Assembly (NCBI GenBank): GCA_051294905.1
Contig: CM119373.1
Coordinates: 4,836,001-4,900,000, forward strand
Source of the DNA: Botryllus schlosseri
Lineage: Eukaryota
DNA length: 64,000 nt
Direction: 5' to 3'
Part shown: one piece after another, positions 1 to 64,000 of the stretch
Position numbering within the stretch: position 1 is the first letter of the stretch
How the letters are laid out: each line of letters opens with the position of its first letter
Program-made: the position numbers and the translations under genes
Notes under the pieces: generated by a model
Told to the model about the DNA's origin: nothing
The model's input: only the letters and a program-made list of their open reading frames with translations
Databases searched by the model: none

Positions 1-2988
1 TTGTAAGATACCCCAGAACAATTTCAAAATAAGTTATAATCACTACTACTGGGGGACTTGAGGTTGACTTGTAACGTTCAAGGATATGGGTACAACGGCT
101 TGTATAATATGTATAACACCTAAAACAGCTTACCAACGTCTCGACTGATATGAAAATAGTCATGATCAATAAAATATACAGGATGAAAATAGTCATGATC
201 AATAAACAGGTATGAGGTATGAGATATACAGAAATTATATAGCTGGCATACAGAAATTATATAGCTGGCTTAATGTAACTTATTCACTGTTTGAACAATA
301 TGAATTACGCCAATTGTGTGTCGTAGATATGCATATTTGAACAGGAATATATACCCTTTTCACCAAGGGACTATTATGTACGTTTGGTAGGACGTAACAT
401 GATGACAGTTTGTGATGTGCATGAAATTAGTATCCATACTGATCACAATGACGCTAGGTGGATGCATAAATCACCTAGTCGGTCCTACAAATAAGCTTTT
501 GTTGTTGATGCATAACTGTCATTAATTGTAATAGGGATAGCAAACTTGGTAACACCATCCGACATGTAATTTGCTTGTAACTTCTTTGTCTATGCACATT
601 CTGAATACGAATTCCTACGGAAGTTGGATAGAAGACGTTGCTTCCGCCGCGTTTTGAGTCCAACACTAACTTTCTACCGTAAGCAGGTATCAAGATATGG
701 CAACATTAACTATTTTTGGATCACTCGGCCAAATTGTTATTCCACTGGATGGTGCAGGAACATGAACTTATGTTAGAAGTAGTTCATTCAAGATTGGGGA
801 CCGAATATCAAATGCACTTTTATAAACTGAAATTCCTATTCTTTTTTATTCTTTTTTTTCTATATTTCGAACTAGGTTAACCTCACATTTACTGGCGTTC
901 ACTGCTGAAGACAGCCAGTCGAAAAGCTTCCAGTGGAATAAATTTAACAATATGAACGTATTGTTTGCTGCAATCTTATTCGTATTGTTTGCTGCAATCT
1001 TATTCTTTTGCACGTTACCACCCTACTGTGCATTATGCTTGTAACGATGTTTCTTTGTTTACCGACTATCAGTAATTCGAGTAATCATCCCAATAATATT
1101 TAAATTCATAATTGCACCATCTCAGATTTATATGCAATATCATGTACAAATGAAGTACCCGATTATGAATATAATATATTTTAATTAACATAACTTAGTT
1201 ATCGGATCTTGCGCACCTCCATTTTGGCTAATGAAGATTTCGTGGTTACTATACAAATAAAGTTGCGTATAATTATCACCGATAACATCATTACTTGGAC
1301 ACGTATACATAGTGTAATGAATGTAGCAACTAGTAATGCGGGTAATCAATCAATGATCGGTGGTAGTGTCCTTCGCTAATTAGTAATTACCCTCCGCATT
1401 ACATGATGAAGGTTCAAATAGTGATTTGAAAATTGACATACCAGCTTGTTAACATAACTCAGTAGTAACGATATTTCTGAAGTCTCAGGCACGACTCTAT
1501 CTAACCCAAAATACATGAGCAACGTGTCATATGAAAGCTGTTACCCATTATAATCCAATAAAATTGGTCACGATATCCGTACAAGACTGGAACACGGTTA
1601 AAACATGCGTTGCCGTTTTGTGCGGAACAGGTCATGCACCATTTATAACACATATTATCATCGAGGTTTTAGACAGCTGGCAGTAAAATATCACATGCAA
1701 TACCAATTCAGTGACGTTATAGTCCAATTCAGTGACGTTATATTCTTTCAAAGATTCCATTTTACCTTGGACATTGGACATTCAACCAGTTTTCGAGGTA
1801 ACCAACTATTATTTTACAATGGTCATTGTATTTAAACACTCGTATATGTAACAGCCAGATAACAATATGTCGTACGAGATAGTTGGATAATCGTACTCCG
1901 TCAATGACTAATTATCGGTTAAATAGTCATTTAAGTGGTCTATCCGTCGACACATGACACCTGTAAACACGCTCGCATGTAACACGTTAATGTAAGAGCG
2001 GACACGTACTAGCTATGTATACGCATTCACACTTTCGTAGGCTTGATATAACAACTGGTTGCGCTAAGCCCCAGTCATGCCAACGCCTCTTAACACCGCT
2101 GCTGTCCTGTCATGAGGGCTGGGCACAATGATGCGAGTACGCGAAACTTACGCGAGTATTAATTTAAATTATTTGAGTCGCGTCGTAAAATACGATGTTT
2201 TTCTAGGACTGCAATAATACTATATTCGCCACTGAAAGTGAATATATAAACGAGAAATTGTTTCGAAAGTAACATCCACTGATGAAGCGTTTAACACCTT
2301 GATTGGGCGTATCGTAGCATACGAAACAAAGAGTACAATGCTACGAACGTTACTGGAAATATCACATTTCCAAAGCCTTGGTCATCCTACAACCTTGTCA
2401 CCAAGTGCAATGAAATCGGTCTGGTCGAACATCTACCAGAGTACCTTTAAGGTATTGGATAACAGACATCATATTATTGGTGATCGCATAACAGCAACAT
2501 ATTTGAAATATAACATATTGCAATATGTAGTGACGCCATAATGAGTGATAATCTAAGACTCGACTCGACTCCGTGCATATTACATGAGTCAGAATCTAAT
2601 TACTCACACACTCGATTTTGCCCAGGCCTAGGATGTCATACGTACGCGGCTTCCGATAATGTGCGTAAACTCCACCTTCAACAATTCCAATTGTATACAC
2701 TGGATTACTGGTGTACGAGGTGTCATTGAGGTATTACTACGCAAAGTACATGCATAGCATAGAATAAATTGATAAACGACCAGTAGTAAAATCTCCGCTG
2801 CCCTACCTCCACAGCTCCACTACACACATAACTTGTTCTCCATAACATTTCGTACTGAACCTGAATAGTCATGGTCGCATGCATCCGGCCTCAATATTTG
2901 TTTAGATCGGTGCCGACTATCGAGTACGTGACAAGTATTACACATTAGCTACTCCAGTGCTTTTCAACCTGTGTGACGGTTCGCACTT

Positions 2989-3120
2989 GTGCGAATGAAA
3001 AAAATTGCAGTGCGAATGACGAAGGTGGTGCGAATAGTGCGAATGAAAATCCGGATCAAGTGCGAATGACGAAGGTGGTGCGAATGGTGCGAATGAAAAT
3101 CCGGATCAAGTGCGAATGAA
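2989..3120 (+). repeat. Subterminal GTGCGAATG iterations of the hAT element (also about 21563-21600)
   Basis: About 7 copies of GTGCGAAT(G) visible in 130 bp next to the left TIR; likely transposase-binding motifs. Confidence 0.8.
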
Positions 3121-3977
3121 AATCGTGGTTAATTAATAGTTAACTTTTCTGACATGGAATAATTCAAATAAACCTTATAGGAAATTTAAGGTCAGTGTAA
3201 CAAACGTTTGTAGTTGCGACGCAATTGTAAAACTTAATACGATGCACCACTTATCGTAGCTCTCTCTCACATGCCGTAGTGAATTAATATTACCGTACTA
3301 TAATTATTACGTAACCAAAAGCCTGGTTTGGAAGCTATAGTGTAGTTACAGTATAGAGATCTCTACAATCTCTATAGTGGCAAACATACAGTAGTATATC
3401 AGCCCGTCTGAGCCTGCGACAGGCTGGAAAAATGACTTCAAATTGACTTTCTACTTTCTTTCGCTAAACAATCATCATATCTTCGTAATAACTGTTCGAT
3501 TAGCGCGAGGCACGAGGATAAAATACCATCATTACAGACTCACATTTGCAAGTTACTGTACCGCAAATTTTTGCCGCTTCAAGGTTCATGAAAGTATGTA
3601 CCCCAAATGGTACAATTTTGGGTCGACACGGTGCCAGAGCTATCTGTTAATATGTATGTAATATTTGCTGAATTTATTGCAAAAAATCCTGCGATAATTT
3701 TCACATGTCCAAGGTCACTGTGTTGGGTACCGTAGCCAATAAGCGAGACACGCAGAAAATATGGCTTTATCGTGAGAAGTCATGATAAGATTTATCCGAC
3801 TGTTTTGTCTGGAAAACATTGTCGAAGACCGTTGGGATGAACTAGTGTAGGCCTGTAGGGGTGTGCAACGAGCGAGTTCAGGCCTATGAGATTCATTCAT
3901 TTCGAGTCCAAATCCTTCTGCGTCGGGGCACATGAAGACGTAAAGTTTTGGCGAACAAACCGCTGATAAAATGCGGT

Positions 3978-4320
3978 AGTAGTATATAGTTTGTGCTCGA
4001 CGTGCGCATGCAAGGAATATAATAAACATACAAGAATTATCAATATAAAAGATACTGAAAGAAATACCTCATTCTCATTTTTGCAGCAATACTTTTATGA
4101 CCTTGCGTGCGGCAATCAGAAAAGGGGGGATTGACTGAGAGAAAACGAACAAAGAATCTGGATTGACCTTTGTACTCAGACTGGAGTACTTCTACTTGTA
4201 CTTTTCCACTCCTGATTCTACCTCGCCTGACCTCTGGTACACGAGACTTGTGTATTTGATATATATTATATTTTCCCGCGAATAACAATGGATTGACTTT
4301 TAATTTCAATGGTGTGCACG
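3978..4320 (+). repeat. Polinton left TIR (weaker homology continues to about 4560)
   Basis: Imperfect reverse complement of about 20053-20388. Confidence 0.9.
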
Positions 4321-4553
4321 CCGACGAATCGGTATAGTTCTCCTGTCTTGACTTGTCGTTCCGCGGTGGGTTGATTAATCCAATTGCGTGTGAACACGAT
4401 AGGATTTGGGAATATTTGCCCGTCAAACATGACGTCAGTATAGTATTTGTTCCTCCGGGTCCGTATGGGAGACCCCGGATCGTGTTTTAGGTGGATTGTC
4501 AATGCGTTCGGCCAGACGAAACGATGCAAGGTAACGATTCTGGTCTGCGTCAT
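4266..4553 (-). CDS. Small hypothetical protein (95 aa) overlapping the inner TIR
   Basis: ATG-started ORF downstream of the protease gene; a disrupted homolog (MTQPVGVTLHRQT*) lies at the inner right TIR, about 19834 onward on +. Confidence 0.35.
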   Translation of the reverse strand: MTQTRIVTLHRFVWPNALTIHLKHDPGSPIRTRRNKYYTDVMFDGQIFPNPIVFTRNWINQPTAERQVKTGELYRFVGVHTIEIKSQSIVIRGKI

Positions 4554-4705
4554 ACTGTCGTAGTTGACCTCTTTTTGCTCCCTGGATAGTAGCGAGTATG
4601 ATCTTTATGATGCCAACGACTCCCGAACGCTCGTAAAAAGACTATAACGTATGCTGTACAAGGTTTATTGAACATACACAATCTGAAAATACAAGTCACG
4701 AGTGT

Positions 4706-5212
4706 TCACAAAGTAGATTTTTCTTTGTTTACAAAATCAAAAACGAGGCGATCATTCACACGTTTATCAGAACCAAAAGCATCTAAATAATCGGGGGTAC
4801 CTACACCTTGACCCTTTCTAATCAGGAAGGCGATACAATGTTCACCACACACAAACGAACGCAAAGACTGTAATTGCACACTAGTGAAGGTATAATCGTC
4901 CGCGCCCAATAACTTATAGATCTCCTTCTTCAGAGGCGGAATCCCGAAAGAGTCGTGAAAGTGCGTGCCATCTTGATCGGCGAAGATACAGATCCAATGC
5001 GAGCCGCCCTTCGCGTTAGGGTCGTAATTGATAACGACTGCGTACGGCTTAAGTAGCTTTGCTGGTAATAAATCGATAGCGAAAGTCCCGGCAAATAAAT
5101 CTCGCGTGTCGCGATGATTGAATAAAATATGATTAATTTGGTCGGTGTTCATACGGACACTACTTCGCGCTTCTCTGAGATCTCCAAAAGTTGTTGGTAT
5201 TCTTTGAGACAC
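4706..5212 (-). CDS. Adenain-like cysteine maturation protease (PRO)
   Basis: Motifs INYDPNAKGGSHWICIF (His), HFHDSFG (Asp), QLQSLRSFVCGEHC (Gln/Cys). Confidence 0.95.
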   Translation of the reverse strand: MSQRIPTTFGDLREARSSVRMNTDQINHILFNHRDTRDLFAGTFAIDLLPAKLLKPYAVVINYDPNAKGGSHWICIFADQDGTHFHDSFGIPPLKKEIYKLLGADDYTFTSVQLQSLRSFVCGEHCIAFLIRKGQGVGTPDYLDAFGSDKRVNDRLVFDFVNKEKSTL

Positions 5213-6423
5213 AGTAGAGTCGCTCCTTCCGGCAACCCCGCGGTCAGGGTCATGTGAAGCTTCACGGACCCGGTCTTCTCGAGTTGAAAGCAGCCTTGAT
5301 GCGTACGGTCTGGGGTCAAATCGAACGCAAACAAAGTGTATCCCGCCTTATAATTCTCAGAGTCGATAAAAAGATCTTCCTGAGCATCCCACTTCCCGGT
5401 GGATTGGTAGACGCTGAAAAACCCCTCGAGGTTTGTGTTTTTATCAAAATCGAATCTGAAATTACGCCCGTACAAAAGCTTCCCGTTCACGTTGATAGCC
5501 AGATTTCCGACGTGATAGTGACAGAAATTAAAGGGGTTCCGAGTCTTACTACCGTTATAGGCAGCTGTCGGGACCAGACCAATCACGATTCGTCGAGGCA
5601 TGACCCCAGAAATCAGCGTTTTCTCAATGGAGGTATCACCCGCTCCAAAAGAGTGATTACTCATTTCGAGCTTTATAATAGGGTATTTCGCCGTGTGCGT
5701 ACGAAGCATCGTTTTGTGTGCCAAACTGACAGAGTCTGAAACTTGAATTTGCTTGACGTGCAATTCCACTTTTTTCAATACGATTTTCGAGTCGGCAGAC
5801 CCGAGGAGACAGAAATCGTCATCGTTACGGATTAATCGCAACGACAGATCCACGTTATCCAGTAAATATCTGTCCTGATCGAATAAACCGAGCGGTATCT
5901 TGCCGATGACCTCGAGCGTTGCACTGTCAGCGGTCAGGGCTTTACGTGCCGTGAAGCCGACGTTGTCTGCCGTGAAAGTATCCTGGTGTTTCATCGTATC
6001 CGGGATCCAGCCGATACATTTCAGATAGGTTTCGCCGGCCGCGCGAGAGCTATTTAGTAGATGGAAAATGAAGCTTTTGTAGGCGTGGTTGTTGTCCGAT
6101 GTGGTGATCAGCTTCGAACCCAGATACAGATCGATCTGCTTGAATAAGGCGTCGAATATATCCGACACGACAGCGACGTTGTCTCCCCCGATCGTGGTGC
6201 AATCTTTTTTGGTGACTTGCAGGTGTATTTTCATAAACGAGCTGGACAAATCCAAGTAATGATCGCTACCTTTCACGTTAATCTCAATGACATCGCCCAA
6301 TTTATCCGGTGTGGCGATCAACGTACTGGTGTCGGCGACCGCCGTTTGCGTCGGTGGTACCGTGAAAATATCTAATCCGCTGTTGAGGCACTCGGCCGAA
6401 TTTTCGTGCATCAATTTAGCCAT
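5149..6423 (-). CDS. Double jelly-roll major capsid protein (Polinton PY / hexon-like), 424 aa
   Basis: N-terminal ECLNSGLDIFTVPPTQTAV, MPRRIVIGLV, AYNGSKTRNPFNFCHY, GYTLFAFDLTPD motifs typical of Polinton MCP. Confidence 0.95.
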   Translation of the reverse strand: MAKLMHENSAECLNSGLDIFTVPPTQTAVADTSTLIATPDKLGDVIEINVKGSDHYLDLSSSFMKIHLQVTKKDCTTIGGDNVAVVSDIFDALFKQIDLYLGSKLITTSDNNHAYKSFIFHLLNSSRAAGETYLKCIGWIPDTMKHQDTFTADNVGFTARKALTADSATLEVIGKIPLGLFDQDRYLLDNVDLSLRLIRNDDDFCLLGSADSKIVLKKVELHVKQIQVSDSVSLAHKTMLRTHTAKYPIIKLEMSNHSFGAGDTSIEKTLISGVMPRRIVIGLVPTAAYNGSKTRNPFNFCHYHVGNLAINVNGKLLYGRNFRFDFDKNTNLEGFFSVYQSTGKWDAQEDLFIDSENYKAGYTLFAFDLTPDRTHQGCFQLEKTGSVKLHMTLTAGLPEGATLLCLKEYQQLLEISEKREVVSV

Positions 6424-6814
6424 CGAATATATCTCTCCGTCTACGTTTCTTGTTTGACGAAGTACCTCCCCGCGCGCCCTTTTTAAGCTTTTTCGTGGCT
6501 TTTCGTTTACGACCCCCGATCGCGGTATCGAGAAGCTGTAGACCTCCTTCTTTACTCCGTGATATAGCAGATTGCTTGAACGAGCGCCCGGCCACCAAAT
6601 CTTTCGCGATATTCGACCCGGTACGGAGGATTTGTTTCCCCAGTATCTTGGAGCCTTTTGACACTAGAGGTAAGACCGCCCGGCCTATGGTTCGAAAAAT
6701 CGACGCGAGTCCGCTACCGCTTTGCCTGGACCCCCGGTAAAACCCGTAATTCCCAGCTCCGGTCTGATAGTGGTGCAATACGGCTTCTCGGTCACAACAA
6801 TAGTGCACTTTCAT
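6416..6814 (-). CDS. PZ-like basic core protein, 132 aa
   Basis: HYQTGAG..FYRGSRQSGSGLASIFRTIGRAVLPLV motif and K/R-rich C-terminus; directly upstream of MCP. Confidence 0.8.
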   Translation of the reverse strand: MKVHYCCDREAVLHHYQTGAGNYGFYRGSRQSGSGLASIFRTIGRAVLPLVSKGSKILGKQILRTGSNIAKDLVAGRSFKQSAISRSKEGGLQLLDTAIGGRKRKATKKLKKGARGGTSSNKKRRRRDIFDG

Positions 6815-7176
6815 AACGACACCCTGAGATGTATCGTGAGGTCCAAACCCGAGATGTCCAATAATTCACCATACTCGTCCCTTATATAGATGTAGAAATA
6901 CTCGAAACGGTCGAGTCTGACTTTGGCGTAGTATCGATTTTGAAATATATGGTTTTGTCGCTCCCCCTCGTGTAGAGCAACGACTCTTAGCAACGGGACC
7001 AAAGCGTCACCCACCGGCGTCGACTCGATGTCATTACAGTAGATAAAAGCGTAGAGGCTTTCGCACGACTCACGAACAAAGTTTATCTCCATAAGAGCAA
7101 TCTCAAGACCTTTACAATCCATTCCGTGGGGTAGGGTAAATACGGGCTCGTCACCGGTCAGTGTTTGGAACGTCAT
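6811..7176 (-). CDS. Minor capsid (penton-like) paralog 3, minimal 121-aa form
   Basis: EIALMEINF, FIYCNDIESTPVGDALVPLLRVV, IYIRDEYGE...LTIHLR penton motifs with no central insert. Confidence 0.82.
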   Translation of the reverse strand: MTFQTLTGDEPVFTLPHGMDCKGLEIALMEINFVRESCESLYAFIYCNDIESTPVGDALVPLLRVVALHEGERQNHIFQNRYYAKVRLDRFEYFYIYIRDEYGELLDISGLDLTIHLRVSL

Positions 7177-7930
7177 CTCGTAAGTGAAGGGTCAATTCAA
7201 TGTCACCACATTTAAGTTCTTTTCCAAGAGAATCTCTTATGCTGATGCGTACGCTACGGAAGCTGTTGGCATCGGCGGGTAGGTAAAACGGTTTCCTGAA
7301 TGATACGTGCTGTCGTTTCATTTCCGGTACCGTAACGGGGATGATTCGTAGCAGTCTGGATATATAATCACCTACCGGGAGATGGCGCACGCAATCGCAA
7401 TATATAAATAAATACTGAGATTTTACTATCGACGGGATATACCACACATTGAATTCAATGTGCTCAACCTCGCGTAATGAGATCGGAACCTCTCCCTCCT
7501 CCGCGATGATGTCGTCAATATCGTATCTCTGATGCTCGTGTATGAGACGGTAGTTACCGAAATTCGCGTAAGGACCGAGCGTAGATGTGAGCAGAGAAGA
7601 ATTCGGTGGGAATCCCTCGCATACCAATCGATTCTGGCTGGGTGTAAAGTACCAGTGATAGCCGTTCACGAGTTCCTCGCTAATTCTTTGCATTAATTGA
7701 TCGACATTATCGAAATCTCCGGTGGGTAACTCATACACTTCGGTGACGTCTTTGACAATCGTATTCCAGAAGCTCATGGCCGGGGTGGGTTCTGTGATTA
7801 CAATTCTTTCTTGAAAATCGTGGTTGAAACTAATTTCACGGAGAGCGATCTGTTTACCCTCCGATTCGATTTCAACCGGTAATTCAACCGTGAAATCGGG
7901 TCCGCTTCCGAATATCGTGATATAGCTCAT
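7151..7930 (-). CDS. Minor capsid (penton-like) paralog 2, 259 aa
   Basis: IALREISF ... FIYCDCVRHLPVGDYISRLLRIIPV ... ISIRDSLGK ... LTLHLR. Confidence 0.88.
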   Translation of the reverse strand: MSYITIFGSGPDFTVELPVEIESEGKQIALREISFNHDFQERIVITEPTPAMSFWNTIVKDVTEVYELPTGDFDNVDQLMQRISEELVNGYHWYFTPSQNRLVCEGFPPNSSLLTSTLGPYANFGNYRLIHEHQRYDIDDIIAEEGEVPISLREVEHIEFNVWYIPSIVKSQYLFIYCDCVRHLPVGDYISRLLRIIPVTVPEMKRQHVSFRKPFYLPADANSFRSVRISIRDSLGKELKCGDIELTLHLRDDVPNTDR

Positions 7931-8730
7931 AACGCTTTGACGGCTCCTCGACGGATCAGTAAAGTCACTGTAACGGGAGCTGTTTTAAACGCGACAGGGT
8001 TATTGTTCTTGTCACGAAGATATACTCGTATATTTCGAATATTACTCTTGGCCAGGGGAAAAAAGTAAGGTTTATCATAGACACAGTGCTGTATTTTTCC
8101 TTCTTGCGCGGTGACCGGAACGCTTCGAAGGAGAGGTACTAGCTCGCTGCCGAATACACGAGGTCTGATCAGATCGGTGTATATATAAATGGTGTCTACA
8201 TCTTTCACAATGGTTTTCGGTCTGATTAAGAACTCTATTGGTTTTTGTTTCTTCAAAACATGATGTTCCACTGTAAAATAACGCGGAAACGTGTCCTCGA
8301 TGCTGGTGAGACGCGGACCCGCACCACTGATTTTTTTGACCCGTATCAAGGGCTCGTCGGCCTGTGGAAATCGACTCTTGAGATACCTAAAGCTCAAGCC
8401 GAACACGCCACCGGTATATTGCTTGATTGTAATTTCTTTCTCGTATCGCAAGCGAAACTGTTCCAACAGATCCGGGACACTACGATACTTGCCGGGCGGT
8501 ATGTAATACACGTGACGATGCCCGCTGTCAGAAAATTCGATACCCGCACGCTTGTGGTCTACCGTGAACGTGGGCTGGAAGCTCACTGGGAACATGATCT
8601 CGGCAAGCGATGCCTCATATCTTTCTGTATCATATTTTAACTCGGAGAATAGTTGGGTTACAAAATCGTTCGCGGTGTTAGCCTTAAAAACGCTCATTGA
8701 AGAATTACTCGGTAAAACCAGAAGAGTCAT
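7927..8730 (-). CDS. Minor capsid protein (PX/penton) paralog 1, 267 aa
   Basis: LVLPSNSSM..F..NTANDF, YEASLAEIMFP, YIYTDLIRP..G..VPLLRSVPV, LRDKNNNPVAF: canonical Polinton mCP motifs. Confidence 0.92.
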   Translation of the reverse strand: MTLLVLPSNSSMSVFKANTANDFVTQLFSELKYDTERYEASLAEIMFPVSFQPTFTVDHKRAGIEFSDSGHRHVYYIPPGKYRSVPDLLEQFRLRYEKEITIKQYTGGVFGLSFRYLKSRFPQADEPLIRVKKISGAGPRLTSIEDTFPRYFTVEHHVLKKQKPIEFLIRPKTIVKDVDTIYIYTDLIRPRVFGSELVPLLRSVPVTAQEGKIQHCVYDKPYFFPLAKSNIRNIRVYLRDKNNNPVAFKTAPVTVTLLIRRGAVKAL

Positions 8731-8902
8731 CCTCGTCGGCGGTTTGGAGAGACAGTACCCTAGTTAGCGAGGATAGATCCGTCTGGGTTTCGGTGAATAA
8801 GTTATACACAGTTGCCCCCACGATAAAAAACAGTATCGCGAGCTGTAGAACCCCCAAAGGTATCCGTAACGTACCCCGCTGCGATAAATCCATGATTACC
8901 AC
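8705..8902 (-). CDS. Small putative single-pass membrane protein, 65 aa
   Basis: Hydrophobic stretch LGVLQLAILFFIVGATVYNLF and acidic tail; fills the gap between INT and mCP1. Confidence 0.55.
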   Translation of the reverse strand: MVIMDLSQRGTLRIPLGVLQLAILFFIVGATVYNLFTETQTDLSSLTRVLSLQTADEDDSSGFTE

Positions 8903-8923
8903 GGTCGAGTTGTCGTGTCTGTT

Positions 8924-9928
8924 TTATACAAAACCGTCAACGTAAGAGTCCATCGATTTTGGATAACCCTCCCAGCGCACTAGATATCTCCGCTTGCGCC
9001 CCCTCCCGATCACTTTCTGTATCGATTCGACGCGATAGACATCGTCTTTTTTATCGATGGCTTGTAATTCACTTTCGTAGAACGTTCCACTAATTACGTC
9101 CCCGTTATAATCTCGGATGGTGTACGTAGCGGGGCTTCCCCATTTCCGTGTGTGTACGTAAAATATCTCGCGAGTCCAAGACCCCGCTGTCCCTTTTGCA
9201 AACGTGGCACGTCGGGTGGTAATTCTCACTGGTTGATCGACGGGTAGCTTGGGTGACACCGGAGGTCCGGTTCCGTTGTATAGTCTATCGAACACCAGAG
9301 ACGCGTTGCTATTGGTAACCTCCGACGGTCGCATTAAAATCGCGGTGTGATACGTTTGGTTATAGCTCTCTGCGATATCTCCCAGCACGTCGATGTAGCG
9401 ATGTGTGCGGTTCTTGACAAAGTAGCGATTCAATATATTGCGGGTCGTACGAATTACACGCTCTACGACGCTAGCCTTAGTATCGCTGTTGGTAAAAAAG
9501 TGCTTGACGTGGTTGTCTCTAAAAAACCTCTGTATAACCGACCCCGTGAATTCTTTCCCGGCATCAGTCTGAACGACGTGTGGCCTCTTATGAGCGAATA
9601 CCTGGTTGAAGCCCTCGATCATATCTATCGGACGCTTTCGCTTCGTGGCGTGTAAAAACATATATTTCGAAAAACAACAAATTGACACCAACACATAACG
9701 ATAGCCATCATTGCTACTAGAAATATTAGACAAGTCCATGAGGTCACTCTGGATCTGAATAAATGGCCCGCCGACGATCGTCTTCTGTCGCTGAAATTTG
9801 CCGGTATACGGATAGAACAGGGTGTAGCTATCCTCTTGTTTCAAATCCTTCTTGTCGGGGTGCAAGTATTTACCGCGATAGCTCGCCGGGGCTTTGATGT
9901 CAAAATATTTATCCTTACTAGTCATCAT
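8924..9928 (-). CDS. int: Retroviral-like DDE integrase with C-terminal chromodomain
   Basis: QIQSDLMDL (D), VQTDAGKEF (D), KASVVERVIRT (E), YNQTYHTAI, WTREIF, and chromodomain RYLVRWEGYPKSMDSYV. Confidence 0.96.
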   Translation of the reverse strand: MMTSKDKYFDIKAPASYRGKYLHPDKKDLKQEDSYTLFYPYTGKFQRQKTIVGGPFIQIQSDLMDLSNISSSNDGYRYVLVSICCFSKYMFLHATKRKRPIDMIEGFNQVFAHKRPHVVQTDAGKEFTGSVIQRFFRDNHVKHFFTNSDTKASVVERVIRTTRNILNRYFVKNRTHRYIDVLGDIAESYNQTYHTAILMRPSEVTNSNASLVFDRLYNGTGPPVSPKLPVDQPVRITTRRATFAKGTAGSWTREIFYVHTRKWGSPATYTIRDYNGDVISGTFYESELQAIDKKDDVYRVESIQKVIGRGRKRRYLVRWEGYPKSMDSYVDGFV

Positions 9929-10367
9929 CGTAGGCCGTCCACGACCCGTAGAGCTGGGGCGGCTTCCTGTTAGCTCGCCGGCTACGTTTGATGATCTCTT
10001 GTAGTGGCGGTGATCTTTTGGCTATCTTGCTTGTGGTGGGGGTACTTGGAGACGACGGGGCTTTCGGTGTTACTTTCGAGGTGACCCGACCCGGCTTCAC
10101 TTCGTGCAGTAATTCACGGAGAGTGGCTATCTGATCGTTCGTGAACCCGTTGGAGGTGTCGGTCATCTTCATCTGAAGAGGCTTGTCGATCTGACCCCGT
10201 TGACTTTTATACTTTGAGATGGCAGAGTTATACAAGGACAATTTCTTGTCGGCCGAAACGTCCATAGTCAAAATCGCGCTGATCGATCGGTCCAACTCGG
10301 AGTTCAAATCAGTCGCGTTAGAGGGGGCTAGAGGGTTAGGTGATATAACCACTTTTTTGAAATTCAT
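9918..10367 (-). CDS. Hypothetical protein, 149 aa (helical N-terminus, S/T/P/K-rich C-terminus)
   Basis: Coupled to both neighbours (ATGA overlap with the PW-like gene); MDVSADKKLSLYNSAISKY resembles the ORF often found upstream of Polinton INT. Confidence 0.7.
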   Translation of the reverse strand: MNFKKVVISPNPLAPSNATDLNSELDRSISAILTMDVSADKKLSLYNSAISKYKSQRGQIDKPLQMKMTDTSNGFTNDQIATLRELLHEVKPGRVTSKVTPKAPSSPSTPTTSKIAKRSPPLQEIIKRSRRANRKPPQLYGSWTAYDDD

Positions 10368-10738
10368 TTTTTACCAAAAACAGATTTCAGCAACGATGCC
10401 GCCAATGGCAGGATTGATAAGATACCGCTAATAAAACCGCCTCGTTGGGTGTTGGCGTGTAATACACGCCTCTTGGTCTTCAAGCTCACCTTTTTACTTG
10501 TCAGCTTTCGAATTTTGTCTTTATGCGGGTGTAAATTTTGTATATGGCGTTTTGACAGTCGCAGATTGCCGTTCAAAACATTCACACAGACTTCACAAAA
10601 TGCCTTCACCAAACCGGAAGAGCTTCCCAATAATATATCCTTCCTTACCGCGGGCGACGCCTTGGACAGAAATTTCAAAGTCTCGCCGTGCTTCTTAATA
10701 TAACAGTGACGTTTCGGCAGCGATTTGGTCCGAGCCAT
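10364..10738 (-). CDS. PW-like basic protein, 124 aa
   Basis: CEVCVNVLNGNL..., KVSLKTKRRVL..QRGGFISGILSILPLAASLL: basic body, protease-site-like QRGG|F and amphipathic tail. Confidence 0.85.
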   Translation of the reverse strand: MARTKSLPKRHCYIKKHGETLKFLSKASPAVRKDILLGSSSGLVKAFCEVCVNVLNGNLRLSKRHIQNLHPHKDKIRKLTSKKVSLKTKRRVLHANTQRGGFISGILSILPLAASLLKSVFGKK

Positions 10739-10776
10739 TATGAATATAGTGTCAAAAGTGTCGGCACTTTCGCTAT

Positions 10777-11418
10777 TTATAGTGGCGTGTACAACACGAG
10801 TTCATCCCCAGGAAACACCCCTGTTTTAACACGACTAGAATCGGGTGTGGCTTGCGTCAAATCTATGAAAAGGTACCCGTGAGCGTTCTTTGTCGCATCG
10901 GCATACGCGTCAACTAGAAATTTTGAGTTACCGGGGTACATTTGCTTGCCAAGAACTCGAATCTGAGATCGATCTCTAGGATTACGCATGATAATCAAAT
11001 ACTGGGTGCTGAGACTGAGGTCCCTCGATCTTTTGGACTGGAAATATAAATTTTGGACCGCGAATATTGTGGTCACCGAGCCGTGATTCGCGTAGACTGT
11101 AAAAAAGGGGGTCACCCTGTCCGAAAATTCCATTTTATCATCAATAATTAATAGAGTAGGACAGGGGCGGCTTGTCGCCAACTCATCCAAAATGGAGAGA
11201 TCCGAGTAAAACTCAACGCCTTGCAGCTCGTTAAAGGAGTCTTGATAAGCCGTATAGCAATAGATAATTCTTTTAATTCGCCCCTTTGAAAGCTGATCGA
11301 TATTTTTTATGACTTTAAATATAAAAGTACTCTTCCCCGAAAACGACGGTCCTGCCAAAAGACACGCCCTCCCTGTCGAGAAATCCATCACCAAGGCTGT
11401 TTTGACGCGACGAGACAT
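10777..11418 (-). CDS. A32/FtsK-like genome packaging ATPase
   Basis: Walker A GPSFSGKS, Walker B LLIIDD, FAVQNLY, RDLSLSTQY, NPRDRSQI, GYLFIDL. Confidence 0.96.
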   Translation of the reverse strand: MSRRVKTALVMDFSTGRACLLAGPSFSGKSTFIFKVIKNIDQLSKGRIKRIIYCYTAYQDSFNELQGVEFYSDLSILDELATSRPCPTLLIIDDKMEFSDRVTPFFTVYANHGSVTTIFAVQNLYFQSKRSRDLSLSTQYLIIMRNPRDRSQIRVLGKQMYPGNSKFLVDAYADATKNAHGYLFIDLTQATPDSSRVKTGVFPGDELVLYTPL

Positions 11419-11537
11419 GTATTCACAAACACACTTCTATATATAACAAGGACAGGTACACGAAAAAATATGTCGATTCAGAGCGTCACGCAAACCGTCC
11501 ACACAGCGAATCTTACAATGTCCACGAGGCCGTCTTT

Positions 11538-12146
11538 TTACACCAGAAGCGAGGTGTCATAATCGACACGAGAAGACGAGGCATCATCAGGGCTCAGCGG
11601 TGTCATGGCCAAGACTCGAGGTCTACGAGGGGGAGGGTAAGGTGATACCCGGCCGGGTGACTTTTTTGTTACGATTTTAGTCAGATTCGGTCTTGGTAGC
11701 ACTGGCGACTGATGTATGTCTCTGGCACGCTGTGGTGTCGCCACGACAAACGGGGCAGTCAGATTCGGTCTTGGTATCACTGGCGACTGATGTATGATGT
11801 CTCTGGCACGCTGTGGTGTCGCAACGACAAACGGGGCGTCCACCACGGTAGGTGATGTGTCAACGGATTTAGGGGCGCGACGATCTTCTCTATGACCCGA
11901 TCGGAGATAACCCTGGTTCATGAAGCGGTATCGGGTGTTGTCGTTTCTTTCGTGAGTCAAGCGCTGATTGTGGCTCTGTACGCTGCAGGAGGCACGATCG
12001 GTTGGGTCTGTGAAGCCAACTTGACGACGATTCAAGATACGGGCATCAGTCAGCAGTCGGCTCGTCACATCATCGCCTTCATATGTGAACACAGGTAGAA
12101 ACTGCAGCTCCGTCACACACCGCAACAGGTCGTCTCGAAAGCTCAT
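11538..12146 (-). CDS. Hypothetical Pro/Arg/Ser/Thr-rich protein, 202 aa, with a two-copy internal repeat
   Basis: Open frame; repeat APFVVATPQRARDI(I)HQSPV.PRPNLT occurs twice (about 11680-11840). Confidence 0.6.
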   Translation of the reverse strand: MSFRDDLLRCVTELQFLPVFTYEGDDVTSRLLTDARILNRRQVGFTDPTDRASCSVQSHNQRLTHERNDNTRYRFMNQGYLRSGHREDRRAPKSVDTSPTVVDAPFVVATPQRARDIIHQSPVIPRPNLTAPFVVATPQRARDIHQSPVLPRPNLTKIVTKKSPGRVSPYPPPRRPRVLAMTPLSPDDASSSRVDYDTSLLV

Positions 12147-12417
12147 CCATTCTAGAACACAAAGGATAGTTACACATGTGTCGGGTAATGACTATTACTG
12201 CTTGGTTACCTGGTCTCAAGGTGGTGGCAGTGTGTAGACACTCCTGCAACTCTTTCTTGAAGTGAATCGTTTGCTGATCGGTCAGATTGTCTTCCAGCAG
12301 AATATCTTTCAGCACAGAGACACGATGCCAGTTGGCTTGGGTGTCGCGGTGAAGTCTATTGAGTGAAAGCTGGCCACAAACATGACTAATGAAATCGCTA
12401 GCTGAGTTATGAGTCAT
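12079..12417 (-). CDS. Hypothetical protein or exon starting right after a splice acceptor
   Basis: GTGTGTTATTTTTGTTTTTCCAG|ATG at 12417; open for 112 codons. Confidence 0.5.
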   Translation of the reverse strand: MTHNSASDFISHVCGQLSLNRLHRDTQANWHRVSVLKDILLEDNLTDQQTIHFKKELQECLHTATTLRPGNQAVIVITRHMCNYPLCSRMDELSRRPVAVCDGAAVSTCVHI

Positions 12418-12793
12418 CTGGAAAAACAAAAATAACACACATATTACAAACTGAAACGCCGCCTTCGAAAACTAGTCGCAAGCGACAGGCGTTGATGATA
12501 GAAAAAGCGTTCAATGTGGAATAAAATTTCACAGTGAGCACCAAAAGATAAACAATGTATGCCAACAAAATAGTGTCTTCGTTTTAACATGTCTTTGACG
12601 TGCCGCCGAAACACTATAAAATAAAATAATAGTAAGACTCCATACTTGTGTCACAATATACAACCCCACCTGTTTTTAGGAATTCCATGTGACTCGACAG
12701 GTCTTGTAGCTGAGACGGGCGAGGAGGACGCCAGCAGATTCTTGTGTCTATGAATAAACGTGCCTTAGCAACGACAGAGAGCTAAGAGCATAT

Positions 12794-13036
12794 TTACACA
12801 CCCCCAATCTCCTCCAAAATGTTTCTGAGTCTTCTGACGTCCATGTTCAAAGCCTCTATCTTCAAGACCTCAGCCAAAAGTTCCACCCGGTCTGCCCCAC
12901 ATTCGTGTCGTATGATCAGGCCAAACAGAACGCCAATCTCAAACTTGTCTTTCTGCTCGCACGGAGGTAAATGATCGTACCCAGACATGTACTCCCTCAG
13001 GGGGAAGAATTCTGCATGATCAATGTATTGATCCAT
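12794..13036 (-). CDS. Hypothetical helical protein, 80 aa, starting right after a splice acceptor
   Basis: TTCTCAG|ATG at 13036; a 28-nt micro-exon candidate lies upstream (13096-13123). Confidence 0.55.
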   Translation of the reverse strand: MDQYIDHAEFFPLREYMSGYDHLPPCEQKDKFEIGVLFGLIIRHECGADRVELLAEVLKIEALNMDVRRLRNILEEIGGV

Positions 13037-13350
13037 CTGAGAATTGCGACAATTATGATTTCAATTTATGATGAATCATAACAGTTTCAACTCACCACGA
13101 TTCCTTCTATACGCTGATAAAATCTGAAAAGAAAAAACTCATTGTATTATACAATCATGAAACACAATACGCTTTTCCCCACCTGCTGTAAGCTATTGGC
13201 CTGCGGAGTTAATGCTATCGTCTGTAAACAACGCGAGAAAACGAGCACTATTGTGAAAGATGCATAGAATAATTCGAGTCAACATGAGAGCATAATGCGA
13301 AAACAGGTTTTAAAAAAGCACAGAATACGGAAAGTACACATTTGAAAAAA

Positions 13351-16300
13351 TCATAGTTCCAAGGGTCTCGTATGAATACCGTCTGATTCGACTATTCGCT
13401 TACAGTAGAAGTGAGACAGGGCCGATCGAAATTGCTCATAGGTAAAAATGGAGGCATTTTTCCGTACAAAACCCGAATTAATATCCCCATGCGGTTTTTT
13501 CTCAAACAAAACTTTCCGGTAGATGTCAGCAGTCAGTTTGTTTACTTTTGAGAGCCCTTTGCATGAGTACTTATCCTCATTGCAATAATAAGTCTTTGCG
13601 GACAGTCCAACAAAAATATTCGATTGTGCCTCAATTTTGAAAAGACCACTGGTCCGTTGATCATATCGATTACGAGCTTTACAACAGGCACGTTTATCAT
13701 TGAACGAGAGAGGATTGGCCAAAAATTCGCTACGGTGCTCGTCACAGGCGATTGCTGGAAAATATTTGTGAAAATTTTCAAGAAATTCTGCTTGTTTTTC
13801 GGGTCGTGCAACTTTTAGCAGGCTGTCAGAGGAGATAGCGCCGTACCAGGAATCAGTGTCCGAGTATAATAGTTCAATGGACCGTGGCAGGAGGTAGGTG
13901 GACATATACGAATGGAACCGTAATAAGGCCAATTTCGCATAACCATAGACAAAGTACCCAATGTGGTTAGGTTGGCTCCAAACATGTTTTCTCAATTTCA
14001 TGGACACCTCAAAAATATCTGGTGACAACTCAATCATTGATTTAAATCTGGAGTCATTTACCAAGACCATAGCTTTTTGACGGTTAACAATCTTGACATC
14101 AGAATATTTTGTACAATTCGAGATAGTTTTACCTATACAGGAATTTGCAATGTCCTTATAGAACTGCCCCAGTGGCTTCTGAGACGGATCATCGTCAGCC
14201 CGTCTTCTAGCCTCGGTTATCGTATCTACAAGAGAATTGAAACATTCAATGGGTTCAAACTCGATAGCTTGAAATATCTTAGTAACGATTAACCCATTCT
14301 CGAGGTACCACTTCAATAGTGGTGTTATTAACAATGTTTTTGTGGCCTGCAGAGTAGCAATCAAGAATTTCCGTGGCCGTTTCAAAAAACCATGTTGTTC
14401 AGCAAATGCTTTCATGTACGGGCCTATATCATCACGACTTACGTAAGCATGTTTGAACAGGGGACAGAACTCACTAAAATGCTCCTTGAGGTGACTAGGC
14501 ACATGAATATCGACCTCAACGGCCCCAAAAAATTGATCTTTTGACACCAACTCTAAGAGTTTCGAACTTGAAAGGACCCGACATTTCACCATTTTACTGG
14601 ATTCGAGCGTTTGAATAAAGGCAGCTATATCACTTCGTTGGCACATAATGACCCATTGACATTCTGTGATGTACTCCAATTTATACCCCACTTTTTGAAT
14701 ATACTGGATTTTACGCTGCGTCGCGGCCCAGCGGGCTTGGCGATCCGGGCTGGCTCGCAACTCGCAGCCGCGACCATGGTGAAAACATCCAAACAGCTCA
14801 AGTGCAACAGGCCCTTGTGGAGTCCTATAATACCCATCAATACAAATCTGGAGCAGGCCGATACGATGCTCAGGACCATTGAATTGATGTTGGATTTTGA
14901 CCCCCCGACAGTGCGCAATGTAGCTTAGCCATTGGTGAGCCATTTTTCCATAGAGCGGTGCCGTTTTTGTCCCGGAGAATAGAGTAAAATCTTCATTAGG
15001 TGACCACAGACAAGGATAGCCCCCCGGTAATCGTGAACGGAGAGTATCCAAATAAAGACAATTCGAATCCAGACCTAGCACCTGTTCTACAGGTAGAGCG
15101 CTATCGCCATAGATTTGGGGTTTGATTTTTGTGACTTTAGCCTCTGCATATCGCAATGAAACAACGGAAAGCCCGCCACGTAGATTTTCACGTATCAAGG
15201 TGTGTATATGGCTATACTTTTGATTCAACAAAGTGAATACAGGTGGTATGCTATTAAACACAAACCTTGAGGCCAGAGAGGGCAATGATATACCGTCTTT
15301 ACTCATGTCAATTGAGTAACGAGCAAAGAGTTGCTTGTGCTTTGTGAGGGCCTCCAGTAACGGGCCGACATCTAAACTGACATAGAAAGAGAGATAGTCA
15401 CGAAAAGTAGTCATTTTATGTTCCGCCCACTTTGATTGACACCAAAGATATTGTTCATCAGTTATATTAGACCGTTTCAGTTTGTTATAAAAATGTATGT
15501 GGTCTGGGAGAGATTTTTCATCCAATACTGATAAATCAGTGAAATAGTTATATGGAAAAAAAGCCTTCGTTGAAGCACAGTTATGACAACGTGTGTATGC
15601 GTCATAACTTGTGCCAGCGCCAAGATACAAGGTCACATCCAAAAATCGAAATCGATTAGTCGACAAGGACATATACGACGTGCCCCTCTTAATAATACTG
15701 ATAGGGTCTGATAAGTACTCCACCAGATAGGGGATAATCAAAGGTATATCATAACGAGACCCATTGAAAGAGAATACAGGTAATTGACTCAAATAATTCA
15801 AAAAACGATGTTTCAATAAGGTCGCTGGGCTCATACGTTTGACATCCGGCTCAGCGGTATGCATTTCTTCAGCAATAAAATCTAATCGTTCCAACACGTC
15901 ATAAAATTGTTGACATAATGCCTCAAAACACTCACTTTGGATCAATTCAAACCGCGACATCATTCTAGCAACCAGCGCTCCCGGGTCGCCATCACTAATC
16001 AGTACTTCTGGGGTCTCGTACCCTGGGAAATTACAGGCGAAGGCCACCGCGGCCGGAATATGACAGTCCACATAGTGCACATTAGCAGTATCGTTTGGAG
16101 TCGAGCCTTTTTGTAATATACTCTCATAGTCAAAAACCAAGTTATATGGGTAGAAACGAGATGGTTTGGGCACAATTATCCCCAACTCGTCCAACGCTTC
16201 AAATATAGTAGGCTCGGGTTTGAACATACCGCCACGATAGTGATTAGGAATACCTCTAAAACAATTATGGCGATCGAGGAAGTATTTTGAACTGAACAGG

Positions 16301-17232
16301 CGATGACAGGTCTCACAGCTATAATTCTTGCAATACGAGTTCACGTTTTTAATATAACATGAATGTCTTCCCCCCTCTAAATGAACGTTAATTTTCAACC
16401 CCTACCGAGCACCGTGTCGTAGTATATACCCGACTCCTTCTTTCAATGTATAGACACAAATAGATACTTTAAGACATGACTCGACTTTATGTAAATCGCT
16501 CATACATACACCCGAGTCGGGGTCCCCATATAGAGCGGAATATTGTGCCACCAAAGAGAGCGTTTTAGATTGCAAGGCATCATCATCACGATAATTACCA
16601 CCACAAAGCATAACGGCAACACAGCGGAATATACAATAATTATCATCATATGGTACACCGCGTCGATTTTTCACTAAGGCTAGAATAACATGTGAATTAG
16701 CAATAGCCTCCGGCATGTTGAATGCACTACACCCAATTAATCTGAAGTCTGATTTGTACACATAAAAGGTAACGTTTGTGACTTCCAAGACAACAAATTT
16801 AGTATTGTCTCTTTGAAAGCGAGCACTCTCGAAGCCAGCGGCCAAGTCTATATCGTCTACAAATTGGTCAAAGTCACTACGATTGGCAATCATTTTAGGT
16901 GTATCCAACATAACACCTGCGTTCTCGGACGCATGATAGTATCTCAATTCGCTTGTCTCGACATTATCAAGTAGGAACCCCAGAGCGTAATTGATTCGAA
17001 AACCATACTGTTGTGAGATGAAGATGTCCTGTAGATCGTTGATGACGTCACTGGGGTTGCGGCCGAGTATACGGAAATTGTGTAGACTGCGTATACTGTG
17101 CGGGGCCAGTGTCGAGCTGCGAATGGAGTGCCAGTTTTCTTCCACGATCTCGATCAGATTTTCAGGTATACCCAAGCTGCTTGGTTGTGCAAAATCAGAC
17201 ACAATTCTAACAAGGCGTCGTCGCCTAGACAT
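13351..17232 (-). CDS. polB: Protein-primed DNA polymerase B polyprotein (terminal-protein region, vOTU-like protease, Zn finger, exonuclease, polymerase with Vsr-like nuclease insert); one in-frame TAG at 16402-16404
   Basis: ORF-track entries 16402-17337 and 13351-16398 share a frame (…GAR*GLKIN…). Motifs DDNYCIFRC, HSCYIKN, CxxC..H, VFDYES, FNGSRYD, LDSNCLY, KDIANSCIGK, YSDTDS, LSAKTY; insert IQHQFNG..IDGY..ELFGCFHHG..ITECQW. Confidence 0.93.
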
Positions 17233-17343
17233 TCTGGAAACAAAAAACACACAATCAATAACAGGTAGCACAAAACACACATAAATACATATGATATTAC
17301 AGCATAAGTATGTGATTAAAACACGATAGTACACCAAAAACAG

Positions 17344-17829
17344 TTACACATTCGTATAAAATTTCATGGTAGCTCTGGCAGCTGACATCTCTTTGAGAAA
17401 GGCAACTTTCGCACGCATGATGCGTTCCAGGGGTAATTGCATACGCAAATCCTGGCCGTTCGACTGAGATAGTATCTGCGAAATTTCTTGCTCTATCCGG
17501 TTATAATCTTGAGTGAATGTTTCATGAGAAGGAAAACTAGATCTTGAAAGTATATCATCCACTTCCCCCAGAATAGTGAACATCGAGTCAGATGGGGCGA
17601 TTGAAATAGCCTCAACAATGGTCGCCTTGAGGTGCTCCATCATTCGTCTACTATATTTACCAAACCTCTCACCCCCAGGTCTACGTCTGGATGGGAATAC
17701 AGGAGGTTGGGCTGGATTTTCTACATTTTCTGAAATATCATTTGCAGGGCTAATCGCATCGAGCAGGTCTACCGGATAACCACCTTCCATCAATTCTGGT
17801 ATCCCGTTATCAGCCATAGTCATGAGCAA
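17344..17829 (-). CDS. Hypothetical 161-aa ORF, possibly the first coding exon of pPolB
   Basis: Open frame upstream of pPolB; its stop codon lies inside a candidate 114-nt intron (17234-17347). Confidence 0.65.
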   Translation of the reverse strand: MLMTMADNGIPELMEGGYPVDLLDAISPANDISENVENPAQPPVFPSRRRPGGERFGKYSRRMMEHLKATIVEAISIAPSDSMFTILGEVDDILSRSSFPSHETFTQDYNRIEQEISQILSQSNGQDLRMQLPLERIMRAKVAFLKEMSAARATMKFYTNV

Positions 17830-17847
17830 AGATTTGTGATGGTAAGC

Positions 17848-18210
17848 TCAATTTACACTTACTTATAGACACTGTAGCCACATGACAAGCAGAAGAAGGG
17901 ACTCATCACAGTTTAACAGTGCCAGCAAAACGAGGAAAGGAATTTTATGACCCTCCACTCGCCTTTTCCCCCAACCACTTGAATATACATACAAGCCTCT
18001 TTTTTTCTCTCGTGCCATACTCGCATACCCAATTTACGCTTACTTATAGACACTGTGAGCCACATGACAATTGGAAGAAGGTATTTAAAACAGTTAAATA
18101 GAGCCGGCAAAATTCGGCAAGAAATTTTATGACACTCTAATCGGCCTTTTTCCCCCCAACCATTTGAATATAAATACAAGACTCTTTTTCTCTAGTGACA
18201 TACTTACAGG
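17848..18210. promoter_or_regulatory. Divergent promoter region built from a diverged tandem duplication of about 182 bp
   Basis: TTACTTATAGACACTGT...CCACATGACAA and ATTTTATGAC...CCCCAACCA.TTGAATATA.ATACAAG each occur twice; TATAAATA at 18169-18176 upstream of the ATG at 18223. Confidence 0.6.
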
Positions 18211-18222
18211 CATAATTACACT

Positions 18223-18930
18223 ATGGCATGTAAATACAACCCGTACGAAAATACTGCAACGAAGCGCAAGCTAGATATTGACTTGAAACGGGCTACCCCG
18301 TCTCATATCCCAAATTTCGACAATGCCACCAGTTTCTATGGCATGGAAGTCAGCTTCGACGGACGTGTGCAATTGGCGTCGACCAGACGACATGGACCCA
18401 AGATGACTTATGTGAAAGTCTTGATCACAGATGGTAAAAAATCTCTACCAGGGGTGATATTCAATGACAAATTACTGGACTGCATCGAAACTGCATACAG
18501 ACAAGGTCATACTATGACATTCTGTAACATCAAGATCACTGCTGACGCAAGAACTGATGCCCCGTCATTAATCATTGGGCGCAATTCTACTGTTACAAAG
18601 AGCAAAGCACGCTTACCCTGTCCGGAGATGGTTGAATTCCGATACGTGTCCGCTGAAGATATCCAAAAAGGCTTGTACGATGACAAGATTGTTAATTACA
18701 GAGGTCTCTGTATTGCCACGGATTCTGAATCCATTGGCACAACCTCGGAGAGAAAGCTACATTCATATGCCTTAGTGAATGGTGACATTTCTGTTGATCT
18801 GAAAAATTGGGGTATTATACCGTTATTCACTGCTGACAAATACTATGATGTCACCCATCTACGTGTACAAGTCCGATCAGGCAAACGTGAGCTGTTCTTA
18901 CAAGACTATTCGCGTATTTGCAAAGAATGA
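18223..18930 (+). CDS. Tandem OB-fold protein, probable ssDNA-binding protein, 235 aa
   Basis: Two beta-rich units with RPA-like patterns (YVKVLITDGKKSLPGVIF...TMTFCNIKI...LIIGRNSTV; VNYRGLCI...YALVNGDISVDLKNWG...YDVTHLRVQ); AATAAA at 18947. Confidence 0.65.
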   Translation: MACKYNPYENTATKRKLDIDLKRATPSHIPNFDNATSFYGMEVSFDGRVQLASTRRHGPKMTYVKVLITDGKKSLPGVIFNDKLLDCIETAYRQGHTMTFCNIKITADARTDAPSLIIGRNSTVTKSKARLPCPEMVEFRYVSAEDIQKGLYDDKIVNYRGLCIATDSESIGTTSERKLHSYALVNGDISVDLKNWGIIPLFTADKYYDVTHLRVQVRSGKRELFLQDYSRICKE

Positions 18931-20052
18931 ACTGTTTCATGTATGAAATAAAAGAAACATGTGATTATTTTGTTGACACTATCAGAGATTAGCGTTGGTT
19001 ATAGTTAACTTTCTAACCTGCCAGAATACATCATCTTTCAATATCATACTACTAGCTATCGTCTCGACTCGGTAATCTCACACGAGCGGCGTGGAAAGAG
19101 GTTATCAGATTGTAAAACTGCTTGTTTGTGAGAGCACTATACGCCGTGATAATTAAAACAGAGCGAGACAGTACCATAGTATATTAACTGGGGGAAAATC
19201 GTCGTGATAGTTAATCAATACTCAACTCTCGCTTCCAGTATAGTGACCAAGCGACACCAGAGACCAATGTCCAACGTTTTCGAACAAAGAGAATAGCTCT
19301 TCATCACAGCAGGGTGTATTGCAGGACAAAGGCGCTGTGCATGTCTACGAGGCGACATGGCTGTTTTCGAAAGCGAGATTGTCGCTCCTCGGCACAGCAG
19401 GGTGGATCACAAAACAAAAGGCGCTATACAGTCTACGCGGCCGCATGTCTATTTTCGAAAGCGAGATTGATCATCGTTAAATGGGTCTTGGACAAAAGCA
19501 ACGATAGCAGCGCGTCGTATAATATCCAAGCTAGGGAGTTATAGTATACTATAAACCTGATCCTCACACCGACAAACGAACCGTAACCACAATTCTAATA
19601 CCGCGATAATCCATATACAATTATGCACCATACCTAGAGCTTTCAAAATATCAGGTGACGGGCTTCGAGCGATCGTCGACACGTGACCCGTGCTCTGTGA
19701 CCCGTAACAATAGCGAGGGCTTTATTTACATCGGTGTTCTCGAGAACTCTAGTTGACACGTATATTTATAACCATAACAGATCATTTCTCCCGTTACAAC
19801 CTCGATCAATAAGAAAGTAGAGTACGATTCCAGTATGACACAGCCCGTAGGCGTCACTCTGCACAGACAAACGTAGATAACCGATAATCCACTTTGGCGA
19901 TTCATCTGATCGGACGCGCGTTGACAATCCACCTAAAACACGCACCGGGATCTCACGGGTCCGAAGGAACAAATACTATACTGTTGTTCGCGGGGGAAAT
20001 ATAAAAATACTATACTGTTGTTGTTCGGGGGAAATATAAAAATTACTAGTAA

Positions 20053-20388
20053 GTACATACCATTGAAATTAAAAGCCGATCCATTGTTACTCGAGGGAAA
20101 ATATAAAAAATAATACACAAGTCTCGTGTCCAGAGGCGAGGTAGAATCAGGAGTGGAAAAGTACAAGTAGAAGTACTCCAGTCTGAGTACAAAGGTCAAT
20201 CCAGATTCTTTGTTCGTTTTCTCTCTAGCGATAATTCCCCCCTTTTCTGATTGCCGCACGCAAGGTCATAAAAGTATTGCTGCAAAAATGAGAATGAGGT
20301 ATTTCTTTCAGTATCTTTTATATTGATAATTCTTGTATGTTTATTATAATCCTTGCATGCGCACGTCGAGCACAAACTATATACTACT
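20053..20388 (-). repeat. Polinton right TIR (weaker homology continues to about 19830)
   Basis: Imperfect reverse complement of 3978-4320. Confidence 0.9.
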
Positions 20389-21218
20389 TGCGGTGCCGAA
20401 AACATAAGCGGCGACAAAACCTCGGTCTACAAATGACCGATGCTGGATGACCAAGCCTTTCGAGATGGATTGGATAGTCTCGTTCATGTAGGGTAGACAG
20501 TAGTATAATTGCGATACGCAGAGGGATTTAATTCTCCCTAATTTGAAATCGCGAGCGTCATACATGTTTTGTAGAGCTGTCTTGATTAGAATTGTGGTGT
20601 AGGCCTACGTGTTCTGTATGTCATACATGCCCGTAAAATCGTAGCATACAATTTGCTTCCCAATGCCAACCTCCATAACGAGGCTGATTGTGGGGGTTCC
20701 AGGGCCGCAAGCGGAATAAAATATATATTTTCGTCATCAGTGCAGAGTCAGCTTTCGATTGATACCCGTTTTACCTAATTTAATGCGCGGCAAGCCGGTC
20801 AAAAATAACCGTCAAATTGCCTGTAACCAAATGGAAATTGTGACGTGATACAATTTCACTGAGCCGTGAGATTTGCTTGTGTCGACACCATATAGGACAC
20901 TATGATACAACTGTAATATTAAAAATGAATTCCTTTTCATGGGTGAGGCTCAGGTCGCGAGATGCCACAAAAACTCAAATTTTGGTGGTATAGTCTAACT
21001 CTAAAAGCAGCTATACCGTTAACAAACTGTTATATGAATTCTCAAGTGAGATTGAGCTAAAGAGTAAAACACAAAGTATCGTGAGTTATTTGCTCTTCTC
21101 ATAAACTCGCGAGACGGAAGTTGGAGAAACGTATCATAAGGTAGCGAGCTCTAATGTGCCTTGATCGTTTTGCACCTTATGTTCCAAAGACACAAGGCAA
21201 AAGCCTCAACACAAACAT

Positions 21219-21490
21219 GTGGGTTTTTCATCCATTCGACAAACTGGAGCCTCGCGGGACCTTTGTGTCAGCTCTCAAAATCGATTTATGCTAGGAAGCA
21301 TTTTTCACTGTATTTTGGATAGGAGTGCAGAACAGATTAAAAGACCTGGCCATCCAAGCACTAGTAGACGTTCTGGTACAAATTACCAACAACACTATTT
21401 GGCCAAGGGCGCGTTTTAGTGAAATCGTTGAAAGCAAAACGAGCGAAAAATGTTGCCTTTTTAATGAGGCACGTGATAGTCAATTCGTTG
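21219..21490 (+). pseudogene. Degenerate hAT C-terminal dimerisation-domain remnant
   Basis: WVFHPF...FWIGVQNRLKDLAIQALVDVL...RFSEIVESKT resembles the Buster-type FW..V...YP.L...AL..L...GFS.L..IKT pattern; lies inside the hAT TIRs. Confidence 0.6.
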
Positions 21491-24400
21491 CACATCTGAA
21501 CAAAATGTTGTTAAGTAGGCCTATCTTCATCTTCTTTATGTATAAAAATTTTCGATTACTTTGTGCGAATGAAATTTATTTTACAAAACAAGTGCGAATG
21601 GAGCTCAAAAAGGTTGAAAAGCACTGAGCTACTCATTGCTATCTATCATCCATCGGCACGACAACGTATGCGATTGATAGTCGATTAGCCGTGACCAGCG
21701 CAACACCATACTGAACTCGGGCATAGACGAGAGCGTTTCCCATAATGCAACTGGTTCGAATCGTACGTTTATTATTAATATAATCGCATTTACAAAGGCC
21801 ATGTTAAGGGAAGCGACCTTATCGGTGTGACGACGTGTAGTATGGCGAGCAAGAACGAGATAATTTATGTCGACCTATACTCGTAGTTACGCATCACTCG
21901 CTTGGTTTCGTCCGTATGTCGATTGTACATATCTACCGTTGTAGCTTCGTTGCAACGAAGGCAACAGCGGACGCGCTGCACTAACCGTCCGCTATCTATC
22001 GATTTAGAGCAGCCAGTTATTGATAGAGATAAACACGAGAGTAGGTGCGATTTGAATACAGTACTGAACTCGACTATAAGAGGTATCGACTGGACACGGG
22101 CGGACACGTTACATCTATGTATACGGACACAAACTGTCATAGAGTATAAATACCACCTGTTTGCATTATATTCCATCGATTTCATCGCACCTTGAAAGGC
22201 GTACTGTCCTTTCACACGATTAGGCACACTGCGGACATACGTTATATACAATAAGCAGACATGAATCCCTATATTGATATAGTACAAATCAAACCTTCGG
22301 TATGCCATTACGATCGGTAGTGACGAACGTATTTCAACAACGTCTACATTACAATCTACCATATTATGATATATATGGCGTATATGTCGAAGTGGCACAT
22401 TATATCACGACGCTACACATTCAATTATCGCTAAATTCGTCAAACTTGGATGGATGATGTATGCGCACTGCGCAGTGTACGATCTGACGAACGTGATATT
22501 TTGCAAGCACCTATGTCAATAATAAATACCCACAAACCAAGGTGATGCGATATCCATCTGTATTTGGGCGGACACTCCGATAGTGGCGCGATGGTTAGAC
22601 GAGAGCAGCACACCATTAACCGCGACTGTTCGCCACGTCCTTGAGAGCGCTATGTCGTCACAATGGTAAAACCACTGCCGAATGTTGATTAGTGTCATCC
22701 CATGTGAGCGAATGTACCACACTCACTGAATTCGCCATGGAAGACGACAGTATTCCGACAATTAGAGAATGTAATTTTCACTGCCCGCCGACCGACAATG
22801 AACTTGATAACGAAGGCGGCACGACAACGGATACTCAGTATGTTTAACTTTGTATACTACGTGCATAGACATAACAATGCTCTTTATCGATATGGTATAA
22901 AAGTTGGCTAGCAAGGATTACGATCGGAATACTCTGTTATTTTAAAGCTCGACCAACGACGCATGTTATTTTAAAGCTCGACCAACGACGCATCATCGGC
23001 CGAATGCGAGCGAGCATACAACACACAGGGAACACGCAGGTTTGGGCACATGGTGCACCGCTGAACTGTCATACATATACACGGTCATCATTAAATACAT
23101 CTTGCGTTTAGTTGGTATCCGCAGTGCACAGGGTTACCGGAGGCGAGCGACCGGGCCGAAGACGAGTCGTGAGCATTTACCATACGCTTATACTCATACT
23201 GCCATAGACTATCATATTCATACCAATACATTTGCATCGCTTCCCATGAATGCGAGCCCCCGCCCCAGCAATCTGGTCCCACTGCCGTAGCGGCGAATCT
23301 CGGTAAAGATGGTACGCCGTACTGGAACATAGAATTGTGGCAAATAGCAAATGCTCACCTATTTACTTTCAGACGTGGATGAATCCTATCATTACTGGGT
23401 GGAACAAGTCGACTCTATTTCCGGCCTCAAAATTATCATTCACAGAACTTCAAAGGCGACGCCACGATGAACTGATGAGCTGCTATTCCGTATTCTTCAT
23501 TCGTTAATATTGTTAATTATTACACCTATAAACTTGAAGGCGACTGTTGTACGATAGCACAAAGGGATGACCAACACAATGCCGACACTAACGCCAGGCC
23601 ATGCGAGCGTAAGTTTCATGAATGTTTGTGTTGGCTTTTGACCGTTTTCAGCGCGCGTTATTTAGTTAGGTGGCACGCGAGCACACCATAATACCTCAAA
23701 ATGGTACATGGGTGAAATAAGCTTGAAAACCACTGCATTCACATGAGCACCTGTACAACAATGACGAGGTCGCGAAACATGCGTATTGATAGTAGTTGTC
23801 ATAAGACGAAAACATGCTATGTGATGAGTAGCATCTAATTCCTGACATATATTTCGCCATGCTCAATAGTGGTGTGTACTCTCTGATAAGCGTCTACGAA
23901 TACGAGATAAGTGTATTGGTTTGATGCATTCAGTGTTATGCCATCATGGCCTCGAATATAAACCGGTTTTCAGTCACACGACGGTAAGCCGCTCCACCAA
24001 CGCACCCTTCGATGAGGGGCATGGCGTTACACTAGGGGCGACCAACCTGCGGCCGGATAAGGAAATTTGTGCAACCGTGCACACGTATTTCAATTAGTAT
24101 GTGTTGGCGGCCGGTGCGAATTTCATCCCATTTTTTTTATTTTGATCAATCTTAAACTTCAATTCCCATTGCGCGTGATTCAACGCGAATTCATGTTTCG
24201 ATGTCGATATAGCAGCGCCCTTTCAATCTGAGCAGCACGGTGCCGATGTTAACCGCCCCCGATAATGATGCGGCTCATACAGAAAGACCAACTTGGCAAT
24301 GTGTCACCATCACGAAAGAAAGTTGTTTTGGTGTTGCGTTTGGGTGACATCGATAAATGTCCAGCATACCGCCAATCGTAATGGCAGGTAAAAAAATAAC

Positions 24401-25807
24401 TCGACCTAAAGTTTCGAAAACACATCCTCCCTCAATTGTACCGGACCGGCGTAGGGTGCGATACGTTCGTATACTGTTTGTGGGGTATAGGATATGATAT
24501 GGGGTGCAGTGCTATATTATATGTGCCTACTCACTTATGTTGGTATGACACTTCGATCGTATGCATTTTGGCAGCCGACTGGTTGCAAGATATCAGCATA
24601 TTATGCTGTAAGTGAAATACAGCACCGAATATAAACACTTCGTGACTTGCTCACTGGCCGCGTGTTGGTGTTAGGATTCAGCAACGCCTCTGTATAGGTA
24701 AGGCGGCTATTTCGCACCCGTGAGATATTAGCATATTATGCTGTAATTGAAATACGGTACCAAATACAAACACCATGTGACTTGGTTGCTGGTCGCGTGT
24801 TGGTGACCTTGGCATGAGGATTATGCAACGCCTCTGTACAGGTAAGGTGCCTACTTCCTAGCCGTTCGTGTTTACATGAGAATGGGATCTAGAGTACCTT
24901 CGTACTGCAACGTTTTGTAGTAATAGGCCTACCACGATTTGTGGGTATGTCGTGTTTAATTTCAACAACAAAGTAAGAAACGCTTCAACCAGGAAAGTCA
25001 ATCGGTAAATTCAAGGCACACGCCTTCTACAATAATGTCTCCGTAACGGATCTCGCAATCTTCGCTCTGTGATATGTTGTGTTCATCGTCCACGTCTGTA
25101 ATGAACATTAATAGTCCGTGACTTGTTAACAACAAAAGTCATTGGTCCAAGACGTACCAGAGCATGTGACGATAACTGTTATGGCAAGCGACCTGACGTT
25201 GCTGACCACAATATCGTCCACGCATTCGGCTTCCCACGACGTACTGTGAAATTATCATGTGTATGCTAATATAGTTTGCAAAGTGACTACCTAATTTAGG
25301 AGACGTTATCCCTGTTACTATACAGAACATGAATGTTCACGATTTCCGTGCGCATATGAGTCAAACGTCAGTGAACTATCAATGGTCCACATGGTCAGTT
25401 TAACGTGGGTGTTTGGCGATAGCGCATTCTATATTTTTTTCGCCCCTGTATTCTAGGAGTTGACGTATAACTTCCGATATGCGGGTATTGGTGGGGTGGG
25501 AGATATGCAATAATTTACTCAGAACGCACGTATGTCTTGAAGTAATCACGTGGTAAGTTATCGGCGCGATATACTCCGTTTAAGGTAATATGCCGCGGAT
25601 GTTCGGTTTGTCACTACCGCAATGTGTCTATCACCGTATGATCATTAAATGGCCCTACCCACACATATACCTGCCCTAAATCACGTGCGTTGACAGGTCA
25701 CTCGACTAATTTGATTTGATGCGCACTGATTCACCTAAATGTCGATCACACACTACTAAGGACTACTTGAAAATCCAAAATGCATTCACGGGCCGCGCGC
25801 TTGATAC

Positions 25808-26096
25808 TGTAACAGTTACTTTAGACGATTGGAGTCGATTGTAGACTGCTACATTATTGTAAGGCTGCTCAGCGGTCTTGATGCTAACACGTCCCTCTTG
25901 GCATCTTTGTATCAGTCATTAAACGGTTTATGATATTTATTGGAAACGGTTAACAATAATTTAACTCGCTCTAAACGAAAAGAATATAAACAAATTAAAA
26001 CACGATCCTTCGGGAACCACAAATTTCCTGGGCCCGACACCGAAAACATGTGCGGGGAAAACCCCGGCACGTGACTGCAGTTATTCACCCGTTACA
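25808..26096 (-). repeat. 3' LTR of the BEL element
   Basis: TG...CA ends with TGTAAC/GTTACA inverted termini; near-identical to the reconstructed 5' LTR. Confidence 0.92.
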
Positions 26097-26368
26097 TTCT
26101 CCCCCTCAGATGTGCATATCGCAGAACATCGGGTCTAAACAATAGTATGGGTGAATACAATTTCAAACACTTGACTTTTTACTAAACAAAACTTGGCAAT
26201 GGGACGGCTCAATAGTCCATGGGAAGTCCTTCAAGTTCTTAGCCATCTGCACATATCCTTGCAGGAACAATGTTCAGATATACACCACGGGAACGATTTC
26301 GTTTCTCATTAAAATTTGTACTTGCAATCTTGGCATTTGAAACTGGATTTGTTTCCTCCCTTTTTCTT

Positions 26369-28591
26369 TCAGTTTTGTTCTTCTGATTGATGTAGATGCA
26401 GAAGGGTATGATGTCTTTTACCACAATCGGCTTCTTCACACCTAGATTGACTTTTACATACTTTTGCAATATGTCCTCGTATTAAGCAATTACAGCATAA
26501 CCCTGCGTTCTTCACAATCGCAACACGTTCTGCAGTCGGTTTGTCGATGAATATCTTGCATCTAGCTATTATATGATCACCTGAGCATGATGGACATGTA
26601 CTGTAGTTTCTTGTTCTTAGCACATTCCTATAAGGAGAGGTTTCTTGTTCTTTGTCGGTAATGACCGCATGGGTAGCATGTGAGTATACTTTCTTGTGGA
26701 TATGTTGTTTACCCGTGTCATCATTCTTTTTAGATTGCATTGCCTGATGCATTGACGAATTGGCAATCTTGGCTATTTTTGTCACAAATCTTAGCAAATC
26801 AAGAAATGTAACATCTTTCTGATTAGCTTCACATTCAGCTGCCACATCTTCCCAATTGCTGTGATATTTTGTTGGCAGTCGACATGATAACTTCACAATA
26901 TTATCAAAGGTATTCAAATCTTGAACCCGACATAAGTGTAGTGAAACGAGATAACACTCTTTCATCTTGTTCGCAAGGTCATTTAATGCACCAGCATCAT
27001 CATATTTAATAGGAGGTGCTCTGATTAATTCATCAAGAAATTTTCGTGAAATAATAATCGGGTTACCATATTGTTCGTCCAAAATTTCCATCGCTTTAGC
27101 GTAGCCTTCAGTTGGTGGGTACATGGAACAATGCTGAATCAATTCTTTTGGTTTTCCGTCACAGTATTGTTGCAACAATGCTAGACGTTTTCCATTGTCA
27201 AATATCTTCTCTACAACATTTACTTGAAATGACTCTCTGAACTGCGCATATTGGGTGATGGAACCACTGAATTTCATAATTTCAATTTTTGGAACATTCA
27301 TAGCAGAGGCTATTGCATTTGCCAAGTCAGTAGCAAAACTTGTATTATTTACTGACATTGAAACTTGTGGTGGTACTGCAGGAGCAGATAGAATAGGGAT
27401 ATCGTATTCTTTCGAGGCACATGCTTTGGACGGTGAACTGTTCATGATATAATTTCCAACTTCATGGTCCTCCTTTTGAGGAATTAAGCTCATAGGATCG
27501 ATTGGTGGAATGTCACTACTCATTGGAATGAAGGAATGTTTGATGTTACCTTCAGCTGTACTCTTGGATTTCGCAGTGGTATTCATCGGCATCGGCACTC
27601 CCTTAGTTTCTCTACTAATATATTCTTCATCAGCGTTTTCCCATATCTCTGCCTGCAAACATGCTGCTTCATATTTGTGCTGTAATTCCATAGCCCTTTG
27701 TTCGGCTTCTAATTCTCTTTGCTTGGTTTCTAATTCTCTTCGCCTGGTTTCTAGTTCAACCTTTTTTCGTAATTGGGATAATTCCAATTTTGCAAGTTCT
27801 CTCAAGGCAATAGCTTCTATCCGTCTTGTTGCAGTAGATGAATAACATAGTGATGAAAGACTAGATCCGTGTGATCTGTCAGATCTTTTGATATTAGTTG
27901 ATCTCTTACACCATTCCTGAACGTCATCCTTCATATCTTCATACATCCAATCATTGATATGTAATTTGGCTTCTTGAAATGCCTTGACTTCATTTTCATA
28001 CTCAAGTTTGATCTTCACTGTCTGATCTCCATCTTCATGGAGAAGACTTACACAAATGTTCTTTGTACATGAATACTCATCAAAGACTTTGTCAATTATT
28101 CTTGATTTCGATATCACCAAGCTTCTATTTTCTTTGTTAAGCATGAGATTCTCCACTTCTAAATATAGCTGCTGTAGGTTCTTGACCATCATTTGCAGCT
28201 TCATGATATTTGCATTGACATCTTGAGTCATCATGTGTTCTTGTTGCAAATTCATTGCACTTGTATTGGCAGCATGTGCCATCATGGTTTCTTGTTGCAA
28301 ATTCACTGCACTTGTATTGGCAGCATGTGCCATCATGAGTTCTTGTTGCAAATTCATTGCACTTGCATTGACATCATGTGCCATCATGGGTTGTTGTTGC
28401 AAATTCATTGCACTTGCATTGACATCATGTGCCATCATGGGTTCTTGTTGCAAATTCATTGCACTTGTATTGGCAGCATGTGCCATCATGAGTTCTTGTT
28501 GCAAATTCATTGCACTTGCATTGACATCATGTGCCATCATGGGTTGTTGTTGCAAATTCATTGCACTTATATTGGCAGCATGTGTCATCAT
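26369..28591 (-). CDS. gag: BEL/Pao Gag (DUF1759-type core, three C-terminal Zn knuckles), 740 aa from the ATG at 28591
   Basis: PKIEIMKFSGSITQYAQFRESF, LLQQYCDGKPKELI, AMEILDEQYGNP; CPSCSGDHIIARC, CCNCLIRGHIAKVC, CEEADCGKRHHTLLH; stop soon after the last knuckle, no pol. Confidence 0.92.
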   Translation of the reverse strand: MMTHAANISAMNLQQQPMMAHDVNASAMNLQQELMMAHAANTSAMNLQQEPMMAHDVNASAMNLQQQPMMAHDVNASAMNLQQELMMAHAANTSAVNLQQETMMAHAANTSAMNLQQEHMMTQDVNANIMKLQMMVKNLQQLYLEVENLMLNKENRSLVISKSRIIDKVFDEYSCTKNICVSLLHEDGDQTVKIKLEYENEVKAFQEAKLHINDWMYEDMKDDVQEWCKRSTNIKRSDRSHGSSLSSLCYSSTATRRIEAIALRELAKLELSQLRKKVELETRRRELETKQRELEAEQRAMELQHKYEAACLQAEIWENADEEYISRETKGVPMPMNTTAKSKSTAEGNIKHSFIPMSSDIPPIDPMSLIPQKEDHEVGNYIMNSSPSKACASKEYDIPILSAPAVPPQVSMSVNNTSFATDLANAIASAMNVPKIEIMKFSGSITQYAQFRESFQVNVVEKIFDNGKRLALLQQYCDGKPKELIQHCSMYPPTEGYAKAMEILDEQYGNPIIISRKFLDELIRAPPIKYDDAGALNDLANKMKECYLVSLHLCRVQDLNTFDNIVKLSCRLPTKYHSNWEDVAAECEANQKDVTFLDLLRFVTKIAKIANSSMHQAMQSKKNDDTGKQHIHKKVYSHATHAVITDKEQETSPYRNVLRTRNYSTCPSCSGDHIIARCKIFIDKPTAERVAIVKNAGLCCNCLIRGHIAKVCKSQSRCEEADCGKRHHTLLHLHQSEEQN
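28230..28591 (-). repeat. About 7 copies of a 51-bp coding repeat (17 aa, MMAH(A/D)(A/V)N(T/A)SAMNLQQ(E/Q)x) at the Gag N-terminus
   Basis: Directly visible periodic sequence. Confidence 0.95.
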
Positions 28592-28649
28592 GTATTCTTT
28601 TTGGTCGAAAGTTGTTATTGTTAACTTTAATGTAACAGTTACTTTAGAC

Positions 28650-31600
28650 CAGTGGTTCTTAACCTTTTTTCCTCCAGCGCCCCCTTTCAAAAATTATCGT
28701 GCTCCAGCGCCCCCCAACCTCATATTGTAAGGAATGTAATAAATACAATGAGTAAGAGGGAGGGCCGTAACAGCACTTCGTCAACCCCCCCCCCTAAAAC
28801 GATTGCCTTGCGCCCCCAAGAACCCCATAGCGTGATTTCGATGGTCAGCAGAGTTTGTGTGGCCTGGTCGCCCTAGGTACCAAAATTTTCTATAATGCAT
28901 GAATGAATAGGTGGTATATTTACATATATAAGTCGCTATAAACTCTTTATCCTCTCAGCCCACGTAATCAGATTTACCAGTAGCGCTTAGTGAGCTTTTG
29001 TATGGGAAAATAAAGGGCACGTAATTAATAATTAAACATATTCGGGCGTGCCCGTAGGTACAATTAATTCGTTTCCAGGGCGGTAACAGCACTTCGTCAG
29101 CCCCCCCCAAAAACGTTGGTCTTGGGCCCCCCATCGGGTGATAAACCAAACTTCCGAGGCGCTTTGCCCCCAGACCCCATTCGGCTATCCGCTATTTGCT
29201 GATACTAGTCATCTACATTAGGTGTCCATTTACTGAGGCAGCTATTCTCGCCTAGACGCGCGAAAAATTTCAGTAATTAATCATTGAATTAGTCAATATG
29301 ATCGGTAATTGCATGTATATTGAGATCAATTTTTATCCTCTCTCTGCTCACGTAAACAGATTTACCGGTAAAGCTGAGCGATGTGTGATTGAAAAGGTAG
29401 GACCCCTCAATAATAATTATACATCTTGGCGTATACCCGTTGGCAGGAACGAAACGGCACTTCGTCAGGCCCCGTAAAAAACCTGGGTCTTGGACTCCCA
29501 TTGGGTGATAAACCGACCGCCCCCCATCACGTTGTTCGCTTTTGCACGGAATCAGCTGTACGTTTTGGGAGCCAGTGCGAAGCGCGAAAACTTTCGATAA
29601 TTCATGATAAAATTGGTCAGTAGGATCGGGAATTGCATATATATTGCCATCAATTTCTTGTCCTCTCTGCTCACGTTACCAGATTTACCGGTAGAGCTGA
29701 GTGAGGTGCAATGTTTCCTCTAAGCTGTGCACGTACGCAGTGCTGACACGGTCTCTGCGCACAGAAAATCTACGTTGCGCACAACAAATCCGAAGTTATG
29801 GCCTTTTTTTAGTCGTTACGCACTGTTGTCCAAGGGTCAGCGCAGTGAGCTGTATAAAGCGAACATTGTGAGGTGTCTTGGTAACTGCAGGGCCCGTAAC
29901 TAATAAATAAACATATTTGGGCGGGCGAACCCGTTGGTATGACTTCGTTGCATGATGTTATTTCCAGAGGTGGTCACAGTAGTCAACAAAGCTACTCAAG
30001 TAGAAGTAGAAGTAGCGACGGAAAAATCTACTCAAGTACAAGTAGAAGTACTTCTTCCATAAGCTACCTGAAACTACTTGAAGTAGAAGTAGAATTGACT
30101 GACTTTAAATCTACTCAAGTAAGTAAGTAGTTGTGAAAACGATCGTAATTCGTTCGCATTGATTGTCAAAAACTGCAAATTGAGCTATGCGAAAGGTGCA
30201 GAGCTTGATTCATATTGATGCATACCAGGAGGCATCCAATTTTTGACAGCCCAAGCGTGTTCGTCCGCATAATGGGATGAAAATTATAGCATAGATATGG
30301 GAATCCGATACTAATCCTCTGTTCACTCGAACAGCACGTTTTAGAAAATATCATGGTATGGCACCCTCCCCCATATTATAAGGCCCGTAGCTTAGTTGAA
30401 GAGCGATTCGGCGAAGTTGTATCGGATACGGTGTAAGTAAACACTTTGCGCGGTTAGTAAACGTTAATAAAAAATATGGTTGATTAGAAAAATGCGATAT
30501 TGTGTAGCTTTATTTCGGGAAATTAAAGGCATTGCCCCACTTGCGTTTATATTTAATCGTGTACGTTCTTCAGACAAAAAACTGATACTAATTAGAACTC
30601 AAAATATGATACTGGGAATTGAAAGTGAAATATATACTACTTCTGAAAGTGGAAAATCTACTTCATGTCTTTAGTCCAGAAAGTTTCAAAGGCTGTATGC
30701 AAAAGCAGGTATAAAGCTAAAAAAAAGTCAGAGCCCACTGTTCCAGATCAGGACACTTCATGGAGTGCTAGACTACGATATAATAAATGCTAGATTGCGA
30801 AACATCAGTTTCAAACGCTATGATGGACCAATGGACCATATATACCGTGATGAAATATTTCATATGGGCGACAATGTGGTGTCAACGGAACCACGCAACC
30901 CGCTACCTAAATTATATTCACCGATATACTTTCGTGAAATCATATTGGTCGCTCCATATCCACCGTGCGCGAAGCGCGACAAAAATTCTGGGCTTACTCA
31001 ACTTTTCTAAAAATTAAATTTTGATACTCCATGAAAACAGCCCAGAAATTCCTCAGGCTATCTTCCTGATTGGAATATTAAACTACTTCTACTTTACAAA
31101 CTGAAAAGTAATAGGTAACAAAATATTATGAAGTAGAAGTAGAAGTAGCGAAAATTAGTTCTACTTGAGTAAGTACCAGAAGTAGAGGAAAACTACTTGA
31201 GTACTTCAAAAAAGTAAAAGTACTTCGTTACTGACCACCTCTGGTTATTTCGTGACCTCCTGTCTGCTATATCAAAAAATATAGAATCGTCCAACAGGAA
31301 TATCTAGTTTTAGATATCCCTGTCGCCCAATCGTACTAAACTAAAAGACGCACACGGTTTCAAATTGGTATTTCTTCACTGGCATATAATTTTTCCCTGC
31401 CAGATGGAATTCGTCTTCTGGGGTTCAGATTGCCAAGACAGGAACATTCGATGCCAGTCATTTAGGCGCCCATGGACAATTAATCCGATATGTATTTTGT
31501 AGGCTATACCTAACGAAGGTTTCGGTGTTAATTTGCTCTGAATACTCGTTAAGGATATGTCCTACCACCACATCATCTACTCTTTCTACTGCGAAGCCAT

Positions 31601-31730
31601 TTTTATCCAGCGCCCCCCATACCGCCCCCCTGAGCCCAACGCCCCCCATATCGCCCCCTGAGCGTTTCCGCCCCCTTCAAAATCGTCAGCGCCCCCTGGG
31701 GGGCGCTTGGGGCAAGGTTAAGAACCACTG
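28650..31730. mobile_element. Non-autonomous hAT (Buster-like) element inserted in the BEL 5' LTR
   Basis: TIR CAGTGGTTCTTAACCTT / AAGGTTAAGAACCACTG; TSD CTTTAGAC (28642-28649, 31731-31738). Confidence 0.93.
29965..31243. mobile_element. hAT MITE nested in the 28650-31730 element
   Basis: TIR CAGAGGTGGTCA / TGACCACCTCTG; TSD GTTATTTC on both sides; AGTAGA/TACTT subterminal repeats. Confidence 0.9.
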
Positions 31731-31888
31731 CTTTAGACGATTGGAGTCGATTGTAGACTGCTACATTATTGTAAGGCTGCTCAGCGGTCTTGATGCTAAC
31801 ACGTCCCTCTTGGCATCTTTGTATCAGTCATTAAACGGTTTATGATATTTATTGGAAACGGTTAACAATAATTTAACTCGCTCTAAAC

Positions 31889-32773
31889 CAGGGGTGGGCA
31901 ACATACGGCCCGCGAAGGGATTTTCTCCGGCCCGCGGACAGTTTTCCGTCTTATATGATGGTGTGGCCCGCGGCCCAAGTCATCATCCGAGATTCCCCAC
32001 TACTTGCTTACATACGTCAAATGTTAGTGACTGTATGTCATTATATATATGTATGCGCATTGCGCACTTGCGCAGCGAGCGAGGGTGGAGCTTATGCGTA
32101 AATCCGTCGAAGCGAGAGGACTTGTTGCATTATCAGCATTTACGATGTACTCAGCCCTAATGTAATTTGTGGTAATTATGATGGTGTTTGTCGACTAAAA
32201 TGCTCATTTACACGAGGCCGATATTTCTTATTTTTGATTCCATAACCGTCGACTTGTAGCACGGCACACTTCTAGGCTGTTGTAAGACACCGCTTATGCC
32301 AAGAGTAGCCAACTCAAAACGGGTCTGGGGCCACTTCTAAATTTCGTGGAAGCCGCGGGCCGCAAGAATTCAATATCGAGATAAAATAGGCCACATAGCT
32401 GAACAGTGAACAACCACGCTATGTAATGACTAAGGACTTGATATCTTGGTAAACTTGGGGAATACCGGGCTTATCGAACGCCTTGAAATCTTAATTAAGA
32501 ATTGCACCGTGTGTTGATTGATCAGGGAGAAGCAGTTATTATAGTGGTGCCTGTATGACAATGCTGTTCTCAAATCCATATTTTCTTCGACATTACTGGC
32601 GAGAAATGGCTTTGAAGTTACATTGCTGTCGTTAAAATACATTCATTAAATACGATTTATTCCTTGTATATGTGGATAAATGGGCGAATAATGTATCGAT
32701 TCAGCAATCCGGCCCGCCAAGTTCTTAATTTTCCTATATCCGGCCCGCCGACTGGAGAAGTTGCCCACCCCTG
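31889..32773. mobile_element. hAT (Buster-like) MITE, second insertion in the BEL 5' LTR
   Basis: TIR CAGGGGTGGGCAAC / GTTGCCCACCCCTG; TSD CTCTAAAC; GGCCCGC subterminal motifs. Confidence 0.93.
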
Positions 32774-32954
32774 CTCTAAACGAAAAGAATATAAACAAAT
32801 TAAAACACGATCCTTCGGGAACCACACATTTCCTGGGCCCGACACCGAAAACATGTGCGGGGAAAACCCCGGCACGTGACTGCAGTTATTCACCCGTTAC
32901 AGATGCATCTGAGCTACACATGTGCAATGTGCATGTGTTGTGCATACAGTATCT

Positions 32955-34659
32955 ATACATGGTCGCGACCCACCATTTTATGAATCGCGTGTGACGATTG
33001 CCGAGTATCTGCGCAATTACACCGTCACCCGCGGGTCGCGCGCCCATAAACGCCGTGCGACCAGACCTGTCTTGGTAGGGCTGAAATTCGTGTCCGTTCT
33101 GAACGCCGTGTACTTTTTTCAAGATGCCCTTATGTATACCCCGTTCCGCAGCCTGGAAGACTTGTTCCACGACGCGTACGCCACCTTGCCGTCGGAACTG
33201 CGTATGTTTTCGTTTGCTATATGCAACAGGTCAGAGTTCTGGTCACAGGTCAGAGTTCTGGTCCAACAGGGCTAACATTCTTGAAGTGTGCAGCGTTCGC
33301 GGGGATAGGGCCCACTTTGCGGAGACTTTCGTTTCTTGCTTTGCCAGTTATTTCCAGGTGTGGAACGGCTACGTCAATGGAACTTTCACGAACGCCGAAC
33401 TCGAGAATCCACCGGAGGACGCGTCAAGTCGTATTCCTTTGTCGCCGATGCAATCGGTATTCGTTGAGCAGGTTGTGGCGGCCGTGCGCCGTAGGACATC
33501 TGACGACGTCGAGACTGTGCCCCCTGCAAACGCGGAACGGAGACCGTACCACTTGTTGTGTGGCCCGCACGGTACGGGAAAGTCGTTGTGCCTTACCCGC
33601 TTTGTGGTCCTTTCTCAGGAGGAAGGTGCTCGTGTGCTAGTCGTTGCGCCGACCGGACTACTCGTTTCTACCTACAAGGCAAAACTGGGACGCGACGTTA
33701 CGTGCGAGACCGTACACGCCGCGTTTCTCATAAACGTCGGAGAAGAGGGTTCGCGTGTCACAAAGGTCAACTGGAGGTTGCGTGAGTACGACCTCATCGT
33801 AATCGATGAAATCTCTATGATTTCGGTGCGTAACTCCAATCATGTTGACTTGTGTCTGCGCAACGCTGCTCCCGAAGCCGTAGTCGCCTTCTTTGGGGAC
33901 CAGCGTCAACTTCAGCCTGTCGAAGACGATGGCGCTACGGGAAGCATGTTCAGCAACAGGTCCCTGATGTCACAGTGTGAGCGAATAACTCTGTTGCATC
34001 AGTACAGGACGTCTGACGCGGCCTTGGAACGGTTTCTCGGTCTTTGCCGTCACGGTCGACCGTCCGAGATGCAGCTAGCGGCCTTTGCTGAAGGTAAGGT
34101 ACTCCTCGATACCGACTACGCGACCGACGAGGGCCTTTCGTCGGTTCGCACGTCTCGCCCGGACCATCTCGTGATCGCGTTCACCAACGCTTCTGTGCGC
34201 AGATATAACGTCCTGGCCAGGGATGAACTGTTTGCAGACGAGTTGCCCGAACTAAATGGACGTTATCCGACGTGCGACGGTGTGCCTGAGCCGATTTACG
34301 TGGGTATGCAGGTCTTCCTGACGGAAAACAGGCAGAAGGCACGGTCGTACGTTAACGGTGTCGTCAAGGCTACTGTCGGCAAGACCGTTTTTGTTCAAAT
34401 CCCTTCTGGAACGATGATTCGCGTATACCCCGTGCGATCCCCCAAGGGTGTGTACTATCCGTTTGCTTTAGCGTACGCCTCGACTATCCACAAGGTTCAA
34501 GGACAGACTCTGGACAAAGTCGAGGTGTGGTTCGATCGGATACGTGTTCCGCCGGGCTGCGCGTACGTGGCTCTGTCTCGGGTGAGGCGTTCCGGGGACA
34601 TCCTTTTTATGGTTACTCCGCTCACCTGCCACTTCGACAACGTCCGTTTCGACACTTAA
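32955..34659 (+). pseudogene. pif1: PIF1-family (SF1B) DNA helicase, 5' part missing or undetected, frameshifted by a 19-bp tandem duplication (33226-33263)
   Basis: Walker A GPHGTGKS, VAPTGLL, ETVHAAF, LIVIDEISM, FFGDQRQLQPV, LLHQYRT, VFLTEN..VNG, PFALAYASTIHKVQGQTL, AYVALSRVR; upstream frame YFFQDALMYTPFRSLEDL joins once the duplication is removed. Confidence 0.9.
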
Positions 34660-35301
34660 TTGGCGTCGCCTGTTCCGTGCTCATTCCATGTTTATGTTAT
34701 CTTTCCTTAGTTAGGTGATTCTCAATGCGTTTATGGTACGTGCACGAGCCTCCCCGTGGCAGAATCGGTAACGCGTACTTGCGGCTAATACGTGCTGAAA
34801 CCTATTCCGTTGTTGCTCTGTCGCTTACGTGAACCTTTGCTTTTCAGACGGAGATGGATTAACGACGGTGCGTCGATCCGTTCGTTACTTACTGTCATAT
34901 CTCTCTCTCGTTTCTCGTGCGGTATCTTTGATTCAAATATAAACTCGTAATACCGTTTCATACGTTTGTCTTTGGCCTCGTTGTCGACAGAGTTGTCATG
35001 AAAGGTAGTCAGGTCGTGCCGGGTCTCGGATGCAATCGTCATCGTTTAGAACATGTCAAAGTTTCCAACAGAACTTGGTAAAAAAATAGCCCCGGCGAGC
35101 CGCCGAAGTGACCCCCCCCCCCCCCGAGACCTCAAACGAACCCGCACATGTCCGACCGTCACGGTCTTGTTGCAGTTCGAAAAATTTTATAAAAAAAAAA
35201 TGGGCGAGCCGCCGAAGCGACTCGCCTTGAACAAATGGAACAATAAGAAAAAACCAACATAAACAATCACCCGCGTTTGCGTCACACTGTGTCAGTATGA
35301 G

Positions 35302-35511
35302 TCATTTATCGGTTGGCCCGTCGAAGTTGTCAGCCTCCGACTTTCCGCTTGTGGAACCGATTTCACTGCCGGAGCTTTCGGTTGATTCGCTGTCGACCGT
35401 GCTGACTATCAGCATCTTTCTCGGTTTGTTAGACCCCGGCTTAACCGAAACGATTGCGATATCGCTGTCGCTACTCATGTTGTAGCCCGGTTCATCGGCA
35501 TTGAGCAGCAT
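35302..35511 (-). CDS. Small Ser/acidic-rich ORF, 69 aa, directly after micro-ORF Z1
   Basis: ATG lies 2 nt after the Z1 stop (TGA TC ATG). Confidence 0.35.
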   Translation of the reverse strand: MLLNADEPGYNMSSDSDIAIVSVKPGSNKPRKMLIVSTVDSESTESSGSEIGSTSGKSEADNFDGPTDK

Positions 35512-35513
35512 GA

Positions 35514-35657
35514 TCAATTGATCATTCTTTCTCGTTTTGCTTTTTCTTGCAGTTTTATTCTTTCCATTTTCTTCGCCATTTGGCGATCTCGCCGTTCCGC
35601 GGACTCTTTGTCAAAGCCGCACATGGTGCAGAACCATCTATGATCATAATTATCCAT
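35514..35657 (-). CDS. Micro-ORF Z1, 47 aa: MDNYDHRWFCTMCGFDKESAERRDRQMAKKMERIKLQEKAKRERMIN
   Basis: Manual translation; preceded by acceptor TTGTTTTTCGCAG|AAATAATG; HxWxCxxCG motif shared with Z2, followed by a charged helix. Confidence 0.55.
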   Translation of the reverse strand: MDNYDHRWFCTMCGFDKESAERRDRQMAKKMERIKLQEKAKRERMIN

Positions 35658-36192
35658 TATTTCTGCGAAAAACAAGATCTCATGTTATTCGTCAGGTTTT
35701 CGATCGCCTCTCAGACAGGGGCCGGGTCGACGCCCGCTCATGCGATCCCCTAGCATATTAGTAATTTTTCAGAAACCCTGGTGACTTTTTTCGGCTCGGC
35801 CGACTTCGAAAAAAAGCGACGGCACACCGCCTCGAGCGCATTACAGGCCCGGATGCGATATATCGTGCTTTGAGCGTCGCTCGGTCTGGCCGTGAGGCCG
35901 AGACGTCCAACTGAGTTTTTCGGACATTGATCGATTTCAAAAAAAAATTGCGAAAAAAAATGGCCCCGACGAGCCACCGAAGCGACCCGTCGAGACCCCA
36001 ACTGAAACCGTCACCTTCACCTTCACCGTCACCGATATGTCAAATCCGAACTATTGCGCCGAACTATTGCGATAACGCAAAGTCGATATCTGTAATGTGG
36101 TCCCCCACGACTCGCCTGGCAAAATCTCGAATTCTCGCGAGGAGTTCTCGCATTGCAAGTCGTTTACGCATTTCGGAGTTATCCCTTCGCAG

Positions 36193-36333
36193 TCACAGTT
36201 CGTCGATGTGGAGCTGACTTCTCTCATAATCACAATCAGACGCCTCTTCCTCGGCCGGATCACGTGCGCTCGTGCGCGGCATCCCACACTGGGAGCATAC
36301 CCATTCGTGCTTACATTTAGGATTAGCGCTCAT
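36193..36333 (-). CDS. Micro-ORF Z2, 46 aa: MSANPKCKHEWVCSQCGMPRTSARDPAEEEASDCDYERSQLHIDEL (frame stays open for 42 more codons past the TGA)
   Basis: Manual translation; preceded by acceptor TTTGCGTTTACAG|AATTAAAATG; CxHxWxCxxCG motif. Confidence 0.55.
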   Translation of the reverse strand: MSANPKCKHEWVCSQCGMPRTSARDPAEEEASDCDYERSQLHIDEL

Positions 36334-38068
36334 TTTAATTCTGTAAACGCAAAGTCATAGCGTTATGCGAGGCTGAACGATATCATCGAGCCGGGGTGAA
36401 GGCCGGGTAATCAACCCGCTCATGCGGCCCCCCACCACTTTAGTCCTTCTTCAGAAACCCTGCTGACTTTTTTCAGCTCGAACAAGTTCGAAAAAAGCGA
36501 CAACACGCCGTCTCGAACGCCTTAGACGCCCGCCTCCGACATATCGTGCTTGGGACTCGCTCGGTCTGCCCTTCAGGCCGAGGCGTCCGGGCGACTTGTC
36601 GGACTTGGTCCGATTTCGAAAAAAAACTTGGCGAAAAAAAGAGACCCGATCGGCCGCCGAAGCTCGACTTCGACCTCGAAGTCCGACTTTTCGAAAAAAA
36701 AAACTGGCCGAAGCGATCAGCCGAGACTCGATCAACATTTTTTGGTCAAAGTTCACGGACCACCTGCTCCCCGCAAATAGCCGTTCCGTGCCAAGAGAAG
36801 TCGGCCATCCCACTACTAAGGGTGCGGTGGGTGTGGTTTAACGGAAACGGCGGGAACAATCGAAAATTCTGGAAGCTTCGTAAATACTCATAAAATGTAT
36901 GTAGTATGGTGTTTTAATCTGTTCGGAGGAGTTTTATGTTGCAACTTTTCTCTATACTTTTCATGCAGCTTTTTTTCTGCAACTTGCGCAAAATATGCTA
37001 TAAAACTATGATAAAGAATAAATTGATGGATTTCAAGTGACAATGCGGCCCACCATAGGCGCCGGACGCAGGTATACTGGGTATGCCGTGTTTACCTAGC
37101 AATGTTTTCGGGTATGCGGCATACCAATTTTTCTGTTAGTCATGAAACTCCTGAAGTTACTGGTAAATTGTGCGATTCGGAAATAAGCCATAGCGTTGCC
37201 GTGCTATTGCTTACGTGAGCAAATTATTAACACATTGATGAAACGTGAGTATAATTAGAAGACACGACGCGGCACGACACGACAAGACCGGGAGCTTGAT
37301 AAAGCTTGATAGAAAATATGTTGATTTCTACACGCGCGAAATGTTGTAATTGTGGAAATGACCCGACCAAACATCAGTAGGCTACAGAAAAGTGTATGCC
37401 AAATTGTTAAATTGCCAAGCAACTTCATGCCCTGTGGAGCGAAGTTTCAGCATACTACGCAAACTGTTGGCAAACGATCGTAATTTCTCCGCCGACAATG
37501 CCTGGAAATATTTATATATTTCTAGATACTATATGTAAATAGATCGCTTGATCGTTAAAATTTCAGGTGTTTTCCTATTTCTCGGACGCCCAATCGATGC
37601 GATCGAAAATGATATTTAAACTGGGTCACCTTTTCCAGGAAGCCTTGGATTATGTTTGCAGACCTAGGGAGGTGGTTTGGTGATGTGATTTCGGGGGAGT
37701 ATCGCTTATTTCGATATCTTCTTGCTGCTTTCATGTAGGTTTCAAACCCCATGTAAATAAAAACGAGCAGATTTTAAACTACTGGAACCTTTCGAGTATC
37801 TCATACCCTCATGATTTCAAATAATTGTGTAAATGCAACTTCTGCAACTTTCGTTGAAATTAAAAAATAAATGCAGCTTTCTCGGGTTTTCAGTGCAACA
37901 AAAACTTGCCCTAGTGATAGCCTGGTGGCTTACGAACAATATCGCAGGCGAGCGAAGACACATTCGGCAAAAACCTATATCGAATTTATTGATATTTCGG
38001 GATGTAACCTCAGAAACCGATGCATTGAGAGACGTCATCGCAGTCGGGTATGTCCACCGGGTGTCCGG

Positions 38069-40726
38069 TAAAGATGTATGGATCATGGTCTTTTGGGATC
38101 CTGTTCCAATCCTGATCCTGTTTCTATCGCAGATTTCAGTATCCGAGTCCAAAAATAATCCTATTTACGGAAATTGCTTCATGATCCATGTTACTATGAG
38201 TAGCGGTAAAATTTATATTACCATAGGCCTAGGAGATCTGAAAAAAATAACATCAACAGAAGTTGAGGGCAGGATGAACTTCAAAATAATAGTTTACCTG
38301 ACTACAAACGATGAACAGTTGATTACTGAAATTGTATTCAAGAACTGCAGCATGGTAATCGTTAAGATACATAGTACATACATACTGAAAAAATCCTGAC
38401 ACAATCAGACTGATCTCACTTGAAAATATCCTCACCCGCACTTTTCAATACAACTAAACCATCTAAACTATCAGCTGAGAGTAATGATCTTTTTTTGTCA
38501 ATAGCATTCCCACACAAACTGAACGCCCTTTTACTGGATGCACTTGATGCAGGAATACTGATTAGCCCAACATCATGTCTACTGAGATTTGGATGTCTGG
38601 CAATTGTGCTTGAATTTGTCCAATACTTCAGTATGCCGATGCCATCCCCTATCTCTGAGTCACTCAAAGGACTCTTAATATAGTCTTCGAGCTCATCAGT
38701 TGAACTTTGAGATGATACTTCCTGCCAATGGAGAAATTCGTCATCAAAACTGTGTAGTTTTTTCTTGAAAGGTGGCTGTTCATACGCATGGTCTTCATGA
38801 ACAGTATTTGATGAGCTGCCTGATGCACAAGCTTGATCATGATCATAATCGATAGACGATTCTAGTTCCTTTAGGAGTCTACGCGCCAAACTGTGTATCT
38901 GATCCTGCTTATAGAAGCTGAAAAGGGTATCAGTGACTTGTAAATGTGATTAAGAAAGAGGGCAAGCAAATGTATATTACAGATCTCAAATTTTGCTTCA
39001 AGACATCGTAGCCCACGTTCTTTTAGAAACTTCAAAATTTGGCTGTCAGTGATTGAAGGAGCCATTGACACCTGAAGAGCATGGGAGCATTGGTATTCTC
39101 GGTGTATGGTGGGGGTTATAGTCACCCTCCAGACGCTTTGTTGCATCATAGAATGGTTGTAAAAAGACAATTAGTGTCCCCAACAACACCCAATCAATAG
39201 ACAACAGCTTAGATTCATAAGGTGAACTCGGCAGCACAGTGGTCAAATCGTTCTGAGTACCACTGAATGATTGTAACATAGTGAATGTAGAATTCCATCT
39301 GGTTTCAACACTTCGTTTCAGGCTGCTAGGTAGACTGTTGTTCAACCCAGTACGCTTGATGTAACCAGTTATTGAGTTCACTGATGATACTAGCTCTTGA
39401 ATGCGATTTACATGACTCATCTCAGTACTCTCTGGTGTTACGACATCAACAGTCTTGCTCAAATGATGCAATGCAATGCAATGGGTAATGCAATGCAATG
39501 GGTGACTCAATACAGTTGCAAGCATGTGGCACGCACACGGTATACGATTGAAATCAGCCAACGCAACCTTTGTATTGCTGCGATTGTCTGACACGAAAAA
39601 TATCTTTGAGATGACACTATGCAGTGAAAGAGACAACAGGTGGCATGTGTTAATTATACTTCGCTTGATATTCCCACCACTCTTTTTGCCTTCGAATTCA
39701 TACACTGTCAAAGTTCTACTTTTTTCAGTTTACCACCTGCCACATAATGGACCGTGAGAGACACAAAATGACGGCATTTGATGTCAGTCCACATATCTGT
39801 AGTTATTCCAATAAAACCATTTCTGCAAATTGCATTTCTCACTTCTGACACCACTCTTTTCCTAACTTCGCCAGCCGTTTGAACTACTTTCCTCTTCGGA
39901 GTATTCCTATCAGGAATAACAGTTTTGGCATCAACTTTACCATGCTTTGCTCCCACTTCAATTAATGCATATGCCAACATCATAAAACCTTTCCCCTCAA
40001 CTGCTTTTAGAGGTCGGATGTCTATAGCAGTTAATGCCACTGCCGCATCAGTGACCTTTTCTTTGACAGCTTTGGGGACATCAAGTTTTTTTTAAATATC
40101 CTGTCAATTTTGTGCTAGCTCGCATTTTGGAATTTCCACTGCATGCCAGCAAATGGTTGCGGAGATGTGTCGTCCCACTGAGGGATTTATCGTACTTAAC
40201 TGGCTCGTTACATTGGCAGCACAAAACATATCCAGCATATTTCCTATCTTGCTTGTGTACCTAGTGCCGGAATCGTCTCCAAACATCACTTTTCGTTTTT
40301 GTGACGGTATTTTCATCAGCTGCAACAACGTCATTGCTAGCTATCAATTCTTAAATCTCTGACATTCTGAATTAGACAATAACCCCAAATGATATCAAGA
40401 TCTGACATCTGACGAAAGAGCAGCCCAAGACACTTCTGCCGTAACGACTTGAAATTTCCTAAGCGGAAAATATATGATAATAATCGACTTTTACATGTAA
40501 GAAATAGACTTTATAAACTCCGAGAATATAAGTTATACCTCTGAATCAAATATACTTGTCATGATTCTGATCAGGTTTTCGTCAAAATAAAAATAAATAA
40601 AAATAATGTCCTGATCCGGATCCGGCAAAGCGGGGAAATTTGGAATCCGGATCCAATCCTGTTGCCAAAACATCACCCGGAATCCTGACCAGTTAGAATC
40701 CAAAATCCCGATCCTGTACATCTCTA
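38069..40726 (-). mobile_element. Decayed autonomous-type hAT (Ac/hobo/Hermes-like) transposon
   Basis: Imperfect TIRs TA(A/G)AGATGTA..GGATC; 8-bp TSD GTGTCCGG/GTGTCTGG; GGATC/GATCC subterminal repeats. Confidence 0.85.
38416..40334 (-). pseudogene. hAT transposase, frameshifted
   Basis: DIRPLKAVEGKGF, GITTDMWTD, FVSDNRSN, PCACHML, VETRWNS, LQPFYDATKRLEG, IPASSASSKRAFS spread over several frames. Confidence 0.92.
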
Positions 40727-42430
40727 GTGTCTGGTACATCTGAAACCTGTCGAATATAACATAGTTGTTTCCGCGTCTACGAGTCGTGTTGAGTGTTACG
40801 GTCACAACTGATAGATATGTGCCGGTATTATTGATTACACACTAAGTCATATCATACCATATAGTAATACACCATATATCAATAAACATAACATAATCAT
40901 AATGTGATAGCATATACACAGAAGCCGAATCGTTAATGGCTTGAGCTTATCAAGGCAGGACGTAAATATAATATAATACACAGGTATTGAGGGTGGCATT
41001 ACGTAGTGGCCAATAGGGTGTTGGTTTTACGTATTTTCTCATATGAACAAAGGTGTCTCCCATCGCTTCTCTAATCAATGATACGTACAGGTCGTCGGGC
41101 GCGAACATTTGAAGTCGGACCGATGTCAGGTCTTGTTACACGGGAACACTGTGTAATATAATTTTCGAACTTATAACATCCGTGGTCATGTCGAACGACT
41201 AGAACACACGAACACGGATGTTATAATTTTCGAACTTATAACATCCGTGGTCATGTCGAACGACTAGAACACACGAACACTTACTAAATTATTTCTTAGA
41301 TCTGTAACAGTAATTAGAAATTATAACACGCGCTCGCGCTTGGTTGTGCCTAATACGCACCAGTTGTGTAAACCACATATATTCGCCCTAATTGATTTCC
41401 AACTCATTGTGGGGATAAATATTTCGCGTATTAGTGTTATGATAAGAATTCAACGATTTGTACCTGCATCAATATGAAACATTATGCAACCATGTAGGCT
41501 ACCATAAACCACGTATATTCGCATCATTTGATTTCCAAACTCATTGTGCGGTGTAATATCTCGCGTATTAGTGTTATGATGATAATCCAACGATTTGTTC
41601 CTGCATCAATATGAAACATTACGCAACCAACCATCGATTTGAGTAATGCAATTGATACTCACGTCCGGTACCGGTTCGGTACGAGACGTGCTCGCAGTCG
41701 GATGCGACACCCGTGCTCGCAGTCGCATTTGAAACATGTGAAACGTAACATTCTCGAGTTCGCGTAGCTACGCTTGTTCGGTATTGATGTTGCAACTTAT
41801 ACTGATGTAGCGGGATCATTGATCACATTACAGCATGAATATAAGCAACCGTTTATAGCATCTGTAAAGAGGCGGGCGCTTCGATGTTTTGTGCTAATCC
41901 TATCCGAAGTACAAGTGCGCACAAGTACGAACAGTCGCATCTACCTGGTTTTACGTAATTTTGCAAACGTGCACGGCATTCTTCCTCGCTCTCCGAATCA
42001 ATGATAGGCACTGGTCGTCTATCGCGAACATTTGTATACGTACCGATGTTAGTTGGTGTGATGCGGGAAGGATAGGGAAAATTATAAAATACGTTTCTAA
42101 TGTAGAGAGAAAACACGAATAAACCGTTACCCGAATAGTAAGGATATTATACATCGCACGGTCGTGACTGTGTGTACCGACTACGCACCGAGTCCCAAAA
42201 CATTTTACATATGCATGATATTCCCAACTCGTTGTGCGCATGAACTGTCACGTTGTGCGCATGAACTGTCACATATACTAGTTATATGCATATAATACGG
42301 GTGAATATTTGATGGCACATGTGGTGATCTAACCTCGGTTAACCATCAGTCGCTCACAATTCGCAAAGTCTCTTCAGTCTTCATCTATCATGTTGGTGAG
42401 GCAGGCATGGAAATTGTCGGCGCATAAGTC

Positions 42431-43480
42431 TTATTCTCGACCCGCACTGCCGACGCGGACGAGGTCGGCTACGAGTATGTCTAGTATTAACTCGCACGTT
42501 GTGCTAGAAGTCGGCCTCAGATTGTAACGCAGGACAAACTCTCCAACACTAGAAAACGCCTTTCCCAAGCCTCGCGATGTTCTCCACACTCTACCAGTAA
42601 TGCGAATGGATGAAGCAGGCTCATTGGTGGTGACTACGACCAAGGTTGCACCGTTGGCTTGTTTCGATCCGTGGGGTTTGGTCGACCATGACGCATGGAA
42701 CGTTTGCTAAACGGCTGACATCATGCCGGAATGGCCACAAAAAGATAGAACTGCGATCGTGTGAGTCGATATGTAGAACTGCAACCGTGTGAGTCGATAT
42801 GTAATTGACCCACACCCGAGGCGTGGTGTGGAACTAGACTAGAAATACGCGGCAGGAATAAAATATCGCATAACAAGGTCTTTCCCGCTTCCGGCGTCCC
42901 CTTGAAAATGATATGTGGCGCGGAAGTTGAGCCGTTTCCGCGAGCCTCTATAACCGCGCACAAAAGACACGCCATTGTCTGTTCCCTAGTTCAGTATACG
43001 TAGCGCTCACAACCCGATATAATATCGTTTGCCATTTGGACGCCTTCGTCAACCGTTGTAGTGGCCGCACGAAGGCGCTTGCGCCAATCCAACAGAGCGC
43101 GATGGTGACGAACGCCAACAGTCTGCGGCCACTGATTGAAACTCCAACTCATGAGACTGGGCGAAACCGTGTAGGCCATGTTGTCCGTGAGATAGAACTC
43201 CCATTCGCCAAACGGTGGCTTCTCTTCAAATTCCATATAACCTTGAATGACGGCATGGAGTTGTGCGGTCCACGGTGCCGCGATTGGCTCCTACTACACG
43301 CGCCAGTCTAGATGGTTGCGCGTCAGTTCGACAGAACCTGTAAATATAGTACCTCGTTGATAGTGACGCAGCAATAACCACCATACAATTAATACTCACA
43401 TAAGGTTAATGTGCGCCACAACGTCCATGGTCTGCGCTATTTCATTATTTATGAAGTATGCACCGGCGCGGGTCACTATG
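42431..43480 (-). pseudogene. SF3 helicase (Rep/NS1-like) gene, copy 1, with a 62-nt intron (43338-43399) and frameshifts
   Basis: Walker A GTPEAGKT, GVGQL, motif C VVVTTN; EKPPFGEWEFY N-terminal block; GTGAGT...TTTACAG intron after DVVAHINL. Confidence 0.75.
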
Positions 43481-45030
43481 CTTCATTCATCCAGATCAGC
43501 AAATCAAAAGTTTTTTGCACAACTTTTTCCATTTTAGAAGAAAGTGTTTTCATTTTCCGGCATTCCGACCGCAGAGGTTTATATTAGATGACATCATTTA
43601 TGCGGAAATTTCGTTTCATTTCGAGAAAAGCAGCTATCTTACGCCTTAAAGCTTTATCGCAAGACGCATTTCACCATGGCACAGGTTTTCAGTTCAACAA
43701 ATGAAACTTCTGAATTGATGAATTGTTTAATTCGGGTATCTTCCGATAAACTCCCAGGCAGTTCCACTGGTAAAAATGGATGGCTTTAGCGTCCATGTGG
43801 ACTAGGTACTGAAGCCAACACTTTAACATGCGTTTCATATCATACTATTTCGAGGGCGATACTTTCACCAGTCAGACTTGGACTACTAGATAATTCTAGT
43901 TGTCAAATTCCACTAAATTAGAGCAAAGTTCCAGTAATCTAATTCTAATCTAATCTGGAAAAGCTGCAAATTTTCTAGTTGTCCAAGTATATATGCTTGG
44001 ATAACTAGATAATTCTAGTTGTCCCATTTCATTAAATTAGAGCGAAATACCAGTTATCTAATTCTAATCTAATTTGTAACAGCTGAAAATTTTCTAGTTG
44101 TCCAAGTCTGACCATTTAATGCTTCCATAGTGAATTGTTCAATCTGCACGAGCAGACTCAATAACTGCGGAGTGTCCGAATGACTTGTGTTAGTTAGATT
44201 GGAGAAAAGATGAGGACACAATATTATTAGAAGGAAGTTCCTTTCCATCGATTGGGTCAAGTGCTGAAAATCACAATAGTTTTGAGCTGGAGCAGAGATG
44301 TGATTTTTAGCATGGAGCTTGGATTGAGACTTTCGATGGGTTATGTTCCGGAGTTTTAGCAGACTCCGGAGAAGGTTTGCCAATTGATTCACGAAGCACT
44401 TGACTAACATCCTGCTTGGCTATTCGGGGATCAAGGTGTTGTTGTTTGTGAAACTATAGCTAAGAATTTGTATCGCGTCTGTATAGCTTTAACTTTGTTG
44501 CGCTCCTTGATTATCCGAAGTTTTGCTTCGGTTTTGTACACTTTGCAGCTACCGTAGGCAGCACTATGTGGCATTTTACAGTTGACACAAAATTTGTCTT
44601 TCAAAATTTGTCTTTGGTGCAGGAAGAATACTCATGCTTAGAACTACCACATAAACTGCAACATGCTTTACCTCTACAGGAATCTTCATGCTGGTCATAC
44701 TGTTCCAGTGATGGCATCTTAGCGGCGGTTGATTATGTAGTCTTGCCCGGAACCGGAGGTAAGAGGAAGTGACACTGTCAATGACCTTATCGCAGCGGAA
44801 GCACACGATAACTGATGAACACAATTCGTAGCCCGCAACAGCTTTTTCCTTTGGGGAGTTTGACGCAAAAGTTGTCGGAGTTCCGCGTCAGGAATGTCAA
44901 TTAGGACCCCGGAAAAAACCGCTCTGCAGTGTCAGACTTAGGATGGTATAGAAAGGTTTTGTCTTGAATTGTCTTGCATAAGACTTTATCTGTCAGGCAT
45001 TCGAGTCGGACTGTTGAGGAACCTGGATAT

Positions 45031-48000
45031 TAGGGTTGTTCAAAATTTGGAAAATGTTTGGAATTCTGCGTGTCCATCGCTTATTCTGTAGATTATTGTT
45101 AAAAAACAATAATGGGCTTGAAAGAAGCTCGCAGGAAAGCCGGTAATATTTGTCTAAATGCGTTTGAAAGTAGCCGTCGGCGAGTGGGCGGGGAATGGAG
45201 GAAGTGGGCGGGCAAAGAGAAGCCATTAATCCTGATTGGTTGAAGTCGGTAATAATAAGCTAATGATTGGCCGAAAGACCGACTTTGTGAACACTGCTGG
45301 TAACGATTTTTGCGTGCTGTTGTGCAGTCGTTTCTGTTGGTGGCATTACAGACATGATATATTGCCTTGGTTAATGTTGTCATCAAGAGTCCATAGTACA
45401 ACATAGCAACCGCCTAAGTTAATATCTACCTGCAGAAAGTGCTATGTATTGCACAGGTGCTCTCGCTAGTTGAGATACGAATAAACTAGATGCATGCATA
45501 TTGCTACCTTCAACCTTTCCAAAAGTTACTGACAGTGAGTGAAACTCAAAAATTTACCACCAGGAGTCAACATCTCAGTAGTACTTGTTATGACTGGTCG
45601 ACGTCTCACCCATAAACAAACGCATATTACACTTTTTATTCACAATTGAATGAAGGCGAAAAGCACTATTTACAAAAGACATTAAAAAAGTACGTTGCAG
45701 ATCAGTGTTGCATTGTCAAGTTGCAGATTACAGGCTTTTGATTAGAGTTGACTTCCTGCTGTCTCCAACTGTCTTCCTATGCTGTTCAACAGCTTGAAGC
45801 AGACTGTCTCTTTGTTGTTCATTGTCAGTCAAGATTGCAGCATAGTCTGTGCTTAGCTTTACACCTCGTTCTGCGGCATCATTAACGACTTTGACAGAGC
45901 TGATGTAGGAGCTCATTCTGGTGTAGGAATCTGATAAGCGCCAAACATCAACCGGTTGAGCTAGCCACGCCCCAGAGCATTCAAAAACATCAAATATGTA
46001 CCACGACTGTGGCCCAATAAAATCAGACAAAGTAGTGTCCTTGTTGATGTGTACAGTTGCATTCAACGAGGGCGGGCCTCTCCTGAAACTTGAAGTTCGC
46101 TCTACCTGCAGGAGCGTCTTTGCCATATTTTTTCGGGTTTCATTGCTTTCACTCGGCGAAAACAAGGCATATACAGCGGTTTCCTCCAAGATATACCAGT
46201 CATGCTTTAAAAGCTTTTGTGAAGCAGCTTTGGAAACTTGTTCATCATGTTCCTTGTAACTCAACATGTCCTGGATGAATCTCAAGTCATTACCGGCTGC
46301 ATCACGACCGATGCTGGAAGCAACCCAGGCAGGGACGTAAAAGAGAACTAAAAATAAATTGAAGCGATGCAGCAGTTCCACTTCTTCAGATTTGTAATGT
46401 AACTGATCAGCCCACATGAACATCTTCTGAGCATACAGAATTGTGCCCATCTACATTGTATGGTGTTTTGCACCAGGTTTGTGATGATGTATCTCCATCT
46501 GCCCCGGGAAGATCAAGAGCATTAGTCACACATTGTTTGTAGTCATCCCGTGAGAAGAAATCTTTTCTGGCGAGTAGTAGCTTGAAGTTCTGAACTGTCA
46601 TTGCTGCTCGTTCTTTAAAGCATATAGGAATAGTCAGAGTCTTGAATTGCTGTTTTCTGTCAAGACTGCTCCAGCTCTTCTTAAGGTGGGCAAACCATGT
46701 GTTCTCTGGTCCGGTTGTTGCTTTTCCAAATAAACATTTCCAGACGTCTTTGACTACTAGCTCATACACATGGTGCCGACACGCATGGTAAAAAACCTTC
46801 TTTCCTAGAAGGTCCTCAAGGATCTTCGCTGCACCCTTCTTCCAGCCGCTGTTGCTTGCTGTGGTGTCAAAAACCAAAGCTGTTACAGCATCTTGTATAT
46901 CTCACTTTTTAATTATGTCGAAAGTAGTTTCAGCTTAATTATGTCGAAAGTAGTTTCAGCTTGTGTCTGACCTGCCGCATTTTGTATCTTCTGAATTCCA
47001 AGTAGTTTTCCTTCCGAGTATTGAGGTTGACAAGATAGAACAATCGACAAAGCTTCATATCGATTTCCTAATCTATCTATCCTCTGTGAGCTTTCCATCC
47101 CAATGAATGGCAACATGCTGTGGTCTATTTTCGGCAAATTTTTCCAAAATGTCCTGAGATATTTCCAGGCGATTTGTTTCCCTGGCTCTCTTCGTTGAAG
47201 ATCTTGACAGGGAGAACATGGCTATATCTCCTCCACAAGCCTTAATAAATGCTCCCATCAGCATCGTTGCATCGTTGTCAGTTACTTGCAATCGATCCAG
47301 AGCTTGGGAAACATGCGTATTTTTCATAATATTTTTAGGTGCCATCAGTTTAATGGATTGGGTCGAGGTGCCAAGTCCAACATCGGCATCAAACTGTCAC
47401 CCTCTTTTGAAGAGGACGATGATGCTAAAACAACATAGTCACAACTTGAGTCGTGTGAAACGTTTTCAACAGTTTGATCTGCAATGGCTGCTGTTTTCTT
47501 TTTGAGGTCTTTAGCCAGAATTTTGTCTCTTCCCAACATTATTGACTGGCGAGATTGCCGTTGATCTTCATAAAATGCAATGTCTTCAAGCTTTCTTTCA
47601 TGTGATAGATAAATGTCATTTTGTATTGTTGTTATGGCATCTCTACTTCCAATATCCCACAGCTTGTCCAAATCATCAGTGAATTTTCTCCTCTTACCCT
47701 TGGGATCACTTTCCTGTTTCGGATTCTTCTTCAGATCACGCCATCTTTCGTGCAGGTTTTGAAGTGATCGCACCACATGTGATTTCTGCATTGTCGCAAT
47801 TCTCGCCATTGTCCACACTGTCATTACATCATCCACCACCACAGTACATAGTTCATGAGTAGGGGTTGACTGAGGACAATGCTCTTTCAGATGCAGCAAG
47901 TAACTCATTACTTCTCGTATAGTAGGTAATCTCAGCCACAGATGTAATCGCAAGTATATCCGACCAGGTACTGCTCAGATTTGGATCTTGTTCTTCGCTG

Positions 48001-48474
48001 CGGCATGTGTGCAATCTTTCGCCGTTTTGCCTCTGCCATGACTGCGCTATTGTTGCTCCAAAGCATAAACTACTGCTATCGACTCTGAAGCATTCAAAGA
48101 ACACGTGTTACAGTACTACTAATGACTCATCAACCCACAACGCGCTTGTACAGAACCACAGCCGCTACTAACAGATTCTACCTCAGCAAAACAGACTTTC
48201 AATTTAGTAAAGCGAAGCTCCCGAATCCGAGTCAGCTGTTGCAGTAATCAGTGAAGCTTAGCCGATTACCCAATCAAGAACCGTTGTTTCGTGATTGCCC
48301 GCCTCTGCTGTCGGTTGCCCGCCCACTCTAACGACTTTCAAACGCATTTAGACAAATGTTAGCGGCTTTGCTGGGAGCTTCTTTCAAGCCCATTATTGTT
48401 TTTTAACAATAATCTACAGAATAAGCGATGGACACGCAGAATTCCAAACATTTTCCAAATTTTGAACAACCCTA
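45031..48474 (-). mobile_element. hAT-superfamily (hATm-like) transposon with long TIRs
   Basis: TAGGGTTGTTCAAAATTTGG... TIRs matching for about 150 bp or more; perfect 8-bp TSD CTGGATAT. Confidence 0.92.
45728..47953 (-). pseudogene. hATm-like transposase, frameshifted (including a 26-bp duplication at about 46909-46960)
   Basis: RLPTIREV, HWDGKL, VFDTTASNSG..KGA, ACRHHVYEL, VKVVNDAAERGVKL. Confidence 0.9.
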
Positions 48475-49662
48475 CTGGATATGCTTATGATTCCGCAAGT
48501 TACTAGGAGGTTTCCCGGCCTTGAAGGACGAGGCCCTCCATATTTGCCAAGTAACGCAAAGAGTGGACTACAGTCGGGCGAAGACGTACCATTGAAACAT
48601 TATCACTCGATACAAAGACTTTCATTCCACTGCTGTGTTCGGCCTTTCCATTATTGGATAACTTCGCTGACGTGGATTGCTGAGTAGAAGGATGCGTCGA
48701 CGGCTGAATAGTAAAGAAGTATTTGCCGACACTCTAGCCTGAGCTCCCGTCCATCGCTATCGCCATCACTGCCTAGAGAATATATAGGAATGAGTGCCAG
48801 TTACGCTTTCTGGACGTCGATGTTCCCATCAAACCCTAGCCCTCGATCAATAGAGTCTGGTAATTTACCAATTGAGCAGGTGAAAAACACGTACGTGACG
48901 AGAGCAGCTGAAAAACAAGTACGTGGCGACGTCTCGAACCGAAAAAATGATGTCCATCGGTGATGCTGCGAGCAATGCACCAGGCGGTCAGTAATGAATC
49001 ACATAGTTTTCCAGGGAGCTCGCATAGACTTGCCTAATAGCGTTATTTACTCAAGTGGTTATAATCTAATACTCACACTTCTGCTTGGGGTTTTCAGTTT
49101 GTTTGTCAAACCTAGGCCTAGAATATTAATCTTTTACTTTAGGGTTACCATACGTCGTCCTTTAGGAGGGACTGTCCCACTTTTTCGGGTTTTTGAAAAT
49201 GTCGTTCGAGGACGCCTAAATAATGTCCCCCTTTTTGAGATTTTGGGTTAAACAAGAGCAACATTCGACCGAGATACCATAAAATAGCACTGAACCGACG
49301 CTCAGGCGGGAATGACGAGTATTTAGGGGCTATGCGGACGTTGACCTTATTTTTCAGTCAAGTGACTGCGAAGTGAGAAAAATTGACTAATTTTTCAGGA
49401 TTTTCCACCGGTATTCTAAGTTTGAAAATTTTGACGAAGTGTTGATTCTAAACATGGTAACCCTAGGTTACTTGAAATTCGCTACTTTACCGATTCCGAA
49501 ACTTGGTAACCCTGGGTTACTTGAAATTCGCTAGTTGTACTTTGGGAGTATATATTTGAAGCAGAAATATACGACGGGCATTCGAACACAAACAAGTTTA
49601 TGATACCCATTGTATAAAATTTCATTCGACATTTTACGTCCAGCGAAAGTTAGGCCTATAAG

Positions 49663-51148
49663 CAGGGTTGCCATCGACATGGACCCAAAAATAAGGACAG
49701 TCGGAAAACTAGATTAGCATTAAAAGGGTTTTTGTACATAGGCTATACGTTGTATTTATACGAGCCGTGGCATATCACATTCCAGAAACAACCTGCTCCA
49801 GCAACTACTTGTTTAGTAGGCCTATATATAAAGTGCATTATGGACCTCACGACAGCTCAGGTTTAGGTTTACCTTTACTCAGGGCCGAAACAGCACTTCG
49901 TCAGCCCCCCTCCAAAAAAAAACACGTTGGTCTTGCCACCCATGTGGTGATAAACCCAACCTCTTCACGTCGTTGTGATTAGAGGTGTCAACCAAGATGG
50001 AATAAGGCTGTACATCAGGTTTAGAAAAAAATAATTTTTGATCGTGGAGCAAGAACTCCAGTAACAATGCTTGTAGTCTAGGTTCTGGCCGAAGTAAACT
50101 TCTTTGCGATGTTGGAATGGGGGTAGATTGCTTTGAATAATTTCGATGTGCAATCGTTGGTGCGGGAAGATTGCTGGTGTTTGCAGTACAGAATACCCAG
50201 ATACCCTCAGAAACAGCAGCCTTGTAGTATGTAGTCGTCGGTACTGATCGACCGGTGAAAATATTATTCATCGACTGACTCAAATTAATCAACATGACAC
50301 TTCTTGTGTTTCGGGGTATCAATATGAGTTGGAATGCCGGTCTTTACTATGGTCTTCAGCTCGAGCGAGATAGTGTAATGGTTATGCGTCCGGCTTCTCG
50401 AGCGGTAGGTCGTGGGTTCGATCCCCGGCCGGGTCATACCCAAGACTCGAAAAATGGTATCCGCAGCTATCCTGCTAGGCGCTCAGCAATCACGGATAGC
50501 ATGGAGGAGAAAAAAACGGGGGCGCAGACTAGATGACCTCATGGGGCCGTATCGCAACTCCGTCGCCAAAGCATCTCGATGGTGCAGGCGAGAAAGAATA
50601 TCATATCTCTCTCTCTCTCCAGGTTAATGTCGCAATTGCAGATATTGCAATGTGCGAAGCAATCGCCCTTCAAGCTTCGTTTGATACCTTTAAATTGTAT
50701 GTAACTTATCAATGATCAATGTGCTTTACTTTTTAACCCAAGTGTCGACGCCTTTTTTCAGTACTAAACATCAGAAACCTGGTAGGTCTACTGCTAAAAT
50801 GACGTTTGCTGCGATAGGTTGGTACATCCGAAACTGTCACACCACTCATTGCCCTAGCTAAGCTATTGCACCACTTCGAAGTCAAATCAAGTGGTGCGTA
50901 CGCCACGGGAGTTCCTTTCATTCATAATGTCATAAAATCTCAACGCAAAAGCATAATTCTAGAATATTATGCAACACAGATACCAGTGGGAAATGATCGA
51001 AGTTCTGTAGTTGTTGAAAATAGTACAAAATAAGGACGCAAGTCGAAAATAAGGATATTTCTTAGAAATAAGGACAGTTGAGTTTTCTAAGACGTGGCCC
51101 TTCAAAATAAGGACAAATCTTAGAAATAAGGACGGTATGGCAACCCTG
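49663..51148. mobile_element. hAT MITE containing a SINE
   Basis: TIR CAGGGTTGCCAT / ATGGCAACCCTG; TSD CCTATAAG; AAATAAGGAC subterminal repeats. Confidence 0.9.
50364..50619 (+). mobile_element. tRNA-derived SINE (Meta-domain-like core, (CT)n tail)
   Basis: A box TAGTGTAATGG, B box GGTTCGATCCC, core CCAAGACTCGAAAAATGGTATCCGCAGCT...CTCAGCA; second copy at 62583. Confidence 0.88.
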
Positions 51149-51590
51149 CCTATAAGTTAAATAAAGTTGATGCAAAATAAAATACAGTTTCTCCTGGTTA
51201 CGCCAATGCGTCGGAACTGGTGTTTTTAGTCATCATCAAATTCGCAGTCAGCTCAATCAATTTGGTTGGCCTGGCAATTTTCACTGACGGTATAGGCTAA
51301 CTAATTATCTCGCGGGCCACACAACTCCACGGGACACGGGATTGCCGCCCCTGGTGCAACGGGACCCTACCTTAGTGATTTACGGTGTGGTCAAATGTGT
51401 AGGCAGGCAAGTGTGTGGTCGTTGTGTAACCAATTGATAGTGTGGTGACATCATGCGGCACCACCACTTTGGTCATCGAAGCGTACAGCACTTTCTCATT
51501 ATCATGTCGCTTTATATACAAAGTCGTTTGATTGTGCTTAGCTCAGTCTGCTCGAGTGATTCTTACAGCGAGCTTGTTACCCGCTCAACT

Positions 51591-53975
51591 TGGTGACCCC
51601 ACGAGCCGGAGATTTATGGATAGTGCACGCAGCAAGATGAATACAGATAATCAGTCTGGTTCAGATAGTCTACACCAGCGTTAGGGACGCAGTGGCTACC
51701 AAGCTTCCTTTTTTGCCGCCCATCCGCGCACCTGTTTTTTTTCAGGTCGAGGCCCAATTCCAGATTCGAGGAATCACAATAGACAGTACAAAGTTCGCGC
51801 ACCTGTTTTTTTTTTCAGGTCGAGGCACAATTCCAGATTCGAGGAATCACAATAGAGAGTACAAAGTTATACTACGCGATCTCCGCATTAGACCGAGAAA
51901 CAGCATGTCGACTTGTGGCCATTTTAGAGCAGCCTGTACACGAGAACAAAGATAATGCAATAAAACAACGCCTTCTTGACACTTTCGACATTCCACGACC
52001 GGAGCTCGCAGCGCGACTAATCAGCAGGCCGCGTTCGAGCAATCGGAAACCTTCCGCATTCACGGACTGGATGCTCTCTTTACTAGGTGATCATCAACCA
52101 TGTTTACCATGTCTTTACCATTCGAACACCTCTTCTTGCAGCATCCGCAAGTCCCGGTAACACCCGCTGACACTCCCAAAACCACGTTTATTACACCTTT
52201 TGTACTATTTTCGAGTTCTGCGCCTGCCATTTCGGTCTGGAGAACGCAGCAACCCAGACGTTTCAATGACTAATGGACACATTGGACACACACCGTCTGT
52301 CAATATTTCCCAATCTTGTACGTTTATCTTGATGACATCTGTCAATATTTCCCAATCGTGTACGTTTATCTTCATGTGATATCACAATGTCAACAAATCA
52401 TGTGTGTGCACAATGCATCAATCATGTTGAACATCAAATCATGTACCTCGTCAGGGGATACCATTCGCAAGTCCCGGTAGCACCCGCTGACACTCCCGAA
52501 ACCGCGTTTATCACACCTTTACAAACCGCGCTTATCACACCTTTTGTACTATTTTCGAGTTCTTCGCCTGCAATTTCGGTCCGCAGAACGTAGCCCAGAC
52601 GTTTCAACGACTAATGGACACACACCGTCTGTCAATACCCAATCGTGTACGTTTATCTCCATGACATCTTGGTCTTGGTAGGTAGCCAAAACTTCGAGAT
52701 GATAGCTCAAACTTCGAGACGCATCTCGAGCATCTTCACACTCTTTCGGCTATGAACAAAAAGAAATGGGAAGGACAAGCTTATGTTCTCTTGAGTAACA
52801 TAATGGACCACCGAGGAATCGAGCCCTTGCCCACAGACGTGGACGCAATCACGCAATTTCTGCCGCCGAAAACCTTCGAGGCTCCGCACGAATTTATTGG
52901 GATGATCAATAGTTTGGGATGATCAATTTCTATTACGAATTCGTCCCTGCAATTTGCAGATATCATGAGACCGCGTTATCGCGCGCTGGCCGGCAAGACA
53001 CGAAAATTAGTGTGGGGCCCTGAGCTAGAAAATCTTTCAATGCAGCGAAGGAAGCGTTAGTCAGCGCAACAATGTTGCACCATGAAGCGTTAGTCAGCGC
53101 AACAATGTTGCACCATCCAAGATGCGCTGTTGAAACCGCGCTCACTGTCGACGCCTCACAAACGGCAGGTGGGGAGTCCTCGAACAACTGGTCGAGGGGA
53201 AATGGTGTGTACTGGCCTTGTTCAGTCGGCAGTTACATAAGCCGGAGACAAAATACAGACCGAGAACTTTTGAGGCGCTACATTTGTGCATCAGGCATTT
53301 CCGATATTTCGTAGAGAGACGCCTTTTAACAGCTTTCACCGACCACAAGCCACTCACCTATGCATTCAGCAAACCTTCAGAGCACTGGTCAGAATGACAA
53401 CATCGTCACCTTTTCGATTTCCGAATATACCACTGTCAAATATAAGGAAAAAGCAACACGGTCGCGCCCAACGATCTCTACTGCCCTCCGGCAGCCGACG
53501 CTTTTAGACCTAAACCTTGAAAACTTTGTTAAAGCCCAAGAAACCGAAACCGACGTAAAAAAACGACCAAGTGCGGGCTTATCGCACTGGGGTTTGCAAA
53601 CCTACAGCTCAGACATTCCTATCGGAAACCCTGCAGTGCCGCTGCTATGCGATATTACTGGCGGACAACCCCGTCCTGTGGTTCCAAAACCTTGAAGGGA
53701 AAAACCTTGAAGGGAAGTTTTCGAAACAATTTACGGTTCGTCACAACCGCCCATTCGCATAATAGAAAAACTAGACCGTCCATTGGCATAACGGAAAAAT
53801 TAGCGAGCTCGAAATTCGTTTGAGATGGTATGTTCGTGGGCCAAAAGCAATGCCTGGCATGTCAGAGTTGCAGCATGTCTCGTCGCCGGTTCAAGATTAC
53901 CCAACACCCACAGCGCGCTTAGGCCTTATCCACATTGATATGATGGGCCCCCTGCCTCAATGCCAAAGCAAAACC
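51591..53975 (+). pseudogene. Gypsy LTR retrotransposon relic (PBS, gag, RT, RNase H and integrase fragments)
   Basis: PBS-like TGGTGACCCC; FFQVEAQFQIRGIT; RT segment (T.FITPF.LF...QTFQRLMD...VY..D) duplicated at about 52140-52340 and 52445-52660; TVDASQT...DRELL...FTDHKPL; IHIDMMGPLP. Confidence 0.85.
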
Positions 53976-54699
53976 TACTCCATTAGAATAATTTGAACTC
54001 TTATTGGATTAAAAACGTGTAAAACTAATGTCTAATGTAACTTTTATTGGATTGAAAACGTGTAAAACTAATTCGCATTCATTGTAAGAGCAAGGTAACG
54101 ACTTACTGCCTACAGAGAAGGGCAAAAGGGATAAACTTGAATATATAGAACAAAACATCCGTCAGTATTCGTGAATCAACGGATGGTTAATGATTTCTTT
54201 GAATAACATTCATGGTATAAGGTCCATATATGAATCGGACATATCGTACCCACGACTATGGCGATGGTCGCATCTGATAATGTCTTCCGGACTTTGAAAC
54301 GGGACCGTACCTTTTCCATGATGCGCAACAACACTCGTAGGCACCATAGATCGAGGCGAGGTCCGTTGTAGGTCCGTGTCTGAGATAGCGAATCAATTGA
54401 TTATTATACGATTATTATACGATTCAATGTCATTGAAGTTTTTAATTGAAGGCATTGAAGTTTTTAATTGAAGGCTGCGATAAAATATTACTAACGTTGG
54501 CGCGTGGCGTCTTCACAAAATATGGAGGACATGATAACAAATGGATTCCTGGGTTGTGTGATGTATCAAATTAGCTTTTTTTGACGTATTAAAATTTAAC
54601 ATAGTCCACTGTTTATATCAGTGTGGCTTGGTGATAAATCGTCGGCGACGTGCCTGAAACCTCGTACCGCGAATCCTTTTCTGGCTTGATATCACGAAA

Positions 54700-54870
54700 G
54701 TCGACCCCGGCTTCGTGACAGTGTGAAACTGCCAGAGCGACCTGATGGAAGACGCATCGCGCGGTATCCTCTGAGAACGCGCCGTAGTTGCGCTGCGACT
54801 GCCGAATATCAACAGCATGGTTCGGTCTTTCCAATCGCGAGCACCAATTCGGCTTTTTCCTCGAACCACT
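54700..54870 (-). pseudogene. Orphan Ser/Thr kinase fragment (subdomains VIa-VIb, Pim-like)
   Basis: GAFSEDTARCVFHQVALAVSHCHEAGVDFRDIKPE; the HRD motif is altered to FRD; no neighbouring kinase exons recognised. Confidence 0.65.
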
Positions 54871-56862
54871 AATCATACCGATGATTCCTGCAAAATTAAA
54901 CGATATGATTCGATCTGTAAGCAGCAAGTGAAGTTATTGCTAGGATCTCTGGGTAGAATCGAGTACCTCTATTGTAATTTGAGTCGAGAGCATTGAAAAG
55001 AGACAATACGCAGGAGTTGGTCAGTAGACAGAATGGAGAACCGTTATTCTATAAAGTACTCGTACTCAAGTAGGTTATTTATTACGACTAAGTAGGTTAT
55101 TTGTTACGACTAAACTCGAGCTGTACTTCTGCGTCACAGTTGAGTTTTTCAGTAAATCTAGGCCGATAAAAACTACCCTTTCTCATTACTTGCAAATCGC
55201 TTCTTTTACCTTTTTAATTTAGTAGCAATTTCATAAATTACTTCTACTTGAGTAACAACAACGTTGCTTTGACCACCTTCCTACAAGACGGCGATAAAGA
55301 TATTAGTTGCAAAAATGCACAATCTCGTTTAGGTCGGTAGCAAAACATTCGGCACGGATCCAAGCGATAAAAATATAGTATAGCAACATACATTTAATAC
55401 GCTGTCTAGCGATAAAAATATAGTAACATACATTTAATACGCTGTCTAGTAGAGATCATAAATTTTATATTGCACCATACGTTCACAAATCTAGCGGCAA
55501 GTCATCACAATCATCACATGGCACGCGATCAAATTAAAATCCGCAAGATACCTATTACTGCCCACTGAAGGCGATCACATCTCCCGGATCATGGTGGCTT
55601 GGAAGCCGCTTCCTCGCCTATTATGTGCAAATACTTTGTTTGCGAAAATCTAAGCGGCAGAGATGGCTGGTAGCATAGCATTTCTATTTTCTCAGAGGAC
55701 TGTTGTATCTTCCTTAACATCTATTATTTGCAAATACATTACACATAAACGTGTGAAACGACTAAAATGCACAGCAGTTAACTGAGTATCACCGTACTTT
55801 TTCACACTTTCTTTCCATACGCTTCGCAACTAAACGTATACGTGGTTGCGAAGCGCCTGCAGCACTGGTAACGGAATTTAATTTAGATCACTTGATACAT
55901 TTTGGCGTTAATACACATGGCGTTCATACACATTCATTTTAAGTCGCGAAAGACATTGTTGAATTTTCGTTTTCTGCTCCCACTTGAAGTAGGTTTGAAC
56001 GTGTCTCTGAAATCGATTGGTCTAATCGTGATTGAGTAAAAGTTACAGCCGTACTTCTATTAGAGCGTACTGTAACATTACTGCAAAGTTCTGACAAGGG
56101 CTACATTATTCTGAATGGGACTATATGACATAACATCATGATCCATTCCATCACTGTTGTCTTTGTCAACATCGCACCGGCACGATTCTGCCTAATGATA
56201 TTTCATCGAGTGCATTAAAGTACTCAGTATTAGTAGATAGTGGAACATGGCACCTGGAATATCACATTGCTTTGCTTGTTAGTTGAGGAACCGAAGCAAA
56301 CAGCTTAGCGAAAATGTGTAGACCAGGCTATGATGTAATGTTACGTGCCAACAAGTCAAATATACTTACGTCCAGTGGTGTTAAGTTGACCGGCTTTGTC
56401 GTATCTTGTGATACATTGGTGTTCGCCTGTGATTATCAATAAGCTTGATAATGTTATATCTCAACAAAGTGCCAATCACAACTAGCAATAAACCTCACAT
56501 ACATTGTGTATGTAGCTGGAGTTTATGGACTTGATAGTGATAGCTGTTTATCCCAAAATGTTGGGGCTTGCAACATGCTCTGTTTGAATTTAGTTGGATG
56601 TACCTGGTATGTTATACATAATGAATGTACATAACAATTGTACATACTTTTTTATCTGTTCCGCGGTCAACCCTCTTTGTTTGGCTCGTTTCAGCCGGCT
56701 GTAATTAACAAGATAAATTATCATACTGGTCATGCACAGCTTTTAATATGCACGGTTGCTAACCTGTTCCAGTATCCTCTTGATTGACCCATGTGCGTTG
56801 ACAGTAGGTAACTGTAATGTTGAAGGTTATCGTCATATGTTGGAGTATGCATGACATAAAAA

Positions 56863-58095
56863 TCAAACCTGATCGGAAGCATTGTTCACTGTGTCGCCAT
56901 ATGCAACACGCTCTCCTGCAGGTGTATCAGGTGGGATGATCGCCGTTGCACTTAGACATTCATAATAGTCACGAACGACATTCAGCATTGGCTGACGGCA
57001 TGCAGCCTCAATATTTGATGAATGGTCTGACTGGAAGAAGTCCACGACTAATTTGTCAAGTAGATTCTCACACGGACTATAATTAGTACTGCTTTGCTTG
57101 CTTTGCGTCCAGTATTTGAGTTGAATTGTTCGCTGAACTCCATAACCAGAAAGCGTCGTTCCCACGCGTTGATATTTTGTCTCTGGCATCCTTCAGTATT
57201 TCAAACGTGTGGTCCAAATTGGTCGTGATTACCGCAATTGTAGCTGCATTTTTTTGTTTAGATCCGCGTGATTTGGCTGACCACGGGCCGTGAAACATCT
57301 GTTTCATTGCAGCCATAATTCCAATGTTTTCCAAAACGAAAGGCCGGCGTCGTCAACTTGTAAGATTCGACTATTTGTCGACATGACTAGCTGTCCAACA
57401 CCACATGCATCCTGTGGCATACTTGTTGATATGCGTTCCGGAAAAAAAAGACTAGTAAGCAGCGTTTTGCCCGCTCCAGCCTCACCATTAATCAGGATAT
57501 GTGGTGATTCCGCCACGTCTTTGCCTCGAGCCTCAATCGCAGCACAGATCAGACAAAGCAGCGTCTCGCTATCGTTCAATACATGCCCCTGCAACGTTGC
57601 CTTCGTGACAGATGTAGTCAATATTCTGTTGACTATCTCGAGCGCATGGGACAGCTTCATGCTGTTACGTGCCCGCTGCTTCGACCACAACTCAATTGCA
57701 CGGATGCGATTAATTGATACCATTTGTGGCCATTGTTGGTAACTGCGACTGATCAACGTCGCAGGGGCCATGAATCCAAGTTTGTCAGTGACATAATACT
57801 CCCATTCCGAGAACGGAGGTTTCTCCACGAATATACAATAGCCAATGCAAGCAACGTCCATGAATTGATAGTGTCGAGATCCTCGGAGGTCTTCCGTGTT
57901 CTTATTAAACCTTGAAGAAAATATTTATGCAGTCTTGTACACAGCAATATGTGTCATTAATAACATTAAGTTAATGTGCGCGACTACGTCCGTCGTCTGC
58001 ACTAGGCTGTTCTCCCGTATGACAACTTGCCCCCTTGCTAGGATGTCTGAGATCGCATCTCGCGAATAGTTCTTTATGTCGCTATCAACCTGGAA
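56863..58095 (-). pseudogene. SF3 helicase (Rep/NS1-like) gene, copy 2, with a candidate 54-nt intron (57911-57964) and frameshifts
   Basis: Walker A GEAGAGKT, GVGQL, Walker B ILQVDD, KQMFHGPWSAKSRG, motif C AVITTN; colinear with copy 1 from DVVAHINL to CExxLDxLVxD. Confidence 0.8.
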
Positions 58096-59836
58096 ATATA
58101 CGACTTGTATCAATTATGACGGTTTACAGTTACAATTTGCTGTAATTTCTTGATCCATTCGCGTGACGGCGAACTAATAACATCAACTGTTATGTTTACA
58201 ATTATCGCTTGGTTACACACCATTAACTCACATAACCACCGAGTGTGGAGATGCTACTGATTTTGTATCTCAGCCTTATAAGCGGTTAGTTTACACATTT
58301 ATCTGTTCACCACGGTGCACATTTATCTGTTCACCACAATACTGTATGTGATATAAAAAATGTACTTGGATCAGGCACCCGCCTCGTAATAGCCGATATG
58401 AATAGGATGCATGCATGCACAATTGCTGAATATTAATCGAAACAACATAGCAACGGCATAGTATCAAGTACTGGAGGAGTGCGTCATGAAACGCATCTTG
58501 GATAGGTCACTCGTGGACCTGTAATGTTAATGACAGCCATTGTTTTAAAGGGGCACTGCGCTCTAAAAATGATGTGGTCTTAAATTGAAGAAAAAAAATA
58601 AAGAAACATTTTGGCCGCAACCATTTTCTTTAGAACGCCAACGTAAAGGAGCTTCAATTTACTGAAATTTCCACAGGACCAGAACGCTCCAGCGGTCGCG
58701 GCTGCGCGTCATTTCTTAACCCGTTACATGGCACTAGCGAATGTAAACATTACATTACATTCGATAAGGGCACGATGATTCACCGAGGCACTTGCTCTAC
58801 GCGATTAGTCAGTCTCGCAGAGAACGAACTTTAGATAGTTGTCAGCCAATGTTATGAAGTAAATATGTTTACACGCCAAGGCGGTTTAGATACGGCTTTG
58901 AACAAACGATGTTGCGATGTTGTTATGAAAAGTTGTGCGTGACGTTGGCCAGCCATTCCACTCTGGCGATATATACCGGTATGCTTTTTGGGTAGGCTGA
59001 GGAGTTGTGGGTTCAGGTTGGGTTTGCGTACCGTTGGATTACGGTTAGGGATGATGAATTTTACTACAGTACCCGAACCCTGAACACAATTTTGAATGTC
59101 ATAAATTTTGTCATGTTCATGGGGAACACTGATTGGTGGTATTCGTGTTGTGGATAATAAATTTCTGTTATCCTGAAAAAACGTTTACGGTATTGTCTTG
59201 CTCCACCCAGAATCTTCATAATAAGTTTGTTCCACTTTGTATTGAGGATATACCAATGCATTGACATTATTGCAAGCTGCAATGATGTGTGGCATGTCTG
59301 CAAAGGTAACTGAATCCTGTTATTATTTGAATCTTCCTTTGCCTTGATAACCATTTCTCAGGACTGAAAAAAAGTTATTCTCTCTGGGTAAGAAGAAAGG
59401 TATGGAAGACTTTGCTACTATGGAAAAGAAGCATCACTAATCACTTGTGGTGGTGCTGTCAGCATTGTGGACAAGATAGCAGTGTAAGTCCACATATTAA
59501 TAACTTTTTATATAACGGTATGCAATTGCAGGTGCTAAAAAGAAGATGGATGTCTCTTCTGCATCACATCACCGGCGAACATGAGTGGACAGTTGAGGGG
59601 GAGACATATTCCTGCAGCCATGGTACTTTGACTGAAGACCAGTGCCTAAGAACTAGATGTTTGCAATGCGGATCTCCTAGTTTCAAAGCATAAAATCTTT
59701 GATAGAAAACAAATTTTTGATCCGTGATTTGGAGCAGATGACTCAGTTCAAACACACTGGTAATTTTTATGACTAATCACATCTGCATGCCTCATCTTTA
59801 CATTGCTTAGGCCATTAGGCCAAGGTGGGTGTCTGA

Positions 59837-60305
59837 CAGGGTTGTAACCAAGTCACAAAGTTCTGAGTTACTAGTCATTCTCACTTATAGTTTTGACTCG
59901 AGTCATTTTCAATTCACCACGGAGTCCAAGTCATCGATCAGAGGTTGAGTCTAAGTCATTGTGTTGACTGCTCGGTTTCCAGTTAAAGTCCTGTTAAACC
60001 CACTTTTTATAACTCTGTTTGGTGATATCGAATGGTTCGCAGTTATAATATACTCATTTCCCTCACTTTTAAGTTTCTGATCGCATTTTCGAGTACCAGT
60101 ACCAATAGACGAAATCGCAACAGGGTGGTTATTGTACTGCTCTTCAAATTACAATGCAATGTCGGTCTTGGCTGTCTGAGTCTCGAGTCATATGACTTGG
60201 TTCAAGTTTTGCGCAATGACTCGAGTCCAAGTCGAGTCAATACACAGATTGACTCGATTCGAGTCATCAGAAAATCGTGACTTGAGTCGAATCATTACAA
60301 TCCTG
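59837..60305. mobile_element. hAT MITE with GAGTC repeats
   Basis: TIR CAGGGTTGTAA / TTACAATCCTG; TSD GTGTCTGA/GTGTCTGT. Confidence 0.8.
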
Positions 60306-60367
60306 GTGTCTGTTTCCATATACCCTAAGTCGCTTCGACACTTTCCTATCCTTTTATTTTCATTGTA

Positions 60368-61327
60368 GGGGAGATGTGGTACCGATGGATCAAAAATTGG
60401 AAAATGATCGCTGGCCCCAAAATGTTCAGCCGAAAACAGCAGATCTTTTGCAGGCTCAGCACTTTGATACAAGCTCTACCTATCGCGCACATATACATTA
60501 ATATTCGTCTTTTCGAAAAATATTTATGGACGTTCGAAATTTGTTGCTCGAACGTGTCATCGGTCCCCACCCGGTGGGTCCAATGGCACACGACCCGGGG
60601 ACCTATGACACATATACGCTAAAAAACTCAGATGTGACAACTGTTCTTGCTCAGTATTATAATCTAAGCTACAGCAAGCCAAAGAAGAATGTTCGATCGC
60701 AACCGTCAAAAAATAGAATAAATATTAACTCAAATGTTGCCATGAAATCACGTTTCGATTTAGGCTCAGACTTATAAATTTGAGGATACATACATATTGC
60801 CCGAAAATAAACAGTGTGACTTCCAAATACCTCGTTATAGCGATAAAACATCATATGCAAATTTTACATAAAGATTTTCTGTACGTAGGCATGTTTCATT
60901 TGTTTCATGATTAGTATGCTTGATTATTTTGCTTCATTTGGCTATTGTATCATCGGTCCCCACCCTACGAATTTTATACATGAATCGAAAAATATGCCAC
61001 TCAAGGAAGGTACTGAAAAAAATATTAGGTGCCATTATAGCCTGATACAAGCCCTACACATCACAATACAAATGATTGCTGGTTTGTTCGTGCTGAAGGT
61101 TACAGAGAAAAATGTATATGTCGATCTAAATTTAGTTTACACCCCCCAAAACAACAAACATCTGTGAGAGACCACATAGCTCGCGCACTTCAATTTTTTT
61201 TGTATGTGAGGAAAGATATTGCCAGCGTGCAATTGTAGGCAGGTTCACGAAGTGTAATCATTAAATGATCATAGAGAATTTTCAAAGTATTTTCGGTCCC
61301 AGTGATCCATCGGTACCACATCTCCCC
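60368..61327. mobile_element. TA-flanked MITE (Tc1/mariner/pogo-like)
   Basis: Perfect 25-bp TIR GGGGAGATGTGGTACCGATGGATCA; TA on both sides. Confidence 0.85.
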
Positions 61328-62159
61328 TATTGCATTTTTGTGGTGGATTGAACTCATAAAATTGCTTATAGACCTATGATGATGACACTAGTTATCGGAG
61401 CGTGGTCAGATCACTAAATTTCACACCTTCCGTTTTTAGGATCATTGGAAGTTTATCACAACGTCGTACTGAAATTTGCACCTAAACGTCTTCATTTTAC
61501 TTATGACACGAAGCTTGCACGAACCGAACTGGCAGTCCTGGATCACAATGAGAATGTTGGGAGGTTTCAAGCAGTGACACGAGGTTTGCTGTGTCCATGA
61601 CATGTCTGCAAGTCAAGGTACTTGGTTAGTTACTTACCATATATTTGTTTAAGCAGTTGTTTTGTTTAAGCAGGTGTTCTACAATTCAAAAAAAATTACT
61701 CTCGGACAGCAAAAGAGTGGATCTTGAAAAGCATGTATGAAAAGAAGACGAACCACTATGCGAGAGAGCTTTTGAGACGAACTGTTGAGAATCGCACTGA
61801 CATCAACTTCCGCATCCAGTCAGCATAGCACCAGAACCAGCTCCCTTTACAGAGGAATTACTTTCGGAACGGCGTTCCCTAACATGACTGAGATATAATA
61901 ATCTTTGTTGTTCTTTGCCAATGACTTTGTATTGCAGTGCTACTTAGGCAGCTTCCTAGCTCAATTAATTTCTTCCACATGTTTCCAACGTTGTAATACC
62001 CCAGCTATGTTCCAATTGTCTGGTATTTATTAATAATCAAAGTAGCAATGTATGAAACACAGCAGCCACTGTTGGAATATAGAATGCGAACAGTTCGCTG
62101 AAGTACACCATACGGAACTGATTTCGACTTATAGTGCAGAGCCGCAGTGTTTTTAATCA

Positions 62160-63505
62160 CAGTTCGTTTTCTGTCGGCCATTTGAAACCGACATACAGTC
62201 CATCGTCACTAGGGTACTTCTGTCTTATAGCAGTGACGATGCAGGCTGGCAAGGGCATCCGGTTTTTGCTACCCAACACTTCGCCATCCATAATCCATTC
62301 CAGTATGGGACGATAAGACACCAAGCGATATTGTCTGCAATTGGAAAATCTGAAAGTATACTGCAGCGATAAAAAAAATGCTGAAATCTAATAGCAGCAT
62401 AGAGATGACCGAGAATATGATGCTCTCAAATTAAAAAGTGTAGGCATTTTATGGAAAGTATTCGATAATAGGTTAAGAATGCGGGAAACTGTAGTTCATC
62501 TCCAACAACCATGTCACGTCACATATATATAGGTCCAATACTAAACACAATGCAAAATGTACTAGGACAGAGGCCTCAACCCAGCGAGATAGTGTAATGG
62601 TTATGCGTCCGGCTTCTCGAGCGGAAGGTTGTGGGTTCGATCCCCGGCCGGGTCATACCAAAGACTCGAAACTTGGTATCCGCAGCTATCCTGCGAGACG
62701 CTCAGCAATCTCGGATAGCTTGGAGGAGAAAAAAACGGGGGCGCAGACTAGATGACCTCACGAGGCCGTATCGCAACTCCGTCGCAAAGCATCTTGATGG
62801 TGCAGGCGAAAAAGAATATCACATCTCTCTCTCTCTCTTAAACACGCGGCCTGCGGGCCGCATTCTGCCCTTGAGACCATTTTGTACGGCCCGCGACAGC
62901 ATTTTGGATTTCGAAGTATTCGTCAATATTTAACTACCAGCAAAAAGTAGGAAATTGGCCCGCGTGCACATTTGAGTTTGAGACATCTGTTCTAGGACCT
63001 ACTTGTTAGAAAGTCTGCTGCCAGGACCGTGCGGTTGATTGTTATTATTTCAGTTTTTTTCTGTTCACTTTGAAAAATGTTTCAAGAATGGAGGGTTGTA
63101 TATGTAGGATAAAATCGTCACGTTCTTTTATGCAAGGCGACCCTCCATTCCCCAGCAGCTCCATCATTTGTTGTATTTCCCTGCAGCAAACACACTCATT
63201 CTCGTTTGGCATGCGTGGACAGTTCAAGCAGCTGCACCATTCATTGTCAAGTGTCCGAAGTTGACTCTGGTTTTCTGACGATTCCTTTGACCAATACAAT
63301 AACATTGATAAATTGCATTCAAGAAACACAGTGCAATACTTACAGCGACATGAGTTTGTGCTTCTTGAGTTGCAACGAGACGGGCGAATTCCTCCTGTGA
63401 ATATTGCGGTTCGAATTGATACGGCAGGCTCTCACCAAATATCGTGATATCTTCTACATCTGTGTCTTCATCAGAAGTTAATTCATCACACAGATCTTCT
63501 TCCAT
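62160..63505 (-). CDS. KolX-like protein (P2X7 cytoplasmic-ballast-like Cys-rich domain), spliced
   Basis: Acidic N-terminus with PYQFEP; WCSCLNCPRMPNENECVCCRE; downstream exon YRLVSYRPILEWI...LGSKNRMPLPACIVTAIRQKYP..DG.YVGFK. Exact exon boundaries not resolved. Confidence 0.75.
62568..62989. mobile_element. hAT (Buster-like) MITE containing a SINE, in the KolX intron
   Basis: CAGAGGCCTCAA...TTTGAGACATCTG; TSD TACTAGGA/TTCTAGGA. Confidence 0.75.
62583..62838 (+). mobile_element. tRNA-derived SINE, second copy
   Basis: Closely similar to 50364-50619 over its full length; (CT)n tail. Confidence 0.88.
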
Positions 63506-64000
63506 ACCAGTAATAATTTTAACAAATTATATATTATCTACGTATCAAAGGAATTGCATAAATGAACTGATGGAAAAAAAATTCATTTGTGAAAGTGATA
63601 ACAATATGATACGATAAAAGTATCACACAACAATATTTGTACAAGCCTGTCTGCATTCGTTCCCGACTTGCAACTCAACGGCGCTTCTTTGAAGTACGAT
63701 CCAAAACAAGCAAATGTCAATCGTGCAACCAATGCTTTCCATGAACACGATAGACAGGTTGTGTAGAGCAAAACGGAGATGAATATGGCCGTTATAGGAC
63801 TGCATTCAAGTACAATTTTGTAAACAGAGCTATTTTATTACAATATCCCATCACTACATGGCCGGTTTCAACTGATAACGCCACAAAAGCTATAAACCGG
63901 TGACATGGTCGACATTGCAGATCCAGTAGTAAGGAGAATTGCCCGTGGACCTTTAGGGGCTTTGAGGGAAAGGAAGGCACACTACACTATCATTTGAAAT

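Follow-up and report, generated by a model that had tools for sequence, protein, structure and literature searches.

We found that a Polinton within the window (the whole 64,000-nucleotide stretch of Botryllus schlosseri DNA analysed here) encodes three tandem, overlapping penton paralogs, of which A and B bear an insertion domain, or crown, and C is a bare jelly-roll of 121 aa. All three belong to the penton family, A and C on predicted fold and B on sequence and tree, and each is maintained under purifying selection. Sequence comparison shows that they stem from ancient duplication of the Polinton penton gene and have been conserved. Their products may share the capsid vertices in mixed rings of five, a reading to which we give a probability of about 0.45.

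Three genes at the penton position of a Polinton

The ends of the element read AGTAGT...ACTACT, in agreement with the terminal motif AGTAGT reported for Mavericks (PMC8097293), and a 6-bp target duplication, TGCGGT, flanks it at 3972-3977 and 20389-20394. Its main features are as follows.

3978..20388, no strand assigned: whole Polinton, 16,411 bp, with terminal inverted repeats
4706..5152, minus strand: putative adenain-like cysteine protease, 148 aa, from position and H/D/C motifs
5149..6423, minus strand: major capsid protein, 424 aa, putative double jelly-roll by look-alike
6416..6814, minus strand: basic protein, 132 aa, occupying the PW position (pentons on one side, major capsid gene on the other)
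6811..7176, minus strand: penton C, 121 aa, a bare single jelly-roll of eight strands with a 9-residue DE loop (7051-7077), without LPSN
7151..7930, minus strand: penton B, 259 aa, with a 138-aa insertion domain, without the LPSN BC-loop motif
7927..8730, minus strand: penton A, 267 aa, canonical PX-type, with a 133-aa insertion domain between strands D and E
8924..9928, minus strand: rve integrase with C-terminal chromodomain, adjoining the pentons upstream
10777..11418, minus strand: putative packaging ATPase, 213 aa, with Walker A; P-loop Pfam matches weak, below cut-off
13351..16227, minus strand: polymerase ORF, 958 aa, putative protein-primed family B, with exonuclease and polymerase motifs by eye

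Read along the minus strand, polymerase and ATPase come first, then two small ORFs, the integrase, the three pentons, the 132-aa basic ORF, and finally major capsid and protease. This matches the Polinton block order int - penton - PW - MCP - protease, except that the penton slot holds three genes. The vertebrate Maverick block is described as int - mcp - pw - Mcp - pro (PMC8097293), and the 132-aa basic protein, kept in 7/7 of the families described below, is PW-like by position, as in those elements. The PX protein of Polintons/Mavericks is the adintovirus Penton, and the genes found here share its single jelly-roll, DE insert and position in the block (PMC4028283; PMC8097293; PMC11071296), whereas one PX gene is described in PMC4028283 and PMC8097293 and three tandem copies are present here.

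The integrase matched Pfam rve at E 2.2e-7 (31.5 bits, just below the 32.6 cut-off) and Chromo at E 0.022. The major capsid protein had no match among PDB sequences; its Atlas matches (0.98) were to clusters in which only 14-30% of members carry the PF21738 DJR-like domain. Searches of Pfam with the protease ORF found no match, and its H/D/C residues are presumably those of the protease motifs. The polymerase ORF also gave no Pfam match; it contains FDYES, NGSRYD, LDSNCLY, KDIANSCIG and YSDTDS, which we take to be the polymerase-family motifs. Accessory ORFs lie at 11538-12417, 16402-17823 and 18223-18930 (the last on the plus strand), a repeat with 78-81 nt spacing occurs within 11538-12146, and the four accessory ORFs scanned had no Pfam match. 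Outside the element we noted, by eye, a BEL/Pao gag-like ORF of 740 aa (26369-28591) and a 51-nt tandem repeat (28142-28651), a PIF1-like helicase ORF of 511 aa inside a GC-rich island (33124-34659), and ORFs resembling DNA transposase remnants (39046-39525 and 45728-47908).

Sequence relationships of the paralogs

The original prediction placed three tandem penton-like paralogs at 6811-8730, and they are indeed present as three minus-strand ORFs, overlapping by 4 nt (A/B) and 26 nt (B/C). The N-terminal strand that it described as shared is found in all three (EASLAEIMF in A, QIALREISF in B and EIALMEINF in C), as is the C-terminal block (IYTD, IYCD and IYCN, respectively, with G-x5-LLR), except that A reads LRD where B and C read the expected IRD. 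The predicted middle region of about 130-140 aa in A and B and about 8 in C agrees with our measurements of 133, 138 and 9 aa, counted as residues from the EIxF strand to the next strand.

Across the three proteins, 19 alignment columns are invariant, and core identity is only 21-35%. Their likeness is beyond chance, as judged from pairwise blastp (E from about 1e-5 to 1e-15, searched in a small set of ORFs) and from the 3300 relatives recovered at E<=0.001 by a profile of the short paralogs. None of the three matched Pfam, and PDB sequence searches yielded nothing useful. A retains the motif LPSN..N..F in its BC loop (residues 6-23), LPSN..N being almost unchanged across 22 canonical pentons; LPSN is absent from B and C.

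Predicted folds and structural matches

The expectation that the 121-aa ORF folds as a single jelly-roll was confirmed by an AlphaFold2 model built with 114 sequences, which is an eight-stranded sandwich (pLDDT 91.5, pTM 0.83). In a structure search over 48,161 chains (VIA), the seven best matches of C were all capsid entries (Z 12.1 to 7.7), including Sputnik 3j26_N (Z 12.1, rmsd 2.5, 121 aligned), the mavirus penton 6g41_A (Z 11.9, rmsd 2.4, 118 aligned), PBCV-1 6ncl_a6 (Z 11.7, rmsd 2.8, 120 aligned; chain taken as P1 by size) and SGIV 8hif_y3 (Z 7.7; chain assigned to VP14 by size). No tectivirus penton was among the 50 fold matches listed for C.

A was predicted to be a jelly-roll plus insert (pLDDT 85.8, under 60 in the distal insert). 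Its best Foldseek match was the mavirus penton (E 1.6e-6), it matched 6ncl_a6 in VIA (Z 14.0, rmsd 3.2, 137 aligned), and its fold also matches the Sputnik and adenovirus pentons. By predicted fold, C and A share the eight-stranded single jelly-roll of solved pentons; a DE insertion domain is present in A, with an insert motif common to A and B, and is absent in C.

Conservation of the cassette and of gene C

When the 2.1-kb block was compared with the genome (495.5 Mb), 29 matches were found, 20 of them near full length at 94-100% identity (the family-1 copies). C is open at 121 aa in 20/20 of these copies, B at 259 aa in 20/20 and A at 267 aa in 18/20, and gap-free contigs span C in three of the four public runs (X1, X2 and X12). 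C is therefore not an internal deletion private to one copy, the possibility on which the original prediction would have fallen, nor is it an assembly error. The piN/piS of C among family-1 copies is 0.11, which likewise rules out a pseudogene; the corresponding values are 0.07 for the integrase, 0.06 for the basic ORF and 0.07-0.31 for the A and B cores. The cassette is real and conserved, and it is probably functional.

In the more degraded subfamily L021, C is shortened or fused. Contigs from run X12, which is labelled as a second organism, are about 98-99% identical to the cassette over window positions 5100-10000. That runs X1-X3 are RNA is our guess. No read fell on 6036-9500 in three RNA runs with the species label, each sampled to 3-13%. 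The only well-covered bin in the RNA runs was 11349-11550, where most reads fit only in part and other copies are a possible source; in two runs, poly(A)-like loose ends lie at 11400, a little inside the start of the ATPase gene, and suggest a minus-strand transcript stopping before the structural block.

Insertion domains and their exchange

The insertion domains and the recombinant tract discussed here are located as follows.

8191..8589, minus strand: crown (insertion domain) of A, spanning residues 48-180; a PxGx(Y/F)-helix motif occupies residues 75-92
7412..7825, minus strand: insertion (crown) domain of B, residues 36-173, distal part (about 7380-7680) replaced in copy L023
L023:3860-4100, compared with L021: recombinant B insert from a sister-subfamily source

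The A insert begins after strand E38-48 of the AF2 model, and insert length over 118 units has a median of 126.5 aa (quartiles 112-145). The A and B inserts had been taken to be unrelated, which proved wrong for the proximal part: their first 43 columns align (hhalign probability 84.5, E 6.9e-6), and the aligned columns include the PxGx(Y/F)-helix motif, so unrelatedness is rejected for that part. No alignment was obtained between the distal halves of A and B. On a profile of canonical PX inserts, 8/8 inserts outscored 100/100 of their own shuffles, but at 5-12 bits only.

Among family-1 copies, the A and B inserts evolve under purifying selection (piN/piS 0.24 and 0.28, respectively), and no positive selection on them was seen. 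Between distant families, inserts are 25-34% identical vs 43-52% for cores. In C and in the A/B cores, copy L023 and the window are 97-99% identical, but in the B insert identity drops to 75%, and pS there is 0.36 vs 0.06. The divergent tract is closer to the L021 subfamily (91-92% identity) than to the other 19 copies (76-78%); mismatch along it is 24% to the window and 4-13% to L021, and 3' of it 1-4% and 5-13%. Synonymous and non-synonymous change are raised together in the tract, which fits recombination. This shows that the distal crown of B is exchangeable between subfamilies. Of the swappable receptor-binding spikes proposed earlier, swapping is thus seen directly in one recombinant among 20 copies, and receptor binding is putative.

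Families of the element and order of gain

Further loci from the same genome form seven families by major capsid identity. Families 1-4, whose major capsid proteins are 48-79% identical and whose synonymous sites are saturated, have the A-B-C arrangement; C, at 121-137 aa, was found in 4/5 family-2, 4/4 family-3 and 6/6 family-4 loci, the counts for families 3 and 4 being favourable because those loci were chosen by a C query. Families 5-7 (32-35% identical to the others) have A-type and B-type pentons, with C absent in 9/9 loci; there B overlaps the next gene directly, and both A and B are open in 7/9.

The genome (G000) as a whole gave 521 and 548 candidate penton matches, a large Polinton load of at least seven families. 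In the two-penton loci L038-L046 (G000 C1, C2, C3, C4, C7 and C12), the polymerase adjoins the ATPase. Broken copies include L017 (internal deletion in the major capsid gene), L019 (polymerase joined next to penton A), L039 and L046 (B interrupted or shortened) and L043 (part of the integrase duplicated).

A tree of the jelly-roll columns groups the units by paralog and not by family (A 97.7/99, B 91.5/97, C 74.7/80, B+C 87.8/80). In a larger tree, all B and C units together with seven database units form one group (94.1/90), within which C falls in two parts; a single origin of C is not rejected (p-AU 0.33). These comparisons suggest that A most likely came first, that B was then added to it, and that C arose later from the B lineage. 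Alternatively, C may have been lost in families 5-7, the root being only a midpoint.

Relatives in other genomes and probable fused units

We examined 154 proteins, comprising the best 150 of the 3300 profile matches and a few more. Two jelly-roll cores are present in nine of them, and in six of those nine a bare unit stands directly before a crowned one. The bare-before-crowned arrangement in one called ORF was noted in P0013, P0014, P0018, P0037, P0129 and P0154 (and in P0160 and P0161), and five of these proteins have very large inserts of about 305-350 aa. The bare-plus-crowned proteins come from four sources; one cluster is labelled Actinostola by NCBI, and one of its members has an integrase-like tail in front. 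These ORFs, KAK3743572.1 among them, are probably true fusions. The second unit begins with a Met at each of the fused junctions, which would allow separate products. A quick tree, built on few columns, placed 5/6 of the bare-plus-crowned proteins with their own crowned halves, apart from the cassette, and the pairing therefore seems to have arisen twice.

Two crowned penton units per called ORF were seen in P0007, P0008, P0040 and P0152; the P0007 junction resembles a merger of two genes in different frames. Scans of viral contigs and metagenome contigs found no true locus, and L037 was discarded as a tailed-phage false positive. In a short-protein search, 0/29 matches had both jelly-roll halves; since the N-terminal profile used also missed the bare units P0001, P0004 and P0005, this null does not show rarity. 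As a lead, the Atlas contains look-alike clusters of 115-138 aa, with recognition under its mark.

Composition of the vertex

If the three products form mixed rings, A would hold the vertex in the capsid, B would provide a second, faster-changing outward domain exchangeable between co-resident elements, and C would occupy crown-less places in the ring; a vertex would then display more than one kind of crown and fewer than five in all. The crowns would be putative cell-binding parts, a role considered because no fibre gene was recognised in the element. A predicted complex of one A and four C scored 0.61, compared with 0.04 for the best of three controls; at least 62% of contacts were common to the runs, partner pLDDT was at least 66, and A contacts two C copies through jelly-roll strands. 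The mark for this score was reached by 51/78 solved complexes and 2/108 mismatched pairs, this job being unlike the calibration set, and the score may stem from likeness to solved penton rings. Only the A-C4 ring was modelled, so the score cannot separate mixed from pure rings.

The hetero-oligomeric vertices of the original prediction are compatible with this model and have a solved precedent in the vertex of PR772, whose mixed pentamer combines three P5 with two P31, the latter a penton of 126 residues that the authors propose avoids steric hindrance (PMC6750898). As in PR772/PRD1, a bare penton of about 125 residues stands here beside a homologous base with an outward domain (PMC6750898). 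Unlike the pentons described here, P5 of PR772 bears a C-terminal trimeric spike and no DE insert, so the reason for the 3:2 ratio is missing; moreover, PR772 has two paralogs and the present element three, known to us from genes alone. Relief of crowding by C, as suggested earlier, is weakened, since inserts of this length are common and C is missing from three families that have A and B; crowding alone does not explain C. The absence of C from those families also counts against mixed rings, as do the low core identity, the split of C in the larger tree and the want of reads over the block in the RNA runs sampled. In PBCV-1, the only solved eukaryotic case with two pentons, the rings are pure and stand at different vertices (PMC9617893).

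The paralogs could instead form separate homopentamers, with bare C at the common vertices and crowned pentons at a special one, which we consider unlikely but the most serious competitor. In PBCV-1, P1 occupies eleven vertices and P1v1, with a large DE insertion, the unique spike-bearing vertex (PMC9617893), and there, as here, the penton paralogs differ mainly in the DE insertion (PMC9617893). This is the reverse of the spike-less subunit at a special vertex envisaged originally, since in PBCV-1 the small-insert penton fills the 11 common vertices (PMC9617893). The C and A models match PBCV-1 chains 6ncl_a6 (Z 11.7 for C) and 8h2i_bG, both assigned by size, and low core identity would favour self-sorting. 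Yet A fits between C copies in the model, families without C would fill all vertices with crowned pentons, and the loss of the canonical loop motif may limit B and C alone. In addition, PBCV-1 is a giant virus with five major capsid variants, a spike and pure pentamers at different vertices, whereas this 16-kb element has one major capsid gene, and thus no variants to mark a special vertex, and two crowned paralogs.

Stacked jelly-rolls build the turrets of STIV, and A might likewise be the sole penton in the shell, with B and C stacked above it as a second layer or cap, or placed elsewhere in the capsid. Loss of the BC-loop motif in B and C would fit this arrangement, and a bare-plus-crowned chain cannot tile a single five-membered ring evenly unless it is cut or restarted. 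We regard it as improbable: in the model A and C are neighbours that touch through their jelly-rolls and not on the crown, B and C keep core residues common to A, and the Met at each fused junction allows separate products.

Inserts that change faster than cores, one of them exchanged by recombination, could also mean that the paralogs are alternatives for different particles, tissues or stages, with mainly one kind per particle; overlaps of 4 and 26 nt leave no room for separate non-coding control elements and no positive selection was seen, making this quite improbable. A non-structural role of C, and perhaps B, as assembly chaperone, decoy or inhibitor of competing Polinton families would suit a genome with at least seven such families, three of them without C, and a crown-less subunit entering rings could act dominantly, but it is very improbable given that C lies inside the morphogenetic block, overlapped on both sides, retains the ring-contact hairpin of the model, and has crown-less counterparts that are normal virion parts in SGIV (PMC10090177).

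Extending the mixed-ring reading, we tentatively propose, as a doubtful though arguable generalization, that vertices in a lineage of animal Polintons are combinatorial, with three paralogs, two exchangeable crowns that evolve separately, and the number of crowns per vertex set by a crown-less filler; that the design has re-arisen as a fused gene in another Polinton lineage, including sea-anemone elements; and that mixed vertices of the tectivirus kind would on this view have evolved anew on more than one occasion among integrating viruses of eukaryotes.

Relation to known pentons and implications

A jelly-roll with a DE insertion domain is shared with mavirus and Sputnik (6G41, 3J26_N), whose pentons are 7-11% identical to A and C; in mavirus the domain comprises 139 residues between strands D and E (PMC6048507), and that penton was crystallised as a pentamer of one protein. 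C resembles SGIV VP14, a crown-less single jelly-roll that forms the vertex pentamer, although VP14 is the only penton identified in that virion, with no crowned paralogs beside it (PMC10090177).

Adintoviruses, for which the criteria are a PolB with an N-terminal OTU domain and a hexon reciprocally recognised by reference hexons, include two named contigs with duplicate pentons and three others without the DE insert (PMC11071296). Duplicate and insert-less pentons are therefore already known there, each separately; the available text of that paper, supplements aside, mentions neither a penton triple nor bare and crowned paralogs side by side. The accessible portions of 10.1101/2023.08.22.554363, PMC11131425, 10.64898/2026.10.13.758929, PMC8502044, PMC9952930 and PMC12220804 describe no multi-penton element, and we found no paper on a conserved penton triple in a literature search whose scope lay largely outside subscription journals. 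As all of its parts have precedents, the cassette extends a known capsid design and is not a new class.

Annotation by one best penton match per genome hides such paralogs. The natural series of two-penton, three-penton and fused forms makes vertex composition testable with isolated proteins. Polinton particles are reported as never observed (PMC8097293; 10.1101/2023.08.22.554363); three conserved corner genes and an exchanged outward domain add to the case for passage through particles, and the penton pattern points to the vertex as the part under pressure.

Follow-up and report, generated by a model that had tools for sequence, protein, structure and literature searches.

The two small repeated genes beside a PIF1-type helicase in Botryllus schlosseri (assembly GCA_051294905.1, contig CM119373.1, positions 4,836,001 to 4,900,000; this stretch of 64,000 nucleotides is hereafter the window) are best explained as mini-genes in the accessory arm of a now-dead Helitron-like rolling-circle transposon copy, where they carry promoters and terminators resembling those of ribosomal DNA (rDNA) and were probably transcribed by RNA polymerase I (Pol I). 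We consider this account likely as a whole, including the identification of a tunicate transposon as host of the mini-genes; the polymerase itself we infer from the likeness and placement of sequence motifs. A bolder formulation, in which a chordate transposon expresses mini-genes from copies of the rRNA promoter and terminator as Pol I pre-mRNAs capped by a spliced leader (SL), is advanced only tentatively. Two orphan genes have been kept under selection across a diverged family, framed by rDNA-like promoter cores and rDNA-style terminators, and they offer a testable case of DNA transposon adaptation to the rDNA niche, and of trans-splicing that would let a non-Pol II polymerase make mRNA in an animal. 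Neither mini-gene is intact in the window, nor is the transposase; this copy is dead and its biology is historical.

An earlier note, made from the letters of the window, had described two minus-strand units of about 680 bp with a common layout, and direct repeats of that kind are indeed present (n = 2, period 680-682 bp, with shared stretches at 35733-35996 and 36415-36671 that are 80-82% identical). Both minus-strand micro-ORFs that it proposed, Z1 (35514-35675) and Z2 (36193-36333), are found, and share the motif H-x-W-x-C-x2-C-G (HRWFCTMCGFDKESA and HEWVCSQCGMPRTSA, respectively). The arrangement of YAG, an A-rich stretch of 5-7 nt and ATG is also present and conserved between copies, and the view that each of the small zinc-binding-type genes stands behind a repeated regulatory block is supported by the analysis below. 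Features are collected in Table 1.

Table 1. Features of the transposon copy and its mini-genes, in window positions
Feature	Position	Strand	Basis or detail
5'-truncated, decayed Helitron-like element copy	32992-36867	.	genome-wide copies 65-93% identical
Helicase half (PIF1/RecD-like SF1) of Rep-helicase	33124-34659	+	Pfam AAA_30 and PIF1
85-aa ORF, doubtful coding status	34785-35042	-	frameshifts/stops in several copies
Two hairpin and T-run elements downstream of Z1	35079-35226	-	folding z -5.4 vs -0.6
Z1 gene, broken in window	35302-35657	-	intact in copies C13a, C13b; RNA reads; dN/dS
Z1 spliced-leader acceptor AG	35663-35664	-	exon start 35662, 5 nt before ATG
Z1 outron, ~90 nt	35665-35754	-	follows core
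38-nt promoter-like core, Z1 unit	35755-35792	-	35/38 identical to rDNA motif, ORF-oriented
Strong hairpin (16 bp, UUCG loop) and T-run downstream of Z2	35953-35997	-	folding z -6.2
Z2 gene, broken in window	36064-36333	-	exon 1 36197-36333; intron remnant 36154-36196; exon 2 36064-36153
Predicted Z2 spliced-leader acceptor tttacag	36341-36342	-	7 nt before ATG; kept in all copies but one
Promoter-like core, Z2 unit	36437-36474	-	match to rDNA motif
Two decayed hairpin/T-run units inside right end of element	36633-36727	-	folding

The helicase-encoding mobile element postulated as host is a member of a multi-copy Helitron-like family, the two repeated units sitting in its accessory arm. Its right end, near 36862-36867, is common to copies throughout the genome, with unrelated repeats on both sides, and fuller copies reach several kb further left. 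What had been called a PIF1 gene is the helicase half of the element's Rep-helicase; in the window the Rep part is absent, a 19-nt tandem duplication (33226-33263) disrupts the reading frame, and no RNA reads were found on the helicase region. In the full copies C13a and C16, Rep motifs precede the helicase (82% amino acid identity over 757 aa), the motifs FLTVSPYE, RGTVHVHYIAW and LKYIAGYVAKF marking three conserved segments with introns between them. Like Helitron-like elements generally, this multi-copy, gene-carrying element encodes a transposase in which a Rep (HUH, two-Tyr motif) precedes, as one fusion, a PIF1-like helicase; six of the seven scanned among its 545 relatives carry Helitron_like_N above the Pfam cut-off together with helicase domains. 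The family's own match to Helitron_like_N consists of two collinear pieces split by an intron (13.0 and 14.7 bits; profile positions 91-162 and 173-189), both below the Pfam gathering cut-off of 28.9, when the unspliced sequence is scored.

The termini of the family differ from those described for Helitron-like elements, among which HLE1 have a 5'-TC, a 3' hairpin followed by CTRR, and A|T insertion, and HLE2 have terminal inverted repeats of 11-18 nt and T|T insertion (PMC11417382). None of the HLE1 end features was found in the family, which ends in ...CGAAAAT(G) and inserted T|A in the 28S gene, and no clear terminal inverted repeat was found at the start of the shared homology, the full copy's actual 5' terminus lying 854 nt beyond the sequence examined. 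The compact, intron-bearing transposase of about 1150 aa, and orphan zinc-knuckle mini-genes behind rDNA-like cores, are further points of difference. An upstream ORF of 497-517 aa in the element has no Pfam match and nothing comparable in the protein atlas. This ORF prompted consideration of an endogenous virus, which was rejected: there is no capsid-like or other viral signal, and the Rep relatives are of Helitron type. No zinc-knuckle ORFs occur in the metagenomic contexts of the nearest helicase relatives, which are uninformative, and an Rfam scan of 30000-40000 (E<=1) returned only a chance L20-leader match and no known ribozyme or RNA family.

Z1 and Z2 are real, paralogous genes of this family. 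The 113-115 aa product of intact Z1, encoded by a single exon, has a long helix between its zinc knuckle (C-x-H-x3-C-x2-C) and an acidic, Ser-rich tail with two SIM-like hydrophobic cores. In the window, an 8-nt insertion splits the ORF, such that a neighbouring 71-aa ORF corresponds to the C-terminal half of Z1 in intact copies, and the first ligand has changed from Cys to Tyr; the suggestion that its TAT codon derives from TGT is borne out by sister copies and by RNA reads, which carry TGT. Intact Z2 has two exons (about 77 aa), separated by an intron of about 57 nt (GTGAGT...CAG) that C13a, C13b and C10 conserve; in C3_30M it is shorter but keeps both splice sites. The window donor reads GTGACT, and its acceptor has been lost in a 19-nt deletion. 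The earlier note had read Z2 past a TGA, taken as possibly derived from CGA; that TGA lies inside the conserved GTGAGT donor, and the reading beyond it is exon 2. In intact copies (C/H)-x-H-x3-C-x2-C is invariant, the first zinc ligand alternating between Cys and His. Both products are small proteins with an N-terminal zinc-knuckle-type motif, which may bind metal, and a helix. The AlphaFold2 model of Z1 has a helix at 17-56 and only moderate confidence at residues 1-15. No Z1 homologues emerged when 5.8 billion proteins were searched with a profile, the protein atlas yielded only sub-threshold PHD-finger look-alikes that were not used, and Pfam gave no matches to Z1 or Z2; neither protein has recognisable relatives, and the label of effectors is unsupported.

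The proposed check of dN/dS showed both ORFs to be under purifying selection, at 0.2-0.37 for Z1 and 0.09-0.31 for Z2, well below 1 between copies that are 65-75% alike and whose synonymous divergence is saturated. These ratios bear on the null reading, that the array is a functionless, decayed tandem duplication, which we regard as very improbable. It does hold for the window copy, where both ORFs and the helicase are broken, and the constancy of array content between copies fits it; for the family it is contradicted by the selection on both ORFs, by the conservation of intron, acceptor and zinc ligands, by SL-bearing transcripts from a sister copy, and by homogenisation of the blocks of the two units within lineages (91% in copy C10). 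The null set out beforehand had joined constant content to a lack of ORF conservation and of transcripts: the content is constant, but the ORFs are conserved and sister-copy transcripts exist.

The same constancy tells against integron-like or recombination-driven exchange of variable small effector genes, to which we assign a nearly negligible probability. Repeated blocks do flank the genes, and the two-unit deletion in one copy ends in hairpin blocks. Against exchange, the order Z2 then Z1 is identical in all copies spanning the region (six or more), with no other cassettes, and the sole variation seen is a loss: a copy inserted in the 28S gene lacks both units, apparently via deletion between repeated hairpin blocks. 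Neither a site-specific recombinase ORF nor attC-like sites were found, nor attC-like imperfect inverted repeats at the borders. The likeness to integron cassettes therefore goes no further than a repeated non-coding block before each small gene, and the analogy fails because gene order is fixed; here each gene has its own promoter-like core, with no integrase. A supposed third block, before the 85-aa ORF, does comprise two hairpin/T-run pieces but lacks the promoter-like core, and is not a third cassette; the ORF itself has no Pfam match, and its ATG is not kept in diverged copies.

Transcripts of the family come from a sister copy, with about 150 reads, all in one of four runs, giving good coverage of Z1 and barely any of Z2. 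The splice acceptor predicted upstream of Z1 is used: in 39 reads of run X6, the template-switch oligo and spliced leader are joined at the Z1 acceptor AG, and the leader is the 25-nt chordate SL consensus (PMC3795323). Z1 of this copy is accordingly matured by SL trans-splicing, and its transcripts end at the next hairpin and T-run, where poly(A)-like loose read ends fall at 35194 (agreement 0.77). No outron reads were found in the RNA data. Trans-splicing of Z2 is predicted from its conserved acceptor, the one exceptional copy having a deletion there. A 22-mer tied to the SL gene has 614 dispersed matches in the genome.

Two of the five hairpins in the window are strong (z -5.4 and -6.2) and three are decayed. 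Downstream of Z1, the hairpin at 35188-35226 has a strong 10-bp stem, a UUCG loop and a T10 run, and that at 35079-35117 is decayed; the hairpin following Z2, situated about 160 nt upstream of the promoter-like core of Z1, shows compensatory changes in C10. Only on the gene strand are covariation and G.U pairs seen, and since the pairing relies on G.U, folding is restricted to the strand opposite the transposase. This asymmetry weighs against the idea that the blocks arose as copies of Helitron 3'-terminal hairpins through end-bypass in rolling-circle transposition and are not transcription signals, which we judge improbable. Helitrons do end in a short hairpin (PMC11417382), and the blocks accumulate at the right end of the element, where the 28S-inserted copy on C16 has the hairpin/T-run unit in three tandem copies; yet the hairpins are followed by T-runs and not by CTRR, they also stand between genes, well inside the element, and RNA 3' ends map to a hairpin. 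A comparable design occurs in the rDNA, where the 28S 3' end is followed directly by a 14-bp GC hairpin and T6. The rDNA counterpart of the cores described next is preceded, at 100-130 nt, by T10 runs, and the 7.1-kb transcribed region contains only one T6 run.

A further tie to the rDNA is the 38-nt core that precedes each mini-gene. Each rDNA unit contains a single counterpart, located after the spacer subrepeats and about 820 nt upstream of 18S, and elsewhere in the genome the motif is found only in the Helitron-like family. The Z1 core aligns to it with a score of 77 (shuffles, 22 +/- 2.7). The cores, two per element and 79-92% identical to rDNA in the one genome compared, are conserved above the surrounding sequence and form the most conserved segment of the cassette (peak 0.93), and the rDNA similarity of the blocks is limited to this motif, which ends in TAATAT. 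Copies that are only about 55% alike in their upstream parts share 90% conservation across the Z2 outron (36343-36436). From its position, the rDNA motif is presumed to be the Pol I promoter.

A member of the family has also entered the rDNA itself. In this one case, 10,214 bp are inserted precisely inside a 28S gene, which breaks at C16:22298639 and resumes at 22308854 with 100% identity and no loss, the insertion falling between T and A of the target ...GGGAT^AAC... in the peptidyl-transferase region. The mini-gene strand is co-oriented with rRNA transcription, and a promoter-like core is followed by an ETS-like piece at a spacing of 548 nt (543 nt in rDNA).

These observations must be set against a more conventional possibility, which we rate as the lesser one: that the core is an ordinary Pol II promoter of the transposon, its rDNA copy a remnant or chance-retained fragment, the mini-genes standard trans-spliced Pol II genes in which Pol I plays no part, and the hairpins incidental or related to mRNA stability. 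The TATA-like TAATAT would suit a Pol II promoter; in their processing the mRNAs look like Pol II products, being both spliced and trans-spliced and apparently carrying poly(A); most family copies lie outside rDNA, the sole copy in 28S lacking both mini-genes; and transposon remnants are known in rDNA spacers (bioRxiv 10.1101/2023.02.20.529178). Such an origin sits less easily with a motif present exactly once in each rDNA unit, where the gene promoter would be expected, with the shared hairpin and T-run design at the 28S 3' end, with the rDNA-like spacing of core and ETS-like piece, and with precise 28S insertion within the family. Pol III was also considered, and rejected on account of a T5 run within the polypyrimidine tract that precedes the Z1 ORF.

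Under the preferred reading, with rDNA-like promoters and probable Pol I transcription, each unit is a self-contained minus-strand transcription unit of a paralogous mini-gene, consisting of a hairpin and T-run (as terminator or 3'-end signal), a spacer of about 150 nt, the rDNA-like core, an outron of about 90 nt, an SL acceptor, an ORF whose ATG lies 5-7 nt past that acceptor, and the next hairpin and T-run. The family may live in, or have come from, the rDNA niche, and may have taken up the rDNA promoter and terminator; mini-genes would then be transcribed in that niche, probably by Pol I, and the trans-spliced leader would supply the cap that renders such transcripts translatable.

Precedents exist for separate parts of this arrangement, and no description of an rDNA-like promoter joined to trans-spliced mini-genes in Helitron-like transposons was found in the literature. 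Helitrons are known for capturing host DNA, but little is known of accessory genes that belong to them and have a dedicated expression system. In trypanosomes the VSG and procyclin units, which are host genes of a protist, have been proven to use Pol I, and to our knowledge expression through a Pol I pre-mRNA capped by SL has been established so far only there. VSG expression sites and procyclin are protein-coding genes with an rDNA-type promoter and a cap from the trans-spliced leader (PMC8748868); we take them only as a working model for the chordate transposon, where Pol I use is putative.

The 28S niche is shared with the retrotransposons R2 and R1, which depend on rDNA transcription; these elements are transcribed along with 28S and freed by a ribozyme, and differ in having neither a promoter of their own nor accessory mini-genes. 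Pokey, a piggyBac DNA transposon of Daphnia, occupies a specific 28S site and has stranded copies elsewhere in the genome (PMC3849761), which resembles the single 28S insertion and the dispersed copies seen here. It belongs to another superfamily, and its repeats, upstream of the transposase, consist of a 200-bp piece of spacer, whereas here a short core and terminator-like hairpins frame accessory genes on the opposite strand, with trans-splicing. If the Pol I reading is true, the family would join Pokey as another kind of DNA transposon specialised for rDNA. Its compact promoter/terminator module is a candidate tool for tunicate transgenesis.

The mini-genes Z1 and Z2, the micro-ORFs of the earlier note, lie 3' of two minus-strand direct repeats (period 680-682 bp, identity 80-82%), and both contain the common motif which that note had quoted, so that its two units of shared layout are borne out. 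Its analogy with integron cassettes is not supported, as every copy spanning the region holds these two genes in one fixed order. Constant cassette content is what the note had foreseen for a decayed tandem duplication, but transcripts of a sister copy exist and both ORFs are under constraint, with dN/dS, its proposed check, at 0.09-0.37 for Z1 and Z2 in comparisons of lineages with synonymous divergence near or past saturation.

Z1 is a single ORF of 113-115 aa in two sister copies on contig 13 (C13a and C13b). In the window an 8-nt insertion divides it into ORFs of 53 and 71 aa, and the TAT at its first Cys codon is present there and reads TGT in RNA. AlphaFold renders Z1 as a short knuckle, a helix (17-56) and an acidic disordered tail, in which two Ser/Asp-flanked hydrophobic cores resemble SUMO-interaction motifs and are candidates for that role. 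No relatives outside this genome were found for Z1 in a profile search of 5.8 billion proteins or in the protein atlas. The zinc-ligand pattern is (C/H)-x-H-x3-C-x2-C; one lineage has Cys as ligand 1 of Z2 where two others have His, an exchange which would be expected of a predicted metal ligand. The stop of Z2 after ...EL, a TGA that the earlier note had supposed might derive from CGA, is kept in all copies because its TGA sits within a GTGAGT splice donor. The intron (~57 nt in most copies) ends in CAG, and exon 2 encodes ...LRELLARIRDFAR..HITDIDFALSQ; in the window the donor is GTGACT, and a 19-nt deletion took the acceptor.

Reads from four RNA runs of this species were aligned to 32900-36900 at a likeness of at least 88%, and only run X6 gave appreciable signal (~150 reads). 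As nearly all of these are 90-95% alike to the window, they come from a sister copy, and at 25 of 29 positions their variants match what the C13b lineage carries, TAT>TGT of the Cys codon among them. Upstream of 35664, 39 reads carry a template-switch oligo tail followed by GATTGGAGTATTTGGTTGTATTA, which, once the genomic AG is added, is identical to the 25-nt chordate spliced leader (SL) listed in PMC3795323. The predicted 'YAG, A-rich, ATG' site is thus a used SL acceptor, 5 nt before the ATG of Z1. Reads terminate in A-runs at 35194 (agreement 0.77), within the T-run after the hairpin downstream of Z1, which lends moderate support to these ends as Z1 transcript 3' ends. The 22-nt SL sequence has 614 dispersed genome matches on both strands, against 0 for a reversed control, and may represent dispersed SL RNA genes or else retro-copies.

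Coordinates of cassette features in the window, and of the family member in 28S
Feature	Position	Strand or setting	Basis
Direct repeats	35733-35996; 36415-36671	minus	
Micro-ORF 3' of each repeat	35514-35675; 36193-36333	minus	
Hairpin + T-run	block 5' side	gene strand	
38-nt core	35755-35792 (Z1); 36437-36474 (Z2)	minus	rDNA motif match
Outron (block part 3)	~90 nt		
Family member in 28S	C16:22298640-22308853	between ...GGGAT and AAC...	both junction coordinates confirmed

The core exceeds every other part of the cassette in conservation (0.93, vs 0.6-0.7 for flanks and ORFs), and rDNA likeness is limited to it. That of Z1 matches an rDNA motif at 35 of 38 bases, that of Z2 more poorly, and the local alignment score is 77 vs 22 +/- 2.7 for shuffles. 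The motif occurs once per rDNA unit, ~820 nt upstream of 18S, where the spacer subrepeats and an A/T-rich zone have just ended, and it points the same way as the micro-ORF; apart from rDNA, this transposon family alone was found to contain it. By position only, it is presumed to be the Pol I promoter. The main rival explanation is an ordinary Pol II promoter, common by chance to spacer and cassettes. Hairpins also enter this comparison. Those after Z2 and Z1 are strong in the window (16 and 10 bp, UUCG loops, z -6.2 and -5.4) and three others have decayed; across copies, G.U pairing and compensatory changes occur on the gene strand only. The 3' end of 28S is followed directly by a 14-bp GC hairpin and T6 (z -4.85), T10 and T6 runs precede the rDNA motif by 100-130 nt, and the 7.1-kb transcribed region has a single T6 run. 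From these positions, the cassette copies the rRNA-gene layout 'upstream terminator, promoter, ... terminator'. The Z2 outron is 90% conserved between copies ~55% alike further upstream, and the two blocks of copy C10 are 91% alike but resemble the window lineage's blocks at only ~55%; blocks are therefore homogenised within an element lineage.

A member of the window copy's family lies within 28S itself. The contig 16 copy adjoins 28S at ...CCACAGGGAT, and beyond the 10,214-bp insert the 28S sequence continues at 100% identity, all of its bases retained. Its Rep-helicase ORF is open and it is without Z1 and Z2, an absence that looks like deletion because the segment is bounded by repeated hairpin blocks. 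Its mini-gene strand is co-directional with rRNA transcription, which on entry first meets three tandem hairpin/T-run units. Its left part holds a further promoter-like core, then, spaced much as in rDNA (548 vs 543 nt), an ETS-like piece, followed by 70-nt repeats; this part (L033:8200-10000, minus) resembles a miniature rDNA leader, with ~10 tandem 70-nt repeats and then a hairpin and T9. Contig 30 bears a second rDNA-type array, its 28S 96% identical to that of the main array, with units spaced ~17-19 kb. Cassette anatomy, coding constraint, trans-splicing and the match to rDNA are established. In the view we favour, the family would have adapted to the rDNA niche by taking over promoter and terminator, and trans-splicing would then make such transcripts translatable, as in trypanosomes. 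Pol I transcription of the cassettes themselves is a tentative proposal, and somewhat doubtful. Among described elements, Pokey of Daphnia is the closest analogue: a piggyBac transposon in 28S that carries 2-5 repeats derived from the spacer, with a suggested role in transcription (PMC3849761).

About ten loci in the 495-Mb genome match the window copy at 65-93% identity, in alignments that end at 32992 (left) and ~36862-36867 (right), with unrelated repeats on either side. Copies on contigs 13 and 16 extend several kb further left and align to each other there, and the window copy is thus 5'-truncated. Both of these longer copies have three conserved coding segments, the helicase ORF being the last, parted by ~26-nt frame-changing gaps resembling short introns; combined, they encode FLTVSPYE, RGTVHVHYIAW and LKYIAGYVAKF ahead of the PIF1-like helicase, the three-motif pattern of a two-tyrosine rolling-circle Rep. 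Pfam gave only two collinear Helitron_like_N matches, sub-threshold because an intron splits the match. An exhaustive search on the Rep side returned 545 relatives, and six of seven of the best that were scanned for domains are proteins of 1000-1250 aa with Helitron_like_N above the curated cut-off, plus helicase domains. The Rep motifs and these relatives mark the family as Helitron-like at the level of sequence, in keeping with the helicase-encoding element first suggested; its ends fit neither described Helitron type. The window transposase is dead, being without the Rep part and carrying a 19-nt tandem duplication, and no read of the four runs aligned over 32900-36900 fell on the helicase.

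Upstream of the Rep-helicase is an ORF of 497-517 aa (L021:4584-6077 and a contig 16 homologue), with its first 235 residues 80% conserved, an Arg/Ser/acidic low-complexity tail and no match in Pfam or the protein atlas. The ~95 non-coding nt that link the 85-aa ORF to the helicase stop (34700-34795) are near-invariant in all copies, even those ~70% alike elsewhere, and run X11 has template-switch-tagged cDNA 5' ends at 34717 on the plus strand. Minus-strand transposase-like ORF fragments, putatively hAT-type as judged by eye, adjoin the element at 38416-40224. Elsewhere in the window, dense minus-strand ORFs at 4700-17900, including an rve-type integrase match, an ATPase-like ORF and one of 1015 aa, look Polinton/Maverick-like and separate from the Helitron-like element, and the ORF at 26369-28690 carries DUF1759.

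Follow-up and report, generated by a model that had tools for sequence, protein, structure and literature searches.

Two broken helicase genes in a repeat-dense region

The window analysed here, a 64,000-nucleotide stretch of the Botryllus schlosseri genome (contig CM119373.1, positions 4,836,001 to 4,900,000), carries two diverged SF3 helicase genes on its minus strand, at the positions given by the first-pass annotation (42431-43480 and 56863-58095; Table 1). The encoded proteins align over 159 amino acids with 38% identity (E=3e-34), and all motifs that had been listed for both were found again, including Walker A, which reads G-x-x-E-A-G-K-T in copy 1 and G-E-A-G-A-G-K-T in copy 2. Both copies are disrupted by stops and frameshifts. 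In exon 3 of copy 1 these fall near 43280, near 42990 and at several positions after 42800; the gene also lacks exon 1, being 5'-truncated at 43484, which is the start of its homology to a copy at C1:23.06 Mb. Exon 3 of copy 2 has frameshifts near 57330, 57190 and 57100 and retains Walker A, Walker B, motif C and the Arg finger. Exon 1 of this copy lies outside the window because it was displaced by a transposon that inserted in intron 1. Each window copy is a decayed relic, and the two belong to different subfamilies.

Table 1. Helicase gene copies, related element DNA and an inserted transposon in and next to the window
Feature	Position	Strand	Remarks
Colinear interior fragments of the recombinase-element family	22686..25806	+	82-94% to elements on C1, C3, C7 and C17
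Same element interior, continued	32902..33004	+	After inserted BEL/Pao-like LTR element
Fragment	35303..36663	+	88% to the interval at C1:29.13 Mb that separates a helicase gene of copy-2 type from a recombinase exon
Copy 1 downstream flank	41634..42333	-	Common with sister element C1:23.04-23.09 Mb; interior, no terminus
Copy 1 exon 3	42334..43337	-	Helical linker and SF3 helicase
Copy 1 predicted intron 2	43338..43399	-	62 nt, phase 2, GT..AG
Copy 1 exon 2, 3' part	43400..43484	-	Degenerate HUH motif III, without catalytic Tyr
Copy 2 downstream flank	56078..56862	-	Also present at the C3:30.27 Mb and C14:24.47 Mb copies
Copy 2 exon 3	56863..57910	-	Linker and SF3 helicase
Copy 2 predicted intron 2	57911..57964	-	54 nt, phase 2, in-frame TAA inside
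Copy 2 exon 2	57965..58089	-	Degenerate HUH motif III
Copy 2 intron-1 acceptor AG	58091-58090	-	Phase-0 intron, overlooked in the first-pass annotation
Unrelated TIR transposon in copy 2 intron 1	58545..64000 (continues to 64572)	.
Copy 2 exon 1	C3:4900847-4901071		Just beyond the window; one stop

The family gene has three exons and two predicted introns, where one intron had been described before. The short phase-2 intron reported at the same codon of both copies was confirmed (intron 2; 43399-43338, GTGAGT..TTACAG in copy 1 and 57964-57911, GTTATT..TTCAAG in copy 2), as was the in-frame stop reported within that of copy 2; the second predicted intron lies upstream and is in phase 0. The GT donor of intron 2 is retained in all 13 copies examined and is followed by an AG acceptor in each of them (13/13), while the interior varies among copies in sequence and in length (46-93 nt as measured by a GT..AG pattern, which stopped at an AG further upstream in copy 1 and in locus L008, both actually 62 nt). 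From comparison of the copies we infer that both introns are spliced, and the ancestral Rep gene likely gained the two of them. No RNA read fell on the unbroken gene in 4 of 21 bulk runs, of which 6-13% each was read; the raw reads from those four runs fell on repeats only, and indexed RNA runs listed no match to the gene.

The region around the genes is repeat-dense, and neighbours can be accidental. A palindrome at 43871-44112 was rejected as a viral hairpin or terminus since it matches dispersed repeats, and palindromes near the C1d and C3c copies were likewise rejected as viral hairpins, being dispersed repeats that differ between loci. A PIF1-like ORF (33103-34659) was not retained as candidate element cargo, since related ORFs are grouped on C13 and C17. 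As no family terminus was found in or around the window, the assignment of the window copies to the elements described below rests on shared interior DNA and on their subfamily.

Parvovirus-type ancestry and a degenerate nuclease domain

The family is amplified, as had been proposed: it occupies at least 20 loci in its own genome, where 41 of 46 search candidates matched it, and many copies cluster in one repeat-dense region of C3. Alignment of Walker A, Walker B, motif C and the Arg finger upholds the identification as an SF3 helicase. At E<=1e-10 it has 59 related proteins, which make up an unnamed lineage of the HUH+SF3 Rep/NS1 type; one of them is annotated in the tunicate Styela clava. 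Fold evidence comes from a structure model of one relative, L016; its first PDB match was AAV2 Rep68, a parvovirus NS1 was matched in BFVD, and papillomavirus E1 was among the best fold matches. Atlas and fold matches point toward Cossaviricota. In a quick helicase tree built from 38 of 88 library hits and 10 family rows, in single natural frames and without named parvovirus sequences, the 10 family rows form a single clade (SH-aLRT 100) nested within the unnamed lineage. Profile, fold of the relative and tree thus bear out the suggested ssDNA-virus (parvovirus-like) ancestry, and the family gene descends from a parvovirus-type Rep/NS1. Membership in a host AAA+ family found no support, all such matches being at P-loop level and below the cut-off. 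Pfam, PHROG and PDB sequence searches with the helicase returned P-loop-level matches only, with no Parvo_NS1 Pfam match to the window family; a word-indexed search yielded one homolog among 5123 candidates, and IMG/VR gave no relative. A single metagenome locus was discarded: its match spanned 129 bp and lay where an unrelated phage-like contig ends.

The suspected HUH fold ahead of the helicase was recovered, exons 1 and 2 aligning with the HUH domain of the relatives (p=93.7%, E=2e-7), but the motifs had been misassigned. VAHINL, tentatively offered as motif II, aligns instead with motif III (Y-I-x-Y-M-x-K in relatives), and GY.....K, tentatively offered as motif III, is positioned downstream of the nuclease domain. 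The motif-III catalytic Tyr is present in 0 of 13 family copies versus 34 of 35 relatives, and the motif-II His, found in 33 of 35 relatives, is replaced in the aligned family copies having exon 1. The family shows neither the active HUH nuclease of Parvoviridae NS1 and parvovirus EVEs nor the catalytic HUH Rep that serves Helitrons and Replitrons as transposase. With the metal-binding His and the catalytic Tyr gone, the earlier reading as rolling-circle elements falls.

The helicase gene evolved under purifying selection: dN/dS was 0.11-0.32 in five exon-3 pairs, with 0.22 for copy 1 against L008 and 0.11 for copy 2 against L002, and dS was saturated in the other six pairs. Four deeply diverged subfamilies make up the helicase family. 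Parvovirus-like insertions of the same protein lineage are also present in this genome as a separate, intronless clade; these look intact and have a hairpin end. The family copies themselves are probably not free-standing virus insertions of this kind. Gly-rich ORFs at L016, a virus-like locus, matched no family locus tested, and because a word-indexed search found no homolog, the Gly-rich ORF is capsid-like by position and poly-G only. The linked capsid gene and terminal hairpins of a 4-6 kb parvovirus unit were not seen in the family.

Large elements with a predicted tyrosine recombinase

Unbroken copies of the gene occur elsewhere in the genome, in large mobile elements; such loci include C1:13.16 Mb and C16:22.37 Mb. 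One copy sits in a 32-kb element found at C1:13153775-13185807 and C5:20784992-20750445 (99.6% identity), which has 5-bp direct repeats (TAGAG) at both ends and whose flanks are contiguous at four empty sites. Its fixed target is one position in a high-copy MITE (8/10 left ends and 7/7 right ends), for which the search returned 1224 candidates; in a second subfamily the ends carry TAGGG and the probable target is TTAGGG-like repeats. Terminal direct repeats of 4-6 bp without long TIRs, as in Cryptons, occur in sister elements and not in the window. Family elements measure 11-35 kb, and the 32-kb type appears to have been recently active. Neither a helicase nor a recombinase gene was found in six of seven other end-bearing elements tested. 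In the alignable blocks of the 32-kb element, codon periodicity is limited to the helicase gene and its paralog, the recombinase gene and a single small exon; the paralog is HUH-derived and helicase-less, has the same intron 2 and is also carried by the elements. None of the other frames of at least 150 aa is gene-like, the ORFs tested gave no virion-family match, and no capsid or packaging ATPase was found among element ORFs and conserved blocks, where divergent intron-split genes could be missed.

A recombinase-like gene lies 2-25 kb from the helicase gene in all four subfamilies (at least one locus each) and 20-22 kb into the 32-kb element. Its motif pattern (T-G-x-R, H-L-R-K and H-(x)9-Y) and an atlas score of 0.95 to integrase/PF00589 clusters predict a tyrosine recombinase, and it bears C2H2 fingers. 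Pfam and PHROG gave no match, DUF3504 and DUF3435 included, no homolog was found among longer proteins, and the structure model (pLDDT 35) was too poor for a fold search. The four-taxon splits of the recombinase and helicase trees agree, with chance agreement at one in three. No recombinase was found within ~15 kb of the helicase copies at C3:30.27 Mb and on C14, and six further helicase loci were inspected over ~5 kb on each side. Recombinase loci without helicase lie on C7, at C3:8.76 Mb, on C17 and in subtelomeric arrays.

Proposed mechanism, alternatives and known systems

We favour, with moderate confidence, the reading that the window genes are broken fragments of a nuclease-dead, three-exon gene derived from Rep/NS1, likely from large tyrosine-recombinase elements. 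The copies most likely spread as a gene of these elements and not as free-standing virus insertions. In such a cycle, the recombinase would recombine the direct repeats and so release the element as a circle of double-stranded DNA, which would re-insert at an identical core within a high-copy repeat (the MITE, or TTAGGG-like repeats in another subfamily). By analogy with papillomavirus E1 and polyomavirus large T, the dead HUH domain may bind an origin that the SF3 ring would unwind, leaving host polymerases to copy the circle, and shorter gene-less elements may be moved in trans. The fuller scenario, in which a capsid-less, site-specific recombinase transposon captured a parvovirus-type Rep, inactivated its nuclease, acquired introns in the gene, duplicated it and now employs it as an E1/large-T-like initiator that amplifies the excised circle, is put forward tentatively.

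The same vehicle could also carry the helicase as passive or accessory cargo without circle replication, for example as a decoy against viruses, poisoning the rings of parvovirus NS1, or as an excision aid. Helicase-free recombinase loci, together with elements that have both ends but no genes, suggest that the helicase may be dispensable; the intact-looking parvovirus-like insertions of the same lineage and the carriage of the helicase-less paralog with its shared intron are consistent with this reading too. However, each of the four deeply diverged subfamilies has a recombinase of its own and keeps the helicase motifs under purifying selection, a long retention for optional cargo, and we consider this explanation rather unlikely. 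It is improbable that a DNA virus of middle size, Polinton-like or nimavirus-like, integrated to give the element, with virion genes that are unrecognised or helper-supplied: in some Polinton-like viruses the replication module pairs a recombinase with a helicase (PMC11296320), and nimaviral recombinases have C2H2 fingers and repeat targets (PMC10871703), but the restricted codon periodicity, the intron-split genes and the lack of virion-family matches among the ORFs tested argue against it.

Independent insertions of a parvovirus-like virus with a spliced NS1, or of a small rolling-circle transposon, with an accidental recombinase association, would fit the real hairpin-ended insertions and the crowding of copies in one region of C3. 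This account is largely refuted by the missing nuclease residues; moreover, the capsid-like ORF of the virus clade has no counterpart at the family loci tested, and copies outside the C3 region lie inside or beside recombinase elements, so that we give it very little weight. That a family of domesticated host genes grew by segmental duplication is hardly credible, even though introns and purifying selection would suit this, as most copies are broken, the unbroken ones lie in or beside mobile elements with precise ends and independent target sites, and no expression was seen in the RNA reads.

If the E1-like reading of the helicase in recombinase elements is true, these would be a new class of self-replicating animal transposon, in which the ssDNA-to-dsDNA replicon transition behind papillomaviruses and polyomaviruses took place again, independently. 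Inactivation of the Rep nuclease is regarded as the change behind the origin of both virus groups, and the remaining homology lets residue loss, intron gain and duplication be traced. In fungi, giant transposons that carry cargo and move by a recombinase are an established class (Starships); the element described here is comparable, has programmed target sites and appears recently active in an animal. A eukaryotic recombinase placing 30 kb at a defined 5-bp core is of interest to genome engineers, and an unnamed lineage of parvovirus-like Reps was brought to light alongside the element. In the literature searched we found no description of a Rep/NS1-derived, nuclease-dead helicase in large recombinase elements that insert at fixed target sites, although a Repbase or supplementary entry could exist.

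Cryptons have a tyrosine recombinase, short (5-bp) terminal direct repeats and a proposed circular intermediate (Kojima and Jurka 2011, PMC3212892); the present element is much larger and target-site specific, with C2H2 fingers, virus-derived genes and no DUF3504 match. Starships (PMC11162782) are likewise very large, carry cargo, are mobilised by a recombinase, have direct repeats and insert into specific repeats, whereas the present element resides in an animal, lacks a DUF3435 match and has its recombinase mid-element and not at the 5' end. Endogenous nimavirus recombinases (PMC10871703) bear C2H2 fingers, are sometimes multi-exon and target telomere or other repeats, a likeness in features; the nimavirus gene set was not seen in the present element. 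Polinton-like viruses combine a recombinase and a replicative helicase in an integrating element of 15-40 kb (PMC11296320), but the helicase of the present element is Rep/NS1-derived, and capsid, packaging ATPase and protease were not found. Parvovirus NS1 and AAV Rep68 share domain order and fold (seen in the intronless relative), Walker A and B, motif C and the Arg finger with the window family, which in contrast has lost the catalytic His and Tyr, is predicted to contain two introns and adjoins no capsid gene or hairpin. Papillomavirus E1 and polyomavirus large T consist of an SF3 helicase and an inactivated HUH domain (PMC6668415). Although the window family is of independent origin, in another Rep lineage and in an integrating 11-35 kb element in which no capsid was found, it has the same combination of an SF3 helicase with an inactivated HUH domain.

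Ancestry, nuclease loss and maintenance of the helicase genes

In the 495-Mb genome of Botryllus schlosseri, which has TTAGGG telomeres, six-frame translation confirmed that both helicase genes of the window (copies 1 and 2) lie on the minus strand and encode the motifs given in the first-pass annotation, and the short phase-2 intron candidates proposed at a shared codon were recovered in both (see table). The two copies share 38% identity over 159 aa (E=3e-34). A genome search with the copy-2 frame gave 41 matches (46 candidates) in two groups: group A, a family with predicted introns that includes the window copies, and group B, intronless virus-like relatives (loci L016 and L019) with HUH motifs I-III and the SF3 domain in a single frame. 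L016 lies in an insert of ~5.4 kb with an upstream Gly-rich ORF, a second overlapping ORF, a left hairpin (z=-8.0) and a right-end hairpin candidate that is not significant (z=-1.0). The first PDB match of its model (pLDDT 66) was AAV2 Rep68, its BFVD matches were parvovirus NS1 proteins and its atlas matches were Cossaviricota NS1 clusters (0.93-0.94). A parvovirus-like insertion of an unnamed lineage was observed at L043:1455-6800 (C3:8.427-8.433 Mb), with a left hairpin, an unbroken NS1-like frame, an overlapping second ORF and upstream Gly-rich ORFs; about ten decayed relatives lie on chromosomes C3, C5, C7 and C10.

Group A and these virus-like proteins share ancestry. A profile search returned 88 relatives, 59 at E<=1e-10, and of ten whose names were checked eight were unnamed, one was 'hypothetical' and one, from Styela clava, was an uncharacterised protein. 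A quick tree of 50 rows places all ten group-A sequences in a single clade (SH-aLRT 100), which together with group B falls inside one group (support 97).

Group-A genes have three predicted exons, with intron 1 (phase 0) placed after the motif-II strand and intron 2 (phase 2) inside motif III; the GT and AG of intron 2 are retained in 13/13 copies while the interiors diverge. Exons 1-2 match the N-terminal domain of the relatives (p=93.7%, E=2e-7), and in the profile alignment motif I is paired with W-W-x-F, H-G-I-I with L-G-L-I and Y-I-N-Y-M with H-x-N-L-M. Of the relatives, 34/35 have the catalytic Tyr, against 0/13 group-A copies; the motif-II His, present in 33/35 relatives, is substituted in the exon-1 copies aligned. 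The nuclease has lost its catalytic residues, the role of the HUH motifs being taken from PMC6668415. Because of this alignment and these counts, VAHINL, suggested earlier as motif II, corresponds to motif III in degenerate form, and the proposed HUH motif GY.....K is positioned outside the nuclease. Exon-3 dN/dS was 0.11-0.32 in 5/11 pairs, both window copies included, with dS saturated in the other six; since these values point to purifying selection, the helicase gene, judged from sequence, was kept up long after nuclease loss.

Elements with a predicted recombinase that carry the helicase

Three group-A genes have every exon open (C1:13.16 Mb, C5:20.77 Mb and C16:22.37 Mb). The first two lie within a common segment that shows 99.6% identity across 22.8 kb and 98.6% across another 8.4 kb; it carries TAGAG at each end and measures 32,033 and 34,548 bp, respectively. 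In four empty MITE copies the sequences that flank it on the left and on the right adjoin each other. Genome searches with the element ends identified further elements of 11-19 kb, and of the ends retrieved, 8/10 left and 7/7 right ones map to one shared position in the MITE, in one case reversed, so that insertion is target-specific; a search for MITE copies gave 1224 candidates. A sister subfamily has TAGGG at its ends and is set in TTAGGG-like repeats. The element nearest copy 1 (left end C1:23040815) is a member of it, 75% identical to the 32-kb element, and the C3:1.16 Mb locus has interior DNA in common with these recombinase elements. A giant inverted repeat (L051-L053, C3:30258945-30280795), with arms of ~8 kb that are 90-95% identical, surrounds a copy-2-type helicase gene.

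One gene of the 32-kb element, split by introns, encodes two C2H2 fingers and shows a residue pattern that we take to be that of a tyrosine recombinase. Its atlas match was to integrase and PF00589 clusters (0.95); neither Pfam nor PHROG recognised it. Each of the four helicase subfamilies has a helicase gene with a recombinase gene nearby, at distances of 11 kb, 24 kb, about 19 kb and 2 kb, and the helicase and recombinase trees both group the types of loci L006 and L008 apart from the other two. These elements also carry a second gene, a helicase-less paralog of the HUH region (p=85.7%), 5/5 copies of which share intron 2 with the helicase gene; at L037:355-1294 this HUH-derived paralog has an unrelated helical C-terminus and is conserved in at least six element copies. 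Codon periodicity in alignable blocks was confined to three genes (helicase, paralog and recombinase) and one small exon, and no virion genes were seen among these blocks or the ORFs tested. None of the reads sampled from four bulk RNA runs (6-13% of each) mapped to the unbroken helicase gene or to the paralog. Related recombinase genes, with no helicase, were also observed in subtelomeric units (L128-L134, at ends of C30, C9 and C4), which on C30 are in tandem, one per 17-19 kb.

The window copies and their surroundings

Both copies in the window are relics. In copy 1, exon 1 is missing and stops and frameshifts are present; copy 2 contains frameshifts, and its exon 1 lies just beyond the window edge. 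Across 1.4 kb, copy 1 shares 76.6% identity with the gene at C1:23.06 Mb, and the two have a downstream flank in common; the 7 kb upstream of copy-2 exon 1 match the interior of a TAGGG-ended C11 element. As a search of the window, the 10 kb before it and the 57 kb after it revealed neither a terminus nor a recombinase exon, we infer from shared interior DNA that the copies belong to recombinase elements.

Features of the window
Feature	Position	Remarks
Maverick/Polinton	3978-20388	near-complete; 346-bp terminal inverted repeats (92.8%)
Element-interior fragments	22686-25806, 32902-33004	colinear with C1:23.06 Mb element and recombinase loci on C7, C3, C17
BEL/Pao-like LTR retroelement	25819-32901	DUF1759 gag; set inside recombinase-element interior fragment
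PIF1/RecD-like SF1B helicase	33103-34659	518-aa ORF
Element-interior fragment	35303-36663	matches DNA between copy-2-type helicase and recombinase exon
Decayed DNA transposons	45031-48474, 38300-40500	one with 165-bp TIRs, one hAT-like
Copy-1 intron 2	43399-43338	62 nt, phase 2; codon position same as copy 2
Copy-2 intron 2	57964-57911	54 nt, phase 2; codon position same as copy 1
TIR transposon	58545-64572	splits copy-2 exon 2 from exon 1

Long ORFs of the Maverick/Polinton resemble a protease, an integrase with chromodomain and an ATPase; further long ORFs are presumably a protein-primed polymerase and a major capsid-like protein (no Pfam hit). The PIF1/RecD-like ORF belongs to a separate family whose 30 genome matches are concentrated on C13 and C17 and include frames of >1100 aa.

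Proposed mechanism and comparison with known systems

Recombination at the 5-bp core could lead to excision and integration via a circle, as suggested by the precedent of Crypton (PMC3212892) and Starship (PMC11162782). Starship circles are reportedly the topic of a 2026 preprint. By analogy with E1 and large T, a precedent for a dead HUH domain joined to SF3 (PMC6668415), the dead HUH domain may bind an origin that the SF3 ring would unwind. A required role for the helicase is weakened because 6/7 of the other end-bearing elements contain neither the helicase nor the recombinase gene and several recombinase loci have no helicase.

In the first-pass annotation the helicase genes were read as an amplified family of endogenous ssDNA-virus-like or new rolling-circle elements. 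The elements lack the features tested as diagnostic of parvovirus insertions, of rolling-circle transposons and of Starships, and the literature outside subscription papers, Repbase and supplements gave no account of an animal recombinase element that carries a Rep-derived helicase. The element is a variant of the recombinase-transposon kind, which is predicted to work like Crypton and Starship for movement and may, by analogy, work like E1 and large T for replication.
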